NCBI GenBank assembly: GCA_030426665.1
Contig: JAUHYD010000004.1
Coordinates: 105,598 to 169,597, forward strand
DNA: 64,000 nucleotides
From: Bacteroidia bacterium
GTDB taxonomy: Bacteria > Bacteroidota > Bacteroidia > Chitinophagales > Chitinophagaceae
Reading direction: 5' to 3'
This document shows positions 1 through 64,000 of this stretch, piece after piece (positions within the stretch are counted from its first letter, which is position 1; each line of letters opens with the position of its first letter). Both the position numbers and the translations under genes were made by a program. Under the pieces are notes generated by a model. That model was not told the origin of the DNA. It made no database searches and saw only the letters and a program-made list of their open reading frames with translations.

Positions 1-1236
1 GGAAGAGTTCCTAAAATAGCGGTGTACACCCCTACCGGAAAGCCACCCTGGGATGATGCGGTGACACTGGCACTTACTTATGCCGAGATTCCATTTGACA
101 AGTTGTATGTAGATGAGGTGTTAGCCGGCCGGCTGTCGCAATATGACTGGTTGCACCTGCACCACGAAGACTTTACGGGACAATATGGCAAGTTTTGGTC
201 AATGTATAAGAATGAGGAATGGTATCGGGCAGAAAAGCGGTCGGCAGAAAAGCTTGCTGCTAGTCATGGTTTCAAGAAAGTCTGGCAGATGCAGCTGGCC
301 GTAGTGAAAACGATTAAGCGTTTTGTGGGGAATGGTGGCAACCTGTTTGCTATGTGCTCGGCTACTGACACTTACGACATATCGCTAGCGGCAAATGGCA
401 TTGACATTTGTGATACGCCTTATGACGGGGATAAAATGGATCCGTCGGCGCAGTCATTGCTTGAGTATGATAGTTGTTTTGCATTTACGGGGTTTACCGT
501 TTCAGACAATCCGTTTGAGTATGAATACGCAACCATAGACAACGTATCCTATCGGTTTTTGCCGGAGAGTGCCGATAGTTTCAGTCTGAGAAAGTTTGAT
601 GCCGGAGACAATCCTGTTGCAGCCATGCTGTGTCAGAACCATACCAATACCATTAAGGGTTTTATGGGGCAAACAACATCATTCAGGCGAGAAGTGGTAA
701 AGCCCAACGTCCTGATACTGGCAGAGAATACACAGGCGAAAGAAGTGCGCTATATGCATGGCAACTATAAAAAAGGTTCGTGGACATTCTATAGTGGTCA
801 TGACCCCGAAGACTATCAGCACATGGTAGGAGAGGCACCAACCAACCTGGAGCAGCACCCAAATTCTCCGGGGTACCGACTGATACTGAATAATGTCTTG
901 TATATGGCTTCAGGTAAAAGGGAACATCCGGCAAAACAAACGCCAATCATTGATACGCAGCAAGTGGCGGAAGAGCCGGAGCCCACTCCCAAAGACCAGA
1001 TACATATTACCGCTGGTGGAAGTGCCAACACACTGGTAATATCCATTGGCAAAAAAAATGAGGCCGATGATGATATGCTTATACGGCAGGTGGCGCTTGT
1101 GAATGCAGCGGGAAAAGAGGTGTTCCGCAAACAATACAATGCCCGGACAGCTACCGTGTACATGGATGATCTGGAACCGGGCATCTACTCTGTATTGGTA
1201 AATGATACCAATGCGGGCAAAGTGGTTAAAAATTAG
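1..1236 (+). CDS. 5'-truncated Bacteroidota conserved protein (often annotated 'asparagine synthetase B', GATase-like) with an extra C-terminal T9SS-like sorting domain
   Basis: Frame is open from base 1 (GRVPKIAVYTP...). Motifs PWDDAVTLALTYAEIP, YDWLHLHHEDFTGQYGKF and GHDPEDYQH match this family. It continues through a P/E-rich linker into a beta-rich tail ending LEPGIYSVLV...KVVKN. Confidence 0.7.
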   Translation, partial: GRVPKIAVYTPTGKPPWDDAVTLALTYAEIPFDKLYVDEVLAGRLSQYDWLHLHHEDFTGQYGKFWSMYKNEEWYRAEKRSAEKLAASHGFKKVWQMQLAVVKTIKRFVGNGGNLFAMCSATDTYDISLAANGIDICDTPYDGDKMDPSAQSLLEYDSCFAFTGFTVSDNPFEYEYATIDNVSYRFLPESADSFSLRKFDAGDNPVAAMLCQNHTNTIKGFMGQTTSFRREVVKPNVLILAENTQAKEVRYMHGNYKKGSWTFYSGHDPEDYQHMVGEAPTNLEQHPNSPGYRLILNNVLYMASGKREHPAKQTPIIDTQQVAEEPEPTPKDQIHITAGGSANTLVISIGKKNEADDDMLIRQVALVNAAGKEVFRKQYNARTATVYMDDLEPGIYSVLVNDTNAGKVVKN

Positions 1237-1312
1237 CAGCTGTGGTGCTTATTTGGCAATAGGTGTCGTATTTTTGCAACTCTGGGTCAGGACGCTCCAG
1301 CACAAAAAGCCT

Positions 1313-1915
1313 ATGCCGATAGATATTGAGGAATATATAGCCAGTGGGATAATTTACGACTACTGTGCAGGCCTGCTTCCGGAAGGTGAACGAGCAGCTG
1401 TCGAGCGGATGGTTTCGTTTTATCCGGAGGTGAGGGCAGAATTGCATAGTGTACAGGAAACACTGGAACAGAATGCCTCGCAGGCGGCAATGCCACTCCC
1501 ACCTGATTTGAAAGATAAGATATGGGGAGTACTCGATAACCTCGGCAAAGAGCAGAAGCGAAACCCGGAAGACCTGCCACTAATCAACAAATATTCTAGT
1601 GTTGATAATTGGCGGCAGATGGTATTGCCAATGTTACCGGCCGGCATACCGGAGGGCACTGATGTGCAGATGTTACGAAACTCAGACGGCATAACTCAGA
1701 TGCTAATCTCCAGCTCGATAGACGTGCCGGACGAAGTACATGAAAATGAGCGTGAAAGCTTTTTCGTATTGGAAGGTAACTGCAGATGTAATATTGGTGA
1801 AAAACAAATTGAGCTTGGTCCGGGCGGATACATTGAGATACCGATGCACGAACACCACCATGTAGAAGCACTATCACCAAGGGTAGTCGCGATACTGCAA
1901 CGCATAGCCGTTTAG
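1313..1915 (+). CDS. Cupin-domain protein with an anti-sigma-factor-like N-terminus
   Basis: N-terminus IEEYIASGIIYDYCAGLL...YPEVRAEL resembles Bacteroidota anti-sigma N-termini. Cupin motifs VHENERESFFVLEG and HHHV are present. Start moved to ATG 1313. Confidence 0.65.
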   Translation: MPIDIEEYIASGIIYDYCAGLLPEGERAAVERMVSFYPEVRAELHSVQETLEQNASQAAMPLPPDLKDKIWGVLDNLGKEQKRNPEDLPLINKYSSVDNWRQMVLPMLPAGIPEGTDVQMLRNSDGITQMLISSSIDVPDEVHENERESFFVLEGNCRCNIGEKQIELGPGGYIEIPMHEHHHVEALSPRVVAILQRIAV

Positions 1916-1930
1916 TGCAACTATAGTGCT

Positions 1931-2257
1931 TTATTCAAAATAATTGATAACGCACTCTTTGAGCATAAGCTCCTGTTGTTCAAGACCCCGTACAGGTACT
2001 GGTTCTATTTCCTTAAAGTGCGGCCAACCGTCTTCATCGCGACCGGCAAATTCATAAAACCCGTGCTGTGTAAGTAAGGTGCACACGCCAATATGCATAA
2101 GGTCCTGTTTCTGCTCTTTCGAAAACTTACGGCGAGGTAGCTGCCCCAGCTCGTTTATCCCAATGAGGAACAGGATGCCTTCCATATCCGGCAATTTTCC
2201 GAAACGCTCTTTGAGCATAGCTTCCGTTTCTATCCAACGCTGTTCAAAGTTATCCAT
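1931..2257 (-). CDS. Conserved hypothetical protein
   Basis: 108-aa ORF with LFLIGINELG...KEQKQDLMHIGVC and DEDGWPHF, recalled as a Bacteroidota conserved hypothetical. Confidence 0.7.
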   Translation of the reverse strand: MDNFEQRWIETEAMLKERFGKLPDMEGILFLIGINELGQLPRRKFSKEQKQDLMHIGVCTLLTQHGFYEFAGRDEDGWPHFKEIEPVPVRGLEQQELMLKECVINYFE

Positions 2258-2479
2258 AATGCACGGCCCCTATGTTGCTGAAATATTGGGTGAACAAATC
2301 AGCACTTTTGTTAGTTGAAGCGACGAAATTAGCGCATTAGTAAGATACGGCAACCAATTTGCGCTTATTAATTGTATTTTTAAAAAAAGTTAAAACTATT
2401 AGTTATATAGCTGTTTCTCGGTTTACAGTTTTAATTTTGGTTATCGATAATTTAAGCAACAAAACATCACTTAAAGAAT

Positions 2480-3484
2480 ATGGAAATATCTTCATCATTT
2501 GACATTCGTGAACTGAATGAGCGAATTCATCAGCAGAGTGCTTTTATTGATTTGTTGACCATGGAGTTGGATAAGGCTGTGGTTGGCCAGAAACATATGG
2601 TTGAACGCTTAATGATTGGAATGTTGGCAAACGGACACGTGCTATTGGAAGGTGTGCCGGGTCTCGCAAAAACACTTGCCATTAAATCTTTGTCATCTGC
2701 TATTCACGCTCGGTTTGCAAGAATACAATTTACACCGGATTTGTTGCCGGCTGACGTACTAGGTACAATGGTTTACAATCCGCAGGAGCATGTATTTGCG
2801 GTGCGTAAAGGACCGATATTTGCCAACTTTATACTTGCGGATGAGATAAACCGTGCTCCGGCAAAAGTGCAAAGTGCACTGTTGGAAGCAATGCAGGAGC
2901 GACAAGTGACCATTGGTGATAGTACTTATAAGCTGGAAGAACCCTTTCTGGTGTTGGCAACACAAAACCCGATTGAGCAGGAAGGTACTTACGAACTGCC
3001 TGAAGCACAGGTGGACAGGTTTATGCTGAAGATTATTATTACTTATCCGAAGAAAGAAGAAGAGCGTCGAATAATTCGTACCAACCTGAACCCGGGTGGC
3101 ATGACTAAGATTAACCCGGTTGTAAAAACAGATCAGATTCTGAAAGCGAGAGAATTGGTCAGAGAGGTGTACATGGACGAAAAGATAGAGCAGTACATTC
3201 TGGACATAGTATTTGCAACACGCTTTCCCGAAGAGTATAAGTTAGGTAAGCTGAAGACCCTTATCAGTTACGGAGGGTCACCACGTGCGAGCATCAACCT
3301 TGCTTTGGCATCAAAAGCATACGCATTTATCAAGCGCAGAGGGTATGTTATACCAGAAGATGTGCGTGCAGTATGTCACGACGTTATGCGCCACCGTATA
3401 GGTCTTACCTACGAAGCGGAAGCAGAAAATGTAACAACGGAGCAAATAATCAACGACATACTGAACGTGGTAGAAGTACCATAG
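2480..3484 (+). CDS. moxR: MoxR family AAA+ ATPase
   Basis: Walker A GVPGLAKT, RIQFTPDLLPAD, Walker B ILADEINRAPAKVQSALLEAMQE and LATQNPIEQEGTY. Confidence 0.95.
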   Translation: MEISSSFDIRELNERIHQQSAFIDLLTMELDKAVVGQKHMVERLMIGMLANGHVLLEGVPGLAKTLAIKSLSSAIHARFARIQFTPDLLPADVLGTMVYNPQEHVFAVRKGPIFANFILADEINRAPAKVQSALLEAMQERQVTIGDSTYKLEEPFLVLATQNPIEQEGTYELPEAQVDRFMLKIIITYPKKEEERRIIRTNLNPGGMTKINPVVKTDQILKARELVREVYMDEKIEQYILDIVFATRFPEEYKLGKLKTLISYGGSPRASINLALASKAYAFIKRRGYVIPEDVRAVCHDVMRHRIGLTYEAEAENVTTEQIINDILNVVEVP

Positions 3485-3509
3485 TAGGGTTGATTACAAA
3501 TAATTATGT

Positions 3510-3539
3510 ACGCCACTCATTTCGGGTGGCGTTTTTTTT
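3510..3539 (+). terminator. Intrinsic terminator after moxR
   Basis: Stem CGCCACTC / GGGTGGCG with an ATTTC loop, followed by 8 T. Confidence 0.9.
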
Positions 3540-3753
3540 GTGGGAAATGGATTCGAGAGCTACCTTTTTCATTATAAAAATCAGCAATGTTTTTGCCCTT
3601 GCTTCAAAAAACAGCGCGATAACGGACTTATTCAAAAAGGGGAGGTTGGCGCATGTGTAATTAGTTGAAAAACAACTCGCTGTTAGGGAAGTTATTTTTA
3701 TGATAGATAGCATGTGGTGTATGATAATGCGGAAAGTGCAAGCTCATAAAACC

Positions 3754-3761
3754 TAGGTTTG
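3754..3761 (+). promoter_or_regulatory. Candidate Bacteroidota sigma-A -7 element for the phage-like operon
   Basis: TAGGTTTG matches TAnnTTTG 55 nt upstream of ATG 3816. A variant CATCTTTG lies at 3782-3789. Confidence 0.5.
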
Positions 3762-3815
3762 CCAAAACAAAAAACACGCTTCATCTTTGTGTCACAAAAC
3801 AACCAAATCCCTATC

Positions 3816-4808
3816 ATGATTGAAAAGTTCAAGAAATTAGAGCGACAGTATGTACTGTCGGACAGCTCGGTAAATGAGTATGGCTTTCGTTTGCTGACCT
3901 CCGGTTATCAGATGGATTCTTTTCGCAAAAACCCAATCGGGTATTATATGCACCGCCGCGAAGATGGCATAGCCCTGAAGTGGGAAGACCTGAAAATTGA
4001 AGATGACAAGATAGTAGGTACACCTACCATTAACCTCTCTAATGCCAGGGGCGAACAAACCTGTGCAGAAGCAGAAAACGGCTTTCTGAATGCTGCTTCG
4101 GTAGGTCATATAGTAGTGCTTGAATATAGCACAGAAAAAGAAATGATGCTCCCCGGGCAGACGGGCCCCACTATCACCAAATGGTACAATAAAGAATGTA
4201 GCCTGGTGGATATACCCGGCAATAGCAATGCCCTTACCCATCTATATGATGCGAATGAAAATGAGCTTAATCTGGTTGACCTGAACATCGGAAAACGTTC
4301 ACTACCCGGACTGCAAGAGAACACTCTCATTGACCTTTGCGATGTACTGGGGCTGGCACAAAAAACTACAGAAACCGAAGTTAGAGATGCTGTGAAGCAT
4401 CTGGCTAACAAGGCCAGAAATCTGGAAGCAGCAAACATCACATTAAGCAAAGACAAACAATCGCTCCAAGTACAGCTGGACGAAATAAAGAGTCTGCGCT
4501 GCCGATACGAAGTAACAGCACTGCTAAACCGCGCACTTGAAGACAAAAAGGTGACGGTAGCATTGAAAGAAAAGCTAAACGAAGACTACGCGAATAATCC
4601 GGAAGGGCTAAAGACATTATTAGCTGCAATGCCTGCCTACCAGTCGATAGCGGCACAATTGAAAAATCAAAAACAAGCGGACACGTCAGAAAATTGGGTG
4701 TGGGACGATTATGAAAAAAATGACCCGACCGGCAATAAGCTAAAGTTGTTGCGCGCCAACGACCCTGTTCGTTATCAGGAGCTTTTTGATAAAAAATTCG
4801 CTCAATAG
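3816..4808 (+). CDS. Prohead maturation protease (HK97-type) fused to a scaffold domain
   Basis: VLSDSSVNEYGFRLLTSG, NPIGYYMH (His), GFLNAASVG (Ser) and ECSLVDIPGNSNAL, followed by a coiled coil and ALEDKKVT...LKTLLAAMP as in Mu gpI/Z-type scaffolds. Start set to ATG 3816. Confidence 0.85.
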   Translation: MIEKFKKLERQYVLSDSSVNEYGFRLLTSGYQMDSFRKNPIGYYMHRREDGIALKWEDLKIEDDKIVGTPTINLSNARGEQTCAEAENGFLNAASVGHIVVLEYSTEKEMMLPGQTGPTITKWYNKECSLVDIPGNSNALTHLYDANENELNLVDLNIGKRSLPGLQENTLIDLCDVLGLAQKTTETEVRDAVKHLANKARNLEAANITLSKDKQSLQVQLDEIKSLRCRYEVTALLNRALEDKKVTVALKEKLNEDYANNPEGLKTLLAAMPAYQSIAAQLKNQKQADTSENWVWDDYEKNDPTGNKLKLLRANDPVRYQELFDKKFAQ

Positions 4809-5113
4809 TCGTACGCTCCGGCAAAGACACATCCTGTTGTAAGTAACACAACGGAACTAATGCTACGAATCAACCTCCGGAACACCTTGCTATGCCCATA
4901 GTCAAAGATGGCATACCTAAACTACTGCGCTACCACCACTGGTTTTGTTTTTCAATACACTTTTGAAGCACTCTTGCTGGCTCTTCCTCGATAGCATAAC
5001 CTGTAGCAATCACACCTTTTACCTATAGACATCTTACCAGTACACCCGAAAAGCAGCACCGCTTTTCTATATCTAACAATATCATTCTTTAATCACTAAT
5101 CAATCATACCTAT

Positions 5114-6028
5114 ATGGCAATCCAGAAAGAGATATGGCAAGACCACATCGAAGGCAATCTTTTTAAGAACAACGAGTTTCTGTTAGCATCAACCGATGCC
5201 GGGCAACACGTAATGCAAGGCAAAGTGGTTCATATTCCACAGGCAGGTGCAAAAGCAACCGTGGAAAAAAACCGCTCAACCCTCCCTGCAACAGTGATAC
5301 AGCGTACAGATTCGGACGTAATGTACGTTCTGGACGAATACACCACAGATCCGATTCTCATACCTAATGCAGAGTCGTTTGAGCTGAGCTACAATAAGCG
5401 TGAAAGTGTATTGGGAGAGTATGAGTCGTCGCTCCGGGAAACAATTGCAGACAATTTGTTGATAGAGTGGAGTCCGTCTGGAGTTACCGGTACGACCATC
5501 CGTACCACCGGGGTTGCAACAGCAACACATCTTGCAGATACCGTTGGCAACAGGAAGAAGTTTACGGTTAATGACCTGAAGTATGCTCAGTTGCAAATGA
5601 ATAAACAAAACATTCCGATGGAAGGTCGCTATGCACTGATAAGTGCCGATATGTTTCAGCAACTGACGGACGATATGTCTGCTACTCAGTACCGTGACTT
5701 TAGTGCCGCGTATGATGTAAAAGACGGCATCCTTGGCCGACTGTTCGGCTTCAACATTATGATGCGTGGCAGTGTAGTTACTTATAACAACGACCCTTCC
5801 CCGGTTGTGCACGCTTATGACGATGTAACAGAAGCAACAGACAATGACGGCGTGCTGTGCTGGCAGATGAGTGCTGTAGAACGTGCATTGGGACAAGTTA
5901 CATTCTTTGAACGCATGGGCGACCCTACTTACTATGGCGACATATACAGTGTGGGTGTAAGAATGGGCGGACGTAAACGCAGAAGCGACGCAAAAGGCAT
6001 TGTCGCAATAGTACAAGACGCAGAATAG
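5114..6028 (+). CDS. Major capsid protein
   Basis: 304 aa directly after the protease. GKVVHIPQAGA...NRSTLPAT..QRTD, ELSYNKRESVL, GRYALIS and GRLFGFNIMMR match Bacteroidota phage capsid proteins as recalled. Confidence 0.8.
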   Translation: MAIQKEIWQDHIEGNLFKNNEFLLASTDAGQHVMQGKVVHIPQAGAKATVEKNRSTLPATVIQRTDSDVMYVLDEYTTDPILIPNAESFELSYNKRESVLGEYESSLRETIADNLLIEWSPSGVTGTTIRTTGVATATHLADTVGNRKKFTVNDLKYAQLQMNKQNIPMEGRYALISADMFQQLTDDMSATQYRDFSAAYDVKDGILGRLFGFNIMMRGSVVTYNNDPSPVVHAYDDVTEATDNDGVLCWQMSAVERALGQVTFFERMGDPTYYGDIYSVGVRMGGRKRRSDAKGIVAIVQDAE

Positions 6029-6031
6029 TGC

Positions 6032-6125
6032 CAACAAGGCGGGCACTGGGTCGGGATACCTTTTGTGTTTGTTTCATAAGTAGGTTTTTTATTGATAAGG
6101 AGCCGACAAAATGCCCGCCTTGTTG
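6032..6125 (+). repeat. Long inverted repeat / structured intergenic RNA element
   Basis: CAACAAGGCGGGCA (6032-6045) is the exact reverse complement of TGCCCGCCTTGTTG (6112-6125). Inner pairings GTCGG/CCGAC and CCTT/AAGG extend the stem. Confidence 0.85.
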
Positions 6126-6170
6126 CTAACAATTTTCTTCACCGGCGTATGACGCTCAATATGCAAACTC

Positions 6171-6440
6171 ATGTTCATGGAAATAAAAGTATGGCTTCTC
6201 GTAGGTGTAGCTAGTGTAATGGCTGCGATACTCGGTTTCATAATAAAGGTTGTGACAGATCAGGTATTAAAGCGATTGGACGAAATAGTAACAGAGCTGA
6301 AACAACTTACCCAATCGACTACAGTGCAGGGTCAGCAAATAAAGGGGCTGCAAGAGCAGGATACCATTATTCATCGTCGCTTAAATGAACACTCTGAACG
6401 CATACATACGTTGGAAACAAATGCCATTCACGAAAAATAA
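6171..6440 (+). CDS. Putative holin (one N-terminal TM helix plus a coiled coil, XhlA-like layout)
   Basis: Hydrophobic VWLLVGVASVMAAILGFII followed by a heptad-rich tail, in the lysis cassette upstream of the CHAP enzyme. Confidence 0.55.
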   Translation: MFMEIKVWLLVGVASVMAAILGFIIKVVTDQVLKRLDEIVTELKQLTQSTTVQGQQIKGLQEQDTIIHRRLNEHSERIHTLETNAIHEK

Positions 6441-6472
6441 AACAACTAATTCATCCAGAAATCTCTATCACT

Positions 6473-6904
6473 ATGTTTTGTACAAGGATAAAAAGCAAAC
6501 TAAGAAACGTGCTGCGAACATTTGACAGCTTTGTTGACAACAATGTAGAAACCGCACTTAAAGTAACCACAGTATTGAAACAAATAATTGCGTCGCCCGT
6601 AGCGGACATTGTAACCGCACTAATACCCGGTGAGGCGGACGACTTGCTTAAAAAAAAGTTGCTGATTGCGCTAGAAAAGGTGACGGACGTTTTGACAATT
6701 ACAGACGAGTGCATGAAGCATCATAACGTAAACGATAAGCTCGCCTGCTTTGCAGAACAGATGCGCCATAACTCCCCGGAATTGCAAGACGCTTTATTGC
6801 ATAAAATGGCGAGCCTGTTAACCAGCGAACTAGACGGGAATAGAATGAAACAAAACCTGTACGACCTGTACACACAGGCCAAGTATGCAGCTGCCAAGCA
6901 ATAA
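6473..6904 (+). CDS. Hypothetical helical protein in the lysis cassette
   Basis: 143-aa ORF between the holin and the endolysin, with an amphipathic basic N-terminus. No family recognised. Confidence 0.7.
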   Translation: MFCTRIKSKLRNVLRTFDSFVDNNVETALKVTTVLKQIIASPVADIVTALIPGEADDLLKKKLLIALEKVTDVLTITDECMKHHNVNDKLACFAEQMRHNSPELQDALLHKMASLLTSELDGNRMKQNLYDLYTQAKYAAAKQ

Positions 6905-6945
6905 ATTCAATTTGCAACCTATCGCTAAATCTAAAACACAACAAC

Positions 6946-7512
6946 ATGAACAATACCGGGCATAACTCAATGCCAGATCAAAGAATGCTCGCTTTATACG
7001 CGCTGAAGGCAGCGCAAGGGCAGATAGGACAAACAGAAAGCCCGAAGGGCAGCAACCGGGGCGAAATGATAAATAAGTATTTGCGGTCAGTGGGACTGAA
7101 TCCCGGATACGCCTGGTGTCAAGCGTTTGTGTATTGGTGCTATGAAGAAGCTGCAAAGCAAATCGGTATTCGGAATCCTATGCCCAAAACAGCCGGTGTA
7201 TATGATTGCTGGAATCGTTGCGCAATTGAAGTTAAGGGGCAGGCCACAAGTGTTCTGACAATGTTACGGGAATCTGTGGCCAGACAACCGGAAGTGTTGC
7301 AGCCGGGCGATCAATTCATTTTGACATTTGGCAAGCTTTCCGGACACACCGGTATCATAGAGCGGGTGGCAATAGAAGTAGGAGAAGACCCTGTGCTACA
7401 CACCATTGAAGGAAATAGCAATACAGACGGCAGCAGGGAGGGTTATGCAGTAGTACGACATAAACGAAAGCTAAGCGAAAAGGCATTGCGTGGCTTTATA
7501 CGGTACGCCTAA
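6946..7512 (+). CDS. CHAP-domain peptidoglycan hydrolase (endolysin)
   Basis: PGYAWCQAFVYWC (catalytic Cys), GHTGIIERV (His) and TIEGNSN. Confidence 0.85.
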   Translation: MNNTGHNSMPDQRMLALYALKAAQGQIGQTESPKGSNRGEMINKYLRSVGLNPGYAWCQAFVYWCYEEAAKQIGIRNPMPKTAGVYDCWNRCAIEVKGQATSVLTMLRESVARQPEVLQPGDQFILTFGKLSGHTGIIERVAIEVGEDPVLHTIEGNSNTDGSREGYAVVRHKRKLSEKALRGFIRYA

Positions 7513-7546
7513 CCTCTTGAACATCATCAAACATAAACTCTATAAC

Positions 7547-7783
7547 ATGAATGGAATAAAACAACGCTCCGACAACAGTATGCAGGAAGACAAATTGTAC
7601 TTCAGCAGCGATGGGCTGGCATTTCTAAACGAGACAGACGCAAAAAGGCAAGCGAAATCACTACGAGACAAACGTATCAATGTTATGACCAGGCAGGAAG
7701 CAGATTTACAAATGGAAAAACTGTTAGCTGACATAGGCGATGAAGAGTCCGATATGTTGTCTGGCATACCGACCTTGAAGTAA
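7547..7783 (+). CDS. Small phage protein preceding the sheath gene (positional analogue of Mu gp38)
   Basis: LYFSSDGLAFLNETDAKRQA motif. Located immediately upstream of the sheath. Start set to ATG 7547. Confidence 0.55.
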   Translation: MNGIKQRSDNSMQEDKLYFSSDGLAFLNETDAKRQAKSLRDKRINVMTRQEADLQMEKLLADIGDEESDMLSGIPTLK

Positions 7784-7819
7784 GGGTATCAAAAACAATA
7801 AAATACAAAAACACAAATT

Positions 7820-8998
7820 ATGGGTAGTGTAAACATTACGCTGGCTAATGGTCAGCTTGGGGCAACGCTCCAGACAAATGACGGTATTGCCGGACTGGTA
7901 ATTACCGGGAACACTGAAGGCGACTACACTGTCGGAACACCGATACTGGTAACAAGTATGGCATCCGTAGCAGCAGCAGGCATAACCGACACATTGAACA
8001 GCTTTGCAATTCGACAGTTGCAGGAGTATTACAATCAAGCAGGCGCAGGGGCTCAACTGTATCTGATGCTAGTTCCTGCCACAATGACCATAGCAGATAT
8101 GGCGGATAACGCCAACCCGGATGGTGCAAAAAAGCTACTGGACTATGCTGATGGAAAGGTAAAAGTATTGGGGTTGCTCAGCGATGATATCGCTGTCGCT
8201 GCTGCCACAGAACCGATAGTTATAACAAATGGTATAAACGAAGACGTTTACACTGCAGAAGCAAATATGGTAGTAATGGCAGCAGCCTACTTTGCTGCAC
8301 ACAAGCCTTTCAGAGCCATTATCGGTGGCACAAGTTTCTCAGGAGTTGCGGCGGAATTAAATGATTACTCTACAGGCACAACCAACAACCGCACAGCCAT
8401 ATTAATCGGTGACACAAAAAGTGGTGTTGGCGCGTGTGTAGGTCTTGCATTAGGCGTTGTTGCATCCATACCTGTGCAGAGAAAAATTAGCAGGGTTAGA
8501 ACCGGTCCACTTACTAACACAGCAGCTTTCCTCGGCACAGAATCGGTGGAAGCTTTGGCAGAGTCTTTACCGGTTATTGCACAAAAGAGCTTCATCACAT
8601 TTATTACCTATGCCAACACAAGTGGCTACTTCTTTTCCGGTGACCCAATGTGCACTGCCACAACAGACGACTACAGTATGTTGGCGAGAGGTCGAATAAT
8701 AGACAAAGCCCACGTGCTGGCCTATACAACCTTTGTACAGGTAATAGATGATGAGATTCCTGTAAATGCCGATGGAACGTTAGATGCAGGCTTTTGTAAA
8801 TGGTTGAGTCAGCAAATAGTAAATCTGGTTAATAATACCATGACTTCCAATAAAGAGATAAGTAGCGTGAATTGCTTCATCAACCCGGAACAAAATATTC
8901 TCAGCACCAACGAGCTGAATGTAGTACTTAGTATTGTACCTGTCGGATATGCAACTAATATAGAAATCAGCCTCGGGTTCAGCAATCCGGCCAACTAA
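7820..8998 (+). CDS. Contractile tail sheath protein (DUF2586-like)
   Basis: 392 aa: VNITLANGQLG, GLALGVVASIPVQRKISRVRTGPL, FITFITYANTSGYFFSGD and C-terminal VPVGYATNIEISLGF. Confidence 0.85.
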   Translation: MGSVNITLANGQLGATLQTNDGIAGLVITGNTEGDYTVGTPILVTSMASVAAAGITDTLNSFAIRQLQEYYNQAGAGAQLYLMLVPATMTIADMADNANPDGAKKLLDYADGKVKVLGLLSDDIAVAAATEPIVITNGINEDVYTAEANMVVMAAAYFAAHKPFRAIIGGTSFSGVAAELNDYSTGTTNNRTAILIGDTKSGVGACVGLALGVVASIPVQRKISRVRTGPLTNTAAFLGTESVEALAESLPVIAQKSFITFITYANTSGYFFSGDPMCTATTDDYSMLARGRIIDKAHVLAYTTFVQVIDDEIPVNADGTLDAGFCKWLSQQIVNLVNNTMTSNKEISSVNCFINPEQNILSTNELNVVLSIVPVGYATNIEISLGFSNPAN

Positions 8999-9051
8999 AC
9001 AATAGTTGTACAAAGGCTCCAATTAATTCTCAAAACAAAATACAATAAACA

Positions 9052-9483
9052 ATGCCAACAATACCATTTTTCGATAGCAAAGACTGCGAATGGGCGGATA
9101 TGACGGTAATGGTTGCCGGATCTGTTCTAACGAAGATTACAGGTGTAAAGTACAAAGCATCAAAAGAAAAGAAGCTGCTACATGCAGCCGGAAACGAGCC
9201 GATAAGTGTGCAGGGAGGAAAGCGCAGTTATGACGGAACAATAACAGTCCTGAAAGGTGCAATCGACGATCTCAATAGAGCTGCTATTGCGGCTGGAGGA
9301 GACGACATATTAGACCTGCAGTTTGACGTAGTAGTTACCTACAAAGCAAAAGGCACACGTGCGCTACAAACCGACACGCTAATAGGGGTAGAAGTTAAGG
9401 ACTTCGAGAAAGGCTGGACACAGGGAGCGACGCAAATGGAAATTCCACTGCCCATAATTTTTCTGAAGTTGATTACAGAGTAA
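9052..9483 (+). CDS. Tail tube protein
   Basis: 143 aa after the sheath: EWADMTVMVAG, HAAGNEPISVQGGKRSYDGTITV and KGWTQGATQMEIPLP. Confidence 0.85.
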   Translation: MPTIPFFDSKDCEWADMTVMVAGSVLTKITGVKYKASKEKKLLHAAGNEPISVQGGKRSYDGTITVLKGAIDDLNRAAIAAGGDDILDLQFDVVVTYKAKGTRALQTDTLIGVEVKDFEKGWTQGATQMEIPLPIIFLKLITE

Positions 9484-9543
9484 AATCAGATTTCCCCCGT
9501 TACCCAAAATCATATTTATCAAAAAATCAAAAACATAAAGCTA

Positions 9544-9867
9544 ATGTCAAAACAAGTAAACCTGCTTATAGGTCAGGTTCCGGAATCACAAGTAAATGAA
9601 TGGAAGTCGAAGTATAGTCTTGGTATTTATGCTGTAGAAGTGAACGGGCATATAGGATATTTTAAGAACCCCGGAAGAAATGAAATGAACTGCGCTATGA
9701 GCAAGGCTGATAAAGACAAGGCACTTGCTATTTACGAAGAGTTATCCAGCCTGACATTCATTGGCGGAAGCGAAGAAGTGCTGAAGAATGACCAAATGTT
9801 TATAGGCGTTTGTCAGGAATTGAAAGTGAAACTGGATGGCAAAAAAGCGCGACTGGTAAACTTATAG
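9544..9867 (+). CDS. Tail assembly chaperone (gpG-like, short form)
   Basis: 107 aa between the tube and the tape measure: WKSKY, GYFKNPGRNE. Ends in a slippery sequence. Confidence 0.8.
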   Translation: MSKQVNLLIGQVPESQVNEWKSKYSLGIYAVEVNGHIGYFKNPGRNEMNCAMSKADKDKALAIYEELSSLTFIGGSEEVLKNDQMFIGVCQELKVKLDGKKARLVNL

Positions 9868-9901
9868 CGGAGTCATGCGGAGGACCGGCTCATGATTCCG
9901 T
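9855..9901 (+). promoter_or_regulatory. Candidate -1 programmed ribosomal frameshift signal
   Basis: In-phase heptamer G_GTA_AAC (9855-9861), a 5-nt spacer, then an 11-bp stem GCGGAGTCATG / CATGATTCCGT (9867-9901, two G-U pairs). Confidence 0.7.
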
Positions 9902-10046
9902 AGGTTACTTCGAGACAATACTGGAATATTTTCTACCCGGTCTCAATCATCGACAGCTCAGCGACGAAGCATTTGCACAAAAAATAGCACACTTGCTATA
10001 CATACGAAAACATTTGTCAGTAAACGGTGCTGACAATAGTGTGTAG
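9861..10046 (+). CDS. gpT-like extension of the tail chaperone, reached by -1 frameshift
   Basis: The -1 frame stays open across the chaperone stop (LIAESCGG...ILEYFLPG...LSDEAFAQKIAHLLYIRK) and has no ATG of its own before 9875. Confidence 0.65.
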   Translation, partial: LIAESCGGPAHDSVGYFETILEYFLPGLNHRQLSDEAFAQKIAHLLYIRKHLSVNGADNSV

Positions 10047-10068
10047 CACTTGCTCCAAACCCTAAACC

Positions 10069-11409
10069 ATGAACACAAGACGTTATAACCGATTCTCAGA
10101 TACTGGCTATGGAATCAATCTGCTATCCATCACTCTGGAAATTACACAACTAAACGACACCCTTGCAATCACAAATACTGCAATCGGAAAGCTAAGTGTT
10201 ACTAGCGGTTTACTAAGGAAAGCACTGCTACGTACGGCAACACCATTTACGTTGCACCTTTCGCCCCAGGTTTTGCATGACACAGATTACAATAATGAAG
10301 CACAGGATGGGATCGAGCGAAACCAAAGAGTAGGTAGCACAGCAGATAAAATCGGTAAACTTTCAGATATATCCGGAAGTCTGACAAAGTTCTCAGAGTT
10401 GATTGATGCAAGCAGCATCGGCGCAGGGGGTTTACAAAAGGCAGCCAAATCACTTTCCGGCGCTTCCGCCGGTGTATCAGGAGCGGCACAGCTATTGAGC
10501 GGAGCTGCTACCGGCATGGGGCTGGCGGAGGGCATGGCCGCCGCTGCAGAGTTTGCTACAGGTGTTACGACGCTTGCGGAAGTGTTTTCCGGACCTCCCG
10601 GTTGGGCAATACTTCTGGGTACTATTTTAACCGGGGTTACTGCTGCTTACCTGGATAGTGAAAGCCGGAAGCGGCAAGAAAAGAGAGAGAAAAAGGATAA
10701 GGATGAAGGAGCGCTTCAGAGCTTTCGGATGTCGTCAGAGGATGCTAACAAGTATCATTCACGCTTAGCCCAGTTGGCAAAGGGGGTAAATGTAAATACT
10801 GCAGGAATTGGCAGCGACTGGAATATGTCGTACAGCAGTCGCGATGAAGTTGTTCAAAGTTTTACTAAGCACCCCTGGAGTCCGCACTTTTCACCTGTCA
10901 TTCCGAAAGTGGACAACACCGATGTTAAACACGGCTTCGTACCTGGTTTCGTAAAGGAGAATAGTGCACTTGAGCAAGATACTCTGGCTTACGTTCAGCA
11001 ACGACCTCAGATATATTCTCACTTGTTAGCCAGAGGTTTGTCTGATGGACTTGCCGGTTTCGAAAAACTCTATCTCAAGGAAATAGCACTTGCAAAAGTG
11101 TATGACGCAAGCAACAATACCAACAAGTCAGGTATGGTAGAGTTGGTTGGCAAGGAAGTTTCTGAGGTATTACTACGGAACGCAAACCAAGGAAAAAAAG
11201 AACCGATACCAATCAGCTATGGGGGCGGAAACATTGAAACGTACAGGGGACGAGGACGTACCGCAGTTGTCAATATCAATTTGAACAAGCCAATGATTGA
11301 ACACTTTTCTATTCACACCAGCAGCACAGAAAAAAGCATCGATGAAATCAGGCACAAAGTAGAAGAAGTGCTGCTGGAGATACTAAACAGCGCAAACACA
11401 ATTAATTAA
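10069..11409 (+). CDS. Short tape-measure-like protein
   Basis: Position after the chaperone, an A/G/S-rich helical region with a hydrophobic stretch (GPPGWAILLGTILTGVTAAYL), and the C-terminal ININLNKPMIEHFSI...VEEVLLEILNSA. Confidence 0.7.
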   Translation: MNTRRYNRFSDTGYGINLLSITLEITQLNDTLAITNTAIGKLSVTSGLLRKALLRTATPFTLHLSPQVLHDTDYNNEAQDGIERNQRVGSTADKIGKLSDISGSLTKFSELIDASSIGAGGLQKAAKSLSGASAGVSGAAQLLSGAATGMGLAEGMAAAAEFATGVTTLAEVFSGPPGWAILLGTILTGVTAAYLDSESRKRQEKREKKDKDEGALQSFRMSSEDANKYHSRLAQLAKGVNVNTAGIGSDWNMSYSSRDEVVQSFTKHPWSPHFSPVIPKVDNTDVKHGFVPGFVKENSALEQDTLAYVQQRPQIYSHLLARGLSDGLAGFEKLYLKEIALAKVYDASNNTNKSGMVELVGKEVSEVLLRNANQGKKEPIPISYGGGNIETYRGRGRTAVVNINLNKPMIEHFSIHTSSTEKSIDEIRHKVEEVLLEILNSANTIN

Positions 11410-11411
11410 CG

Positions 11412-12074
11412 ATGGGAGAAATATCACTCAGTTTATCGACACTATTTGAGCAAACTTTTGGTTACAAAACCACAGCCTTTGAGCCCGAGTTCGGGGACGA
11501 AAATTCCAGTAAGCAGATTCAGCGAAAAGAGCAGGGCGCGGGAGGGTCGCCATACTACACAAATGATGCATTCGGTGTAGAATATTATATGCCTGTTACC
11601 CTTGTATATCCGGATACAACAACCTCGGGGTCTCCGCCGCCCGGTAATACACCAGCGGCTTCTGACAAGCAGTTTGTTACTCGTAAAAAATGGAGTCTCC
11701 CCTACCCGATAGTGTCGCTAAAGAGCAAGAAAACAATTGTTGAAACTGCAATGACCGAGCGGGGAGGTACACTTAAAGAGTTGATAAATATTAAGGACTA
11801 CGAAATTCTCGTGCGGGGATTTATTGTAGGGACAACAGAAGACTACCCGGAACGTGATGTAACTACCCTGCGTACTATATATGAGCAGAATACGGCGATA
11901 TCAATGCAGTGCCCGTTAACAGACATCTTTTTGTTACGACCAGATAGGAGTGGTAGTGATCAGGTGGTAATAAGTGAATTAATAATAAAAGAAAACGTCG
12001 CGGTGAAAAACATATGCGCATACGAAATGAAACTAGTAAGCGATGAACCATTTAATCTGATAAGCATAGAATAA
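11412..12074 (+). CDS. Tube-initiator / DUF6046-like protein
   Basis: LFEQTFGY, IVETAMTERGGTLKELINIKDYEILVRG and LVSDEPF, located directly after the tape measure. Confidence 0.7.
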   Translation: MGEISLSLSTLFEQTFGYKTTAFEPEFGDENSSKQIQRKEQGAGGSPYYTNDAFGVEYYMPVTLVYPDTTTSGSPPPGNTPAASDKQFVTRKKWSLPYPIVSLKSKKTIVETAMTERGGTLKELINIKDYEILVRGFIVGTTEDYPERDVTTLRTIYEQNTAISMQCPLTDIFLLRPDRSGSDQVVISELIIKENVAVKNICAYEMKLVSDEPFNLISIE

Positions 12075-13108
12075 TGTTTGTATTGAATAGCGATGTAACA
12101 ATCGGCAATTTCCGGTTTAGCGGCGTGAATGAAGTTGTAATAAAACGGAGCATTCATAGCATAGTTGAAACAGCAACCATAAAGATACCATCGATTGCAA
12201 CGATCATCACAAAAGGAAAGAAGGTCAGGGAGCGAATTACGACTGCTGACCAATTCAAAGAAGGAGATAAGGTCACAATAAAACTGGGATACAATGGTGA
12301 CTTAAAAACGGAGTTTCAAGGTTTTGTCAATAAACGAAAGATGGGTTTGCCGTTTGAAATAGAATGTGAAGGTGCGAGTTGGCTCTTAAGAAAGAACAAG
12401 CCGGAAATGAAAGTGCAACCCAAGACAATAAAGGACCTTATCGCAACTGCCGTAAGTAACGTTACCGGTGGTCATAAGATTGACATTGAATGTGACGTTG
12501 ACATTGACTTGTCGAACATAAGCCTTAATAGTCCTACGGGTTTCGAGATTGTCAACTATATATCCAAGTGTACAGACAACAATGTGATCTGCTTTTTTAT
12601 TGGCCACAACAAGCTATGGTGCGGCCTGTTGTATTCAAACTTAGCTAGCGGAAAAAAATTACCTGATACGGAAACGGTTACCTATAAGGTTCGGTACAAC
12701 ACATTACCGTTAGATAGACTAGTACCCCACAGCACAGAGGGGAAGACAGGATCCGTCGAGTACAGTCGCCGATTGACAAACGGCAGCAAAATAACCCACG
12801 TATCGACAGGGGTATCTGAAAATGAAGGGAGACATGTTATGCTGCTCAATCATATAAAAGATGTAACAGGGTTAAAGCTGCTGGCAGATGAATGGGTTTG
12901 CAAAAATGGCTACAAAGGGTATGAAGGTAGCCTTACAGGTTTTTTACAACCTTATGCCCGACCGGGGCACTGTGCAGTTGTCAACAATGCGCACACACCA
13001 GGGCTAAACGGCACCTACTTTATCGAAAGCACAGAAGTGACTTTTGGAACGGAAGGCGCGCGTAGAAAAGTTGAACTTGGTCCTAAAGTAGGCGAAAAAA
13101 ATCAGTAA
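12074..13108 (+). CDS. Baseplate hub (gpD / Mu gp44-like)
   Basis: 344 aa: SIVETATIKIP, GDKVTIKLGYNG...EFQGFV, GYEGSLTGFLQPYARPG and GTYFIESTEVTFG.EGARRKVELG. TAATG overlap with the upstream gene. Confidence 0.8.
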   Translation: MFVLNSDVTIGNFRFSGVNEVVIKRSIHSIVETATIKIPSIATIITKGKKVRERITTADQFKEGDKVTIKLGYNGDLKTEFQGFVNKRKMGLPFEIECEGASWLLRKNKPEMKVQPKTIKDLIATAVSNVTGGHKIDIECDVDIDLSNISLNSPTGFEIVNYISKCTDNNVICFFIGHNKLWCGLLYSNLASGKKLPDTETVTYKVRYNTLPLDRLVPHSTEGKTGSVEYSRRLTNGSKITHVSTGVSENEGRHVMLLNHIKDVTGLKLLADEWVCKNGYKGYEGSLTGFLQPYARPGHCAVVNNAHTPGLNGTYFIESTEVTFGTEGARRKVELGPKVGEKNQ

Positions 13109-13112
13109 TAAC

Positions 13113-13661
13113 ATGAGTAAGAACATAGCAAGAATAAGAGATGGGTTAACGTCGATTACTCGAAGGCAATATGAGATAATTGGTGGAACAGTTGTTGAAG
13201 GCAGTCTCGATGAGGGAGCAAATACAGTGAGCGTGCAACCGGATTATGATAGTCCGCCGATACACGATGTAATGCTATTGTCGGTATCGGACAGCAATAG
13301 GGGAATGACACTGACGCCTGAAGGAGGTAGCAAGGTTGTCATTTGTACAATCGATGGACCAGGTTTATGGACGATCATAAAAATGAGCGAACTGAAGAGT
13401 GTATCTGTGAAAATAGGGTCATCTACCCTTGATATTAATGACACATCTATCCGGTTGAGTGCAAACAATAGTGTGTTGGATATAGGAGACGTAATGAAAA
13501 TGAAAACGTCTGGTGAAAGTTTGTACTCCTTGCTCAATGATTTAATAGAGGGAATCACAACATTGACCGTTGGAATACCTTCCGGATCAAGCACCGTGCC
13601 TGTAAACGTCGCAACGTTCAAGGCTTTGAAAGTAAGACTAAGCAATCTTTTAAGTTCTTAA
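13113..13661 (+). CDS. Baseplate central spike (gpV / Mu gp45-like)
   Basis: OB-fold-like N-terminus (TVSVQP...DVMLLS...LTPEGGSKVVI) followed by beta-repeat strands. Position after the hub. Confidence 0.7.
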   Translation: MSKNIARIRDGLTSITRRQYEIIGGTVVEGSLDEGANTVSVQPDYDSPPIHDVMLLSVSDSNRGMTLTPEGGSKVVICTIDGPGLWTIIKMSELKSVSVKIGSSTLDINDTSIRLSANNSVLDIGDVMKMKTSGESLYSLLNDLIEGITTLTVGIPSGSSTVPVNVATFKALKVRLSNLLSS

Positions 13662-13679
13662 AAAAAAACTCGATACCCT

Positions 13680-13979
13680 ATGGCGAAACTAATGATAGAC
13701 ATACAACTTGGCGAGGATGAAGACCTGTCAATTCTTGCAGGTGACTTTCAGGTGGCAGAATCTACAGCGCAACATCAGCAACAATTGCTCCTGAATACAA
13801 AAGGAGATTTCAAAGAAAGTCCCACGGTTTGTGTGGGCGTATTTACCTATCTAAATGACGAACGCTTTCAGGGGTTAATGCGGGCAATCAATGTAGAGTT
13901 CAGCAGAGATGGAATGGAGGTGCACGAGGTCTCCCTATCTAAGCAAGGCGATATTGTCAGTGATGCAGTTTATAAATAG
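13680..13979 (+). CDS. Baseplate protein (gp25 / Mu gp46-like)
   Basis: 99 aa: GDFQVAESTAQHQQQLLLNTKGDFKESPTVCVGV...EFSRDGM. Confidence 0.7.
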   Translation: MAKLMIDIQLGEDEDLSILAGDFQVAESTAQHQQQLLLNTKGDFKESPTVCVGVFTYLNDERFQGLMRAINVEFSRDGMEVHEVSLSKQGDIVSDAVYK

Positions 13980-14008
13980 ACACCTTAACAACACACAAAA
14001 CAGGTGAA

Positions 14009-14962
14009 ATGGAAAAATCAGTACAAGTAAAACCCAACCAAAGTCTTCTGGACATTATTCTTACAGAATATGGTTCTCTTGAAGCAGGGATGAAAGTCGC
14101 AGCGGCAAATAATACCAACATAAGTAGTGTCCCTGAAGTAGGAGGGCATTTAATAATGCCAGAAGTGAAGCAGGAAATTACCGATTTCGCAAACGTTGCC
14201 TATTTGCGTCAGAATGATGTTGTAATTGGCACCTTGTCGTTACCTGGCCTGGGATATGAAATTGTCTTGAAGCCCGGTTTGGAGGTTGTTCCGAATACAT
14301 CCGGCAATCCACATACCATAGGTTATTACTCCTTTGATGTTATCGGGTCAGCTGATTTTGTTCATTTATTTCCTTTGTCCGGTGCCTATCTATCCGATAA
14401 TCAATTACAATATGAATCAGAGGAACGGTACATTTTTGGTGAGGATGCCGAGACAGCAGCACAGCTTTCTGTAACTCCAATGAGTGCACTTTCGATTCCA
14501 TACATTTTGCCCTGGTCAGTTGGGTTTGGGTACATGATTGTCTGGAGCGACCTTACACAGCCCATTGTTACCACAACATTCAAAGACTCAGAGGGAAATG
14601 AAGCATATGCCGCACCTATGACAGTTCTGGACAATATTTCTCAGGTAGTAATAGAGCAGTTTATGGGGGACATAGACGTAGAGATTGTAGCCGCGACAAA
14701 CTCAAGTATAATATTAAGACTTACCCGCAGCCACCCTCCTGTTTCGCTTACTAATTTTCGGAATGTCTCCATGGAATGGCTGGGCGAAGCCGTTTCTTCT
14801 GATCCGGACCCGTCGGATCCGGAAAACCCTGACAAATGCGTTGTCTCATTAGGTGCCGGTACACACACTATTGGTCTGAAAACGCGCTACGTCATAGAAG
14901 GTTCCAGCTCACCGGCTGCTTATCCCGCATCTGCATTTACTATGGTTATAAAAGTACATTAA
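14009..14962 (+). CDS. LysM-like baseplate protein (gpX-like) with a long C-terminal extension
   Basis: N-terminal VKPNQSLLDIILTEYGSLEAGMKVAAANN...GGHLIMP, then about 240 aa of acidic beta-rich sequence. Confidence 0.6.
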   Translation: MEKSVQVKPNQSLLDIILTEYGSLEAGMKVAAANNTNISSVPEVGGHLIMPEVKQEITDFANVAYLRQNDVVIGTLSLPGLGYEIVLKPGLEVVPNTSGNPHTIGYYSFDVIGSADFVHLFPLSGAYLSDNQLQYESEERYIFGEDAETAAQLSVTPMSALSIPYILPWSVGFGYMIVWSDLTQPIVTTTFKDSEGNEAYAAPMTVLDNISQVVIEQFMGDIDVEIVAATNSSIILRLTRSHPPVSLTNFRNVSMEWLGEAVSSDPDPSDPENPDKCVVSLGAGTHTIGLKTRYVIEGSSSPAAYPASAFTMVIKVH

Positions 14963-14975
14963 TTAAAAACAGAAA

Positions 14976-15797
14976 ATGGCTAGAACAATCGCTGAAATTC
15001 AGCAACAAATAATCGACACAAAAAACGCGGATACGACCCTTAGTGCTTATGTTTGGAGTGACAGCAAAGTGGCGATATGGCGACTATGGACTTATGTAGT
15101 AGCAGCATGTATCTGGACGCTCGAAAACCTATTCGACTACCACAAAGTTGAGGTGGAAACCATTATATCAAATCAAAAGCCACACACACTTAAATGGTAT
15201 GTTTACATGGCAAAGTTGTTTCAGTACGGCGTAACACTACCCGATGATACAGACACATATCCAACCCCATCAACTGACCCGGAAGTTGTCATTGTTCAAT
15301 ATGCCGCAGCCGTCGAGTTGTCAAATCTTGTGCGGATTAAAGTCGCCAAGAGCCCGTCAGGAACACTTGAAAGCCTGTCGGAAGAAGAGTTAGAAGCGTT
15401 TTCCGGTTATATGAATCGCATCAAAGATGCTGGTGTACGCTTACAATTGACGAGCGGAAATCCCGACATACTCAAACTTGAAGTATCTGTATTCTATGAC
15501 CCGCTTGTATTGAGCAGTACCGGAGAGCGACTGGACGGGGCTTCAACAACGCCTGTATTAGATGCTGTTAATGTTTTCCTTTCTGATCTACCGTTTAACG
15601 GTGTTTTTGTATTAAATCATTTGATAGCTGCACTGCAGAATGTAGAGGGGGTGAAAATCGGTTATGTAGTAAGCGCACAGGCTAATTACGGTACCACTCC
15701 GTTTGTTCCAATCTCTGTCAAGTACACACCGGATGCTGGTTATATGATACTCGATGAAACGTTCTTCAATGCTAATGTTACATACACAGCTGCGTAA
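14976..15797 (+). CDS. Baseplate wedge protein (gpJ-like)
   Basis: MARTIAEIQQQII, SKVAIWRLWTYVVA, PHTLKWY and YMNRIKDAGV...YTPDAGY, as in Bacteroidota myophage wedge proteins. Confidence 0.75.
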   Translation: MARTIAEIQQQIIDTKNADTTLSAYVWSDSKVAIWRLWTYVVAACIWTLENLFDYHKVEVETIISNQKPHTLKWYVYMAKLFQYGVTLPDDTDTYPTPSTDPEVVIVQYAAAVELSNLVRIKVAKSPSGTLESLSEEELEAFSGYMNRIKDAGVRLQLTSGNPDILKLEVSVFYDPLVLSSTGERLDGASTTPVLDAVNVFLSDLPFNGVFVLNHLIAALQNVEGVKIGYVVSAQANYGTTPFVPISVKYTPDAGYMILDETFFNANVTYTAA

Positions 15798-15835
15798 CGA
15801 CAATCTACTATTACAAAAATCTCGACTACACTACC

Positions 15836-16339
15836 ATGAGCTTCTTTAATATCAACTATGAAATTTTGAGTGTACAGTTATTACCGGTGCGTTTGCGCAA
15901 AAACAAAATGAAAGCGTGGATTTCATGCCTGACAATACCTATCCGTAGATTGTACAGTCTATTTATGAATAACAGGGGTAATAATCTCTACTACCTATCA
16001 AATAATAGTCAGGTATGCAATCTCGAATCTGTACTAAACGATGTCTTTGACCCTGCATATAGAGGTATATATATTGAAGACGGATTGTACAACGACCCAC
16101 TATTTACATTCCTTTTTCCGGAACTGAAACCACAGTGGCTGGCTACTCAGGCAGAATCGGGAATGACCGACTTTGACTCACCCGCCGTCCTGTTTACAAA
16201 CTCCGAGACATCCCTGCTAACAAGTGCTTTTATTGTTCGGGTGCCGGCATCTCTTTCATTTGAACCCGATAGGATGAAGGCTTTAATTAACAAGTATCGG
16301 ATACCGGGAAAAAGTGTCTACGAAATACAGACATACTAA
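15836..16339 (+). CDS. Baseplate wedge protein (gpI-like)
   Basis: LLPVRLRK...QVCNLESVLNDVFD...IYIED...FIVRVP...LINKYRIPGK.Y. Confidence 0.7.
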   Translation: MSFFNINYEILSVQLLPVRLRKNKMKAWISCLTIPIRRLYSLFMNNRGNNLYYLSNNSQVCNLESVLNDVFDPAYRGIYIEDGLYNDPLFTFLFPELKPQWLATQAESGMTDFDSPAVLFTNSETSLLTSAFIVRVPASLSFEPDRMKALINKYRIPGKSVYEIQTY

Positions 16340-16381
16340 CGCTCAATTAACTTAACGGACTTCACAATAAATATAGACAAG

Positions 16382-17221
16382 ATGAAATCAATTGACTTTA
16401 CTAAACCGGGAGGCTTCCCGCTTACTCAGGACCAACTTGGTTACCTGCAAGAGGCTTATACTGAATCAATCGGAGCATTGGCAGCCATAGGGGGTAGCGG
16501 TGCTACTCCTTACATTATCAGCGGAATTGTTATCAGCAACCCCTCAATTGGAACGTACAGTATTACCGATGGTTGGTTTTTCTACAACGGTGAAATGGTG
16601 CGGTGTCTTTCCGGAAGTGTTGTGGGCGCAAGCGGTGCTTTGGCTCCGTTTATTGTAATCAATCCGGAAAGTTCATCCTTGGTATTCAATAATGGCAGCA
16701 CACCCGATGTGATATTTGACAAGAGTGCCACAATAGTAGTGTTACCCTCCTCAACGGCAACTGATGCTACTCATTTTCCGCTTAGCTCACTGCAAAAGTT
16801 CGGTAGTAGTCTTGGCAACAACAATAGGGAAGAAGTATGGAGTTTTTTGGAGGTAGATACTCCTGCCGTCGATGGCGGTGTGGTTGGAAATATTTATTAC
16901 AAAAAGGATTACATATCTAATACGTTACACTTGAGAGGGCTGCTTACAGCTAACAACGCCCAAAACTTTGCAGGGTCTCCCGGTACGATGTTGTACCTTA
17001 TGGGAACGCTTCCCTCCGCCTACATTCCTTCAAATAGCGTGTACTTTTCTACTTATTATTTTGTAGGGACGTCCGTCAAAGATGACGTAGGGGTCAGTTG
17101 GATAAAACAAGTAAATTGTGTTGTGAATGTAGCTGGGCAAGTATTGATAAATTGGATAAAGCCAGAAGTCGGCGTAGGAGCGTATGGCGTCAATTTTAAT
17201 GTTGTAATCCCATTGGGTTAA
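16382..17221 (+). CDS. Short tail fibre / receptor-binding protein
   Basis: Anchor MKSIDFTKPGGFPLTQDQLGYLQEAY, GWFFYNGEMV and a C-terminal beta domain with GTLPSAYIP. Last gene of the module. Confidence 0.7.
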   Translation: MKSIDFTKPGGFPLTQDQLGYLQEAYTESIGALAAIGGSGATPYIISGIVISNPSIGTYSITDGWFFYNGEMVRCLSGSVVGASGALAPFIVINPESSSLVFNNGSTPDVIFDKSATIVVLPSSTATDATHFPLSSLQKFGSSLGNNNREEVWSFLEVDTPAVDGGVVGNIYYKKDYISNTLHLRGLLTANNAQNFAGSPGTMLYLMGTLPSAYIPSNSVYFSTYYFVGTSVKDDVGVSWIKQVNCVVNVAGQVLINWIKPEVGVGAYGVNFNVVIPLG

Positions 17222-17224
17222 ACA

Positions 17225-17770
17225 CTAGGTTTTTACGGTGTCTTGTCTTGAAAACAACAACAAATAAACGACGATAAATAACATTGAAGTTACCGTTGAT
17301 GCAACCGTCTTCAGGAGCAGGTTCGAAACATTACTGATATTCCAAAGTTCAACGGAGAAAAACAACAAGTGATGTACCAGAATAAGGAATCCACTATAAA
17401 CAAGAAATGGCATCCAGCCCATTGTTCTGACAGACGGCTGCATCCCGGTGTATTCGGATAGGTTTCTGGGCAAAAGGGCATTGAGCACGTTGATCCGCAA
17501 GTAAGCAATCAGAACCATTGCACAGGCATGCATGCCGGCTGTATTACTAAAAGCATCTATGGTAACCCCAAGAACAAACCCCACCGTAAGCAGCAGCCAT
17601 ATGGGTGTTTCGAACGGCAACAATAACAAAAACAATGGGTATATGTATGGGGTAAATACTGGAAAACCGTACGGTTCACTCCACCACCGAAGGTTTATCC
17701 TGTTCAGTATAAGTACCTGAAGGAGCACAATAATAAAAAACCGCAATGTATTTTTTAGATATACATTCAT
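17225..17770 (-). CDS. mreD: Rod shape-determining protein MreD
   Basis: Multi-TM protein downstream of mreC: YPLFLLLLPF, GVTIDAFSNTAGMHA. Confidence 0.9.
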   Translation of the reverse strand: MNVYLKNTLRFFIIVLLQVLILNRINLRWWSEPYGFPVFTPYIYPLFLLLLPFETPIWLLLTVGFVLGVTIDAFSNTAGMHACAMVLIAYLRINVLNALLPRNLSEYTGMQPSVRTMGWMPFLVYSGFLILVHHLLFFSVELWNISNVSNLLLKTVASTVTSMLFIVVYLLLFSRQDTVKT

Positions 17771-17773
17771 TGA

Positions 17774-18631
17774 TTATTTTTTTGCCGTTGTTGTCCTTAC
17801 CTCTTTTTCTTCATCAGCCATGGTATTCTCTACAACATACACATACCGTAAGTTCTCGAAATCTGTCGATGACCATAAATACACCTTTTGCGATGCCTTC
17901 TTTTTAACAGCGATGGTTTTGATTACCGTACCTATAAGTATGTCCGGAGGAAAGTATAACGAGTAATCGCTTGTAAAAACAGAATCCCCTTTCATAATAA
18001 TAGAATGTTGAGGCAGCTCTGTCATTGTCAATACGTGTGGGTTCTCCGTGCTCCAAATCACAACGCCATTTGTCCCGTTTTTAAGTTTCGCGCTTACTTT
18101 TTGTTTTGAACTCAAGACAGAAAGTATACTTGAAAAATTGTTAGATACTTGCTCTACCCGACCTGCAATACCCGTTCCCGATAGAACAGCCATACCTTTT
18201 CGAATCCCATGTTTTCGGCCGCGATTTATAGTGATATAGTTGTCTGTATTGGCTGTTGCGTTATTAATAACTTTTGCGGAGCGATAAACATAGTCAGCAT
18301 ATTCAACAATATGTATTGAAGTGTCTGTCTGTGGCTCTGCAATTTGCACAACTGTATCTTTTAATGTGTCAACACTGATGTACTTTCCTAAAGATTCCCT
18401 TAGTCGTGCATTTTCGTTGAGCAGGCTGTCGTTCATTTTCCTGAGAGCGAAATAGCTAACAACATCATTTTCTTTCTTGTATACCTCACCGGCAATTACA
18501 TTCGCAGAATTCACGATGTCATTGCCCTGAACTGTATCACTACGCTGAATCATAATAATACATACAATCTCAAAAGCCAAAAAGAGAATGAGATTAAAGA
18601 AGCGGCGTATAAAAAAAATAAAATTGCGCAC
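17774..18631 (-). CDS. mreC: Rod shape-determining protein MreC
   Basis: N-terminal TM, coiled coil LLNENARLRE, NYITINRGRKHGIRKGMAV, GDSVFTS and FPPDILIGTV. Confidence 0.93.
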   Translation of the reverse strand: MRNFIFFIRRFFNLILFLAFEIVCIIMIQRSDTVQGNDIVNSANVIAGEVYKKENDVVSYFALRKMNDSLLNENARLRESLGKYISVDTLKDTVVQIAEPQTDTSIHIVEYADYVYRSAKVINNATANTDNYITINRGRKHGIRKGMAVLSGTGIAGRVEQVSNNFSSILSVLSSKQKVSAKLKNGTNGVVIWSTENPHVLTMTELPQHSIIMKGDSVFTSDYSLYFPPDILIGTVIKTIAVKKKASQKVYLWSSTDFENLRYVYVVENTMADEEKEVRTTTAKK

Positions 18632-18723
18632 TAATCTGTAATTTTTGTTTGCTCCATCCCGGTCAATGTCCGGAGTTGTGGCATCAGTCTTTAATAAGTA
18701 GCTTTTGACTGACGCATAGGAAG

Positions 18724-19755
18724 CTATTTCATAAGAAACGGCATTCTGGCAATGTTCTTAAGCGCCATTCCCGTTCCCCTGACTACAGCCCGAAGCGGAT
18801 CGTCAGCTACATGCACAGGTAGTTTTATTTTATGAGAAATTCGTTTATCCAGACCACGTAATAATGCACCGCCACCTGTAAGGTATAGACCTCTTCTGTA
18901 TATATCAGCAGCTAGTTCAGGCGGCGTACTTTCAAGAGCCTTCAGTATGGCTTCTTCAATTTTGAAGATTGATTTATCAAGTGCTTCTGCTACTTCCTGA
19001 TAAGAAACCATAATTTGTTTGGGTATACCTGTTACCAAGTCTCGACCATTTACAGCAATATCGTCCGGAGGAGAGTCCAGTTCCTTAAGAGCCGAGCCGA
19101 CATGTATTTTTATTTGTTCTGCGGTGCGCTCGCCTATCATGAGGCTATGGTAACGCCTCATTGCTTCCATAATGTCTCCGGTAAACTCGTCTCCGGCTAT
19201 CCTGATAGATTGATCGCATACTATGCCGGCAAGTGCAATCACAGAAATTCCGGTGGTTCCCCCACCAATATCAATTATCATGTTTCCTGTCGGCTCCTCA
19301 ACATCTATACCGATTCCAAGAGCTGCTGCCATAGGTTCATGAATCATGTAAACTTCTTTAGCTCCGGCCTGTTCTGCCGAATCTCTTACCGCACGTTTTT
19401 CAACCTCTGTAATACTCGATGGGATACAAATAACCATTCTCCAGCTCGGTGGGAACATGGGTTTTTTAGGGTAAACCAACTTAATCATCTCCCGTAACAT
19501 ACCCTCTGCTGCATTAAAGTCGGCAATAACACCATCCTTTAGTGGCCGGATAGTTTTTAGATTTTCGTGCGTTTTTTCGTGCATCATCATTGCCTTCTTA
19601 CCTACGGCAACTATCTTATTAGTAGTACGGTCTATGGCTACGATTGACGGTTCATCAACAACAACCTGATCATTATGAATAATCAGCGTGTTAGCAGTAC
19701 CGAGATCTATTGCTATCTCTTGTGTCAAAAATTTAAAAAAGCCTAAAAAACTCAT
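18724..19755 (-). CDS. mreB: Actin-like protein MreB
   Basis: IAIDLGTANT, IRPLKDGVIADF, IIDIGGGTT and LTGGGALL. Confidence 0.97.
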   Translation of the reverse strand: MSFLGFFKFLTQEIAIDLGTANTLIIHNDQVVVDEPSIVAIDRTTNKIVAVGKKAMMMHEKTHENLKTIRPLKDGVIADFNAAEGMLREMIKLVYPKKPMFPPSWRMVICIPSSITEVEKRAVRDSAEQAGAKEVYMIHEPMAAALGIGIDVEEPTGNMIIDIGGGTTGISVIALAGIVCDQSIRIAGDEFTGDIMEAMRRYHSLMIGERTAEQIKIHVGSALKELDSPPDDIAVNGRDLVTGIPKQIMVSYQEVAEALDKSIFKIEEAILKALESTPPELAADIYRRGLYLTGGGALLRGLDKRISHKIKLPVHVADDPLRAVVRGTGMALKNIARMPFLMK

Positions 19756-20112
19756 TTTGGCAGTATTTATTGTTGTCGCAACAATGCGAATTTGAATGAA
19801 AATTTGATCAACCTATCAAAGTAGGTGGTGCAAAATTAGGTAAATAATTATCCCTAATCAGGTAAAATACAAAACGTGCAAACAAATTAGTTAATAATTC
19901 CCTAACATTGTCCCGACTTGAAAAACATTTGTTTTTATTGAATGTAAAGTAAAATTAATTTTTGGGTCAGATGGCTTCCGCCTCGTTCAAAATATGGTGT
20001 CAATCATTGCTGTTTTGGCATTACAGTAATTTCTGTTGTATAAATTTCAGGAGCAGTAAAATAAAGTAAATTATTGTTCGGAAAACTATCGCTAATTATA
20101 TAATTTTGCACT

Positions 20113-20134
20113 TCGGGCGTTGAGCCCGATTTTT
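20113..20134 (+). promoter_or_regulatory. Hairpin plus U-tract in the carB leader, just after a TAnnTTTG element
   Basis: TAATTTTG at 20101-20108, then TCGGGC-GTTGA-GCCCGA followed by TTTTT. Confidence 0.35.
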
Positions 20135-20185
20135 ATATCTGCTCATCGCGTCGTTTAATATTCGTTTACCATATATTTTCCACTA

Positions 20186-23053
20186 ATGCCGCGTGATCTT
20201 TCTATTAAAAGTGTATTAATTATTGGTTCTGGTCCTATCGTGATAGGACAAGCGTGTGAATTTGACTATTCCGGCTCTCAGGCAGCCCGCAGTTTGCGTG
20301 AAGAAGGCGTCAAAGTCATATTAATCAACTCAAATCCCGCAACTATAATGACTGACCCCATTATGGCCGATCGGGTGTATTTGTTGCCGCTTACAATAGA
20401 AAGTCTCGAAGAAATATTAGAAGAAAACGATATAGACGCCGTGTTGCCTACCATGGGCGGTCAGACTGCGTTGAATCTTGCGAAGGAAGCGGACGAATTG
20501 GGAGTTTGGGAGCGGTATGGCGTCCGGTTGATTGGTGTTGACATAAAAGCAATTGATAAAGCTGAGGACAGGGAGCTTTTCAGGAAGTGGATGATTGAGT
20601 TAGGTGTGCCGGTCGCAATTGCCAAAACGGCAAACTCCCTATTGGAAGGAAAAGAGTTTGCCCAGGAAATTGAAATTCCATTGGTAATTCGCCCATCTTT
20701 CACACTTGGTGGTTCTGGAGGAAGCATTGTAACTCGTAAAGAGGATCTTGACGCTGCATTGGAAAGAGGGTTGACTGCATCTCCGATTCATGAGGTTTTG
20801 GTTGAGAAAGCGGTATTGGGCTGGAAGGAGTTTGAGTTGGAACTCTTGCGGGACAAAAACGACAATGTCGCTATTATATGTACTGTCGAAAACTTTGACC
20901 CTATGGGGGTTCATACGGGAGACAGCATAACTGTAGCACCTGCTATGACTTTGAGCGATACGGCGTTTCAGTTGATGCGGGATACTGCTATTCGTATGAT
21001 GTGCGATTTAGGTAACTTTTCAGGAGGGTGTAACGTGCAGTTTGCGTTGAACCCCGAGACAGAAGAGATTATCGCCATTGAGATTAACCCCAGAGTTAGC
21101 CGGTCATCGGCATTGGCATCCAAGGCCACGGGTTACCCAATCGCTAAAATAGCTGCGAAATTGGCGATAGGGTATGCACTTGACGAGCTAACCAATCAGA
21201 TAACGCAAACAACCTCCGCATATTTTGAGCCTGCTCTCGACTACGTAATTGTTAAAATGCCGCGCTGGAACTTTGACAAGTTCAAAGGTGCTGACGATAC
21301 ACTCGGCTTTCAGATGAAGTCTGTAGGGGAAGTGATGGGAATTGGAAGAACTTTCCCGGAGGCGTTACAAAAAGCATGTCAGAGTCTTGAAAATAATGCT
21401 ACCGGTTTATCGTTTCTCAGTACCAGCAGGCTACGCCCTGAAGAGTTAATAGACACCATTAAGCGACCTACATGGGATCGTATATTCAGGATTAAGGAAG
21501 CAATGGCAGCCGGGGTATCTATTAAGACGATTAAGGAGCATACACAGATAGATCGTTGGTTTTTATACCAGATTCAGGACATTGTCAATCTGGAAAATGA
21601 AATAAAGCAATTTAAGCACTTAAATAATTTGCCGATAGAGCTGTTAAGGAGTGCGAAGAAAATGGGATTTGGCGACGAGCAAATTGCTGAACTTATTAAC
21701 GATTGTACCGGCGACGAAGTATATGAATATAGAAAGGCTGCCGGAATTACCAGAGTATACAAGATGGTAGACACCTGTAGCGCAGAGTTTGCCGCTAAAA
21801 CCCCATACTACTACAGTACGTTTGAAGACAAAGGCGTTTTCCCGAAAGATGATAACGCTTCGTTTAATGGTAATCCAGGTAACGAAAGTATCGTTTCTGA
21901 TAAAAAGAAGATAATAGTTTTAGGTTCCGGACCCAACAGAATAGGTCAGGGAATTGAATTTGACTATTGCTGTACGCATGGTTTGCTTGCCATACGAGAA
22001 TGTGGATATGAATCAATAATGGTCAATTGTAACCCGGAAACCGTTTCAACTGATTTCGACATTGCTGATAAACTATATTTTGAGCCGGTATATTGGGAGC
22101 ATTTGTGGGAAATAATAGAACACGAAAAGCCTGATGGAGTTATTGTTCAGTTGGGAGGTCAAACAGCACTTAAGCTCGCCGGGAAGCTCCATGAACGGGG
22201 AATAAAGATTGTCGGAACATCGTTTGACAATATGGATATCGCTGAAGATAGAGGTAGGTTTAGTGATACGCTGAAGGAACTTAATATCCCCTATCCTAAA
22301 TACGGTACCGCTTATACTACAGACGAAGCCATAGATGTGGCTCAGGAGGTTGGCTACCCTGTTTTGGTGCGGCCATCTTATGTGCTGGGTGGTCAAAGAA
22401 TGAGAATCGTAATTAACGACGAAGAACTGGAAAAAAGTGTTGTTAGCTTACTTAAACACTTACCTGGAAATAAGATTCTTATAGACCACTTTCTGGACAG
22501 ATGTCAGGAAGCGGAAGTAGATGCAATTTGTGATGGAGATGAAGTGCATATAATGGGTATTATGGAGCACATAGAGCCGGCCGGAATTCATAGTGGCGAC
22601 AGCCATGCGCTACTACCCGTGTTTAATCTCGGGCCGCTGATTGTAGAGGAGATGACAGAAATTTCCAAAAAAATAGCAATGAGCCTGAATGTGCGCGGAT
22701 TGATAAACATACAATTTGCAATAAAAGATGGCAAAGTCTTTGTAATAGAGGCAAACCCGAGAGCCAGCCGTACCACACCTTTTATAGCGAAAGCCTACAA
22801 TATACCCTATCTTAATATTGCTACAAAAGTAATGTTGGGCGAAAACAAGCTTAAAGATTTTGTGATGGATAAGAAACTTGAAGGGTTTGCGGTTAAAGAG
22901 CCTGTTTTTAGCTTCAATAAATTTCCAAGGGTAAATAAGGAGCTGGGTCCTGAAATGAAAAGTACAGGAGAGGCAATTCGATTTATCAAGAATTTGCGGG
23001 ATCCGTGGTTCAGGCAACTATACAAGGAGCGTAGCATGCACCTCAGTAGATAG
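20186..23053 (+). CDS. carB: Carbamoyl-phosphate synthase large subunit
   Basis: GSGPIVIGQACEFDYSG, GSGPNRIGQGIEFDY, two ATP-grasp modules and EMKSTGE. 955 aa with no MGS domain. Confidence 0.97.
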   Translation: MPRDLSIKSVLIIGSGPIVIGQACEFDYSGSQAARSLREEGVKVILINSNPATIMTDPIMADRVYLLPLTIESLEEILEENDIDAVLPTMGGQTALNLAKEADELGVWERYGVRLIGVDIKAIDKAEDRELFRKWMIELGVPVAIAKTANSLLEGKEFAQEIEIPLVIRPSFTLGGSGGSIVTRKEDLDAALERGLTASPIHEVLVEKAVLGWKEFELELLRDKNDNVAIICTVENFDPMGVHTGDSITVAPAMTLSDTAFQLMRDTAIRMMCDLGNFSGGCNVQFALNPETEEIIAIEINPRVSRSSALASKATGYPIAKIAAKLAIGYALDELTNQITQTTSAYFEPALDYVIVKMPRWNFDKFKGADDTLGFQMKSVGEVMGIGRTFPEALQKACQSLENNATGLSFLSTSRLRPEELIDTIKRPTWDRIFRIKEAMAAGVSIKTIKEHTQIDRWFLYQIQDIVNLENEIKQFKHLNNLPIELLRSAKKMGFGDEQIAELINDCTGDEVYEYRKAAGITRVYKMVDTCSAEFAAKTPYYYSTFEDKGVFPKDDNASFNGNPGNESIVSDKKKIIVLGSGPNRIGQGIEFDYCCTHGLLAIRECGYESIMVNCNPETVSTDFDIADKLYFEPVYWEHLWEIIEHEKPDGVIVQLGGQTALKLAGKLHERGIKIVGTSFDNMDIAEDRGRFSDTLKELNIPYPKYGTAYTTDEAIDVAQEVGYPVLVRPSYVLGGQRMRIVINDEELEKSVVSLLKHLPGNKILIDHFLDRCQEAEVDAICDGDEVHIMGIMEHIEPAGIHSGDSHALLPVFNLGPLIVEEMTEISKKIAMSLNVRGLINIQFAIKDGKVFVIEANPRASRTTPFIAKAYNIPYLNIATKVMLGENKLKDFVMDKKLEGFAVKEPVFSFNKFPRVNKELGPEMKSTGEAIRFIKNLRDPWFRQLYKERSMHLSR

Positions 23054-23155
23054 CCGGATATTGTTGTGTTTTAGCGCTCAATAGTATCACGATACGGGCA
23101 CACCTGGTTTCAAAGCTTGTACATTCAAAAAATATTGTTATTTTAGAACTCCATT

Positions 23156-24322
23156 TTGAAACGACTGATACTTGCTGGGATAATGGTCGCATTCTGTTGT
23201 GGCGAGGTTATAGCGCAGATAGTACTCTCTTCTGCAGATTATCCTGTTTCTCTTATAGGTGCAGATAGTCTTCGAACGTCTACTTACACATCCGTATACC
23301 CTTCATTGATACCAGCGTTTTCCGGGGTCTGGAACATGGAAGTAATTACAGACACTATCCCATATACAATTCAGTATCGTGTTAATGACGACTTTTATCA
23401 ATATGCAGACAGCAATGTATATCATTTGAGTTCCTACGGTTACAACGGAAATGCTCAGCATGCAATCACAGCCGATGGCATAAAAGAGTATGGGTTACGA
23501 ATAAAAGGTAAAGCTATAAGCTTGACACCGCTAACTATCAGCCCCATCGACACATTGTTTATACCGGAGCAGACGGATAATTATTCAGCTCCCTTGGTCA
23601 AAATAGCATTACCTGCCACATTCAATGACAATTGGGGTTGCTCCTATGTGTCACGGCTTGACTTTGAATTATCTGTTGCAAGCTATTCTTTGGTACATGA
23701 ACCTTGTTTCAGAAGAAAACTTATTGACCGACGGGACACAGTGGTTGGTTGGGGTAATATGCGACTAAGGAATTCCTGGGGAAGCATTTCACCATATTTC
23801 GAAGTGTTACAAGTACAGACGACAGTCATCACGACAGATAGTTTTTATATGACGGGTGTTCCGGCACCAGCTTCAATTTTGGGGCTGCTTTCTCTCGTAC
23901 AAGGCAAACGTGATACTTCTTACCTTCAGGAATATTACAGAAAAGGAGAGGTGACACCGTTGGCGGAGGTACATTTTAGGGATGCCTCGTTTACGGCCCC
24001 GTTCAAAGCAATAACACATGTGCAGCGGTTACAGCCCAACAAACTGATTGACTTACAAAAATCTGATAGCCGGTTGCTCGTTTACCCAAACCCAATAACA
24101 AAGGGAATGCTTTATGTTGACATGCAGGATAACATAAACGAATGTGCGTTCCGATTAACGGATATTAACGGTCGTCAAGTTTTGTCCGGCGATATCCGTA
24201 ATGTCGGTGGGTTTGGGAAGGTTAAAATTCCGGGTGTTCTTGACCAGGGTATTTACCAGCTTGAAGTAGGGGCTCATCCGGATAATTTTAAACGGACGCA
24301 AATTCAGGTTCTATCCAAATAA
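23156..24322 (+). CDS. T9SS type A sorting domain-containing secreted protein
   Basis: Signal peptide and C-terminal VYPNP...LTDINGRQV...GIYQLEV. Confidence 0.8.
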   Translation: MKRLILAGIMVAFCCGEVIAQIVLSSADYPVSLIGADSLRTSTYTSVYPSLIPAFSGVWNMEVITDTIPYTIQYRVNDDFYQYADSNVYHLSSYGYNGNAQHAITADGIKEYGLRIKGKAISLTPLTISPIDTLFIPEQTDNYSAPLVKIALPATFNDNWGCSYVSRLDFELSVASYSLVHEPCFRRKLIDRRDTVVGWGNMRLRNSWGSISPYFEVLQVQTTVITTDSFYMTGVPAPASILGLLSLVQGKRDTSYLQEYYRKGEVTPLAEVHFRDASFTAPFKAITHVQRLQPNKLIDLQKSDSRLLVYPNPITKGMLYVDMQDNINECAFRLTDINGRQVLSGDIRNVGGFGKVKIPGVLDQGIYQLEVGAHPDNFKRTQIQVLSK

Positions 24323-24345
24323 CATTTTGCTTATCTTAATGCACT

Positions 24346-25779
24346 ATGGACAAACAAGACTCCGCTCTGAAACCGGCAGCATATGTAGCATTAGGAGCCA
24401 TGGCGCTATTGTTGGTTGGGGCTCTTGTTTTTTACAAAGAGAGAATGCTGTTCGCCGATGCTGCTTATGTATGTTTTAATATTGTAAACTCCGGTGACTT
24501 TTTTATCCAGGAACGTAGATACGGTTCATATATTACTCAGGCATTCCCATATCTTGGAACATTGTTACACCTACCGCTGAAAGCCATATTGATAGGGTAT
24601 TCCTTAAGTTTCAATTTGTTTTATTTTTCCGTGACAAGTTTGTTGGTATTGCGTTGGCGGCAATACGCTTTTGGCATATTGATGGCGTTGTATTATTTCC
24701 TGTTTGTTACTCAATCATATTTTTGGACTAACAACGAAATACATCAGGCAGTTGCCTGTATGTGCCTGTTTTGGGGTGTAATGAAATGGCTCGGGGACAG
24801 AAAGGTACATCCACTTTTATTAATTCCTGTATTTACGGCACTTGCTGCATTAACGTTATACACCCACCTGGTGGTGATTATTCCATTTCTATTTTTGTGG
24901 ATTTATCTGATGTTCGACAAGGGTTTTTGGCCGTTTACAAAATGGATGACGGTTGTTTTGAGTGCTATACTTGTTGCCATTATCGCCAACAAGTATCTGA
25001 CTAGTATTGGCCAGAATTACGACGGCCCTAAATTGAAGGAGATTCCACCAATAACTTTCGAAAATGTGGTTGGTGCTTTTTCAACCCCGGTCATAAAAAT
25101 TTTTTTAAGTCGATTAGTTTCGATTTACACGCCGGCAATAATCGTATTCCTATTGGGTATGATCTGGCTTTTTCGAACAAAGAAGTTGTACCAGGGTGGG
25201 TGGGTGCTTTTGTCCGTCGCCGGCTATTTTGCACTTATGGGGTTGACTTATGGCAAGTTCGATGAAAATTTCGCTCTATTCCATATCGAAAGTGAATGGG
25301 CTGCAATGTCATTCCTAATTGCAACGCCATTTGTCTTTACATTTTTACCAGCAATTAAAGCCAGAACAGCAACTATACTGGTGTTAGTGATATTTTTGAT
25401 TAGAATCGGGTACATAGCCACGGCGTTGCCCGGATTTTTGTGGCATACACGTTTCAAAGAAGAAGTTTTGAGCCAAATGAAAAAGAAAAATGTTACAAAA
25501 CTTGCTTTGCATCGTAACAATGAAATAAGTTCGAAACTGCTGCTCGACTGGACGCTGGCCGAAGAGTCTATGTTCCTGTCTTCAATGAACGGCGATGTTC
25601 TTCGCACTTTTCGATTTATTAACACAGACGATACCGCGACACTCAGAACATTAAAAAACCCCGTCGGTATTTCAACAGCGAATAAATGGATAGAACAGAA
25701 CGACGTTAATGTGAGATACTTTCTTCTTGACACAACTACAAAATATATTGTCTCCGATTATGAAAGCTTTATGAAATAA
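24346..25779 (+). CDS. Polytopic membrane protein (possible GT-C-like glycosyltransferase)
   Basis: About 10-12 hydrophobic segments followed by a soluble C-terminal domain. No family recognised with certainty. Confidence 0.55.
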   Translation: MDKQDSALKPAAYVALGAMALLLVGALVFYKERMLFADAAYVCFNIVNSGDFFIQERRYGSYITQAFPYLGTLLHLPLKAILIGYSLSFNLFYFSVTSLLVLRWRQYAFGILMALYYFLFVTQSYFWTNNEIHQAVACMCLFWGVMKWLGDRKVHPLLLIPVFTALAALTLYTHLVVIIPFLFLWIYLMFDKGFWPFTKWMTVVLSAILVAIIANKYLTSIGQNYDGPKLKEIPPITFENVVGAFSTPVIKIFLSRLVSIYTPAIIVFLLGMIWLFRTKKLYQGGWVLLSVAGYFALMGLTYGKFDENFALFHIESEWAAMSFLIATPFVFTFLPAIKARTATILVLVIFLIRIGYIATALPGFLWHTRFKEEVLSQMKKKNVTKLALHRNNEISSKLLLDWTLAEESMFLSSMNGDVLRTFRFINTDDTATLRTLKNPVGISTANKWIEQNDVNVRYFLLDTTTKYIVSDYESFMK

Positions 25780-25830
25780 AGCATTTCTATTACAGTCAAT
25801 ATTGATAACTTTCCACCTCAAAAGCAAAGC

Positions 25831-26343
25831 ATGAAAGCGAAACATCCCAAAGACACCTTTCTGGTAACGTCTGAATTGGTTTTACCAAATGATACTAACA
25901 CACTTGGCAACCTCATGGGAGGCAGGCTGATGCACTGGATGGATATAGCTGCAGCAATTTCCGCTCAGAAGCATTGCAATTGTCCCGTTGTAACTGCGTC
26001 TGTCGACAATGTTTCGTTTGCAAACCCCATTAAGCTGGGAAACCTGTTGACTATCGAAGCGAAGCTGACGCGCTCTTTCAATACGTCTATGGAAGTTTTT
26101 CTTCGTGTTTATGGCGAAGACCTTACAGCGCAATATCGTTATGTTTCTAACGAAGCATACATGACATTTGTAGCGTTAGACCCGAATAGTCGACCAAGAA
26201 AAGTACCGGAGTTGATACCGGAAACTGAAGAAGAACAAAAATTGTTTGACGGAGCGTTGCGTCGTCGGCAGTTAAGGCTGATATTGGGAGGGAAAATGAC
26301 ACCCGATGAAGCAGGAGAGTTAAAAGCACTTTTTGTTAAGTAA
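25831..26343 (+). CDS. Acyl-CoA thioesterase (hotdog fold)
   Basis: VLPNDTNTLGNLMGGRLMHWMDIAA, VVTASVDNVSF. Confidence 0.92.
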   Translation: MKAKHPKDTFLVTSELVLPNDTNTLGNLMGGRLMHWMDIAAAISAQKHCNCPVVTASVDNVSFANPIKLGNLLTIEAKLTRSFNTSMEVFLRVYGEDLTAQYRYVSNEAYMTFVALDPNSRPRKVPELIPETEEEQKLFDGALRRRQLRLILGGKMTPDEAGELKALFVK

Positions 26344-26382
26344 TATCGAATAAGACATATACAATTCGACAAAAATTATTGC

Positions 26383-27666
26383 ATGATTTTAGATAGAAGC
26401 ACATCACCAACAATTCATGACGCCATAGAGTTTGACTTCAGGCTTCCGCCCATTAACAGAGAGCAGCTGGACAACGGTTTGAACGTTAATTGGCTGGATG
26501 CAGGAGTTCAGGATGTTGTCAGAATAGATTGGGTGTTTCCTTCGGGTCTGTGGTATGAGCAGCGCGCAGCGGTTGCAAAGGCAACAGCGGGAATGTTGAA
26601 GAGTGGAACAAAGAAGTATACAGCGGAACAAATACATGAATCTTTAGAGTTCTATGGTGCTCAGCTTAATGTTTCTGCCGGCAGTGATTTCGGTAGCATC
26701 ACTCTTTACACACTCACCAAACATCTCTCCGATTTATTGCCTGTTGTGCTGGATATAATTACTGATTCAACCTTCCCTGAAGATGAATTGGCAATATATA
26801 AGCGGAATACAATTCAAAAGTTGATGGTACATCTCCGGGAATGTGAGTTCGTGGCCAACCAACAGATAGATGCCGCTCTATTTGGAGATCAACACCCATA
26901 CGGAAGATATTCGCGTGTGGATTCTATTGAAGCGTTGACCCAATCAGATATTGTACATTTTCACAAATCTCAGTATAACCTTGCCAATGCTCAAATATTT
27001 ATGGCAGGAAAGGTTGGCCGGAAGGAGTTCGAGCAAATCAACAAGGTTTTTGGTGTTGTTTCTTTGGCCCATAATGAAGTGGAGAAAAGAAATTTCTCTG
27101 TTGAAACAAATCCTCAAAAAGTACAACGTATAAGCAACGACCCCAATGGCGTACAGGGAGCAATTCGAATCGCCAGGTTATTTCCCAATCGTCATCACCC
27201 CGACTATACACCAATGGTTGTGCTGAATGGCTTGCTGGGTGGCTATTTTGGTTCCCGGTTAATGAGCAATATCCGGGAGGATAAGGGTTATACTTATGGT
27301 ATATACAGCACCCTTTCTCCTGATGTAAATGGCGGTACGATGACTATTCAGACTGAAGTTGGGACAGCTGTTTTGGAAAATGCAATAAAAGAAGTTTATA
27401 AAGAGATGGAATTGCTTTGCAAAGAAGCTGTAAGTGAGGAGGAACTGTTGTTGGTCAAAAATTATTTGTTGGGCGGGCTTCTTGGAGACTTAGACGGACC
27501 ATTTTCGATTCTCAGAAGGTGGCGTACACTTATTTTGAATGGTTTTGGGGAAGAGGATTTCCGGAAAAATGTGGAAATCTATAAAAAAATAACGCCCACA
27601 GCGTTGCAGGCGTTAGCTCAAAAATATTACAATAGAGAAGACTTCCACGAAGTTGTCGTCGTGTAG
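26383..27666 (+). CDS. M16 (pitrilysin) family peptidase, non-catalytic subunit
   Basis: LGGYFGSRLMSNIREDKGYTYG is present. The HxxEH zinc motif is absent (AKATAGML in its place). Confidence 0.85.
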   Translation: MILDRSTSPTIHDAIEFDFRLPPINREQLDNGLNVNWLDAGVQDVVRIDWVFPSGLWYEQRAAVAKATAGMLKSGTKKYTAEQIHESLEFYGAQLNVSAGSDFGSITLYTLTKHLSDLLPVVLDIITDSTFPEDELAIYKRNTIQKLMVHLRECEFVANQQIDAALFGDQHPYGRYSRVDSIEALTQSDIVHFHKSQYNLANAQIFMAGKVGRKEFEQINKVFGVVSLAHNEVEKRNFSVETNPQKVQRISNDPNGVQGAIRIARLFPNRHHPDYTPMVVLNGLLGGYFGSRLMSNIREDKGYTYGIYSTLSPDVNGGTMTIQTEVGTAVLENAIKEVYKEMELLCKEAVSEEELLLVKNYLLGGLLGDLDGPFSILRRWRTLILNGFGEEDFRKNVEIYKKITPTALQALAQKYYNREDFHEVVVV

Positions 27667-27675
27667 TCAAATCAT

Positions 27676-28185
27676 TTAGTTGCTACTAATCTTCGGCACA
27701 AAATAAATTGATGCCGCAACGATCAGCGCAATTACTACACCAAGGAATGTAACCATTTTCTTATAGTTGGCATTTACAGACCTCAGATTGGTGAGTTCAT
27801 CAATGTTTCTGAAAATATTTTCCATGCGGGAGAAAGCAGTTTCTCCCTTTATTACATAGTCGTAAGCACCGTGCTTCATGCTGTCAACCGCAACTTCAAG
27901 TTTGTCTTGTCCGGATAGCATGATTACCTGAACTTCAGGGTGGGCTTCTTTTATCATCTTAAGCACTGCAACTCCATTTTTCGCGCTTGGTAAATGAGAG
28001 TTAAGATGAAAATCAAGAACTACAATAACCGGATTAAGGTGCATATCCTTCATCGCATCTTCCCCACTTTCGTAGGTTTTGATCTGATAGTCAAATCGCT
28101 CCGATATGTAATCTTTCAACATTTCGTTTTGAATCGGCTCATCATCTACCAAAAAGATATACTGAGTGCTTTGTTCTGTTGCCAT
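27676..28185 (-). CDS. Single-domain response regulator with a C-terminal membrane anchor
   Basis: IFLVDDE, VVLDFHL, VIMLSG and GAYDYVIK, followed by the TM segment VTFLGVVIALIVAASIYFV. Confidence 0.85.
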   Translation of the reverse strand: MATEQSTQYIFLVDDEPIQNEMLKDYISERFDYQIKTYESGEDAMKDMHLNPVIVVLDFHLNSHLPSAKNGVAVLKMIKEAHPEVQVIMLSGQDKLEVAVDSMKHGAYDYVIKGETAFSRMENIFRNIDELTNLRSVNANYKKMVTFLGVVIALIVAASIYFVPKISSN

Positions 28186-28289
28186 AGTAAAAGTTTCTTT
28201 TGTCTGAAAAGTAATTTTAAATTTAATAAAATCAAAGTAATATATACAAAGTTATTTAATGATAATGTTTATGAAGCTTTATAATTAAA

Positions 28290-30941
28290 TTATTTTGTGT
28301 TTCTCAATTCTTCAAATGCCTTGTTGCAAAGGTGTTTCAGATTTTTCACCAAAAGAGGCAACGCATCAAAGTGTGCAGGTGACCCTGCAGACTGCTCTAT
28401 CAAAAATATCTTACTTACTTCCTCTTTTACACCCATGTATGAAAGCTGTGGCTTTAGTGAATGGGCAGCAATTTTTACGGTAGCATGGTCGTTTATCAAC
28501 AATGCATTGTCAATACTTTTAAGCAATTTCGGAGCGTTTTCTAAAAACATACCGATATACTTTCGCATTTTCTCTTCATTACCACCTGTGAGTTGCCTTA
28601 AAAATTGCATATCTGTCACATGCGAAGGTAAAGCCGGTATTATTGGCTCAGCGACTATTTCTTTTGCAGGTGGTGGTGGTGGTACAGGTTCTGGTTCCTT
28701 CGCCACAGGAACTATGCTCATAACAGCATCCATTTTTAGCAATAGCTCATCGGCATGAAACGGTTTGGAAATGTAACCATCCATGTCGGAGTCTAAATAC
28801 CGTTGCACATCCTCTTGTAGAACATTTGCAGTCATGGCAATAATCTTCACACTCCGTGCCGGCTCTCTTAATTCACTTCTTATTACGCGAGTTGCTGTAA
28901 GCCCATCCATAACAGGCATTTGAATGTCCATCAAAACTACATCGTAATGGCGTTCCTGGACTTTATCCACAGCTTCCTGACCATTTACCGCTACATCTAT
29001 GCGTACACCTGGTATTACTTCCTTCAAGGTGTCCTCAGCAACCATACGGTTAAATTCATTGTCCTCAACCAGCAAAACCAACATATTGTTCAGCCGCTTC
29101 ATCGATTGTTCATCCAGCAAACTTATGTTCACCTTTTCTTCATGAGTACCTGCTTCTACAAAAGGTATTGTAGCGGTGAATATTGTTCCCTTTCCTACTT
29201 CACTGGTTACCGAGATTACTCCTCCCATCAGGTTGACGAGCTTTCTACAAATGGTTAGCCCTAGCCCTGTCCCACCAAACTTCCTTGTTGTATCAGAGCC
29301 CGCTTGTGTGAAGCTATCAAAAATGCTGTGCAGAAACTCTTCACCGATACCGATTCCTGTGTCAATTACATCGAACCTTACCCACAGGTTCTCGCCCTCT
29401 TTTTTACTTAGCGATACTTTCGTTTCTACATAGCCTTTTTCCGTAAACTTCACGGCATTGCCTATCAGGTTTATCAGAATTTGGTTAAGGCGAGTATGAT
29501 CCCCTGTCAATCTTTTCGGTATGTCAGGGTCTATTGTAAGCCGCAGCTCAATACCCTTTTCTTCCGCTTTCAGCATCAGCATATCCTGAGTACTTTGCAG
29601 TACTTCGCCGATAGAAAAGTCTATATGTTCTATAACAATCTTCCCTGCTTCAATTTTTGATATATCCAGAATATCATTGATAATAACAAGGAGGTTGTCT
29701 GATGACTGTTGAATGGCTTTCAGATATTTCAGTTGCTCTTGCTGCGGCTGCTTTGTAAGCAATAACCTGGTCATTCCTATGATGGCATTCATAGGTGTTC
29801 TTATCTCATGACTCATATTGGCAAGAAACTGATGTTTCAATTGGGCCGTACGTTCAGCAACTTCTTTTTCTTTCTTAGCTAATTCTATTTGTTGCCTCAC
29901 CTGCAGGTTATGCAGTTCATTAATTATTTTCTGTTTGAATATTTCTTCTTTAAGCGTTTCGAAAGCTTTCAAATGATGATAGGCCTTCGGAATGTCGCTC
30001 ATTTTGTCATAGACGGCAGAGAGGGCTTCATTAATGCTCATAAGGTCGTGCCTGCGCAGATATTCTTCAGCCAACTCATACGCATCATTAAGCGATTGTA
30101 AGGCCTGACGATAATTTCCCTCTTCCATGTATAGTTTGCCGAGGTAAAACAAACAAATTATCTGCACCTCTGCATTGCCTATCAATCGGGACTCTCTAAG
30201 TGCATCGGTGAGGTGCTTTCGTGCATTACCGAAGTCTTTCTGCTTGTAATGTATTTTTCCCAGTCCACTCAGTGCCTTTACATAAGCAGCTGTTTCCGGT
30301 TCTGTGTGTTTCAGATTTTCCAGAAAGTATTTACTTGCTTCTTCAAATTGTTCCTTTTTGAAGTAAATATTACCTAGGGTATTGTGAACATTTATCAGGC
30401 TCGTATCATTATGTTCACGTTCAAATATCGGTAGGCACTTCAACGCATATTCCAAAGCACTATCATAATCATTAAGGTCGTATAGCAGATTTGATATACT
30501 GGCAAGAATAATAGATTGCGATAACTCGTCACCTATTTCCTCGTTTATGTTGAGTGCCTTTTCGAATGAAGTCAGGGCGTTGGCAAGGTCTCCTTTGTCA
30601 CGATAGATATTACCAAAGTTATGATGAACACGTGCCTGAAGCTTTAGGTCTTTTATTCGTTCCGCAAACCGTAATGCTTCTTCAAGTATAAGCAGCCCAT
30701 CGTCATATTCGCCCTGCAACCAAAGGCAAGAACCTTTTAGGTTGTAACCCCTGCCTATGCCTCTGGCATAAGCTACGGTTTTAGCCCGAAGTATTACATC
30801 TTCAGCAATTTCCAAGGCATGTTCTACATCTATGTTCCTTGCTTCTACACCTATATCCACAAGTGTATCTATACGACTTATTTCATCAGTTTGTTGTTCC
30901 AGTTTTTTCTGTAACTCTCTGTATTTCGGAGTGTCTATCAT
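28290..30941 (-). CDS. TPR-repeat hybrid histidine kinase (TPR-HisKA-HATPase-REC-Hpt)
   Basis: TPR repeats, FLANMSHEIRTPMN, QILINLIGNAVKFT, DTGIGI, GGTGLGL, VLMDIQMP and AAHSLKP. Confidence 0.93.
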   Translation of the reverse strand: MIDTPKYRELQKKLEQQTDEISRIDTLVDIGVEARNIDVEHALEIAEDVILRAKTVAYARGIGRGYNLKGSCLWLQGEYDDGLLILEEALRFAERIKDLKLQARVHHNFGNIYRDKGDLANALTSFEKALNINEEIGDELSQSIILASISNLLYDLNDYDSALEYALKCLPIFEREHNDTSLINVHNTLGNIYFKKEQFEEASKYFLENLKHTEPETAAYVKALSGLGKIHYKQKDFGNARKHLTDALRESRLIGNAEVQIICLFYLGKLYMEEGNYRQALQSLNDAYELAEEYLRRHDLMSINEALSAVYDKMSDIPKAYHHLKAFETLKEEIFKQKIINELHNLQVRQQIELAKKEKEVAERTAQLKHQFLANMSHEIRTPMNAIIGMTRLLLTKQPQQEQLKYLKAIQQSSDNLLVIINDILDISKIEAGKIVIEHIDFSIGEVLQSTQDMLMLKAEEKGIELRLTIDPDIPKRLTGDHTRLNQILINLIGNAVKFTEKGYVETKVSLSKKEGENLWVRFDVIDTGIGIGEEFLHSIFDSFTQAGSDTTRKFGGTGLGLTICRKLVNLMGGVISVTSEVGKGTIFTATIPFVEAGTHEEKVNISLLDEQSMKRLNNMLVLLVEDNEFNRMVAEDTLKEVIPGVRIDVAVNGQEAVDKVQERHYDVVLMDIQMPVMDGLTATRVIRSELREPARSVKIIAMTANVLQEDVQRYLDSDMDGYISKPFHADELLLKMDAVMSIVPVAKEPEPVPPPPPAKEIVAEPIIPALPSHVTDMQFLRQLTGGNEEKMRKYIGMFLENAPKLLKSIDNALLINDHATVKIAAHSLKPQLSYMGVKEEVSKIFLIEQSAGSPAHFDALPLLVKNLKHLCNKAFEELRNTK

Positions 30942-31212
30942 TCAGGCGCGTTGTGAATATTTTGAAGCGGAAGTGAGGTAAGTTGCTAAAAACCGTAAAA
31001 TTATAAAAAATGCACTTATGGGGCTACTTTTATTCGAATTGAATTAACAAATGGTTATGATGAGCATGACGAAGCTATAATCAGGCTACCTGACTTAGCC
31101 GGATTTATATCATTTGCAGCCCTCCGTTTCACTGGAAATTCTCTCCGGATACGTTCGCATAACTCATCGCTCCATATCGGTTCCAAAATAATTGAGTAGG
31201 AAAGGCTGAGAG

Positions 31213-32628
31213 TTAAAACATCTTCCCCGGATTAAGAATGCCATTGGGGTCGAAGACCTTTTTTATATCCTTCATCAACCTTAGTTGTGCTGTTCCAAAC
31301 GCTATGTCCATATAGTTTTTCTGTACCAGTCCAATACCATGCTCTCCAGATATGGTGCCACCCATCCTCACAACTTCTGTAAATAGTTTACGTATGCCTT
31401 CAGACAGCTTATTATTCCAATCGTCGTCGTTCATATCGCCTTTTACGATATTTACATGCAGGTTGCCATCCCCTGCGTGTCCGTAACACACCGAGCGAAA
31501 CCCATATTCCGCACCTAATTGTTTTATAACTGTCAGTAGTTCCGGAAGCTCTGCTCTGGGTACTACGGTGTCTTCTTCCTTGTAAATAGAATTACTTTTT
31601 ACTGCTTCACCAACTTTGCGGCGTAGTGCCCACAGCATTTGCTTTTGTTCATGACTGTCGGCAAACAAAACCTCATCTGTATCATATTTGCCGACTATTT
31701 CTCCAATGGCAGCCGCTTCCTTGTATAGCTCATCCATGTTATTGCCATCTACCTCTATTAGCAAGTGTGCCTGTATATCTGTCGGTAGGCTTACCCCTGC
31801 CGATTGTGTGTATTTCATAGACCACTCTATAGCTTCCCGCTCCATAAACTCCAGAGCTGAAGGGGTAAAACCGGCCAGAAAAATAGCATTTACCGCTTCG
31901 CATGCCTCAATTGCAGACCGAAAAGGAACCAGCAATAACAAGTCATGACGAACCGCAGGTATCAACCGCAAAACAATCTTAGTTATCACTCCTAGTGTTC
32001 CCTCGCTACCTACCATCAGTTGTGTCAGGTTGTAGCCCGTAGCGTTTTTCAGTACGTTAGCACCTGTCCATATTATTTCGCCCGAAGGCAATACCATTTC
32101 TAAGTTCAGCACATAATCCTTTACCACGCCATACTTTACAGCCCTCGGGCCACCACTGTTCTCAGACACATTGCCACCAATAAAGCAAGACCCCTTACTT
32201 GCCGGATCGGGCGGGTAAAACAAACCCTCTTTCTGCAGCAGCTCCTGTAGCACCTGTGTTATTACTCCTGGTTCTGTAGTTACCTGAAAGTTGCGCTTGT
32301 CAACTTTCAGTACTTCGTTAAACCGCTTCATATCTAGCACTACTCCCCCCATCACCGGCAATGCACCTCCACTCAAGCCGGTACCGGCACCGCGTGGCGT
32401 TACAGATATATGCTGATCGTTGCAATGCTTCATAATGGCCGATACTTCTTCCGCAGTCCTTGGTTGAACCACTACTTCCGGCAGATAATGCAAGTCTTCA
32501 GTCTCGTCAGAAGCGCAGCGCGATAACTCTTCGGAGGTTGTATGTACGTAATGTGCACCTGCAATGTTTATGAGGGCATCAATATCCTTCTGACTTAGAT
32601 TATTAAACGGCATATTGCAAAGTTGCAC
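31213..32628 (-). CDS. FAD-linked 2-hydroxyacid oxidoreductase (GlcD / D-lactate dehydrogenase family)
   Basis: PRGAGTGLSGG, YPPDPAS, GSEGTLG, YGHAGDGNLH, SGEHGIG and NPGK. Confidence 0.9.
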   Translation of the reverse strand: MQLCNMPFNNLSQKDIDALINIAGAHYVHTTSEELSRCASDETEDLHYLPEVVVQPRTAEEVSAIMKHCNDQHISVTPRGAGTGLSGGALPVMGGVVLDMKRFNEVLKVDKRNFQVTTEPGVITQVLQELLQKEGLFYPPDPASKGSCFIGGNVSENSGGPRAVKYGVVKDYVLNLEMVLPSGEIIWTGANVLKNATGYNLTQLMVGSEGTLGVITKIVLRLIPAVRHDLLLLVPFRSAIEACEAVNAIFLAGFTPSALEFMEREAIEWSMKYTQSAGVSLPTDIQAHLLIEVDGNNMDELYKEAAAIGEIVGKYDTDEVLFADSHEQKQMLWALRRKVGEAVKSNSIYKEEDTVVPRAELPELLTVIKQLGAEYGFRSVCYGHAGDGNLHVNIVKGDMNDDDWNNKLSEGIRKLFTEVVRMGGTISGEHGIGLVQKNYMDIAFGTAQLRLMKDIKKVFDPNGILNPGKMF

Positions 32629-32733
32629 AAAAAATAACGTACTCAGATTCCGGCTTTTTATATTCGGATAGGCATATCCTGCATGGACAACCTAACTCTG
32701 TAGTATCTTTGCCCCTTATTTTTTACACATCCG

Positions 32734-33714
32734 ATGATTCTTGTTACAGGAGGTAGTGGATTTCTGGGAGGGCACTTGGTGAGGCGTTTGTCTGCAGAGG
32801 GTAAACAAGTACGTGCGCTGTATAATACAAGTGTGCCATCTTCAGAGCAAATCGCACTACGGGGTATTGAGTGGATGCAGTGCGATTTATTGGATGTGTT
32901 TGCCGTAGAGGGGGCAATGGCCGGTATCGAATATGTATATCACTGCTCGGCAATAGTATCTTATAAATCTGAGATGAGAGATGAAATTCTCCATGTAAAC
33001 CCCGAGTCTACTGCCAATATTGTAAATCAGGCTGTCGCTCAGGGCATACGTAAAATGGTGTATGCCAGTTCGGTTGCAGCCATTGGAAGGCCTGCCGATA
33101 ATAATGTACAAATAAGTGAGGATCTGGACGGAGCGGAAAACGAGTATTCATCTGCCTATGCAATGAGCAAATACCTTGCCGAAAACGAAGTTTGGAGGGG
33201 CATTGGCGAGGGGCTTTCCGCGGTAATCATAAATCCTTCTGTTATTCTTGGTGCCGGAGATTGGAGCAGGGGCTCTGCCCAGCTTATGAGCGTTGTAAAC
33301 AATGAATTTCCTTTTTATACCAATGGTGTCAGTGGTTGGGTTGGTGTTGCCGATGTCGTTTCAGCAATGGTAATGCTGATGGAGGCTGATGTAGTTTCAG
33401 AGCGGTTTATTGTTTCGGGTGGCAATTACCCCTTCAGGGAGGTGTTCACATTAATGGCAAATGCTCTAAACAAAAAGCCCCCCAAATATTATGCTGGTCC
33501 GCTGTTAACAGGAATTGTTTGGCGGGCTTCAGCCTTGCTGAGCCGAATTACAGGAAAAAATTATGCAATTACAAAGGAGTCTGCAAAAACGGCACATTCT
33601 GTTTCCCGCTATGACAACACAAAGTTGCTGAAGCAATTCCCGGTATTTTCTTATACGCCGATTAAAGACGTCATATTAGAAATGGCTACAACTTTCAAAC
33701 AAGACAATGATTAA
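32734..33714 (+). CDS. NAD-dependent epimerase/dehydratase (extended SDR)
   Basis: ILVTGGSGFLG, YASSVAA and YAMSK (YxxxK). Confidence 0.9.
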   Translation: MILVTGGSGFLGGHLVRRLSAEGKQVRALYNTSVPSSEQIALRGIEWMQCDLLDVFAVEGAMAGIEYVYHCSAIVSYKSEMRDEILHVNPESTANIVNQAVAQGIRKMVYASSVAAIGRPADNNVQISEDLDGAENEYSSAYAMSKYLAENEVWRGIGEGLSAVIINPSVILGAGDWSRGSAQLMSVVNNEFPFYTNGVSGWVGVADVVSAMVMLMEADVVSERFIVSGGNYPFREVFTLMANALNKKPPKYYAGPLLTGIVWRASALLSRITGKNYAITKESAKTAHSVSRYDNTKLLKQFPVFSYTPIKDVILEMATTFKQDND

Positions 33715-33995
33715 CATCAGGTGTAAATTGTTGTAATGAAATAGGCTATACATTACTTTCTACATGTTAAAATAGAGTTTACAGGCTGCTAAAAGCCAAG
33801 AAAATTTGTGCGTTTTTTTCGTTATTTGAGAAAACAGTTGTAATCTTGCATAGAGGAAGCATTACATCTTCCTTCCTTTCATTCAGTATACCTGAGTCAA
33901 TCCCCGATTTTTTTTATCAGCAATTTCAGATGAATTACAAAGAATTTCAGGATTAATAATATTTATTCAAATCAACTATCGGAAAAATTATAAGC

Positions 33996-35798
33996 ATGCC
34001 TTACGACATTATGCAGCTAAATGATATGCTCATTCTTGAGCTCATTGACGTAGCTGATACACTAAAAATAAAAAACCCTGCGGCGCTAGACAAGCAAGAA
34101 TTAGTATATAAAATACTTGACCAGCAGGCTATTGCCGCTGCTCCGGAACCAGCCAAAGAAGAACCTAAGAAACGCAGAGGAAGAAAACCAAAAGAAACTC
34201 CGGTTGCAGAGAAACCAGCTGTGCAGGAAGAGAAAAAAGATGTTACTCCTGCACCGGACAAAAATCCCGCGCCGGACAAAAAAGCTGAAGTGACAGTTGA
34301 GGCAAAAACTGAACCAAAAGAGGCGCCGGCTTCAAAACCTGAGCCGAGTGCTCCGGCTGTTAAAAGCGCACCGGATAAAAAGCGTCGTCAGAGAAAACCT
34401 AAAGATGCAGCACCGCCAAATGCGCCGCAAGAAGTAAAGGAACAAAAGCCGGCTCCCGTCAAGAGAGAGGAACGGCCGGAGGTCCCTGTGGCAAAAGCCC
34501 AAAAGGAGGTTACTCCCGAAACCGAAGGTACCGGTATCACCATGCCTGAGGCTGAGTCTTCTGAAGTTCAGCCGCCGCAACAAACTACCGAAAACCCCAA
34601 CCCAAGGCCCGAAAGGCAGCAAAACCAACAACAAAACCGTAACAGGAGGGAACAGCAGCAGGCTAGTAGCTTCAACCTTGAGTTCGAAGGAATTGTTGCC
34701 AGTGAAGGTGTTTTGGAAATGATGCCCGATGGGTATGGCTTCTTACGCAGCAGCGATTATAACTATTTAAGCTCTCCCGACGACATTTATGTTTCGCCGT
34801 CGCAGATAAAATTATTCGGTCTTAAAACCGGTGACACAGTAAAAGGTAATGTACGCCCTCCCAAGGAAGGAGAAAAGTACTTTGCATTGCTGAAAGTGGA
34901 AACAATTAACGGTAAACTACCCGATGAGATTCGTGATAGAGTGCCGTTCGACTATCTGACACCGCTTTTCCCATACGAAAAACTGCGCCTGACGAATGCA
35001 GACAGCAATTACAGTACCCGCATCATGGACCTCTTTACCCCTATAGGAAAAGGACAACGCGGTCTGATTGTGGCACAACCAAAGACGGGTAAAACCATGT
35101 TGCTGAAAGAGGTGGCCAACGCGATTGCTGCTAACCACCCTGAAGTTTATCTTATGATAGTACTCGTTGACGAACGTCCCGAGGAGGTAACTGATATGCA
35201 ACGTAGTGTGCGAGCAGAAGTAATCGCTTCTACATTTGATGAGCCTGCAGATAAACACGTTAAGGTATCAACCATTGCATTGCAGAAAGCGAAGCGATTA
35301 GTAGAAGTTGGACACGATGTGGTGATACTGCTTGACTCTATCACACGTCTGGCACGGGCACACAACACTGTTGCCCCGGCAAGCGGAAAAGTATTGAGTG
35401 GTGGTGTGGAAGCAAATGCCATGCAAAAACCAAAACAATTCTTCGGTGCCGCTCGTAAAATTGAAAACGGAGGTTCGCTGACGATACTTGCAACAGCACT
35501 TATTGATACTGGTTCCAAAATGGACGAGGTGATCTTTGAAGAGTTTAAGGGAACAGGTAATATGGAATTGCAGCTTGATAGAAAACTGGCAAACAAACGC
35601 ATCTACCCTGCTATTGACCTTACGTCATCATCTACGAGACGCGACGACTTGCTGCTCGATAAGCATGTTCACAGCAAAATGTGGTTGCTACGCAATCACT
35701 TGTCAGATATGAATACAGATGAGGCAATGCGCTTCCTGTTGCAACAAATGAAGGGAACACAAAGCAATGAAGAGTTCCTTGCAACAATGAACAAGTAA
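33996..35798 (+). CDS. rho: Transcription termination factor Rho with a long N-terminal low-complexity insertion
   Basis: [43 protein letters not shown] and [16 protein letters not shown]. Confidence 0.97.
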
Positions 35799-35817
35799 AC
35801 ATCATTTCATATTTTAT

Positions 35818-35852
35818 ACAACAAAGGCAGCCAATTCGGTTGCCTTTGTTGT
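35818..35852 (+). terminator. Hairpin terminator after rho
   Basis: ACAACAAAGGCAGCC-AATTC-GGTTGCCTTTGTTGT forms a 15-bp stem with one G-U pair. Confidence 0.75.
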
Positions 35853-35943
35853 TAAGTTGTGGCTTATCTGAATATTGATTCCGGCCAACATAGAATTATA
35901 CTGGCTCGAATTGTATTTTTGAACGGGTTAAATACACACAAAA

Positions 35944-36367
35944 ATGCTCATCCAAAACATAAAGCTTGCTGCAGATGCTATTGTCTTTGCCGGTAGAGGT
36001 GACGATATGCAACTATTATTAATCAAACGAAAAAACCCACCCTATCAGGGTATGTGGGCAATACCGGGTGGTTTTGTGGAAGACGACGAAGAGCTGGAAA
36101 CTGCCGCAATCCGCGAGTGTGGAAGAAGAAACGGGGCTAAAGGTTGCGGATATGAAACAACTGCACACCTTTGGCAGGGTAGGTCGTGACCCAAGAGGCA
36201 GAACAGTAACAGTTACTTACTATACGACAATTAAAGCGCCATTGCCGGTGGCCGGTGGCGACGATGCTACCCAAGCAGCATGGGTCTACATCAAGGATAT
36301 TAAAGAGCTCGCCTTCGATCATATGGAAATGATAGAAATGGCTTTGCGCGCTTTAGCGGCTGCCTAA
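35944..36367 (+). pseudogene. NUDIX hydrolase split by a +1 frameshift (or a sequencing error)
   Basis: The Nudix box GGFVEDDEELETAAIRE breaks at GAG-TGTG-GAA (36115-36124). Removing G36119 restores RE-L-EEETGL and joins the two ORFs. Confidence 0.8.
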
Positions 36368-36535
36368 ATTTGCTATTTTACAAAAGCTTATTCAAATTAT
36401 ATTGAGAAGCCGGATTTTGCTCTATGGGCTCTTTATATATGAAAACCCTGTATTGGAACAGTACTTTGCCAGAGAAGCTGTATGCTACTTAGGTTATAGT
36501 AGTCAATAATTAAATCCATTATGGTTCGAGGTGTG

Positions 36536-36922
36536 CTACACAAGTCGAATTCCTGTAATAGGCGCGAAGTGTTTTTGATTAAGAGTGGCAAGCGGTATGC
36601 TGTTGGCTACTGCGGTAGCCGCGATAAACAGATCGGCTTTGTCAGTGGTTATTCTTTGTGTTTTTAGCTGTCGCATTATCGTCACAGCTGTTCGTGCAGC
36701 ATTACTATCGAAGGGGAAAACAATCATTGACTTCAGCATTTCCTCCCAAAAATTAAGCTGCTTTCCAGACGCTCCTGCAAATACCTCAAACTCAACAATA
36801 GAAGGTATCGCGAAATTGTTGTAGGAGTCGGCAAGTGTATAAAGTATTGTCTTCTCTTTATCTTTTTTCCTAAAATATTCTATTAAAACCGAGGAGTCGA
36901 GCAATACTATTTCATTCTCCAT
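36536..36922 (-). CDS. vapC: PIN-domain VapC toxin
   Basis: VLLDSSVLIEYFR, SIVEFEV, ADLFIAATA and LATLNQKHF. Confidence 0.88.
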   Translation of the reverse strand: MENEIVLLDSSVLIEYFRKKDKEKTILYTLADSYNNFAIPSIVEFEVFAGASGKQLNFWEEMLKSMIVFPFDSNAARTAVTIMRQLKTQRITTDKADLFIAATAVANSIPLATLNQKHFAPITGIRLV

Positions 36923-37131
36923 TTGTTGACAGATTTATGAGCATCTTCAATATTTTTAATTTGCTCTTCGGTAAACACCGGACCATTTACAAGAATCTGC
37001 TTTAGAGAGTTTCCTGAAGAGACATTATGCTCATTTTCAAGCTCTTTCTTTAATTTCTGTTTCTGAACCGGAGTCAGTTGACGTATCAATCCCAATAACT
37101 GACTGAACGGGATATTTATTTTCATTTCCAT
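36907..37131 (-). CDS. Putative antitoxin of the vapBC pair
   Basis: 74-aa ORF upstream of the PIN gene and overlapping it by 16 nt. Confidence 0.7.
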   Translation of the reverse strand: MEMKINIPFSQLLGLIRQLTPVQKQKLKKELENEHNVSSGNSLKQILVNGPVFTEEQIKNIEDAHKSVNKWRMK

Positions 37132-37281
37132 ATACCAAAATTACACAAAATGATGATACTTGGGTTTTTTTATAACGGTTAGTGTATTGCTATGTCTATA
37201 TTTCAACGCTCACCCACTGTCAACAATCTACCAATAACTACGGTCAAGCCTCCCTTACTTTTTTATACTTTTGCTGCCATC

Positions 37282-38559
37282 ATGGCAACAATATCTGAGC
37301 GCGATAGAAAAGTAATGTGGCACCCCTATACTCCTATGAAATTATGGCCGGAGGCAATCGGTATAGTTCGGGGAGAGGGTGCATATCTGATAGACGAATC
37401 CGGCAACCGATATATAGATGCAATCTCCTCCTGGTGGGTTACTATTCACGGGCACAGCCATCCCTATATCGCTCAGAAGGTGTATGAGCAGATGAACACG
37501 CTGGAGCATTGCATGTTTGCCGGATTCACGCACGAGCCAGCTGTAACACTTGCGGAAAAGCTACTGCAGATATTGCCCGGAGACATGAGCAAAATATTCT
37601 ACTCAGACAATGGCTCAACTGCCGTAGAGGTTGCTTTGAAAATGGCATTGCAATACTGGGGCAATAAGGGTGTAAACAAACGCAGAATTATTGCCATCGA
37701 AAACGCCTATCACGGCGACACTTTCGGAGCAATGGCCGTAAGCGGCCGCAGCGTATTTACAAATGCATTTGCCGACCTGCTTTTTGATGTCGCTTTTATT
37801 CCCTTTCCGGAATCAGGCAATGAAGCGCAAAGCCTGGCGGCGTTGGAAGGTATGTTGCAGCAGGGAGATGTTGCAGCCTTTATAGCAGAGCCGCTGATTC
37901 AAGGGTCTGCAGGCATGTGTATGTATACGCCCGATACACTTAATCGGTACTTTGAGCTGTGCAGACAATATGATGCACTTATTATTGTCGATGAAGTAAT
38001 GACCGGATTCGGCAGAACAGGGCCACTATTCGCATGTGATGCGATAACGGAAAAACCCGACATGATTTGCTTGTCTAAGGGCCTTACCGGTGGCACAATG
38101 GCTATGGGTGTGACGGCGACAACGCAAAACATATTTGACGCATTTTATGACGACGACCGCAACAAAATGTTATACCATGGCCACTCCTTTACAGCCAATG
38201 CAACTACCTGTGCAACAGCGCTCGCCAGCATGGAACTGCTGCTGAAGGACGAATGTACCGAAAGCAGAAAAAGCATAGTGGAGGCGCATACCATATTTGC
38301 ACATAGCATTTCAGGGCATCCTGCCATTCAGGATATACGCCAGACAGGAACCATAATAGCAATAGAACTAAAAGCGGAAAAGACCGAATACCACAGCAAC
38401 ATTCGCGACACTATTTACCGCTTCTTTCTTGACCGGAATATTATCCTTCGACCGCTTGGCAATATCATATACATACTCCCGCCCTACTGCATTACCAACG
38501 ATGAGTTGACCTACATATACAACGCTATTCAGGAATTTCTGGAGGAGTATTCTTCATAG
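37282..38559 (+). CDS. bioA: Adenosylmethionine-8-amino-7-oxononanoate aminotransferase
   Basis: WHPYT, DAISSWWVTIHGH, SDNGSTAVEVALKMA, YHGDTFG, DEVMTGFGRTG and CLSKGLTGG. Start set to ATG 37282. Confidence 0.95.
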   Translation: MATISERDRKVMWHPYTPMKLWPEAIGIVRGEGAYLIDESGNRYIDAISSWWVTIHGHSHPYIAQKVYEQMNTLEHCMFAGFTHEPAVTLAEKLLQILPGDMSKIFYSDNGSTAVEVALKMALQYWGNKGVNKRRIIAIENAYHGDTFGAMAVSGRSVFTNAFADLLFDVAFIPFPESGNEAQSLAALEGMLQQGDVAAFIAEPLIQGSAGMCMYTPDTLNRYFELCRQYDALIIVDEVMTGFGRTGPLFACDAITEKPDMICLSKGLTGGTMAMGVTATTQNIFDAFYDDDRNKMLYHGHSFTANATTCATALASMELLLKDECTESRKSIVEAHTIFAHSISGHPAIQDIRQTGTIIAIELKAEKTEYHSNIRDTIYRFFLDRNIILRPLGNIIYILPPYCITNDELTYIYNAIQEFLEEYSS

Positions 38560-38583
38560 GTCCGGCGGGTACGTGTCTTTGAC

Positions 38584-39000
38584 TTGTCCGTTGAGTATCT
38601 TCTCAACAAAGCTGTTCCATTGTTTGAGGCGTTTAGCCTCATTGGGGGAATCCTAACCATTTGCATTTTAGCAATTGCTGTAAGTGTAACAGCCCAGACA
38701 AAAGACGACCCTGATGTATGTATTCAGGAAAACCCCAAAACATGTATTCTGTGGCCGATAAAGATAACCGTTTGCCCGGTTCCGGTATTCACGGAATTCG
38801 CAATAGGACATAAACCTGTCTCACTTACGTTGTATCGCAACAAAATTGCGGTATTGCCCTATACTGAGATAAGGGATATTGTTGCGCTTGCACCGGAGGT
38901 CTATCAACGGCAGAGAGGCGCTGACATTCATATGTCCGGAGGCCGCAGCGAAAGTGATATGCTCTATGTTATTGACGGGATGCGAATAATGCCGAACTAA
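38584..39000 (+). CDS. Small hypothetical protein with a TonB-plug-like C-terminal motif
   Basis: Signal-like ILTICILAIAVSVTAQ and C-terminal IHMSGGRSESDMLYVIDGMRI. Start uncertain. Confidence 0.4.
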   Translation: MSVEYLLNKAVPLFEAFSLIGGILTICILAIAVSVTAQTKDDPDVCIQENPKTCILWPIKITVCPVPVFTEFAIGHKPVSLTLYRNKIAVLPYTEIRDIVALAPEVYQRQRGADIHMSGGRSESDMLYVIDGMRIMPN

Positions 39001-39028
39001 TAAATGTAACCTGCAATCAATACTTCCA

Positions 39029-40270
39029 CTATACCTTTTTGAACACTACAATAGAGTTATGTCCGCCGAAACCAAAAGTGTTGCTCATGGCTACTGATAC
39101 CGGTTTTGAAATCGATTCTTTGGTAACAATGTTGAGGCTGTTCGGGATTTCGGGGTCAATGTTTTCTGTATTGATAGTAGGCGGTACGATGCCTTGGTTA
39201 ATGGCGTTGATACAGACAATGCCTTCAATTGCCCCTGCCGCCCCTAATAAGTGACCGGTCATGGATTTGGTGGCACTTATGCTCAATCTTGAAGTGTCTT
39301 TACCAAAGACTTTCATTACGGCATTTATTTCGCTGATGTCGCCAACGGGTGTAGAGGTAGCATGGGTGTTCAGGTAGTCCACGTCTCCTGCATTGATGCC
39401 GGCCTCTGCAAGTGCAAACTCCATTCCTCTTGCTGCGCCTAACCCCTCCGGGTGGGTAGCCGTCATGTGGTATGCATCTGCTGTCATAGCTGCGCCTACT
39501 ACCTCTGCATAAATTTTAGCGCCTCGTTTTCTCGCATGTTCATACTCCTCCAGTATCAGGGCACCTGCGCCTTCGCCCATTACAAAGCCATCTCTGTCGG
39601 TGTCAAATGGTCTGGATGCTGCTTCAGGGTTATCGTTGCGGGTAGACATGGCTTTCATAGAACTGAACCCGCCGATAGATGCCTCTGTGACCGGAGATTC
39701 AGAACCACCCGTAACAAAGGCTTTTGCTTTTCCGAGACGTATGTAATTGAACGCATCCATTATAGCGGTATTGGAAGTTGCACATGCAGATACTGCGGTA
39801 TAGTTGATACCCATCAACCCAAACTTTAATGAAATCATGCCTGATGCCATATTCGTAATGAGCCGTGGCACAAAAAACGGACTAAAGCGCGGAACGAAGT
39901 TGCCGGCAGCATAAGCTTTTACTTCTTTCTCGAAGGTATCCATACCGCCCTGGCCGCTGCCCCATATAACCCCTATATCAAAAGGATCCATCTTGGATAT
40001 GTCCAGACCACTATCTGCTAATGCTTCGGCAGCTACATATATGGCGTATTGCGTAAAGAGGTCGCTCCGCTTTATTTCGTTTCGATCTAAGTACTTTTCG
40101 GGAGTGAACCCTTTTACTTCGCAAGCGAATTTTGTTTTGAATAAAGTGGTATCAAATCGGGTTATTTCGCCTGCTCCGCTTTTTCCGGCAACAATATTTT
40201 CACCAAACGTTTTTGCATCATTGCCAAGGGGAGTTAACGCTCCCATTCCTGTAACTACTACTCTTTTCAT
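39029..40270 (-). CDS. fabF: 3-oxoacyl-ACP synthase II
   Basis: RVVVTGMG, SACATS (Cys), NTHATST (His), KSMTGHLLGAAG (His) and SNTFGFGGHN. Confidence 0.93.
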   Translation of the reverse strand: MKRVVVTGMGALTPLGNDAKTFGENIVAGKSGAGEITRFDTTLFKTKFACEVKGFTPEKYLDRNEIKRSDLFTQYAIYVAAEALADSGLDISKMDPFDIGVIWGSGQGGMDTFEKEVKAYAAGNFVPRFSPFFVPRLITNMASGMISLKFGLMGINYTAVSACATSNTAIMDAFNYIRLGKAKAFVTGGSESPVTEASIGGFSSMKAMSTRNDNPEAASRPFDTDRDGFVMGEGAGALILEEYEHARKRGAKIYAEVVGAAMTADAYHMTATHPEGLGAARGMEFALAEAGINAGDVDYLNTHATSTPVGDISEINAVMKVFGKDTSRLSISATKSMTGHLLGAAGAIEGIVCINAINQGIVPPTINTENIDPEIPNSLNIVTKESISKPVSVAMSNTFGFGGHNSIVVFKKV

Positions 40271-40821
40271 ATCGTTATCTCTTTAAGAACAGTTTCTTTT
40301 ATTGTTTCAAAATCTTTTTCATTGTCTGTTAGTCGTACTAACTGCAATGATGCCAACATATTCGTTATTACTAACAGTGCTTTTGTACGTGGAATGCCAT
40401 CGAAATGAAAAACTCCCCGGCTTCTTCCGTTTTCGAGTATGCCTGTTACCCAAACGAGTATATTATCAACGAGCATTTTTAAGTGATTGCTGATACGCTC
40501 ATCTATACTGTACAAATCACTTGCTAATGAACCGACGATACACACACTACCCTCCTCATTGGTATGACTGTATATGGACAGGTACGCCTTCAGTTGTTCA
40601 ACCGGATCTTTGTCTGCTGCTTCCCGCACCATTTCCGCAAGCTTAGTTATTTGCCTATCTATTACCGCTATTGCCAGGTCTGTTTTTGTGGGGAAGTAAT
40701 AATGAATAGAAGCATTGCGAATACTGAGCGCCTTAGAGATATCGGTATAGCTAAATGCATTGTAGCCCTTCTCCCGTATAAGCGTGTCGCTAATGGTCAC
40801 TATTTCATCTCGAGTTGACAT
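40267..40821 (-). CDS. TetR/AcrR family regulator
   Basis: LIREKGYNAFSYTDISKALSIRNASIHYYFPTKTDL. ATGA overlap with fabF. Start set to 40821. Confidence 0.92.
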   Translation of the reverse strand: MSTRDEIVTISDTLIREKGYNAFSYTDISKALSIRNASIHYYFPTKTDLAIAVIDRQITKLAEMVREAADKDPVEQLKAYLSIYSHTNEEGSVCIVGSLASDLYSIDERISNHLKMLVDNILVWVTGILENGRSRGVFHFDGIPRTKALLVITNMLASLQLVRLTDNEKDFETIKETVLKEITI

Positions 40822-40828
40822 TTCTCTG

Positions 40829-40860
40829 CAAATATACCTACCTATTAGTAGGTAGGCAAA
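40829..40860 (-). promoter_or_regulatory. TetR-fabF promoter with an operator palindrome filling the spacer
   Basis: On the minus strand: TTTG (40857-40860), a 20-nt spacer, then TATATTTG (40829-40836). The spacer is the palindrome CCTACCTA-TTAG-TAGGTAGG (40837-40856). Confidence 0.8.
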
Positions 40861-40891
40861 TTTTTGATAAAAATGCCGTCCTGAAATTTTA

Positions 40892-40907
40892 TTAATCATT
40901 TGATTAA
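40892..40907. promoter_or_regulatory. Second palindromic operator upstream of the efflux operon
   Basis: TTAATCA-TT-TGATTAA, just upstream of a candidate promoter whose -7 element TACCTTTG is at 40936-40943. Confidence 0.6.
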
Positions 40908-40956
40908 AATAGTTGTTTAAGAAATAATAACTTTCTACCTTTGACCCGAAAAGTGA

Positions 40957-42264
40957 ATGCAACTAAAAAAATCTGAAATGAAATATCAACCAACCACACG
41001 ACGAATATTGTTGATATTGGTAGCACTAATATTTTTTACAGGAAACATATCTGTTGCACAAGCTGTGCAGACACTCACTATTGAGGATTGCTACAATATG
41101 GCAAGGGCCAACTACCCACTTGTAAAACGACTGGACCTAATAGAGAAAACAAAGGGGTACTCGCTGGATAATGCAAGCAAGGGCAACTTGCCGCAAATTT
41201 CATTAAACGGTCAGGCTACATATCAGTCGGCAGTGACTGCACTACCCGTAGCACTGCCGAATATAAACATACCAACGGTAAGCAAAGACCAGTACAAAGT
41301 ATTTAATGAGATAACACAGCCACTGACCGCTAATGTTGCAATCAAGCAACAGAAGAAACTGATAAATGTAAGCAGCGAGGCAGATGCACAGCAAATAGAG
41401 GTGGCGCTCTACCAACTGAAAGAGCGGGTAAATAACATTTTCTTCGGCATACTATTGATAGACGCACAAATAGCGCAGGTGAAAATAATGCAGAGCGATA
41501 TAGAGTCAGGAATAGAGCGCACTAATGCCGCAATAGCAAACGGGACGGCACTAAAAAGCAGTGTGAATGTGCTGAAGGCGGAACTACTGAAAGCAAAACA
41601 AAAGTCGATAGAATTAAGAGCTGCCGCAAACGGATTCAGGGAAATGCTTGGTGTCTTTATCAATCAAAAAATTGATGAGCAAACAACGCTAATCAGACCT
41701 ATCCCTCAAGTTGCAACAAACACAATAAACCGTCCGGAGCTCAGACTATACGATATTCAACAACAGCAGTTTGATGTTCAGAAGAAACTAATAGATGCTA
41801 AAAATATACCTAAGCTGGGGTTGTTTCTGCAAAGTGGTTACGGCAGACCGGCATTGAACATGCTGAACAATGAGTTTGACTTTTATTATCTCGGTGGACT
41901 ACGACTGAACTGGAGCCTTTCCGGTTTCTACACAGCCAGGAAAGAGAAAAAAATACTGTCGTTGGGGCAGCAGTCGGTTTCGGTACAAAAGGAGACATTT
42001 CTGCTAAATACTAAGATGGCTATGACCCAACAAAACAGCGAAGTAAATAAATACAAAGAACTGATGAGCAGCGACAATGAAATAATTATGCTGCGTGAAG
42101 AGATAAAAAACACTTCAAAAAATCAGTTGGAAAACGGAACGATTACCGTAACAGACTATTTAGTAAATGTAAATGCAGAGGATCAGGCAAGACACAATCT
42201 GATACTGCATCAGATACAATTGCTGATGGCACAATACAACTATCAAATCACATCGGGCAACTAA
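40957..42264 (+). CDS. TolC family outer membrane protein
   Basis: Signal peptide, LPQISLNGQATYQS, GYGRPALNML and NQLENGTIT.DYL. Alternative start at 40978. Confidence 0.9.
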   Translation: MQLKKSEMKYQPTTRRILLILVALIFFTGNISVAQAVQTLTIEDCYNMARANYPLVKRLDLIEKTKGYSLDNASKGNLPQISLNGQATYQSAVTALPVALPNINIPTVSKDQYKVFNEITQPLTANVAIKQQKKLINVSSEADAQQIEVALYQLKERVNNIFFGILLIDAQIAQVKIMQSDIESGIERTNAAIANGTALKSSVNVLKAELLKAKQKSIELRAAANGFREMLGVFINQKIDEQTTLIRPIPQVATNTINRPELRLYDIQQQQFDVQKKLIDAKNIPKLGLFLQSGYGRPALNMLNNEFDFYYLGGLRLNWSLSGFYTARKEKKILSLGQQSVSVQKETFLLNTKMAMTQQNSEVNKYKELMSSDNEIIMLREEIKNTSKNQLENGTITVTDYLVNVNAEDQARHNLILHQIQLLMAQYNYQITSGN

Positions 42265-42275
42265 ACGAATTTCAG

Positions 42276-43172
42276 ATGAAAACATTATCAACAACAATAC
42301 TTGCCGCCAGCGTACTATTGATAGCGTCTTGCGGAGAAAAGAAAAAAGGCTTTGATGCTACCGGTTCTTTTGAAGCAGTTGAAACCATTATTTCTGCGGA
42401 GGCGGCAGGCAAGCTGCTATCTTTTGATGTGGAAGAAGGGCAACAACTGAAAGCCGGACAGTACATAGGATATGTGGACAGCACACAAGTGTATCTGAAA
42501 AAGCAACAGGTTAGCGCACAAATAAAAGCACTGCTCAGTAAAAAGCCGATAGTGTCCACACAAATTGCTGCCTTGATGGAACAACTACGGGCAGCCGAAA
42601 GGGAGCAGCGAAGAGTAAGCAGCCTGGTGAAAGCCGATGCGGCAACACCAAAACAACTAGATGATGCCAATGCTACCATCGACGTCATAAAAAAGCAAAT
42701 TGAAGCACAACGGTCTTCTTTAGAAATATCTACAAGAGGCATTACCAATGATGCTTACCCAATGACCATACAAGTAACGCAGCTGAATGACCAGTTAGAG
42801 AAGTGTAGCATTATCAACCCAGTAAATGGTACTGTACTTTCAAAGTATGCTGAAGCTAATGAGATTACGGCTCCCGGTAAACCTCTCTATAAAATTGCCG
42901 ACCTATCTACGATTGTGCTCAGGGTGTACATAACGGGTGACCAGTTACCTAAAGTAAAACTGAACCAGCAGGTAACCGTATTGACTGACGATGGTAATGG
43001 CGGGTACAAGCAAACAAATGGAACCATCAACTGGATAAGCGACAAAGCAGAATTTACACCAAAGACTATACAGACTAAGGACGAGCGTGCAAATATGGTA
43101 TATGCTATGAAAGTGAAGGTAAAGAATGACGGTAGCTATAAAATAGGTATGTACGGAGAGGTGAAATTTTAA
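42276..43172 (+). CDS. HlyD family periplasmic adaptor (lipoprotein)
   Basis: Lipobox IASC, ATGSFEAVE and WISDKAEFTPKTIQTKDERANMVYA. Confidence 0.92.
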   Translation: MKTLSTTILAASVLLIASCGEKKKGFDATGSFEAVETIISAEAAGKLLSFDVEEGQQLKAGQYIGYVDSTQVYLKKQQVSAQIKALLSKKPIVSTQIAALMEQLRAAEREQRRVSSLVKADAATPKQLDDANATIDVIKKQIEAQRSSLEISTRGITNDAYPMTIQVTQLNDQLEKCSIINPVNGTVLSKYAEANEITAPGKPLYKIADLSTIVLRVYITGDQLPKVKLNQQVTVLTDDGNGGYKQTNGTINWISDKAEFTPKTIQTKDERANMVYAMKVKVKNDGSYKIGMYGEVKF

Positions 43173-43177
43173 TAGTA

Positions 43178-44095
43178 ATGGGAGACGTGGTTCTAACCAA
43201 TATCAGCAAGACATACAACGACGGCAAAACGGTCGCCGTTGACGATGTGTCATTTTCGGTGAACAAAGGAGAGTTGTTCGGTCTGATAGGGCCTGACGGT
43301 GCCGGCAAAACGAGCATATTCCGGATCCTTACAACACTGTTGATACCTGATGGTGGAACGGCATCAGTGAGCGGTAGTGATGTAGTAAAAGATTACAAAA
43401 CAATACGCCGGAACATCGGCTATATGCCGGGCAAGTTTTCATTGTATCAGGACTTGACAGTTGAAGAAAATCTCAACTTCTTCGCAACTCTGTTCGATAC
43501 AAGTATTGCAGCGAACTATGACCTGGTGAAAGAGATATATGTACAACTAGAACCATTTAAAAAAAGGCGCGCAGCCAAACTATCCGGTGGCATGAAGCAA
43601 AAGCTGGCATTGTGTTGCGCCCTCATACACAAGCCGGAAGTGCTGTTTCTGGATGAACCTACGACAGGTGTGGATGCAGTTTCGAGAAAGGAATTCTGGG
43701 AAATGCTGTATCGCCTGAAAGAGCAGGGAATTACCATACTGGTATCTACACCCTATATGGATGAAGCAACCCTTTGTGAACGTATAGCACTGATACAAGG
43801 TGGAAAGATTATGTCAATAGATACACCAGACAATATAATAGGGCAATACCCTAAAAAAATGTTTGCTGTACGTGCTGAAAAAATGAGTACACTCTTAAAA
43901 GAATTGCGGGAATATGATCCGATAGAAAGTTGTTTCGCTTTCGGTGAGTATCACCATGTAACATTCAAGGCAGAAAATGGTAATAATGCTGAGGCGTTAA
44001 ATACATACCTGAACCAAAAGGGTTATGAGCAGGTGCATGTAAAACAGACAAGCGCCACGATAGAAGATTGTTTTATCAGACAAATGAACGAGTAA
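43178..44095 (+). CDS. ABC transporter ATP-binding protein
   Basis: GPDGAGKT, LSGGMKQK and FLDEPTTG. Confidence 0.95.
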   Translation: MGDVVLTNISKTYNDGKTVAVDDVSFSVNKGELFGLIGPDGAGKTSIFRILTTLLIPDGGTASVSGSDVVKDYKTIRRNIGYMPGKFSLYQDLTVEENLNFFATLFDTSIAANYDLVKEIYVQLEPFKKRRAAKLSGGMKQKLALCCALIHKPEVLFLDEPTTGVDAVSRKEFWEMLYRLKEQGITILVSTPYMDEATLCERIALIQGGKIMSIDTPDNIIGQYPKKMFAVRAEKMSTLLKELREYDPIESCFAFGEYHHVTFKAENGNNAEALNTYLNQKGYEQVHVKQTSATIEDCFIRQMNE

Positions 44096-44839
44096 ATGGC
44101 AGACATCGCAATATCGACCAATAAACTGACCAAACGTTTCGGAGATTTCGTTGCTACCAATGAAATAACCTTCGACGTGCAGCAGGGTGAGATATTCGGT
44201 TTCTTGGGGGCAAACGGAGCAGGCAAGACAACAGCTATGAGAATGCTATGCGGCTTATCAGTGCCATCGTCGGGGGAGGCTACCATAGCGGGTTACGACA
44301 TATATAAACAGACAGAGGAAATAAAGAAACATATCGGGTACATGAGTCAGAAATTCTCACTGTACGAAGACCTGAATGTAATAGAAAATATACGGTTCTT
44401 TGGCGGGATATACGGATTGTCAGGGAAAGAAATAAAGGAGAAAAGCAATACACTGATAAACCAATTGGGCTTGCAACATGAAGCGAAAAAGCTGGTAGGT
44501 TCACTGCCGCTGGGATGGAAGCAGAAGCTGGCGTTTTCGGTCGCCATTCTTCATGAGCCAAAGATTGTATTTCTTGATGAGCCTACAGGTGGCGTAGATC
44601 CGGTGACAAGGCGGCAGTTTTGGGACCTGATATATGCCGCTGCAGATAGAGGCATCACCATATTTGTTACTACACATTATATGGACGAGGCCGAATACTG
44701 CAACCGTATATCGATGATGGTAGATGGTGTAATAAAAGCATTGGATACACCAAGAAATCTGAAAAAACAGTTTTCTGCGGCATCTATGGACGAAGTGTTT
44801 TTTGAGTTGGCGAGAGGAGCTCAACGTAAAGCGGATTAG
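44096..44839 (+). CDS. ABC transporter ATP-binding protein
   Basis: GANGAGKT, LPLGWKQK and FLDEPTGG. Confidence 0.95.
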   Translation: MADIAISTNKLTKRFGDFVATNEITFDVQQGEIFGFLGANGAGKTTAMRMLCGLSVPSSGEATIAGYDIYKQTEEIKKHIGYMSQKFSLYEDLNVIENIRFFGGIYGLSGKEIKEKSNTLINQLGLQHEAKKLVGSLPLGWKQKLAFSVAILHEPKIVFLDEPTGGVDPVTRRQFWDLIYAAADRGITIFVTTHYMDEAEYCNRISMMVDGVIKALDTPRNLKKQFSAASMDEVFFELARGAQRKAD

Positions 44840-44842
44840 AAT

Positions 44843-45949
44843 ATGAAGCAGTTTTTGATTTTTGTACGCAAGGAATTTTATCACGTGTTTCGGGACCCGA
44901 AAACATTGTTGATGCTGTTTGGCATGCCAGTGACACTAATACTACTGTTCGGCTTTGCATTGACGAACGAAATTAAAAACTCAAAGATTGCGGTATGTGA
45001 CTATGCAAATGATGAAGCAACTCAACGCATCGTAGAAAAGTTGCGTGCAAACAACAGTTTTGAGATTCAGGAAGTGCTGATGAGCCACTTGCAAATAGAA
45101 GAAGCGTTTAAGAGAGGAAAGATAAAGCTGGCAATAGTATTTCCGACCGACTTCAACAGTGACCTGCAACACGTGAACGAGGCGCAGGTGCAGGTAATTG
45201 CTGATGCTTCTGACCCCAATACAGCAACTACGCTGACCAACTATGTACGTAACATAGTAATGAGCTATCAGAACGAAATTACTGATGGCAAAACTATACC
45301 GTACCAAATAAAGACGGAAACAAGAATGCTGTATAACCCGGAACTGAAAGGGGCTACTAACTTTGTACCGGGTGTAATGGCATTGGTGCTGCTCTTAGTG
45401 TGTGTGTTGATGACGTCGGTGTCTATAGTAAGAGAAAAAGAAACCGGCACGATGGAAGTGTTGCTGGTTTCTCCGTTTAATCCGTTTCTGGTTATTATCT
45501 CTAAGGCAGTGCCTTACTTCTTCTTGTCGTTGGTGAACCTAACTGTGATTTTAGTGTTGAGCGTATTCTTACTGGATATGCCATTTAACGGAAACATTTT
45601 CCTGCTGTATGGCGAGAGTAGCATTCTCATCATTACCGCATTGTCGCTAGGTTTGCTGATATCGAACAGTACACAATCGCAGCAGGCAGCAATGCTTATA
45701 TCTCTGTTAGGGATGCTTTTTCCCACGCTGATGTTTACCGGGTTTTTGTTTCCGCTGGAAAACATGCCACTACCCTTGCAGGTGATAGCAAACATTGTCC
45801 CCTCTAAATGGTATTACATCATAGTGAAATCGATAATGATAAAGGGGCTTGGCTTTTCTGCGATATGGAAGGAGACGCTCATTCTGGTAAGTATGACTGT
45901 GGTGCTACTATTCGTTAGTTTCAAGAAGTTTAAAATCCGGTTGGCATGA
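44843..45949 (+). CDS. ABC-2 type permease (YbhS-like)
   Basis: VREKETGTMEVLLVSP, FTGFLFPLENMP. Confidence 0.92.
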   Translation: MKQFLIFVRKEFYHVFRDPKTLLMLFGMPVTLILLFGFALTNEIKNSKIAVCDYANDEATQRIVEKLRANNSFEIQEVLMSHLQIEEAFKRGKIKLAIVFPTDFNSDLQHVNEAQVQVIADASDPNTATTLTNYVRNIVMSYQNEITDGKTIPYQIKTETRMLYNPELKGATNFVPGVMALVLLLVCVLMTSVSIVREKETGTMEVLLVSPFNPFLVIISKAVPYFFLSLVNLTVILVLSVFLLDMPFNGNIFLLYGESSILIITALSLGLLISNSTQSQQAAMLISLLGMLFPTLMFTGFLFPLENMPLPLQVIANIVPSKWYYIIVKSIMIKGLGFSAIWKETLILVSMTVVLLFVSFKKFKIRLA

Positions 45950-47067
45950 GGACGTTGAAATTTTTGTTGCGTAAAGAGTTCCGGCAAATCTTCCGAAATC
46001 GGGCGTTGCTGCCTATGATATTTATAATGCCCATTCTACAGCTGCTGGTGATACCGCTTGCGGCAGATTATGAGGTGAAGAATATCAATATATCGGTGGT
46101 AGATCATGACCATTCAACGTATTCCCGCGAACTGATTTCTAAAATACACTCATCGGGTTACTTCCGGCTGGCAGATTATTCCAACTCGTTTAATGACGCA
46201 TTTAAGCAGATAGAAAATAACAAGTCAGACTTGGTATTGGAAATACCACATGGCTTTGAACGAAACCTCATCAGGGAAAACAGCCAGCAGCTATTTATTG
46301 CGGTGAATGCCATCAACGGTATAAAGGCAAGTCTGGGTGGTGCATATCTCAACAATATTATTGCAGGCTACAACGCTGACCTGCGTGTGCAGCTCACGGA
46401 AGTGCAAAAGTTCAGCAGGCGACCAACAATACATATAACATCGTCTAACTGGTTTAATACTTTGCTGAACTACACTTACTTTATGGTGCCGGGTATTATG
46501 GTGTCGCTGATAACCATGGTAGGTGTATATATGTGTGCGCTCAACATAGTGAAGGAAAAAGAAACCGGTACTATAGAGCAAATAAATGTTACCCCCATTA
46601 AGAAGTATCACTTTATTCTTGGTAAGCTTATTCCGTTCTGGCTTATCGGTGTGTTTATCTTTTCGGTGAGTTTGTTTGGAGTAGCCAGAGGTGTATATGG
46701 CATAGTGCCGGTGGGGAACGTGGGACTATTGTATGCATTTCTTGCTGTGTTTCTTGTGGCAGTACTCGGAATAGGGTTGCTGATTTCTACCTATTCAGAG
46801 ACGCAGCAGCAGGCGATGTCGCTGGCGTTCTTCTTTATGATGGTGTTTATTCTGATGAGCGGGCTGTTCACTTCAGTCGATAGTATGCCTGAGTGGGCCA
46901 TCGTGATTGCGAAGTGTAATCCCATGACCTACTTTATAGAGGTAAACAGAATGGTAATACTAAAAGGCAGCAGCTTCGCAGATCTGAAAAACCACTTTCT
47001 GATAATGGGGGGCTTTGCGGTAGTCTTTAACACCTGGGCGATACTGAACTATAAGAAGACGAGTTGA
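45946..47067 (+). CDS. ABC-2 type permease (YbhR-like)
   Basis: VKEKETGTIEQINVTP, LMSGLFTSVDSMP. Confidence 0.92.
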   Translation: MRTLKFLLRKEFRQIFRNRALLPMIFIMPILQLLVIPLAADYEVKNINISVVDHDHSTYSRELISKIHSSGYFRLADYSNSFNDAFKQIENNKSDLVLEIPHGFERNLIRENSQQLFIAVNAINGIKASLGGAYLNNIIAGYNADLRVQLTEVQKFSRRPTIHITSSNWFNTLLNYTYFMVPGIMVSLITMVGVYMCALNIVKEKETGTIEQINVTPIKKYHFILGKLIPFWLIGVFIFSVSLFGVARGVYGIVPVGNVGLLYAFLAVFLVAVLGIGLLISTYSETQQQAMSLAFFFMMVFILMSGLFTSVDSMPEWAIVIAKCNPMTYFIEVNRMVILKGSSFADLKNHFLIMGGFAVVFNTWAILNYKKTS

Positions 47068-47093
47068 TGGGGGGATACCCGGTTAAATACACA

Positions 47094-49724
47094 CTACTGC
47101 AATACCACTTTCTGCACCACTCGTTCATTTTCATTTACCCATGCTACTATATATATTCCACGTGGCAACACCCTTGTATCAAATGAAGTGACTTTACCAT
47201 TGACCATCTTTTCAGCTACCCGAACACCAACCATATTCAGTACTTCCAACTTACCGCTAATATCTGGTGTCGAAACAGAAAGTTTGTCAGTTGCAGGATT
47301 TGGATAGACAAACATTGTTTGCTTTTGCGCCAATAAAGGAACCTGTGTCGGGCAAAGTGCAACGGACAATATCTTTATGTCAATACATCCCGCCGGAGAG
47401 ATGTAAGTAACATTTGTATTGCCTGTTGAGATTCCCAATGCTATTCCGGATGAGGGGTCTATGGTAGCGATGGAAGGGTCGTCCGTTGACCATGTTCCAC
47501 CTGTTACACTAGTGGTTAAATGTTTAGGAACACCTATACATGTATAACCGGAATGTCCGCCAATAATCGGGTTGCTGTTAACCCTGATAGATTTCGTCAC
47601 TCTGCAACTTGTTCCGGCATGGTAAAAAGCAATTTCCCATTCGCCCGGCGCGCTTCCATAATATTCGCCTGTACTTGTGTTGATTGTTGTGGGGCCAAAA
47701 TGCATATCTACCCAACTGCCGGAGCCACTACTTGTAAAGTTGACCGTATCTCCGGCACAAATTGAAGATGGGCCAACAATAGGGTTAGGTAATGTGTCAA
47801 CGTTTACAATCTTGGTGATTGTAGCGGTACCACACAAGCCACTATATGCATATGTGAATGTATCTATTCCGAAATAAACGGGAGTTACCACTCCGGCTGA
47901 GGATATTATTGCGCTGCTATTACTTGCAGTCCAAACCCCGCCTCTTGGGAAAGATACAATCTCGACCGTTGACCCCATGCAGACATTGTCCGGTCCGAAG
48001 ATTTCCGTGGGCACAGAGTGTACGTGTACGTTTGTAGCAGCTATGCAGCCTCCCAGCTTGTAGTAAACAGTAGCGATTCCCCTAGATACTCCTGTTACTA
48101 CGCCAGTTGACGCATCAATATTGATAAATAACGGCGAATGAGGGCTGCTCCATACCCCTCCGGAAATCGGGTGACTGAGGCTTGTGGAAGCACCTATGCA
48201 AATATCAGTAGTGCCGGTAATAGTGTCAGCGCAAAAGCTATTGAATTCATGAGCGCCAATATCCACTTTGGTACCAATAGTTCTATTAACATTATTATAC
48301 GCGGTATCGTGAAGAGACACCGAAGTAGTGTTGCCAGAATTTATGCAAGCGGATGAATCAGTCAATCCGAAATCCGCGTAAAGCGCATTCTCTGTGAAGC
48401 TTGATGTAAGGGTCGGTGAAATAAAATTTGGGTTAGCACCTACAATATTAGTCAGGGTATCGCTGTAAAATAAGAGGGCAGTATGTGGCATAAGGGTAAC
48501 TGACAAAGCTTGCTGTATCCAATTATTTTCAAAGATGTAGATGTCAACCAAGGAACTATAGTTTAAATTCGACAAAGCCCCTGTCCCTACAGTTTTATTG
48601 TTGTACAAAATGTTGTTCTTAGTAATAATTGTTTTGCCTTCAGAAAACACCTGAATGCCAGCAGCTTGTCCGGAAATTGAATTTGAAACGGAGTTATTGA
48701 CAATCGTGTTGTTCAGAATTTTTACGTTTGCATTAGCTACACAAATGCCACCCCCATAAAATCCGGTATAATTATTGGCTATCACATTATTTCTAATGGT
48801 AAAGTCAGAATAATCAACACTTGACCAGTTTTCTGAAAGACGAATACCTCCTCCTCCTTCTGTTAACCCACAAAAGCCGGAATTGCGATGTTCGTTGTTG
48901 CAAATGAGATTTCTGTTGACATCAATTTTACCACCGTATAACGTTATTGCCGCCACATCTTCCATGCTATTGTGGTGCACCTTATTATTTCTAATGGTTG
49001 CAAGAGTATTGCCTCCACTAAATATGGTTGCTCCGCCGTGCCCGGCTGAAGTGTTTTGGTAAAAGTCACAATTCTCTATCATGCATGTAGCAGATGGTGC
49101 AAGGGTGTAAGTTGAAATTGCGCATATGTTTCTATTGGAGACATTGTCATGAACAATACAAAAATCCATTTGTTTACTAGTTGACATATCTAAGTTGATG
49201 ACTGCCAGAGTTGCGTAATTGTCATAAATGTCGCAATGCCTAAAGCGAACCTCACCTGTAATTGTCAGCAAGTAAATTCCCGCAGTGCAATGGCTAAAGC
49301 TACAGGAGTTGATGTCTAATTTGCGTCCAACTTTAATGTTGAACTGTCCGTCTCCTTTTATGTAAGAAAGGTCACAATAGTCAAATTCCGACAAATCCGA
49401 CGCTCCGGCGGCGGAATCCTCGAAGGTAATTCCCGACCAACCTAATAAAGTATCTGCGGGACGAAACTTAACCGGCAACCCAGACGTACCGGCAGCTCTA
49501 AGTGAGCCGAAAACACTGAGTTTGTATGCTCCCTGAAAAATAACATCTACACCGGGGTCTATTTGCAGTGTCTGACCTGATGCAATTGAAATATTATTGA
49601 ATATTCGATAGGGCGAGCCCGCCATAGTCCAATGACCGAAAACATCCGAAGAGGTAATGTCTGTAGCTGCAAATAAATTTATTGATAAAACAAACAGGGA
49701 TATAAAAATGACCAATTTTTTCAT
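47094..49724 (-). CDS. T9SS-secreted protein: parallel beta-helix domain, Ig-like (Big_2-type) repeats and CTD
   Basis: Signal peptide, N-rich beta-helix rungs (IRNNVIANN, ILNNTIVNN), about 4 repeats of I.G...C.G......GG.W.S and C-terminal VYPNPAT...GIYIV. Confidence 0.8.
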   Translation of the reverse strand: MKKLVIFISLFVLSINLFAATDITSSDVFGHWTMAGSPYRIFNNISIASGQTLQIDPGVDVIFQGAYKLSVFGSLRAAGTSGLPVKFRPADTLLGWSGITFEDSAAGASDLSEFDYCDLSYIKGDGQFNIKVGRKLDINSCSFSHCTAGIYLLTITGEVRFRHCDIYDNYATLAVINLDMSTSKQMDFCIVHDNVSNRNICAISTYTLAPSATCMIENCDFYQNTSAGHGGATIFSGGNTLATIRNNKVHHNSMEDVAAITLYGGKIDVNRNLICNNEHRNSGFCGLTEGGGGIRLSENWSSVDYSDFTIRNNVIANNYTGFYGGGICVANANVKILNNTIVNNSVSNSISGQAAGIQVFSEGKTIITKNNILYNNKTVGTGALSNLNYSSLVDIYIFENNWIQQALSVTLMPHTALLFYSDTLTNIVGANPNFISPTLTSSFTENALYADFGLTDSSACINSGNTTSVSLHDTAYNNVNRTIGTKVDIGAHEFNSFCADTITGTTDICIGASTSLSHPISGGVWSSPHSPLFINIDASTGVVTGVSRGIATVYYKLGGCIAATNVHVHSVPTEIFGPDNVCMGSTVEIVSFPRGGVWTASNSSAIISSAGVVTPVYFGIDTFTYAYSGLCGTATITKIVNVDTLPNPIVGPSSICAGDTVNFTSSGSGSWVDMHFGPTTINTSTGEYYGSAPGEWEIAFYHAGTSCRVTKSIRVNSNPIIGGHSGYTCIGVPKHLTTSVTGGTWSTDDPSIATIDPSSGIALGISTGNTNVTYISPAGCIDIKILSVALCPTQVPLLAQKQTMFVYPNPATDKLSVSTPDISGKLEVLNMVGVRVAEKMVNGKVTSFDTRVLPRGIYIVAWVNENERVVQKVVLQ

Positions 49725-49932
49725 AAGGTTATTTTAAGGGTTTTCGAAATGGGGCAATTTATATATCCAAATTACGAATTAATTAGGAACAAAACCACAT
49801 TTTTACATATAACCAAAACTGTACCAAAATAAGGACCTGACATTCTGTAAGTAGCATGTCAGTTAGTTGTATCCTCAAATAAGTGTACTATTTACCATGT
49901 ACCCCGCACTTTCAAAGTAAAATGACAGACGT

Positions 49933-49962
49933 AAAAAAGCCCAAGAGAACATTCCCTTGGGC
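49933..49962 (-). terminator. Intrinsic terminator after dps
   Basis: GCCCAAG...CTTGGGC stem preceded on the + strand by AAAAAA (a U-tract on the - strand). Confidence 0.8.
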
Positions 49963-49988
49963 GATACAAAAAGTGTAATATTATTGCA

Positions 49989-50465
49989 CTACCTACTCAT
50001 GAATGCAGAATACATCCAGACAAGTTTTTCCTGTGCGGCTATGTAATCGCTCATCAATGCATTTGTTCCTTCGTCACCGGCATCGGCAGAAAGCTCAAGT
50101 AATTCGCGTTGCAGGCCAATTACTATCCTAAACGAGTTCAGAATATCGTTGACTGCTTTCGTTCCGTCCGATACTTCTTTGCTTTCCACAATTTTGGAAA
50201 CAGTATTATACTCTGAGTAGTTGTGTGTAGGGTTGTGGCCAAGTGTAAGTATGCGTTCGGCAACTTCATCTATTTTAACTATCAGGTCGGTGTACAGCTC
50301 TTCGAATTTTACATGGAGTTCGAAAAACTTCTCTCCCTTTATGTTCCAGTGATAGCCTCTTGTATTCTGATAAAATACGGAATAGTTAGCCAACAATTCA
50401 TTCAACTTCTTTGCTAAGTTTTCACATTTTCCAATGTCCAATCCTATCGCATTTGTATTCGTCAT
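49989..50465 (-). CDS. dps: DNA starvation/stationary phase protection protein Dps
   Basis: YHWNIKG..FFELH..FEELY, DEVAERILTLG and EKLVWM. Confidence 0.95.
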   Translation of the reverse strand: MTNTNAIGLDIGKCENLAKKLNELLANYSVFYQNTRGYHWNIKGEKFFELHVKFEELYTDLIVKIDEVAERILTLGHNPTHNYSEYNTVSKIVESKEVSDGTKAVNDILNSFRIVIGLQRELLELSADAGDEGTNALMSDYIAAQEKLVWMYSAFMSR

Positions 50466-50611
50466 AACTATTGTTTTGGTCTGTTACAAAGATAAGAAAT
50501 GCAAAGTGCAAAGGTTATGGCTATCATCAACCTGCATATAGACAGAACATATAAAGTGCCACTATTTCAGGTCAAATAGAGGTAACGAAATTAGTAACGA
50601 CGACTACCTTT

Positions 50612-52186
50612 TTACTTTAGCTTTTGGGGGTTTACAAGGTGTTCATACTTCTCCGTATAGTTTTCTTGCAGCATGCTGCCTTCTTTTATGTACGGATAGG
50701 AAATGGCATAGCTCTCTGTATGTACAGGTGTCAGTCTACGGTGAATATGATGACGCTGTAAATCATCGGGGTGACCAATGCCTGATGCGCCCATGAGCTC
50801 AATGGCACTACTGACCGTCTGGTTGTGGTAATTTGCTACCCTTACTTTTTTCTCTTTTACAACGAGCCCTCCCATCAGATAGTCATTTTGTGTGGCAACA
50901 CCTACCGGGCAGGTATTCTTGTTGCACTCCAGTGCCTGAATACAACCCAATGCCATCATCATACCCCGTGCGCTGTTGCACATATCTGCACCAATCGCGA
51001 AGTTCTTAATCATTTCGAATCCGTTGGTAACCTTTCCGGAAGCAATTACCTTGATGTGTTTTCTAACACCGAATCCGGTTAACATATCCAATACAAGTAC
51101 CAGAGCATCTCTCAATGGCATGCCTACCGAGTCAGAGAACTCCATAGGTGCGGCACCTGTACCGCCTTCGCCACCATCTACAGTTATAAAGTCCGGATAT
51201 ATTTCTGTGCTTACCATTGCTTTGCATATAGCGACGAACTCTTCCGGATGACCAACACACAGCTTGAAGCCAACAGGCTTACCACCGGATAACGTTCTGA
51301 TTCTTCTGATAAAAGCCAACATTTCCTCTGGTGTGCTGAACGCCGAATGACCCGGAGGGGAGACAACATCTTTGTGCGGCTCCAGTAACCGAATCCGAGC
51401 AATCTCTTTGGTAACCTTTGCGGCGGGCAGTATGCCGCCATGTCCGGGTTTTGCTCCCTGCGACAGCTTTATCTCTATCATCTTTACCTGCGGAAGTATT
51501 GCCCGCTCCCTAAACGCGTCGTCATTGAAAGTTCCATCGGAGTTGCGACAACCGAAGTAACCTGTTCCGATTTGCCAAATGATGTCGCCACCAGGTTTGA
51601 GGTGGTGGTCGCTCAGTCCTCCCTCGCCGGTATTGTGTGCGAAGTTTCCGATTTTAGCTCCTTCGTTTAATGCAAGAATTGCATTCTTACTGAGCGAACC
51701 AAAGCTCATAGCAGATATATTAAATACGCTGGCAGAATAAGGTTGTGTACATTCTGATCCGCCAACCAATACGCGAGGGTCTTCGTTGAGCATTTCATGT
51801 TTCAGTGGCGACAAGCTATGACTCAACCACTCGTAGCCGACTTTGTAAACATTTCCCTGCGTTCCGAATGGCATGGTATCATCCAGCATTTTTGCCCGAC
51901 GATATATCTGGCTTCTCACCAGTCTGTCAAACGGTTTCCCTCCTGTGTCGGTCTCAATGAAGTACTGGTGTATTTCCGGACGGAGCGATTCAAGCATATA
52001 CCGCATGTGACCAATAACGGGGAAGTTCCTGAGTATGGTATGCTTAGTCTGGAACAAGTCGTACACACCAATTGCAACAACAGGGAGAATAATGAGAAAC
52101 AACCAGTTAAGCGGTTTCCACCACACTCCTAGTAATGCAAGACCAATAATTACTAACGCTGAAAAGAAAAGAAATCTGTTTTTCAA
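50612..52186 (-). CDS. FMN-binding glutamate synthase family protein
   Basis: NISAMSFGSLS, NTGEGG, EIKLSQGAKPGHGG and CNKNTCPVGVATQ. Confidence 0.92.
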   Translation of the reverse strand: MKNRFLFFSALVIIGLALLGVWWKPLNWLFLIILPVVAIGVYDLFQTKHTILRNFPVIGHMRYMLESLRPEIHQYFIETDTGGKPFDRLVRSQIYRRAKMLDDTMPFGTQGNVYKVGYEWLSHSLSPLKHEMLNEDPRVLVGGSECTQPYSASVFNISAMSFGSLSKNAILALNEGAKIGNFAHNTGEGGLSDHHLKPGGDIIWQIGTGYFGCRNSDGTFNDDAFRERAILPQVKMIEIKLSQGAKPGHGGILPAAKVTKEIARIRLLEPHKDVVSPPGHSAFSTPEEMLAFIRRIRTLSGGKPVGFKLCVGHPEEFVAICKAMVSTEIYPDFITVDGGEGGTGAAPMEFSDSVGMPLRDALVLVLDMLTGFGVRKHIKVIASGKVTNGFEMIKNFAIGADMCNSARGMMMALGCIQALECNKNTCPVGVATQNDYLMGGLVVKEKKVRVANYHNQTVSSAIELMGASGIGHPDDLQRHHIHRRLTPVHTESYAISYPYIKEGSMLQENYTEKYEHLVNPQKLK

Positions 52187-52470
52187 AATTGATTGTGTTT
52201 TTTATAAAGGTAGCCAATGATAGACGGATAGCCATGTGTGAGTGATATTGACACAATAGTGTTACACACAACAAATAAGCAGATAAAAGCAGCAGTAGTC
52301 ACATTTGCTGTACAGTATAACTTTTGTCACAGCCTTTCCCAGAGACACACCCGATAGGGTATATTATTTTCACTGCTATGAATGCACACATGTGGCGATG
52401 GTAGGCACATACGTCGTCAGCATTTTTTAAGTCACGACAGCCGTGCGTGGGGACTATCCGATATACACTA

Positions 52471-53505
52471 TCAAGAATTTTCCTTATTCCTGACAATCTT
52501 CATAATGCGGCTGTAAATGATTTCCGCTAAATTCCAGTCATATCCATCAAAGTTGGTTGTGTTATTAAATTGAATAACAACAGCATCTATGTCTTTGTGG
52601 TATTTTGCGATACTCTGGTAGCCAACAACGAGACCAGTATGTTCGTAGACATATATGGAAGAATAAATTTCCTGTTCGCCTTCATCGAATACTGAACCAT
52701 CGTTTAACGCTCTCAAAAATATACCTACATCCTCTGCTGTAGCTAACATTCCTTTTCCATCAGTCTTAAAGTCGGTATCCAGCCCAACGTAGTAGCCACT
52801 CATTACATCATCTATATTTACTTCACTTAGCGAACTGAAAGTGTGTTTCAGTCCGAGTGGTATCAGAATCTTTTCTTTGATATATTGGTGGTGACTATAA
52901 CCCAATACCTTATCAATGATTTTGGCAAGCAACAGATAGTTGGTGTTTGAGTATTCATAATCTTCGCCGGGCTCAAAGCTGGTCGGCATTTCGGTTGCTA
53001 AAGCAAGTGCTTCTTCGCTGCTGTATGGTCGGTTGTCCCAATAAGTAGGATGATTGATGTAGTTGGGTATTCCACTCCTATGCTGCACCATCAGCTTTAA
53101 GGTGATTTTTTCGGCATGCTTTATTCTTCCTTTAAGTTCGGGTAGGTAGTCTGCGAGCGTTTTGTCCAGAGACAAGTGATCGTCACTGACTAATTTGGCG
53201 ATAGCAACGGCAACATATAGCTTGCTGATACTGGCAATCCTGAATAATGCATCGGGGCGGGCGGGGATTTTGTTTTTTCGGTCGTGCCAGCCGGCAGCAT
53301 AGAACTCCGGAGGTTTGCCGGCCTGGTCAACATAAACAATCATTCCATCAAAGCCAAGTTCTATGGCTTCATTAACCTGCTCCTGAAGAGTATCGGGTAG
53401 TGGTAGTATCCATGCCTTTACCAATATCCAGGGAACCAATGACAGTGAGGATATACTTAACAGTATAAATATAATTCTGAGTATCCGTTTTGCTTTTTTC
53501 GTCAT
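52471..53505 (-). CDS. Serine hydrolase, beta-lactamase / PBP fold
   Basis: SxxK (IASISK) and YxN (YSNTNY), with an N-terminal TM segment. Start set to ATG 53505. Confidence 0.88.
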   Translation of the reverse strand: MTKKAKRILRIIFILLSISSLSLVPWILVKAWILPLPDTLQEQVNEAIELGFDGMIVYVDQAGKPPEFYAAGWHDRKNKIPARPDALFRIASISKLYVAVAIAKLVSDDHLSLDKTLADYLPELKGRIKHAEKITLKLMVQHRSGIPNYINHPTYWDNRPYSSEEALALATEMPTSFEPGEDYEYSNTNYLLLAKIIDKVLGYSHHQYIKEKILIPLGLKHTFSSLSEVNIDDVMSGYYVGLDTDFKTDGKGMLATAEDVGIFLRALNDGSVFDEGEQEIYSSIYVYEHTGLVVGYQSIAKYHKDIDAVVIQFNNTTNFDGYDWNLAEIIYSRIMKIVRNKENS

Positions 53506-53794
53506 TATGCTTTTTAAAAGTGACAAATACGATTCAAGCCGCTGTTGTGAGTAACTATCTAAATCGCATTAACCTGCTTTAATCCATGGGTTACATAGCA
53601 AGTATAATACATTCATAGATTATTTTCAATGTTGTTGCTGCTTCTGTCGCTTGAGAGGGGGAGTTGTGTGCATCGTAAACAAGACGCTTCGACTAGATAG
53701 GCTTTAGTTGCAAACAAGGAGTAGAGGAGTACGAATGTCGCTTTATCTTAGACAGAGTTTGCACTGAACGTACGGAATTGCGTAATTTTACATT

Positions 53795-54922
53795 ATGAGT
53801 TCAGAAATAGCTGTACAAAACAATATACTTGCATGGGCAATACACCGTGCAGGGTTTGATTTGCAGACATTTACTGAAAAACACCCTAATGTTGGAAAAT
53901 GGTTGAAAGGCGAAAAGAATCCAACGGTAAAACAATTGGAAGACTTTTCTAAGCAAGTGTATTTGCCATTTGGTTACCTATTATTAAAAGAACCTCCCAA
54001 AGAAAAGATGCCAATTCCATTCTTTAGGACAAACAATACTCAGGCGACAGAAATAAGTATAAATATTTACGATACGGTTCTGCTCATGCAGCAACGGCAA
54101 GGGTGGCTAAAGGAGTACTTGAAAGATAACGATTTTGAAATACTGCCTTTTGTAGGGAAGTTCTCAAACAGCACTAAAGTAAAAGATATTGTTAATGACA
54201 TAAGAGAAACTTTAGGGTTACCAGAAAGTTGGGCAAGTCATTTTAAGACTTGGTATGAAGCTCAAGATCATTTGGTAACACACATTGAAGACAGTGGGAT
54301 TGTTACCGTTTTTAATGGCGTTGTCGAGAATAACGGTCATCGAAAAATACCTGTCAATGAATGTCGTGGTTTTGTCTTAGTAGATGAAATAGCACCTTTC
54401 ATGTTCATTAATAATGCAGATTACAAATCTGCGCAAATGTTCACAATTGCACATGAACTTGCTCATATCTGGATAGGTCATAGTGCTGGTTTTGACTATG
54501 CTGAAATGTTACCGGCGAATGATCCCATTGAACGATTATGCGACAAAGTTGCTGCCGAGTTTTTAGTTCCGGAGGACACTTTTGTTGAAGTTTGGCAAGA
54601 AAAACCAAATATTAAAGATGTCGCTCGATTTTTCAAAGTAAGTGAAATAGTCATAGCTCGTAGAGCGTTAGATATTGGCGTAATGACTAAACGTCAGTTT
54701 TTAAATTTCTATGAAGCATATGCTAATCGTGAATTTACAAAGAAGGAAAGTCAAGCTGGAGGAGGCGACTTTTATGCTACAACAAAAAAGAGGCTAAGTA
54801 TTACATTCGCATCTCATATTAATAATGCTGTAAAGTCAGGTGTGCTGCTATATCGTGATGCATATAAACTAACCGGTTTAAAAGGAGATACATTCCAAAA
54901 CTTCTTCTCAAAGCATTTTTAG
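53795..54922 (+). CDS. XRE-HTH plus ImmA/IrrE (M78) Zn-metallopeptidase
   Basis: HTH (VGKWLKGEKNPTVKQLEDFS), CRGFVL, FTIAHELAH (HExxH) and CDKVAAEFLVP. Confidence 0.9.
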   Translation: MSSEIAVQNNILAWAIHRAGFDLQTFTEKHPNVGKWLKGEKNPTVKQLEDFSKQVYLPFGYLLLKEPPKEKMPIPFFRTNNTQATEISINIYDTVLLMQQRQGWLKEYLKDNDFEILPFVGKFSNSTKVKDIVNDIRETLGLPESWASHFKTWYEAQDHLVTHIEDSGIVTVFNGVVENNGHRKIPVNECRGFVLVDEIAPFMFINNADYKSAQMFTIAHELAHIWIGHSAGFDYAEMLPANDPIERLCDKVAAEFLVPEDTFVEVWQEKPNIKDVARFFKVSEIVIARRALDIGVMTKRQFLNFYEAYANREFTKKESQAGGGDFYATTKKRLSITFASHINNAVKSGVLLYRDAYKLTGLKGDTFQNFFSKHF

Positions 54923-54927
54923 TTACT

Positions 54928-55425
54928 ATGGGTGTATACGTTATTGATAGTAACTTTTTAATACAAGCCCATCGGGTTAGCTACCCATTAGATATTGCTG
55001 TTAGCTTTTGGAATAAAGTTAAATTACTAGCCGCCGCCGGTAAAATTATAAGCATAGATAAGGTGAAAAGGGAGATTTTTGGAAAGAATGACGCACTAGA
55101 GGCATGGTGTATTGAAAATTTACCCAATGATTTTTTTAAGGATACCACTAGTGTAATGCAATCATACAATACGGTTGTGACATGGGCATTAGACACCCCG
55201 AGATACTCTCAAGCTGCTTTGAACGAGTTTTTAAGTGCTGATGAAGCAGACGCTTTTATCGTTGCTTTTGCTTTAGATAACTTAGGAAATAGAGTTGTAG
55301 TCACTCAGGAAAAAAGTCGGCCCGAAATGAAAAGAAAAGTAAAAATACCGGAGGCTTGTGATGCAGTAGGTATTCGCTACGTCGATACTATTGAAATGCT
55401 CAGGGAATTAGGCGAAACCTTCTAG
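54928..55425 (+). CDS. DUF4411 family PIN-like protein
   Basis: YVIDSNFLI, FLSADEADAFIVAFA, VVTQE and KVKIPEAC. Starts 5 nt after the peptidase gene. Confidence 0.85.
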   Translation: MGVYVIDSNFLIQAHRVSYPLDIAVSFWNKVKLLAAAGKIISIDKVKREIFGKNDALEAWCIENLPNDFFKDTTSVMQSYNTVVTWALDTPRYSQAALNEFLSADEADAFIVAFALDNLGNRVVVTQEKSRPEMKRKVKIPEACDAVGIRYVDTIEMLRELGETF

Positions 55426-55501
55426 CTCACACACTCTCTCTATTATTCCATTCCCCCCACCCCACAATTATTTTCCTAACTTAGCTGCACAAGTATAGTA
55501 T

Positions 55502-56524
55502 ATGATATACAGGAGTAAGGCACCGCTACGGATAGGGCTGGCAGGTGGTGGTACGGATGTAAGCCCTTATTGTGACCTATATGGAGGGGCCATACTTAAT
55601 GCCACTATCTCGCTATATGCCTACGCTACCATAGAACCATTGGAGGAGGCTCAGGTAATAATTAATGCATTAGACAGGGGCGAAAGTGCTACCTATGATA
55701 TGGCGGACAATTTGCCGATAGATGGTAATCTGGACCTCGCGACGGGTGTGTATAATCACATAGTTGCTAAGTACGGTCCTGTGCCATCGGGCTTCCGGAT
55801 TACTACGGTTGTGGATGCGCCTGCAGGGTCAGGGTTAGGGAGTTCGTCAACGCTTGTGGTTGCCATCATAGGTGTGTTTGCAGAGTGGCTGAACCTGCCT
55901 CTTGGCGAATATGACATCGCACAGATGGCTTATGATATAGAGCGGGTAGAACTATCAATGGCGGGCGGTAAACAAGACCAATACGCTGCTACCTTTGGCG
56001 GGGTGAATTTTATGGAGTTTTATGAAGGCAATAAGGTAATCGTGAACCCGCTACGCATAAAGCCTGAATACCTATATGAGCTTGAAAATAACCTGTTGCT
56101 GTATTTTACAGCGACCAGCAGGCTATCGAGTACCATCATAGAGGCGCAAAGCAAAAATGTGACCGACAAAAACACGAAGTCGATAGATGCCATGCACCAA
56201 CTAAAGGAGCAGGCACAGATGATGAAGGAAGCCATGCTGAAGGGTAACATACACGACATAGGTCGTATTCTGGATTATGGCTTTCAGTTTAAGAAGCAAA
56301 TGGCAAGCGGTATCTCTAATGATTCGCTTGATGAAACATACGATGCTGCGCTTAAAGCCGGTGCAACCGGTGGCAAAATATCCGGTGCCGGTGGTGGCGG
56401 TTTTATGATGTTTTATTGTCCTGCCAATACAAGGTTTGACGTAATAAAGACCTTGGAACGCTTCGGAGGTAGCTTTAGTGCTTATCGATTTACGGAGCGG
56501 GGAATGGTGAGCTGGAGGATATGA
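55502..56524 (+). CDS. hddA: GHMP kinase, D-glycero-alpha-D-manno-heptose-7-phosphate kinase-like
   Basis: APLRIGLAGGGTD, GSGLGSSS, GGKQDQYAA and GGKISGAGGGG. Confidence 0.75.
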   Translation: MIYRSKAPLRIGLAGGGTDVSPYCDLYGGAILNATISLYAYATIEPLEEAQVIINALDRGESATYDMADNLPIDGNLDLATGVYNHIVAKYGPVPSGFRITTVVDAPAGSGLGSSSTLVVAIIGVFAEWLNLPLGEYDIAQMAYDIERVELSMAGGKQDQYAATFGGVNFMEFYEGNKVIVNPLRIKPEYLYELENNLLLYFTATSRLSSTIIEAQSKNVTDKNTKSIDAMHQLKEQAQMMKEAMLKGNIHDIGRILDYGFQFKKQMASGISNDSLDETYDAALKAGATGGKISGAGGGGFMMFYCPANTRFDVIKTLERFGGSFSAYRFTERGMVSWRI

Positions 56525-56531
56525 AGTATGC

Positions 56532-57054
56532 GGAATTAGGGATTGGTTGATTGGGAATCGTGGATAGGTTAACCAAACATGCCAAATTCAAAATTTCTAT
56601 TATGCCTTAATCAAATCAATTTTTAAAGTATGATTGATACGTTCAACCACCAAATTCCCAATACCCCAATTAACTAATAACCACAATGCTACAAGTATCA
56701 TTACACGGAATAGAAATACATGCACCTATCGGGTTGTATCCGGAGGAAAAGGTACATGGTAATATGTTTGAGACAAACGTAGATATATGGCTGCCGGATG
56801 AGCAGCCATGGCCGTTTGCCGACTATACCGAGGTAAATAAGGTGGTCAATGATGTATTTGCTAAGGGCGGGGATTTGCTGGAAGCCGTAGTTTATGATAT
56901 ACATACATCGTTGAAAACCCTGTTTCCCTTTGCCGAAAAGGTACGGGTACAGGTAAAGAAGTTAAAACCACCTATGCCGGGAGCTGTCGGGTACGCTGCA
57001 GTGGTGTATGAAAGTTAGGAATTGGGAATTGGCCGATTTGGAATTAGGATTGGG
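56532..57054. repeat. Short degenerate GGAATT(A/G)GG-type intergenic repeats flanking folB
   Basis: GGAATTAGGGATTGG..ATTGGGAAT (56532-56558), an inverted ATTCCCAATACCCCAATT (about 56654-56671) and GGAATTGGGAATTGG..GGAATTAGGATTGGG (57018-57054). Confidence 0.5.
56686..57018 (+). CDS. folB: Dihydroneopterin aldolase
   Basis: HAPIGLYPEE...GNMF, ADYTEV, LLEAV and VKKLKPP. Confidence 0.88.
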   Translation: MLQVSLHGIEIHAPIGLYPEEKVHGNMFETNVDIWLPDEQPWPFADYTEVNKVVNDVFAKGGDLLEAVVYDIHTSLKTLFPFAEKVRVQVKKLKPPMPGAVGYAAVVYES

Positions 57055-57114
57055 CGGTCTTTCCGGTGATTTTTTAACTTTTGTGTTACCCCCCTATTCA
57101 GTTATATTTGCTTC

Positions 57115-59145
57115 GTGAGTTTTTTATATCCGTTTTTTCTGGTTGCCGGTGTATCGTTGGCTCTGCCTGTACTGATACACCTTTTTAACCTCCGTAAGTA
57201 TAAAACGGTATTGTTCCCCCATACCCGTTTCCTAAGAAATATACAGCTAAACAGCCGCAGGCAGTCGCAAATAAGGTATAAGGCACTGCTCCTTACCAGG
57301 TTGTTGTTTCTGGCATTGCTGATTCTGGCGTTTGCGCAGCCTTTCTTTAATAATAGAGATATGGCTACTCAGGGCGAGCGGCTGCAAGTGATATATTTAG
57401 ACAACTCCTACAGTATGTCGGCAAGCAAGGGAGTGCGGAGCATGCTGGATATAGCCAGAGATGCAGCTATAAAGCAAGTACGCAATGCGAAGCCCGACAC
57501 CAGATTTGTATTACTCACCAATGATAAGCCTGTCAACTATCATTCTGATCAGGCAGACAAAATACTCAGCGATATACAACGCGTGGAGGTTACTGCGGCC
57601 AAGGGTGGAGCAAACAAAGCGTTGGCGACAACACAGGGCATCCTGAAAAATGAAGGTGCAGACGGTGCAGACATATACTACTATTCTGATTTTCAGGAAA
57701 ATGGTTTTCCGAAGCCACCACACAAAGAGCTGATGGATCGCATACGGTTTTTTGGCGTACCGGTGCAACCCGAGGGTGTACAAAACGTATATATAGACAC
57801 CTCGTTTCTGACAACTCCGGTATTACAGGCAGACAAAAGTAACTATGTGGTTGTTCGTACCCGCTCGTCCGGAGCAACACCTAAAGAAAACCCGGTTTTG
57901 AGCCTGTCTGTAAACGGTCAGGTGAAAAGTGCCGCTTCTCTTGACTTTTCTGATAAGCAGGAAAGTGTAGATACACTTAGTTTTCAGGTTAACGATGCCG
58001 GCTGGCAAGAGGTAAAACTGACGGTAAATGATGCATCGATGCGGTACGATGACACCTTCAGGATAGCAGCCAGATGTGCACCCAATTTATCGGTACTGGT
58101 GCTCAATGAAGGGCAGCTAAACCCATATATACAAGCAGCATTCAGGGCATACAACGGGTTCCGGCTCCACCAGGAGGACATCAGGAACATACCAACTGAG
58201 CGTAAGCAATACAACCTACTGATACTTAACGGAGTTACCGCCATAGATGAGCAAATGGGCAAAATGCTCAATGAGGCATTGGTGCAGGGGCAAAGTGTCT
58301 GCATATTTCCGGGTAAGACGGCCAACATACAGCTGCTGAATGAAGGGCTGAAGCAGATTGGCGATATTCAGATAGAGCGATTAGATACAACTTTGCAAAG
58401 TGCGAGCCTGCTACAGCAGGGTAGTGCACTCGTAAGAGATTTGTTTGATAAAATACCGGATAACGTACAATTGCCGGCAGCTAACTGGCACTATATAATT
58501 CGCGCCGGGCTTAGTGCTAACCAGCAAACTGTACTTGGTTTCAGAAACGGAGACCCGCTATTGGCAAGGTACACCCCTTCGGGTGGTCAATTGTACTTGT
58601 GTGCTTCTTCGGCAGACTTACAGGCAGGTAACTTTCCCGGAAGCTACTTTTTTACACCATTTCTGTATATGATGGCGATGCAAAGTGGCGGAGGCAGTGT
58701 TTTTGCAGTTACTTCCGGAAATGAAGCACCCGTATATCTGGCACTAAACGATGCGGTGGAACGCAATACGATACACGCTTACGGTGCAGGGGTGGATGTA
58801 ATACCTCCCCAGCGGTCGAGCGGAGCCGGTCTTAATGTGTATGTAGGGCAGGCGTTGCAGCAGCCGGGTTTCTATACATTGGCAGCACCGGGTACCGATA
58901 CTACAGAGGTTGCACTTAATCAGGATAATGGAGAGTCGCTTTTGTCATTTAGGGATATTCCTGCCTTGCGTAGCGAGTGGAAGGGTGACAATATAAAGTG
59001 GATGGATATTTCTGAAAGCGGGGGTATTACGGGACGCAGTAGTTATGGGGACTTTCCGCTTTGGAAAGTTTGTGTAATTTTAGCCCTTGTAATGTTGGCA
59101 GCCGAAACTTTCTTGCTTTCGAGAAAGAAAGTGAAAGCAGCTTGA
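57115..59145 (+). CDS. BatA N-terminal domain / vWA-like membrane protein
   Basis: PVLIHLFNLRKYKTVLFPHTRFL, LILAFAQP, YLDNSYSM and C-terminal LWKVCVILAL..LAAE. Confidence 0.88.
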   Translation: MSFLYPFFLVAGVSLALPVLIHLFNLRKYKTVLFPHTRFLRNIQLNSRRQSQIRYKALLLTRLLFLALLILAFAQPFFNNRDMATQGERLQVIYLDNSYSMSASKGVRSMLDIARDAAIKQVRNAKPDTRFVLLTNDKPVNYHSDQADKILSDIQRVEVTAAKGGANKALATTQGILKNEGADGADIYYYSDFQENGFPKPPHKELMDRIRFFGVPVQPEGVQNVYIDTSFLTTPVLQADKSNYVVVRTRSSGATPKENPVLSLSVNGQVKSAASLDFSDKQESVDTLSFQVNDAGWQEVKLTVNDASMRYDDTFRIAARCAPNLSVLVLNEGQLNPYIQAAFRAYNGFRLHQEDIRNIPTERKQYNLLILNGVTAIDEQMGKMLNEALVQGQSVCIFPGKTANIQLLNEGLKQIGDIQIERLDTTLQSASLLQQGSALVRDLFDKIPDNVQLPAANWHYIIRAGLSANQQTVLGFRNGDPLLARYTPSGGQLYLCASSADLQAGNFPGSYFFTPFLYMMAMQSGGGSVFAVTSGNEAPVYLALNDAVERNTIHAYGAGVDVIPPQRSSGAGLNVYVGQALQQPGFYTLAAPGTDTTEVALNQDNGESLLSFRDIPALRSEWKGDNIKWMDISESGGITGRSSYGDFPLWKVCVILALVMLAAETFLLSRKKVKAA

Positions 59146-59230
59146 GCGTAAACGACAGGTAGAAGCTGTTGCTTACCGAAAGATGCGAAGCTGTTTCGAT
59201 ACGGATATAATCAATTTTCAATTCAGTAGA

Positions 59231-60499
59231 ATGCAGGTACTTATTCGTAAGGCAAGGGTTTCCGACCCCGGTTCTCCGCACCACAACAAGGTTGTTGACC
59301 TGTTAGTGGAAAACGGAGTCATTGCAAAAATTGCTGCCAGCATAAAAGCTCCGGAAGCCACTGTAGTAAGTGCAAAGGGTTTGTGTGTAAGCTCCGGTTG
59401 GGTAGATATATTCGCAGATTACCGGGAGCCCGGATATGAGCATAAAGAAACGATTGCCTCTGGTCTGCGGACTGCCGCATCAGGTGGGTTTACCGATGTG
59501 TTGCTGGCACCCAACACGCAACCGGCACTTAGTTCGAAATCTGTAATACAATATATACGCCAACAAGCTGCCGGCAATATCGTGAATCTGCATCCTATAG
59601 GTACCGCAAGTAAAGACGCTGCCGGAAACGAGCTTGCCGAGATGCTGGATATGCGTACCAATGGTGCGATAGCATTTTCTGACGGATGGACTCCGATACA
59701 AAGTGCCAACCTGATGCTGAAAGCTCTGGAATATATTTCCGCCTTTGAGGGCACCTTAATTCAGATGCCGATAGACAGCGGACTGGCGGCAGGAGGGTTG
59801 ATGCATGAAGGAGTTGTGTCTACGGGATTAGGAATGGCAGGCATACCGGAACTGGCGGAAACGCTAATGGTGTACCGGGATATAGAGCTGGTTAGATATA
59901 CAGGTTCGAAACTACATATAACAGGTGTGACCACAGCGGCCTCGGTAGAGATGATAAGGAAGGCAAAAGCAGAAGGGCTCAATGTTACCTGCTCTGTTAC
60001 GCCATACCATCTTGCCCTGACGGATGAATCCCTGAAAGGATATGACAGTGTGTATAAGGTGTCGCCACCACTGCGTGGAGCAGCTGACCGACAAGCATTA
60101 ATAGCCGGACTAAAGGATGGTACGATTGACTGTATTGCCAGCCATCATAACCCGCATGAAGAAGATGCCAAAGCAAAAGAATTTGACTATGCCGCCGCAG
60201 GTATGGCAGTACAGGAGTCTGCCTACAATGTGGTTTGGGGTGCCGTAAGCAAAGTGATGGATATAGATCAGGTCGTGGCTACAATGTCTCGCTTGCCGAG
60301 AGCGATTTTCGGACTACCGGCTGCAACCATTGAAAAGGGCGGTATTGCTGCTCTTACATTGTTTACAACAGAAGGTTTGCACACTTTGAAGGCAGCCAAT
60401 GCTAAATCTACCGGAGTAAACAACCCCTTTATGGATGTAGCAATGACAGGTAAAGTAATAGGAGTAATCAACAATAATAAACTACACTTAAATAACTGA
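59231..60499 (+). CDS. pyrC: Dihydroorotase-like protein, probably catalytically inactive (PyrC')
   Basis: REPGYEHKETIASG..AA.GGFT.V...PNT is conserved, but the metal ligands are substituted (DIFAD for DxHxH, QMP, HITG, ASHH). Start set to ATG 59231. Confidence 0.8.
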   Translation: MQVLIRKARVSDPGSPHHNKVVDLLVENGVIAKIAASIKAPEATVVSAKGLCVSSGWVDIFADYREPGYEHKETIASGLRTAASGGFTDVLLAPNTQPALSSKSVIQYIRQQAAGNIVNLHPIGTASKDAAGNELAEMLDMRTNGAIAFSDGWTPIQSANLMLKALEYISAFEGTLIQMPIDSGLAAGGLMHEGVVSTGLGMAGIPELAETLMVYRDIELVRYTGSKLHITGVTTAASVEMIRKAKAEGLNVTCSVTPYHLALTDESLKGYDSVYKVSPPLRGAADRQALIAGLKDGTIDCIASHHNPHEEDAKAKEFDYAAAGMAVQESAYNVVWGAVSKVMDIDQVVATMSRLPRAIFGLPAATIEKGGIAALTLFTTEGLHTLKAANAKSTGVNNPFMDVAMTGKVIGVINNNKLHLNN

Positions 60500-60503
60500 T
60501 TTT

Positions 60504-61037
60504 ATGGAAGCACTATCTACCGCCGACCGCAATAAACTAGCCCTGAAATACGGATTAATTCTTGCCGCAATTTCTATTGTATTGTCAACCATAGCCAGCA
60601 TGACAGTGAACGTAAGTGCTGTTTATTATGGTATTTTCACTATTGTAAACTTTGTCCTGTTTGTAATTGTTTTAGGTCTGCTTGCGAAGTCTGTAAGAAA
60701 GGCAAATGGAGGGTATATAGAATTTAAGGAAATGTTCGGAGCTGTTTTTGTGATATTGCTGGTTGCAAGCGTATTAGGATATATTTACCACTACATCTAT
60801 ACAAGCTATATAGACCCCGACTTTAATCAAAAAATTATTGACGCGACAAAAGAACAGATGTCCAAGTTTGCTGCTGGAAGTGATGAGCTGGAAGAAGCAC
60901 TGGACAAAATAGACTCGGAAGAGGTTAAAGCCCCAAAATTCAGCATACTGGAAATGCTTCAGTCGCTTCTCTTTAACAGCCTGTTCGGATTGATAGTAGC
61001 TGCAATTGTAAAAAAGGCTAAACCTGTATTCGAATAA
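60504..61037 (+). CDS. DUF4199-like membrane protein
   Basis: Four TM segments, GGYIEFKE.FG and YTSYIDPDF. Confidence 0.8.
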   Translation: MEALSTADRNKLALKYGLILAAISIVLSTIASMTVNVSAVYYGIFTIVNFVLFVIVLGLLAKSVRKANGGYIEFKEMFGAVFVILLVASVLGYIYHYIYTSYIDPDFNQKIIDATKEQMSKFAAGSDELEEALDKIDSEEVKAPKFSILEMLQSLLFNSLFGLIVAAIVKKAKPVFE

Positions 61038-61600
61038 TGGACTCTATCGTCATTTTTGCGTCCGGAACAGGGACTAACGCCGCTGCCATCATTGCGTATT
61101 TTGAACAGACGCAAAGGGCAAAAGTATCATTGATAGTATGTAACAAACCCAATGCAGGGGTGCTGGAAATTGCAAATAACAAGCATATCCCATTTCTACT
61201 GACGGATAAGCATACCATACACGAAGCATTACTTATAGATCAGCTGCAAACATATAACCCATCGTTGATAGTGCTTGCCGGCTTTATGTGGAAGGTTCCC
61301 GACAGCATACTTAACGCTTTTCCGGGAAAAGTAATCAATATTCACCCTTCGTTACTACCTGCTTATGGTGGTAAAGGAATGTACGGACATCATGTACACA
61401 GCGCAGTATTGGCGGCGAAAGAAAAAGAATCCGGAATTACGATACACTATGTCAACGAAGCATATGACGAAGGGAATATTATCCTTCAGGCACGCTGCGA
61501 AGTAAAATCGTCCGACACGCCTGATACACTTGCCAATCGCATTCATAAGCTGGAACATTACTACTACCCTAGAGCTATCGAGTTTCTATTGAACAGGTAA
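61037..61600 (+). CDS. purN: Phosphoribosylglycinamide formyltransferase
   Basis: FASGTGTNA, VLAGFMW, INIHPSLLP.YGG.GMYG.HVH and SGITIHYV...YDEG. Confidence 0.95.
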   Translation: MDSIVIFASGTGTNAAAIIAYFEQTQRAKVSLIVCNKPNAGVLEIANNKHIPFLLTDKHTIHEALLIDQLQTYNPSLIVLAGFMWKVPDSILNAFPGKVINIHPSLLPAYGGKGMYGHHVHSAVLAAKEKESGITIHYVNEAYDEGNIILQARCEVKSSDTPDTLANRIHKLEHYYYPRAIEFLLNR

Positions 61601-62213
61601 TTTTTTGACGGACATATCCACATTTTATTTTCATTCTTAATTCCACAAACGGTGTCTGAAGTGGCTTGCAGGCGGTTGTTTCAGCGTGGGCAATATCACC
61701 GGTAGGCTAAACCTATCGAATACGCGGCAACTTAATACCTACTACTTTCGTTTGCTAAAACGAGCCCTGCTATGCATGGAGCAAAGCAGGCACAATAGCC
61801 ATGAAAGAAAATGCAAAACATCAGCAACCGGCTCCAAATCTCTAGATCTCGCAGCCAGTAGACATCTTGCAAATGAATAAGTTGTCCGGTAACCGAAACC
61901 GCCTAAGAAAACAGATAGTCTTCATATAGTTCGCTTTATTGTATACACGTAATTGCTGCCATCTTTCTTGGGTTAACCAGTATACTACGGGGGGATATGT
62001 ACTTTGCAAAAGAATTATTGGACACGCCATATAGTACACACCGACCTATTTATAGTTTTCGTGTATATTATCGCGACACACCCAACACATTCTGCCGTTT
62101 TTGCGTCTTATTAACTATATGGAATAAAGCAACCAGACCACCTATCGATTCCTTTCAATTTTATTGAATAATTTTATCATTAATTCAATTAGAAAATTTT
62201 TGCAAAAATACAT

Positions 62214-64000
62214 ATGCGTAAACTAATACTTTTAATAGCCGTCTGTATATTGGGTAGTATAGCCCACGCTCAGACACCCAATATGCAAGAGAAACTGTAC
62301 TACACTTGTAAGGTTTGGGGCTTTGTAAAGTATTACCATTCTGAGGTATCAATATGTAATGTCAATTGGGATAGCGTACTCATAGATGTATTGCCTGATG
62401 TTCGTGCAGCAAGTACGAGTACCGAGTTTAACGATGCGCTGATACACATGCTTGACGCTGCAGGACCAATGGCTCTTGCTACAACACCTTATTCAGACAC
62501 TTTTACAATTGCAAAATTGAAACAAAACCGTGACTGGTCATGGATATCAAGTCCGATCTTAAGAACAGATGTTCAAATATTGTTGGACACTATTAAGAAT
62601 AATTTCCGCAGACACCCTATTTGTTGGGTAGAAGTTAATCATGTCACCGGTTCTAATGCTGGTTTACTGAGATTCCCTTACGACAGCATATGCCTTAATG
62701 TCATTACCACTGTGACATTCCCGAGCATAGACAACAGATTGTTGATGTTCTTTAAATATTGGAATATTCTTCGCTACTTCAACCCATACAGCTATGTATT
62801 AGACACATCTTGGGATAGTACTTTATATAATCATGTTGAGCTCATTGCAAATGCAACAAATGACAAAGAGCTGTATTTGCAGTTGCTTAAAGTTATCAAA
62901 AACCTTGATGACGCTCACGCAGTTGACTTGACTTATAGTCCCTACAACCATAAACCCCCTGGCTATTACACGCCCGCTATCATGCTTCGGTTTGTTGAAG
63001 GAGAATATGTGGTACTCAGAACATTGGAGTCCGGAATAGAAGTAGGAGATGCTATTGTATCTGTTGACGGTTTGACAATGACACAGTGGGAAGATAGTCT
63101 TAGACAGTATTTTTCAGCGGGAAGCATGCCCATTTATCGAAGATATGTTTGGCGTCAGGTCTTAAAGAGAGCAACGTACCGTCAATTAGTGAATATAGTC
63201 TTAAAAGATAAAGAAGGGAACACATACGGTCGGTCATTTAAGTGTACAGACCCTAAGATTGAAGGCTATGAACTGTTTTCGAAATATTACTACGAGTATC
63301 CAGTTGACTCTCTTTTCGATATATCATGGACAACAATGCCCTGTGACATCGGATATATTAATATAGGCAATCTTGAATCACATGAATTGGATGTTGCCTA
63401 CGACAATTTGAAAAGCAAGGATATCGTTATTATCGATTTTAGAGGTTATCCCAAAACTTATATGGTACCGCTGTATGAAAAGTTTCTACCTAATAGACGT
63501 GCTGATGCAAAAATATTAATGCCAGACCTATTTTTTCCGGGGACTTTCTTCGAATATTTTCAAAGTATTGGAAACAATGGCAACCCAGATGCTTATACTG
63601 GTAAAATAATACTCCTGTTTGATGAAAACACGCAAAGTGCTGCTGAGCACGGCTGTATGATTCTCGAACTCATGCCTGATGTATTGAAAGTGGGTAGCCA
63701 TACAGCAGGAGCAGATGGTACAGTTTGTAGATTTAGATTAGCTCAGGATATATCCGTTGGATATACCGGACTTGGTATTTTTTATCCAAATGGCGACAGC
63801 ACACAACGAATAGGAATTGTCCCTGATACTGTAGTTGCTCATACCCGGTCTGCAATATACAGCCATAGAGACAATGTTTTAGAAAAGGCGCTTACTATAG
63901 CAGGCTGTGACTTATTCCTAAATACAAAAAATGTAAAGGCTTTACCACCTTCTATTAGCATCTACCCCAATCCAGCAAACGAAACTGTAACCATCGACAT
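62214..64000 (+). CDS. S41 family peptidase with a T9SS sorting domain (3'-truncated, absent from the ORF track)
   Basis: My translation is open from ATG 62214 to the window end: signal peptide, KVWGFVKYYH, a PDZ-like region, IIDFRGYP, ENTQSAAE, GSHTAGADG, RIGIVPD, then SIYPNPANE. Confidence 0.9.
   Translation, partial: MRKLILLIAVCILGSIAHAQTPNMQEKLYYTCKVWGFVKYYHSEVSICNVNWDSVLIDVLPDVRAASTSTEFNDALIHMLDAAGPMALATTPYSDTFTIAKLKQNRDWSWISSPILRTDVQILLDTIKNNFRRHPICWVEVNHVTGSNAGLLRFPYDSICLNVITTVTFPSIDNRLLMFFKYWNILRYFNPYSYVLDTSWDSTLYNHVELIANATNDKELYLQLLKVIKNLDDAHAVDLTYSPYNHKPPGYYTPAIMLRFVEGEYVVLRTLESGIEVGDAIVSVDGLTMTQWEDSLRQYFSAGSMPIYRRYVWRQVLKRATYRQLVNIVLKDKEGNTYGRSFKCTDPKIEGYELFSKYYYEYPVDSLFDISWTTMPCDIGYINIGNLESHELDVAYDNLKSKDIVIIDFRGYPKTYMVPLYEKFLPNRRADAKILMPDLFFPGTFFEYFQSIGNNGNPDAYTGKIILLFDENTQSAAEHGCMILELMPDVLKVGSHTAGADGTVCRFRLAQDISVGYTGLGIFYPNGDSTQRIGIVPDTVVAHTRSAIYSHRDNVLEKALTIAGCDLFLNTKNVKALPPSISIYPNPANETVTID

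Follow-up and report, generated by a model that had tools for sequence, protein, structure and literature searches.

A putative two-locus, domesticated Mu-like myophage, GTA-like or PBSX-like, in the Chitinophagaceae

Positions 3816-17221 of the window, i.e., of the whole 64 kb stretch of DNA that we analyzed, form a single intact operon on the + strand between the moxR terminator and mreD, in which genes for a protease/scaffold, the capsid, lysis proteins, sheath, tube, a chaperone with a predicted frameshift, tape measure, baseplate and fibre follow one another in this order (Table 1). The moxR stop codon lies at 3484, upstream of the terminator hairpin, and at the other end the fibre gene finishes at 17221 with mreD, on the opposite strand, running from 17225; moxR is set off from the operon by its own terminator, and does not adjoin the operon in any other locus checked. 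Our Pfam and PHROGs profile searches identified most of the genes that the original prediction had named, with weaker identifications for its holin, spike and wedge. No operon gene is truncated relative to ~60 orthologous loci, which, together with the gene content, bears out the prediction of an intact, co-oriented operon extending from the moxR terminator to mreD.

Table 1. Features of the head-tail-lysis operon and its boundaries in the window
Feature	Coordinates	Strand	Evidence
Intrinsic moxR terminator, left boundary of the element	3510..3542	+	Hairpin with 9 bp stem, T-run
Operator-like array, three half-sites	3699..3749	+	TATGATA 3699-3705, TATGATA 3720-3726, CTCATAA 3743-3749
Putative Bacteroidota-type promoter	3758..3802	+	-33 TTTG 3758-3761, 20 nt, -7 CATCTTTG 3782-3789, conserved leader GTGTCACAAAACAA
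Prohead protease/scaffold fusion, 330 aa from ATG at 3816	3816..4808	+	phrog_11321 E 5e-57, phrog_328; PF10123 for C-terminal part; weak Mu-like_Pro
Major capsid protein, HK97-type	5114..6028	+	phrog_267 E 2e-33, PF19821
Small protein, holin/XhlA-like lysis candidate	6171..6440	+	Single N-terminal membrane helix and coiled coil
143 aa soluble protein at lysis cassette position	6473..6904	+	No family match (Pfam, PHROGs)
CHAP-domain endolysin	6946..7512	+	PF05257 31.4 bits (cut-off 26); phrog_9589 endolysin
Small conserved ORF	7490..7783	+	Likely true start ~7547, giving 78 aa, as called in L001
Contractile tail sheath, DUF2586	7820..8998	+	PF10758 E 4.5e-49; phrog_907 tail sheath
Tail tube	9052..9483	+	phrog_4579 tail protein, phrog_9206
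Tail assembly chaperone (9544-9867) with -1 frame extension to 10046	9544..10046	+	phrog_19076
Tape measure protein, 446 aa	10069..11409	+	Weak phrog_1293/1533 matches; position
Baseplate hub protein DUF6046	11412..12074	+	PF19512 E 6e-24; phrog_5233
Baseplate hub protein phrog_4930	12074..13108	+	phrog_4930 E 9e-45
Three putative baseplate proteins, 182, 99 and 317 aa	13113..14962	+	Position only
Distal baseplate and fibre genes, 273, 167 and 279 aa	14976..17221	+	phrog_38413 E 5e-69; lotta8-1 homologues
mreD-mreC-mreB host genes, right boundary	17225..19755	-	Pfam; junction conservation

The capsid protein shares 48% identity with annotated Porphyromonas phage capsids and has a relative in the PDB (9jwb_A, E 1.5e-7), and residues H46, S95, E127 and S129 of the protease do not vary between true phages and the clade carrying the element, in agreement with the predicted retention of catalytic residues. 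Among the lysis genes, the product of 6171-6440 has its hydropathy maximum (2.59) at residues 7-25 and a weak, below-threshold match to XhlA; it occurs in most clade loci at 55-80% identity, and is a plausible candidate for the label of holin. The 143 aa protein that follows is found in the majority of clade loci and missing from the rest, and the CHAP lysin is limited to part of the clade, with many loci lacking it. The tape measure protein is variable within the clade (24-64% identity between loci). The three proteins encoded at 13113-14962 have no family matches in Pfam or PHROGs, and a PDB search with the 317 aa protein returned no relative; homologues occupy the same positions in the myophages lotta8-1 and L169, and the spike, gp25-like and wedge roles in this region are proposed from gene position only. 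The 273, 167 and 279 aa proteins, the first of which is the phrog_38413 protein (14976-15797), share 41%, 35% and 34% identity with lotta8-1 gp47, gp48 and gp49, respectively. The N-terminus of the fibre (16382-17221), which matches gp49, an annotated tail fibre, is conserved across the clade, and its C-terminus is variable.

A recoding signal had also been described. Our comparison demonstrated that the -1 frame ORF is conserved, with the extension sharing 57-82% identity across clade loci, but that the A6G run in the chaperone overlap (9841-9847) occurs in only 18 of 54 loci. The chaperone ORF ends in CTGGTAAACTTATAG (9853-9867), which is identical in nearly every locus where this region is readable, and a -1 frameshift is predicted within the overlap, with both sequences as candidate slip sites. 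Misassembly had been raised as a possible source of the unusual gene set. A 65.7 kb Logan contig, from two runs belonging to two studies, covers positions 1-20000 of the window with zero differences, and two contigs from a third run cover the same positions without differences, the break between them falling inside moxR (~2965-2994); the operon junctions are therefore not the result of misassembly. Among the runs containing it, the sequence of the element was found in DNA metagenome runs only.

Upstream of the protease gene lie an operator-like array, in which the third half-site (CTCATAA, 3743-3749) is an imperfect inverted copy, and a putative promoter, so called because it matches the known Bacteroidetes promoter consensus (TTTG / TAnnTTTG). 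The three-half-site array is unique in the window (1 match vs 0.03 expected), and the promoter sequence, which likewise occurs once in the window, is kept in ~55 loci. Nearly all clade loci have the same three-site layout ahead of the protease gene, and it recurs ahead of terS in the packaging loci described below.

No portal, terminase, integrase or transposase gene was found within the 64 kb window, with BLAST probes and Pfam both agreeing with the original prediction on this point: clade-specific TerL, portal, adaptor and terS probes gave no match, the other large ORFs of the window had Pfam matches to host genes only, and no tRNA genes were found in it. The lack of a portal and terminase in the window is in keeping with a tailocin that kept a portal-less shell, i.e., an operon that alone makes tails and a separate capsid-like compartment in a genome without packaging machinery. 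However, a search outside the window, with the terS-TerL-adaptor-portal operon of a near relative as the probe, identified an intact, full-length TerL (P0307) with all the conserved motifs, and its longest contig, at 360,369 bp, has the same length as that of the window capsid (P0001), the contig to which the window belongs. Judging from this identical length and the same sources (NCBI, Logan), the packaging locus of the window organism most probably lies outside the window on the same 360 kb contig, and its portal gene is expected from 11 other loci in which TerL and portal are adjacent. Including this pair, 10 pairs of a module capsid and a close TerL homologue coincide in the length of their longest contig.

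The second locus spans ~6 kb and encodes terS, TerL, a protein of 139-188 aa, a gp36 head-tail adaptor, a Mu-type portal and a tail-completion-like protein, with a small convergent phage-derived gene (phrog_17154) adjoining the operon. For example, in the 1.02 Mb contig JBGAIF010000001.1, from a Flavipsychrobacter MAG, the capsid locus (L002, 839254-860165) and the packaging locus (L097, 977299-998843) contain operons that are ~127 kb apart and each flanked by housekeeping genes, and in L099 the packaging operon is likewise read directly, among host genes. Host genes directly flank the operons in the window, L097, L099, L100 and L161; in L100, which together with L026 and L027 shows the tight divergent form of the element, they come directly after the packaging operon. 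No transposase, replication genes or repressor were found beside the packaging operon, and neither locus, nor its flanks, contains transposase, MuB, repressor, MuF or Phage_tail_S. The missing genes are thus located elsewhere, as the original prediction had allowed, but in a 6 kb operon embedded in host sequence and not in a complete prophage; its description of a system with no packaging or neck genes does not hold, with an intact terS-TerL-gp36 adaptor-Mu portal-tail-completion-like operon present in the same genomes.

The head-tail and packaging promoters are alike, both having three half-sites followed by TTTG and CAyCTTTG, and the operator sequence co-varies between the two promoters inside each genome (a median of 16.5 common 8-mers between operator regions within a genome vs 1 between genomes). 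We give almost no credence to the portal-less shell, in that packaging and portal operons, placed on the contigs of the module by the 10 capsid/TerL pairs and seen by direct reading in L097 and L099, are under purifying selection and carry operators that co-vary with those of the head-tail promoter.

Colinear copies of the element are present in ~58 GTDB species representatives, comprising Flavipsychrobacter, Taibaiella, Nemorincola and unnamed Chitinophagaceae, in layouts that are tight, spaced or split. Clade capsids are 68-85% identical to that of the window, vs ≤58% for nearly all recognised phages and prophages. All genes are under purifying selection, with dN/dS values, obtained with synonymous sites close to saturation, of 0.08 for the capsid, 0.07 for the tube, 0.13 for the sheath, 0.18 for the protease, 0.09 for TerL, 0.04 for the portal and ≤0.30 for the others, and conservation of the capsid exceeds that of the neighbouring MreD and MreC. 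Host neighbours are kept within subclades: mreD lies to the right of the element, at a fibre-mreD junction, in 8 loci including the window, and the left neighbours are clpX/thyA/folA in 9 loci and pheS/radA in 9.

A split defective prophage, broken by rearrangement and decaying neutrally, with its remnants heading for loss, would account for a series of layouts running from tight through spaced to split, for the loss of MuF, tail_S and all early genes, and for the fragmented genes or lost tail module seen in a few loci (L108, L129, L151 and L158). We regard such decay as highly improbable, however, in that ~20 + 7 genes are intact and colinear over ~58 species, dN/dS is 0.04-0.30 with synonymous sites saturated, chromosomal positions are conserved and the two promoters have evolved in concert. 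The view that this is not a decaying remnant is therefore upheld, and the element has been retained over a long period in a group of Chitinophagaceae.

In the closest phages, the terS-TerL-adaptor-portal genes form a separate operon adjoining the protease gene; relatives with this arrangement of packaging and neck genes are Porphyromonas phage BK068093, the IMG/VR sequences L028, L029 and L093, and Flavobacterium phage lotta8-1. Phages L153, L028, L029 and L093 have MuF and Phage_tail_S, both of which the domesticated loci lack. Examination of L153 showed it to be a genuine phage: the contig is 36.4 kb long and encodes MuF and tail_S as well as numerous small early ORFs, and its capsid shares 71% identity with that of the window. 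In an NJ tree L153 groups within the clade, close to its base, so domestication may have occurred repeatedly, or a sister phage lineage may persist. The MAG that contains this phage also contains a split-form element (L121), and this, with the element itself lacking MuF and tail_S, is consistent with a helper-dependent satellite or decoy, which would rely on an L153-type phage for MuF, tail_S and replication or would block its assembly as a defence. We consider a satellite or decoy improbable: the element has no integrase, excision or replication genes, its fixed, conserved chromosomal positions argue against mobility, and no operator repeats were seen upstream of the L153 genes.

From the genes present, the second locus, the conservation and selection observed, and the co-variation of the promoters, we consider it probable that the operon in the window is the head-tail-lysis half of a vertically inherited, domesticated Mu-like myovirus occupying at least two loci, which would produce particles serving as a carrier of host DNA or as a PBSX-like killer. 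These loci are best read as a previously undescribed, domesticated Mu-like myophage that is divided over two loci and resembles either a GTA or PBSX. This supports the original prediction of a host-owned Mu-like derivative and favours one of the alternatives listed there, one half of a multi-locus GTA. We propose that a common DNA-binding factor would act at the ATGATA-type repeats that precede both promoters, switching both operons on; this factor may be the phrog_17154 protein, which is positioned like a late activator of the Mu C type, and for which Pfam and PDB gave no support for a regulator role. Procapsids would assemble on the portal and be matured by the protease, the terminase would fill them with DNA, the adaptor and neck proteins would join filled heads to contractile tails, and the holin-like protein and CHAP lysin would release the particles. 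In split genomes the ~127 kb gap between the operons is far beyond any capsid, and the tight forms, at ~20 kb, could be accommodated if the heads hold 33-37 kb, as those of the parental phages do. With no replication, transposition or lysogeny genes accompanying either operon, and with the operons >100 kb apart in split genomes, the particles would therefore be unlikely to propagate the element, and they would most likely carry host DNA (GTA-like) or act as PBSX-like killers.

More tentatively, and with somewhat less than even confidence, we suggest that this may be the first Bacteroidota GTA, derived from a Mu-like myovirus that was domesticated independently and whose operons drifted apart in the chromosome, being kept in step by a dedicated activator/operator pair that co-evolves in each lineage. 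If true, its particles, with their contractile tails, would carry host DNA between Chitinophagaceae of freshwater and soil. The same two-locus element could also be kept as a phage-like bacteriocin, whose tail kills related strains and whose DNA-filled head is a by-product, with an unchanged architecture and a different biological role alone. Such a role as a killer would be served by the contractile sheath, full baseplate and fibre, and by a lysis cassette with an XhlA-like membrane protein; moreover, the fibre C-terminus and neighbouring baseplate proteins (24-60% identity) are far more variable than the capsid and tube, and variability of this kind is typical of target-range diversification. 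We nevertheless judge this role unlikely, if far from negligible: equally strong purifying selection acts on the tail genes and on TerS, TerL, portal and adaptor, which would be unexpected if DNA packaging were dispensable.

The gene set had been said to fit no known class, and we find that it fits the class of multi-locus GTAs and defective phage particles. As expected of a GTA, a phage-derived structural set is fixed in the chromosome, vertically inherited and under purifying selection (~58 species, conserved flanks), and the element contains no genes for replication, integration or lysogeny, the remainder of the window being host sequence. Its structural genes and their order are those of Bacteroidota Mu-like and related temperate phages (BK068093, Pippivirus lotta8-1 NC_048829, L028 and L153), whose capsids are 36-71% identical to that of the window, and which share with it the Mu portal, gp36 adaptor, DUF2586 sheath and DUF6046 hub protein, as well as the small phrog_17154 gene at the end of the packaging operon. 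These phages, however, are 33-37 kb and contain transposase/MuB or replication genes, a repressor, MuF and Phage_tail_S, all of which the element lacks, and its two operons, unlike theirs, can stand far apart. An intact Mu-like transposable prophage was accordingly rejected, with the portal, gp36 and protease/scaffold present but transposase, MuB, repressor, MuF and Phage_tail_S absent.

R-type tailocins and eCIS (Afp/PVC) resemble the element in having a host-encoded contractile tail, baseplate and fibres, but are without capsid, protease, terminase and portal, all four of which the element has. We rejected an R-type tailocin on the presence of capsid and protease in the operon and TerL and portal in the partner locus, an eCIS of the Afp/PVC type, which would combine an Afp-type sheath and tube with an Afp15-like ATPase, on the phage DUF2586 sheath, the presence of head genes and the separation of moxR from the operon, and a cf-PICI-like capsid-forming satellite on the lack of an integrase, the full tail encoded and the fixed chromosomal position.

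The RcGTA-type GTAs of Alphaproteobacteria have a multilocus 'genome' (PMC5026251; PMC7947584). Like the element, RcGTA consists of phage-derived head and tail genes that are chromosomally fixed, vertically inherited and under purifying selection, in several co-regulated loci with no replication or integration genes. The RcGTA terminase and portal sit within the main cluster, whereas those of the element are in a separated locus; RcGTA is siphovirus-like, whereas the element has a DUF2586 contractile sheath, the Mu-type portal PF06074 and a gp36 adaptor, which points to an independent origin. The hosts also differ, being Alphaproteobacteria for RcGTA and Bacteroidota for the element. Membership of an RcGTA-like family was rejected on the sheath and baseplate, the PF06074 portal and the location of the packaging genes in another locus.

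PBSX of Bacillus is a host-made particle with a head, contractile tail and lysis cassette that cannot propagate, and is encoded in a single ~28 kb locus with its own repressor. The element has the same head, contractile tail and lysis cassette, in two loci instead of one; sequence kinship between the two was compared for the sub-threshold XhlA match alone. PBSX packages random 13 kb DNA (cited in PMC12946183). FpGTA of Faecalibacterium, a GTA-like element of the Firmicutes, is reported as podovirus-like, with measured packaging of host DNA in fragments of 8-9 kb, and has two operons ~125 kb apart in a complete genome (PMC12946183). FpGTA differs from the element, which has a contractile tail, in its podovirus-like form and measured packaging, but the gap between its operons is almost equal to the 127 kb that separates L002 and L097.

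Using an ORF listing together with Pfam and PHROGs scans, we observe that the phage-derived genes of the window form a single co-oriented operon, whose gene order, edges and promoter are collected in the table together with features of related loci. On the left, a strong hairpin with a T-run stands after moxR, and on the right the start of mreD, encoded on the opposite strand, lies 3 nt past the fibre stop codon. Two runs, each from a different study, yielded a 65.7 kb contig that matches window positions 1-20000 with zero differences, and a third run gave two contigs over the same stretch, with the break inside moxR; since these independently assembled contigs agree with the window, both operon junctions are real. 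The ORFs, the family matches and the zero-difference contigs thus bear out the original prediction of an intact head-tail-lysis operon between the moxR terminator and mreD. Our scans also agreed with its finding of no portal, terminase, integrase or transposase in the 64 kb, where no tRNA gene was found either, and the remainder of the window and its flanks consist of ordinary host genes (those for a T9SS cargo protein, a cupin, MoxR, MreDCB, CarB, Rho, FabF and efflux pumps, among others). The sheath, hub and 317 aa baseplate proteins had no sequence relative in the PDB.

Positions of features in the window and in related loci (strand given where noted)
Feature	Locus	Position	Strand	Remark
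moxR	window	2480-3484		stop at 3484
ORF overlapping the end of moxR	window	3373-3660		no family match; taken as spurious
Hairpin and T-run	window	3510-3542
ATGATA-type half-sites (three)	window	3699-3749
TTTG	window	3758-3761
CAyCTTTG and leader	window	3782-3802
Head-tail-lysis operon	window	3816-17221	+	genes in order in the next six rows
1. Protease/scaffold, major capsid protein	window		+
2. Small membrane/coiled-coil protein, 143 aa protein, CHAP endolysin, small ORF	window		+
3. DUF2586 sheath, tube, chaperone with conserved -1 frame extension, tape measure	window		+
4. Two hub proteins	window		+	DUF6046 and phrog_4930
5. Three small baseplate proteins	window		+	no family match
6. phrog_38413 protein, 167 aa protein, fibre	window		+
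CTGGTAAACTTATAG	window	9853-9867		end of chaperone ORF
Limit of synteny with relatives	window	26383-27666		gene at the limit
M78 metallopeptidase, then 165 aa ORF	window	53795-55425
BatA N-terminal domain protein	window	57115-59145
phrog_17154 gene	L114	63-368	-
Fic-domain gene	L092	7139-8275
TerL gene	L141	from 13308		same strand as fibre gene
SHOCT-domain gene	L002/L107	13635-14060	-
SHOCT-domain gene	L092	13855-14274	-
Region with split protease and sheath genes	L151	13400-19900
MuF protein gene	L153	3595-4815	-

MoxR was considered as a member of the element and rejected, given its own terminator and its absence beside the operon in every other locus checked. The moxR gene is normally found with DUF58/vWA (Bat) genes; here it stands alone ahead of the element, with the BatA-type protein encoded 54 kb away, and this arrangement may reflect past rearrangement near the element. 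The window also encodes an ImmA/IrrE-type M78 metallopeptidase (375 aa; PF06114, E 7e-16), a type of protease whose usual role, in mobile or stress-induced systems, is to cleave a partner repressor. Regarding the recoding signal described earlier, the -1 frame extension of the chaperone gene proved to be conserved, but the A6G run did not hold as a conserved slippery site, being present in only 18 of 54 loci. CTGGTAAACTTATAG, located where the chaperone ORF ends, is nucleotide-identical in ~52 other loci of the clade and in the related true phage L153, with neighbouring codons varying freely, and this sequence may be the real recoding signal or may be constrained by dual coding.

The nearest annotated phages are Mu-like Porphyromonas phages, for example BK068093, whose capsid is 48% identical to that of the window, and the Flavobacterium myophage lotta8-1; among uncultivated phages, the IMG/VR loci L028 and L029 come nearest, with capsids 58% identical to the window's. 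In all of these phages a separate operon carries terS, TerL, the gp36 adaptor, a Mu-type portal, MuF, virion-morphogenesis and neck genes, and in most of them it is divergent from, and directly upstream of, the protease gene. Because the phages keep their packaging genes in an operon of their own, the window operon corresponds to exactly one of two late operons. Compared with the phages, the element has lost MuF, Phage_tail_S and all of the early region.

A search for the second locus with a TerL profile from distant phages returned almost only phage-sized contigs, with no link to module-bearing contigs. The IMG/VR clade members L026 and L027 have divergent genes for terS, a 499 aa TerL, the gp36 adaptor and a 375 aa Mu portal still adjoining the protease gene, and we used the TerL of L027, a near relative, as the probe. 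Comparison with the capsid search identified ten pairs of a TerL (59-68% identical to the probe) and a module capsid whose longest contigs have equal lengths. For example, for TerL P0307 and the window capsid, P0001, the longest contig is in both cases 360,369 bp, and both come from NCBI and Logan; other coincident lengths are 1,020,664, 1,014,104, 981,919, 335,288 and 176,828 bp, and an apparent coincidence at 44,316 bp (P0079 and P0194) was discarded as coming from two different samples. P0307 is full length and retains every motif invariant in phage TerLs, and the closest relative found in a metagenome scan with it stood at 71%.

The genomic context of the packaging operon was read directly in two cases. 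In JBGAIF010000001.1, a Flavipsychrobacter MAG, the operon (terS, TerL, 188 aa protein, gp36, portal, 168 aa protein) lies between the methylmalonyl-CoA mutase gene and cysS, ~127 kb from the head-tail operon, and in a 982 kb metagenome contig the same operon adjoins ruvB. In L100, where both operons are adjacent, host genes follow directly after the packaging operon, and in Nemorincola a CoA-transferase gene abuts it. These ten pairs and two directly read operons overturn the earlier view of a system without packaging genes; the window operon is one half of a putative two-locus domesticated phage particle system. In L184, L182 and L203, three relatives with a CarB 87% identical to that of the window, the packaging operon is found ~1.4-5.6 kb beyond the homologue of the window gene at the limit of synteny. 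Since synteny breaks just beyond this gene, where the relatives carry the operon, the packaging operon has moved in the window lineage.

Our capsid search returned 1,628 homologues, of which the best 120 are all ~304 aa and 71-88% identical, many of them on contigs of 0.2 to >1 Mb. Scanning one genome per species, we found capsids with 68-85% identity to that of the window in ~58 species, whose genomes are named Flavipsychrobacter, Taibaiella, Nemorincola, Chitinophagaceae or "uncultured Bacteroidetes"; the next-best matches, at 58% identity or less, belong to prophages from many Bacteroidota. Two carriers are cultured: Flavipsychrobacter stenotrophus RB1R16, which has the split form, and Nemorincola caseinilytica JCM 32105, which has the tight form. 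The two operons occur in a tight divergent layout (L143, L144, L161, L100 and L026/L027), with a 3-6 kb spacer separating terS from the protease gene (nine loci), or split (about 25 loci besides the window). A neighbour-joining tree of capsid, sheath and tube, a rough method that leaves the basal order uncertain, places the tight forms as basal and the split forms, including the window, as derived. L153, a real phage whose 36.4 kb contig encodes MuF, tail_S, a GH108 lysin, many small ORFs and a capsid 71% identical to the window's, falls near the base of the clade, and therefore either a sister phage lineage persists or domestication occurred more than once. The C terminus of its MuF protein bears a PBECR2 nuclease-toxin-like domain, a match (E 7e-5) that stays below the Pfam cut-off.

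Individual loci showed further variation. L141 has a TerL gene after the fibre gene, a further layout; one subclade (L002/L107 and L092) carries an opposite-strand SHOCT-domain gene between the chaperone and tape measure genes; and one genome (L092) has an inserted gene, for a Fic-domain protein, between clpX and the protease promoter. In L151 (Taibaiella MAG JACDGL010000006.1) the protease and sheath genes appear split and ~6.5 kb between sheath and mreD lacks any tail-gene match, with TerL P0248 on the same contig; this tail module looks decayed or replaced. Two records titled "Bordetella parapertussis" (L113, CALQJX020000001.1) and "Asaia bogorensis" (L117, CALRKH020000019.1) carry the Chitinophagaceae element with typical flanks and are probably mislabelled MAGs.

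Upstream of the protease gene, nearly every locus contains three ATGATA-type half-sites, TTTG, ~20 nt, CAyCTTTG and a conserved leader, and in the window the half-site array and the promoter motif are each unique in the 64 kb. The terS promoter has an identical layout. The half-site sequence varies by lineage, yet within any one genome it agrees between the two promoters, even at a distance of 127 kb: the median number of 8-mers common to the two operator regions is 16.5 within a genome versus 1 between genomes (n = 240, maximum 16). This co-variation points to a single factor controlling both operons. The phrog_17154 protein (~102 aa) is encoded by a convergent gene at the end of the packaging operon wherever that end is visible, and by a gene in the same place in true phages, a position equal to that of the late activator C in Mu; it is a candidate regulator of both operons, with no relative found in Pfam or the PDB. 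In L114, another further layout, this gene is found 8.4 kb ahead of the protease gene and in the orientation opposite to that of the tight form. A DnaA-box-like TTATCCACA occurs just upstream of the terS operators in the spacer-form loci L112, L122, L132, L142, L148 and L154 (TCCACA only in L116), and in L142 it precedes the protease operators as well; the window promoter region lacks it. The box may connect the element with replication status, or may just belong to the spacer. No RNA runs with element sequence were found.

In other genomes the same colinear operon begins at the protease gene and has host genes upstream (clpX/thyA/folA in some, peroxiredoxin in another). The host neighbours stay the same inside subclades: those on the left are clpX/thyA/folA in nine species and pheS/radA in nine, and mreD is the right-hand neighbour at eight loci, the window included. 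Nei-Gojobori dN/dS across up to 61 loci, rough values with synonymous sites near saturation in most pairs, was 0.08 for capsid, 0.07 for tube, 0.13 for sheath, 0.18 for protease, 0.07-0.30 for the baseplate genes, 0.09 for TerL, 0.04 for portal and 0.17 for adaptor, all far below 1 despite saturation. Capsid conservation is 70-85%, compared to 59-72% for the neighbouring MreD. The check on syntenic orthologues and dN/dS proposed with the original prediction thus shows the operon to be a conserved feature of its hosts, with ~58 species, conserved neighbours and values of 0.04-0.30.

The progression from tight to spaced to split by >100 kb is a natural series of one system, showing the stepwise dispersal of a domesticated phage through the chromosome with co-regulation kept. 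The operator repeats that co-vary within genomes indicate a specific, testable regulator, and the two cultured carriers make particle production, DNA content, transfer and killing directly testable. The ~12 kb viral catalogue entries L012-L025 in IMG/VR are the head-tail operon alone, cut at its boundaries; provirus callers excise it as a 12 kb "virus", so that a domesticated host operon is counted as a virus and viral catalogues are inflated. To our knowledge very few GTAs and GTA-like elements are known, and our full-text literature search found no description of one in Bacteroidota, or of this element itself. RcGTA is a multi-locus GTA (PMC5026251) and FpGTA a two-operon GTA-like element (PMC12946183). 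By its genes, the Chitinophagaceae element belongs with multi-locus GTAs like RcGTA, with FpGTA and with PBSX-like particles to one already known kind of domesticated phage particle system, and its particles may transfer genes, kill competitors or do both; it arose independently of them, from a Mu-like myovirus.

Follow-up and report, generated by a model that had tools for sequence, protein, structure and literature searches.

Protease and capsid genes of a Chitinophagaceae chromosome as the probable head-building part of a domesticated phage-derived particle system split between loci

Protease and capsid genes

The window, i.e. the whole 64,000-nucleotide stretch of Chitinophagaceae DNA that was analyzed, carries two phage-type head genes on its forward strand. 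The upstream gene (3816..4808) was assigned, on the basis of phrog and Pfam matches, the starts of its relatives and a catalytic pair, to a prohead protease of 330 aa with a C-terminal scaffold domain, similar to Mu gpI/Z. Its reading frame spans 3759-4808 if read from a TTG. Judged by sequence comparison, the ATG at 3816 is the true start, because the resulting 330-aa product has the same start in all relatives and the gene was called independently with this start on a Logan contig. The protein matches phrog_11321 over its full length (E 5e-57), phrog_328 “head maturation protease”, and the C-terminal part of the Pfam family Mu-like_Pro PF10123 (E 1e-6). A previous reading of the sequence alone (the sequence-only reading) had claimed that the His (YYMH) and Ser (AASVG) motifs are kept, and both were found. 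Moreover, His46 and Ser95 (numbering from the ATG at 3816) are invariant in 52 of 52 homologues, including distant phage prohead proteases. Their separation of ~49 residues presumably parallels that of His65 and Ser114 in HK97 gp4. As far as its sequence indicates, the protein fits the class of HK97/Mu-type prohead serine proteases with a fused scaffold. The C-terminal half (residues ~185-330) is predicted with low confidence to be helical (AF2 single-sequence model, pLDDT 34), and such a helical half would fit a scaffold domain. A PDB profile search with the protease alignment returned coiled-coil noise only, and a single-sequence PDB search returned nothing. The protease gene is separated from the capsid gene by a 306-bp gap (4809-5113), the length of which differs among relatives, with extra ORFs in two of them (L019 and L032). 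An Rfam scan of the window gave zero matches.

The second gene (5114..6028, forward strand) encodes an HK97-fold major capsid protein, as assigned through Pfam, phrog, PDB profile and Foldseek comparisons. It is intact and of full length (304 aa), as the sequence-only reading had described it. The product matches Pfam Phage_capsid_2 PF19821 and phrog_267 “major head protein” (E 2e-33), the Pfam scan giving Phage_capsid_2 and P22_CoatProtein only, and its profile matches the solved phage capsid 9jwb (E 2e-10). The AF2 model of the capsid is weak, with a mean pLDDT of 59 and confidence only in the core at residues 100-260. The best 50 PDB matches listed by Foldseek for this model are nearly all capsid or virion chains of tailed phages or prophages, with no encapsulin among them. 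Assignment of the capsid to the encapsulins was rejected, given that the 50 fold neighbours listed include none and that there is no encapsulin-family Pfam match (e.g. Linocin_M18).

Lysis and tail genes

Downstream of the capsid gene, all genes of the element are again on the forward strand. The gene at 6171..6440 encodes a small, weakly XhlA-like protein (weak Pfam XhlA match, phrog_1009) that has a membrane helix at its N-terminus and a coiled coil and is probably a lysis accessory or holin-like protein. It displays 55-80% identity and is kept in most related loci, and at the equivalent position the nearest phage carries an endolysin and a holin. A conserved protein of ~131-143 aa (6473..6904), present in most related loci and giving no family match above threshold, is followed by a CHAP-domain endolysin (6946..7512; Pfam CHAP, E 3e-7; phrog_9589 endolysin, E 1e-10). 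Directly upstream of the sheath gene lies a gene for a small conserved protein (7547..7783), the homologues of which are equally placed in relatives. By eye, a motif common to distant phage-like copies can be observed in this protein.

The tail genes begin with the contractile tail sheath (7820..8998; DUF2586, Pfam PF10758, E 5e-49; phrog_907) and the tail tube (9052..9483), the latter recognized from a match to the tail protein phrog_4579, its position after the sheath and its dN/dS of 0.06. A probable tail assembly chaperone pair (9544..10046; ORF layout and phrog_19076) is formed by 9544-9867 and an overlapping -1 frame ORF at 9810-10046, a layout that suggests a -1 frameshift. The tape measure (10069..11409) is short (446 aa), fast evolving and poorly conserved in relatives, and was assigned by position and a weak match to phrog_1293. 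Two baseplate hub proteins occupy 11412..13108, one with DUF6046 (11412-12074) and the other matching phrog_4930 (12074-13108). The remaining baseplate, spike and fibre genes fill 13113..17221 with the ORFs 13113-13661, 13680-13979, 14009-14962, 14976-15797, 15836-16339 and 16382-17221. They are syntenic in relatives, and their roles are suggested by position, except for 14976-15797, which matches phrog_38413.

All ORFs within 3700-17221 encode head, lysis, tail or small uncharacterized proteins. No cargo-type enzyme occurs in the block, and the sole upstream neighbour of the capsid gene is the phage-type protease/scaffold gene. The window element contains no transposase, MuB, Gam, repressor, integrase or tRNA, and a compact copy in Nemorincola likewise contains no transposase or integrase. 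The element lies between the host genes moxR and mreDCB, with its right end at 17221 convergent with mreD, and the 3.3 kb beyond the upstream end of the window hold host genes only. No excision junctions were seen in metagenome contigs.

Operator and promoter cassette

An operator with three phased TAT(G/C)ATA boxes was found upstream of the protease gene at 3699..3748 (boxes at 3699-3705 and 3720-3726, and a degenerate GCTCATA at 3742-3748), and the site occurs once in the window. The protease gene of ~40 related loci, as well as terS of the separate packaging loci, is preceded by boxes of the same architecture. The inner operator arms are more similar within than between genomes (median local score 36 vs 20, p 6e-7). 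The operator is followed by a putative Bacteroidota-type promoter on the forward strand (3758..3791), composed of a -33 TTTG (3758-3761) and a -7 TTCATCTTTGTG (3780-3791), and a conserved leader CAAAACAACCAAATCCCTATC lies between the promoter and the protease ATG. The promoter motif has a single match in the window, and relatives keep both its position and its sequence. Its agreement with the known Bacteroidetes -33/-7 consensus implies that it probably acts as a promoter. It should be noted that the operator in the window is more degenerate than most, with GCTCATA as its third box and CATCTTTG as the -7 element. A DnaA-box-like site is often found beside the palindromic operator. In some genomes, multi-copy terS-like genes also carry the operator of the element, which they may exploit in a satellite-like way.

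Conservation and descent

The element was compared with 47 related Chitinophagaceae loci from Flavipsychrobacter, Taibaiella and Nemorincola. In these 47 loci the protease, capsid, lysis and contractile tail genes form an intact block in the same order, co-oriented and uninterrupted by host genes in every relative. The sequence-only reading had asked whether relatives with the tail genes keep the head genes, and across this set they do. Frequent loss or pseudogenization of the head genes, which it had regarded as contrary to its proposal, was not found, the capsid being intact in all 45 full-length matches and the protease in 46 of 47 (the L008 protease has an in-frame stop). Intact ORFs extend over at least 45 species in several genera. 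The dN/dS values, which are rough with dS near saturation, were ~0.07 for the capsid, 0.13 for the sheath, 0.17 for the protease, 0.16 for terL and 0.15 for the portal. The baseplate and fibre genes evolve fast, displaying 31-60% identity where the capsid displays 85-92%. In addition, the left flank is syntenic, with radA-pheS beside the protease in 8 species and thyA-folA-clpX in 5, and at these syntenic sites capsid identity tracks that of pheS, radA and clpX. Because of this flank synteny and this tracking of host genes, descent is vertical, and the element has been inherited under purifying selection across the host clade. An identification as an R-type tailocin was rejected, the capsid, protease, portal, terminase and adaptor being kept under purifying selection.

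Packaging genes at a second locus

A tblastn search of the 64-kb window with portal, terminase, adaptor, neck and MuF queries returned nothing. The earlier description of the head genes as being without a portal consequently stands for the window; for the lineage it does not, and very probably not for this genome either. In relatives, a packaging module (locus 2) comprises the small terminase, large terminase, a Mu gp36-like adaptor, a Mu-type portal and a tail-completion protein, with host-like genes interspersed. The module adjoins the protease in divergent orientation in ~12 loci. In most genomes it is separated from the protease by 15-138 kb or sits on a different contig. Capsid and tail genes are missing from the packaging loci themselves, so that the two loci complement each other. 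A terminase was recovered by an independent scan in 36 of 45 capsid-bearing assemblies, a co-occurrence that binning could affect, as many of the genomes are MAGs. Furthermore, the two loci co-diverge (capsid against TerL, Mantel r 0.67, p 0.0005; capsid against portal, rho 0.80).

For the present genome, a portal (P0131, PF06074) and a terminase (P0248) were each found on one contig of 360,369 bp, which is also the size of the longest contig carrying the window capsid (P0001). The genomes with their nearest relatives also contain those of the capsid. The equal contig size and this phylogenetic fit provide an indirect link, by which both very probably belong to the genome of the window. The packaging locus is absent within ~7 kb upstream and 47 kb downstream of the window locus. 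A comparison of metagenome contigs, from the runs in which the window occurs, with a Taibaiella packaging locus at 80% likeness gave low-complexity matches only, because the DNA is too diverged (the portal is 79% identical at the protein level). In the domesticated clade no neck (HK97 gp10/Mu G-like) or MuF homologues were detectable, the neck scan consisting of a single peptide pattern and homologues being found only within other, phage-like complete packaging arms. For this reason the joining of heads to tails is not assured.

Comparison with known systems

The nearest phages are transposable phages of Porphyromonas gingivalis, e.g. phage012a and BK068093, which provide the closest head module (capsid 48%, TerL 41% and portal 33% identity). 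These phages belong to a candidate family that includes the Bacteroides Hankyphage p00 (PMC10367356). One strand carries tail completion, neck, portal, adaptor, TerL and TerS, and the other protease, capsid, endolysin, holin and then the tail, a divergent layout identical to the one described here. They are complete, at 33-35 kb, with transposase, MuB, Gam, repressor, a MuF-fused portal, a neck and a non-contractile tail, whereas in the window element the first six of these features are missing and the tail is contractile. A Mu/Hankyphage-type prophage was rejected as an identity for the element, which, like the compact Nemorincola copy, has no MuA-type transposase, MuB, repressor or phage ends, all present in BK068093. 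The Flavobacterium myophages vB_FspM_lotta8-1 and pippi8-1 (Winoviridae, Pippivirus) resemble the element in the DUF2586 sheath, tube, baseplate hub, Mu gp36 adaptor and PF06074 portal, and their capsid is 36% identical. They differ in being complete genomes of ~34.7 kb in which every module runs colinearly on one strand, and in having replication genes, MuF, a Mu G-like protein and a protease of the ClpP type.

As in GTAs, the element in the host chromosome consists of structural and lysis genes alone, lacks genes for replication, integration or lysogeny, and is inherited vertically under purifying selection across a clade, with common regulation implied. The capsid and the portal/terminase lie together in the main cluster of RcGTA, while here the split falls between them. 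In multi-locus GTAs essential parts are split between distant loci, and one headful cannot carry the whole system; with loci 15-138 kb apart or on separate contigs in relatives, this may also apply here. RcGTA of Rhodobacter capsulatus is such a multi-locus GTA, and FpGTA of Faecalibacterium has two operons ~125 kb apart (PMC5026251, PMC12946183). RcGTA is siphovirus-like and FpGTA podovirus-like, in contrast to the window element, which has a contractile tail and an independent origin of Bacteroidota Mu/Hankyphage type and is known here from its genes.

PBSX of Bacillus subtilis shares with the element a head, a contractile tail, an XhlA-type lysis accessory and the condition of a non-propagating chromosomal element. 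It belongs to another phylum, has no sequence relation to the element, and keeps its genes, including a portal and a terminase, in one contiguous locus. Sensitive cells are killed by PBSX without delivery of the packaged DNA. The DNA that it packages consists of 13.4-kb host fragments (PMC12946183). Encapsulins are similar in that an HK97-fold shell protein is encoded in a bacterial chromosome; the capsid in the window is located in a tail and lysis block and is co-conserved with portal and terminase.

Proposed system and alternative explanations

The segment 3816-6028 is best read, with a probability of roughly 0.6, as the head-forming portion of a phage-derived particle system that is domesticated, inherited vertically and split in at least two loci. 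What was observed here consists of the identities and intactness of the genes, purifying selection, synteny and vertical descent, the joint occurrence and divergence of the two loci, their common cis cassette and the absence of mobility genes. The best reading of the particle is GTA-like or PBSX-like, not a portal-less shell. The sequence-only reading had offered a portal supplied in trans as its other option, and this gains support from the co-conserved portal, terminase and adaptor and from the common operator. In the proposed mechanism, the ancestor would be a Bacteroidota transposable (Mu/Hankyphage-type) phage. Its protease/scaffold, capsid, lysis cassette and complete contractile tail would form locus 1 (~3700-17221), with the packaging genes in locus 2 outside the window. 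One regulator would act at the operator/promoter cassette of both loci, as their likeness suggests, and an ORF of ~102 aa beside the tail-completion gene is a candidate for it. The capsid may assemble around the protease scaffold domain on a portal supplied in trans, after which the His46/Ser95 protease would remove the scaffold and the terminase would fill the head by headful packaging. The packaged DNA would be that of the host, since the element has lost its transposase, repressor and phage ends. Heads would subsequently join tails, and the XhlA-like protein and CHAP endolysin would release the particles. DNA-filled heads and tails might also be released unjoined, which is conceivable because neck and MuF homologues went undetected.

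The biological role may be gene transfer or killing. A rather unlikely alternative is a PBSX-like killing agent, in which two-locus particles of head and tail kill related strains, in the manner of a bacteriocin, through the contractile tail and the DNA-filled head is a by-product. It would account for a tail that is complete and contractile, for baseplate and fibre genes that evolve fast, as in receptor arms races, and for an XhlA-like protein and endolysin in the cluster, with PBSX itself as the precedent of a defective prophage that packages host DNA (PMC12946183). However, selection on the terminase, portal and adaptor is comparable to that on the sheath, which is hard to explain if the head is dispensable, and true tailocins lose their heads, unlike this system. 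An inert, decaying prophage remnant without current function is very improbable. The absence of transposition, replication and lysogeny genes, the host-like genes interspersed in the packaging module, the stop in the L008 protease and the poorly conserved tape measure would agree with decay, but ORFs are intact in at least 45 species at dN/dS of 0.06-0.2, conservation of the capsid equals that of pheS, radA and clpX, and the regulatory cassette is kept at both loci.

The likelihood is slighter still for an active temperate or transposable prophage with its other modules beyond the window. Close phage-like compact copies do exist in the clade (L042 and L098 with MuF, neck and fibre genes; L135 and L138). 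Nevertheless, host genes directly flank the window element on both sides at a site that is syntenic across species, the loci are up to 138 kb apart with no excision joints seen, and transposase and integrase are absent from both the window element and the compact Nemorincola copy. The least probable explanation, and one that the data leave unsupported, is that of the sequence-only reading, namely a portal-less HK97 shell acting apart from the tail as an empty or cargo-loaded nanocompartment, a decoy or an immunity device. HK97-fold shells can assemble without portals, the window holds no portal, and heads might not join tails in a clade in which neck and MuF homologues went undetected. Against this, portal, terminase, adaptor and tail-completion genes are co-conserved and co-diverge with the capsid locus and have a genome-specific operator in common with it, and P0131 and P0248, which match, are each found on a contig equal in length (360,369 bp) to that of the window. 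The capsid, moreover, lacks an encapsulin Pfam match and any encapsulin among the best 50 fold neighbours listed, and sits in one co-oriented lysis and tail block in every relative. Head genes without a portal inside a limited window are not evidence for a portal-less shell.

Returning to the two-locus particle system, a more specific version is put forward tentatively, at somewhat less than even odds for the claim as a whole. It would be the first GTA-like system of Bacteroidota, an independently domesticated Mu/Hankyphage-type phage organized as a multi-locus regulon with a genome-specific palindromic operator, packaging host DNA and retained for as long as the Flavipsychrobacter-Taibaiella-Nemorincola lineage has existed. 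Few GTAs have been described, mostly from Alphaproteobacteria (PMC12946183), and full-text literature searches returned no GTA described for Bacteroidota or Chitinophagaceae. A contractile-tailed, independently domesticated system would add a new origin to the few known GTA/PBSX-like elements. It would also exemplify how a host regulon can arise when the two divergent structural operons of a phage become separated but keep a common operator. The element is carried by the isolates Flavipsychrobacter stenotrophus RB1R16 and Nemorincola caseinilytica JCM 32105, which provide two cultured test organisms.

Head Genes and Their Setting

The most economical reading of the element is that of a domesticated, phage-derived particle system distributed over at least two loci, one of which lies in the window. 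The window, at ~43% GC, reads as a Bacteroidota chromosome, with no tRNA genes within its 64 kb. Here, a 13.5-kb block of co-oriented genes, in which no integrase, transposase, repressor, or replication genes were found, is located between a MoxR-type AAA ATPase gene (AAA_3, 2480-3484) and the convergent mreD-mreC-mreB genes (17225-19755). On the left, moxR is followed by a terminator-like hairpin with a T-run (~3512-3539) and then the block, in place of its usual downstream partners, the DUF58/vWA genes. The junction is specific to the lineage of the window, as moxR does not flank any related locus on the left.

The prohead protease/scaffold gene (3816-4808, + strand, 330 aa) begins at ATG 3816, chosen in the sequence-only reading, the mechanical ORF starting at TTG 3759. 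The ATG agrees with the N-termini of all relatives and with an independent 330-aa gene call. The product matches phrog_11321 over its full length (E = 5e-57) as well as phrog_328 (“head maturation protease”) and the C-terminal (scaffold) part of Pfam Mu-like_Pro. Numbered from ATG 3816, His46 (YYMH) and Ser95 (AASVG) are invariant in 52 of 52 homologues, a set extending to prohead proteases of distant phages and to that of the Porphyromonas phage. The major capsid protein (5114-6028, + strand, 304 aa; Pfam Phage_capsid_2; phrog_267, “major head protein”) matched the solved cyanophage A4 capsid 9jwb in profile searches (E = 2e-10). The earlier description of a protease retaining His, Ser, and a scaffold tail, with a full-length capsid gene, was thus accurate in gene identities, coordinates, and motifs. 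The gap between the two genes is 306 bp in the window and 128 bp to ~1.4 kb in other loci, and an extra ORF is found between them at two related loci (L019 and L032).

The capsid gene is followed by one for a small, weakly XhlA-like protein with membrane and coiled-coil segments, and then by a conserved unknown, a CHAP endolysin, a small conserved protein, the tail sheath (DUF2586), the tube, a chaperone-like pair, a short tape measure, two baseplate-hub proteins, and further baseplate/fibre genes. Between tube and tape measure, the ORFs 9544-9867 and 9810-10046 overlap, the second in the -1 frame, a layout suggestive of the programmed frameshift of tail-assembly chaperones.

Conservation and Inheritance

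More than 1,600 capsid homologues were obtained by protein search, the best 120 of which are nearly all 302-307 aa (outliers 286-323 aa), 71-88% identical, and located on contigs from Chitinophagaceae that reach 1 Mb. When species-representative genomes were scanned, 47 loci were obtained from Flavipsychrobacter, Taibaiella, Nemorincola, and other Chitinophagaceae; most genomes behind the locus comparisons are MAGs. In all 47 loci, protease, capsid, small genes/endolysin, sheath, tube, and baseplate keep the same order. The capsid is stop-free in 45 of 45 full hits and the protease is intact in 46 of 47 loci, the exception being an in-frame stop at L008 (L008:8892-9866), so the frequent loss or pseudogenization of head genes that had been named as evidence against a retained shell was not seen. 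Pairwise dN/dS was 0.06 for the tube, 0.07 for the capsid, 0.13 for the sheath, and 0.17 for the protease, rough values with dS close to saturation.

The left flank is shared among relatives, radA-pheS being directly left of the protease in 8 species and thyA-folA-clpX in 5. Within these groups, capsid identity follows that of housekeeping neighbors: between loci L002 and L013 it is 92% (pheS 90%, radA 92%), and between L002 and L016 it is 86% (pheS 83%). Both observations show that the element is vertically inherited. Within synteny groups, baseplate and fibre genes diverge much faster than the capsid.

A Separate Packaging Module

No tblastn match to portal, terminase, adaptor, neck, or MuF genes was found within the 64-kb window. 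In ~12 related loci, a divergent packaging module starts just upstream of the protease, comprising a small-terminase-like protein (DUF1804/HTH), a large terminase (phrog_38, E = 9e-70), a Mu gp36-like head-tail adaptor, a Mu-type portal (Pfam PF06074, E = 1e-59), and a protein of 186 aa whose match in the nearest phage is the “tail completion” gene. A terminase scan placed the module in 57 clade assemblies among the first 62 of 80 loci, most of which stand alone with no capsid or tail gene nearby. The terminase locus was also recovered in 36 of 45 assemblies carrying the capsid locus; the earlier statement that a portal is missing therefore stands for the 64 kb and falls for the lineage. On contigs that carry both loci, their separation is ~15 kb in F. 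stenotrophus RB1R16, ~21-25 kb in CALQJX02, CAZBAP01, JAUIBA01, CAIRES01, and CAIKOJ01, ~37 kb in JAZKFF01, and ~138 kb in JBGAIF01. Even where the two loci adjoin, terS and protease are separated by host genes, encoding a large secreted protein or a DEAD-box helicase.

Further host-like genes are found within the module (e.g., L070:11799-12161, -; L040:1299-1874, -; L053:12584-13225, +). Adaptor and portal have an antisense multi-pass membrane protein gene between them in 39 loci, terminase and adaptor are separated in 36 loci by the gene of a lipoprotein whose tail is acidic/lysine-rich, and OMP-like genes lie between the portal gene and that for tail completion. The dN/dS values of 0.16 for the terminase and 0.15 for the portal, rough with dS near saturation, correspond to purifying selection. 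Capsid and packaging genes co-diverge (capsid versus TerL, Mantel r = 0.67, p = 0.0005; capsid versus portal, rho = 0.80). The capsid locus and the packaging locus thus complement each other, each contributing half of the gene set for one particle.

For the genome of the window, the packaging locus is found neither in the ~7 kb that precede the element nor in the ~47 kb that follow it. Protein searches with queries from Taibaiella, the closest relative, recovered a 368-aa portal (P0131; PF06074), 78% identical to its query, and a 505-aa terminase (P0248), 66% identical. Each was seen on one contig only; its length of 360,369 bp is exactly that of the longest contig with the window capsid. Their nearest relatives are in JAIOYR01 and CAIJXT01, also home to two of the closest relatives of the capsid (84-85%). 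The evidence that both proteins belong to this genome is strong but indirect.

A Control Region Common to Both Loci

Upstream of the protease, the window and ~40 relatives share, in this order, an A-tract, three phased TAT(G/C)ATA boxes (3699-3705, 3720-3726, and 3742-3748 in the window), a -33 TTG, a -7 element (TTCACCTTTGTG, window 3780-3791), and a conserved leader. The three boxes form two palindromes with variable inner arms. The same box and putative promoter architecture precedes terS in stand-alone packaging loci. Across 18 same-genome pairs of the two loci, the variable arms match better within than between genomes (median local score 36 versus 20, Mann-Whitney p = 6e-7), which suggests that both loci are under a common regulator of genome-specific specificity. 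In JBGAIF01, the two palindromic units are the same at both loci with their order swapped, an arrangement that would follow from the copying of one ancestral bidirectional control region to each half.

Upstream of terS, TTATCCACA precedes the operator A-tract by a few bases in the majority of packaging loci (e.g., L053, L058, L065, L068, L091), and it is also found upstream of the protease at L031, L035, L037, L039, L040, and L043; it is absent from window 3600-3700, the control region of the window being without it. This sequence matches the DnaA-box consensus, a hint of a link to replication status.

Origin and Proposed Nature of the Element

The nearest deposited phages by capsid are the transposable phages of Porphyromonas gingivalis (48% identity), which share a candidate family with the Bacteroides Hankyphage (PMC10367356), followed by the Flavobacterium myophages lotta8 and pippi8 (36%), which have the DUF2586 sheath and baseplate hub in common with the element. 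Porphyromonas phage012a (BK068093) displays exactly the divergent layout of the element, with tail completion, neck, portal/MuF, adaptor, TerL, and TerS on one strand and protease, capsid, endolysin, holin, and then tail on the other; it additionally has transposase, MuB, Gam, and repressor. Distant relatives in Dysgonomonas, Limibacterium, Flavobacterium, and other Chitinophagales keep a compact layout with MuF and neck genes, and a MuF-like minor head protein and a neck protein (HK97 gp10/Mu G-like) are present at L092, L098, L104, L116, L121-L125, and in BK068093. Neither was found in the domesticated clade, including the compact Nemorincola copy; for the neck, scanned with a single peptide pattern, in-clade matches lay only inside other complete phage-like packaging arms, and its absence is provisional.

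The principal proposal of the sequence-only reading, that a protease and capsid retained without a portal form a nanocompartment, is not borne out. Portal and terminase are co-conserved with the capsid, and among the best 50 Foldseek PDB matches of the AF2 capsid model (mean pLDDT 59, confident in core residues 100-260 only) there is no encapsulin, almost all being capsid chains of tailed phages or prophages. Its other suggestion, a portal supplied in trans, is upheld, as the packaging module co-occurs and co-diverges with the capsid locus and carries the same control region. The window protease and capsid would accordingly build a portal-bearing head with trans-encoded portal, adaptor, and terminase, and the retention of packaging genes favors a DNA-carrying particle. 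As neck and MuF genes are missing, there is a small chance that heads stay unjoined to tails.

With transposase, ends, and repressor of the ancestral transposable phage gone and the loci dispersed, any packaged headful would be host DNA and self-transmission would not occur, which would correspond to the definition of an element like a gene transfer agent (GTA) or PBSX, the defective prophage of Bacillus subtilis. No excision joints were found in metagenome contigs, which are colinear. The selected role of such a particle may be gene transfer or killing, the fast-evolving fibres fitting both alike. Full-text searches, by DUF name as well, returned no description of a GTA-like element in Bacteroidota or Chitinophagaceae, and a 2026 survey (PMC12946183) restricts its list of GTAs or elements resembling them to Rhodobacterales, Bartonella, Caulobacter, Desulfovibrio, Brachyspira, Methanococcus, PBSX, and Faecalibacterium. 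Two cultured carriers of the element exist.

Additional Cassettes and Associated ORFs

Extra, nearly identical operator/promoter cassettes, 2-5 per genome, occur at L192, L196, L198, L213, and L221 (JAIXSZ01), L189, L215, and L223 (CAMDNC01), L209, L211, and L226 (CAZRPA01), and L216 and L229 (JBIKKS01). Each is followed by a terS/DUF1804-like HTH ORF (MTLTDQKKQALELYVNQSFTQQQVADA...) with a variable low-complexity C-terminus (172-526 aa); these units may be regulators, may hijack the packaging machinery in a satellite-like way, or may form a repeat family. The cassette also stands, at L219 and L222 (CAISOH01), before another kind of ORF (...RFGTW..A..KAGLK...), which by eye resembles a homing-endonuclease-associated repeat, and the regulon may have further members in some genomes.

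Beside the tail-completion gene, on the opposite strand, lies an ORF of ~102 aa (e.g., L052:16160-16468, -), a candidate regulator of the system with no Pfam match, kept in split and compact phage-like copies (26 members, dN/dS ~0.26). Furthermore, the MAG CAIRYK01 contains a compact phage-like copy (L042/L098), which has MuF, neck, and a fusion of a fibre gene with the tail-completion domain, as well as a split domesticated copy (L020 and L061); either the two copies coexist or the bin is mixed.
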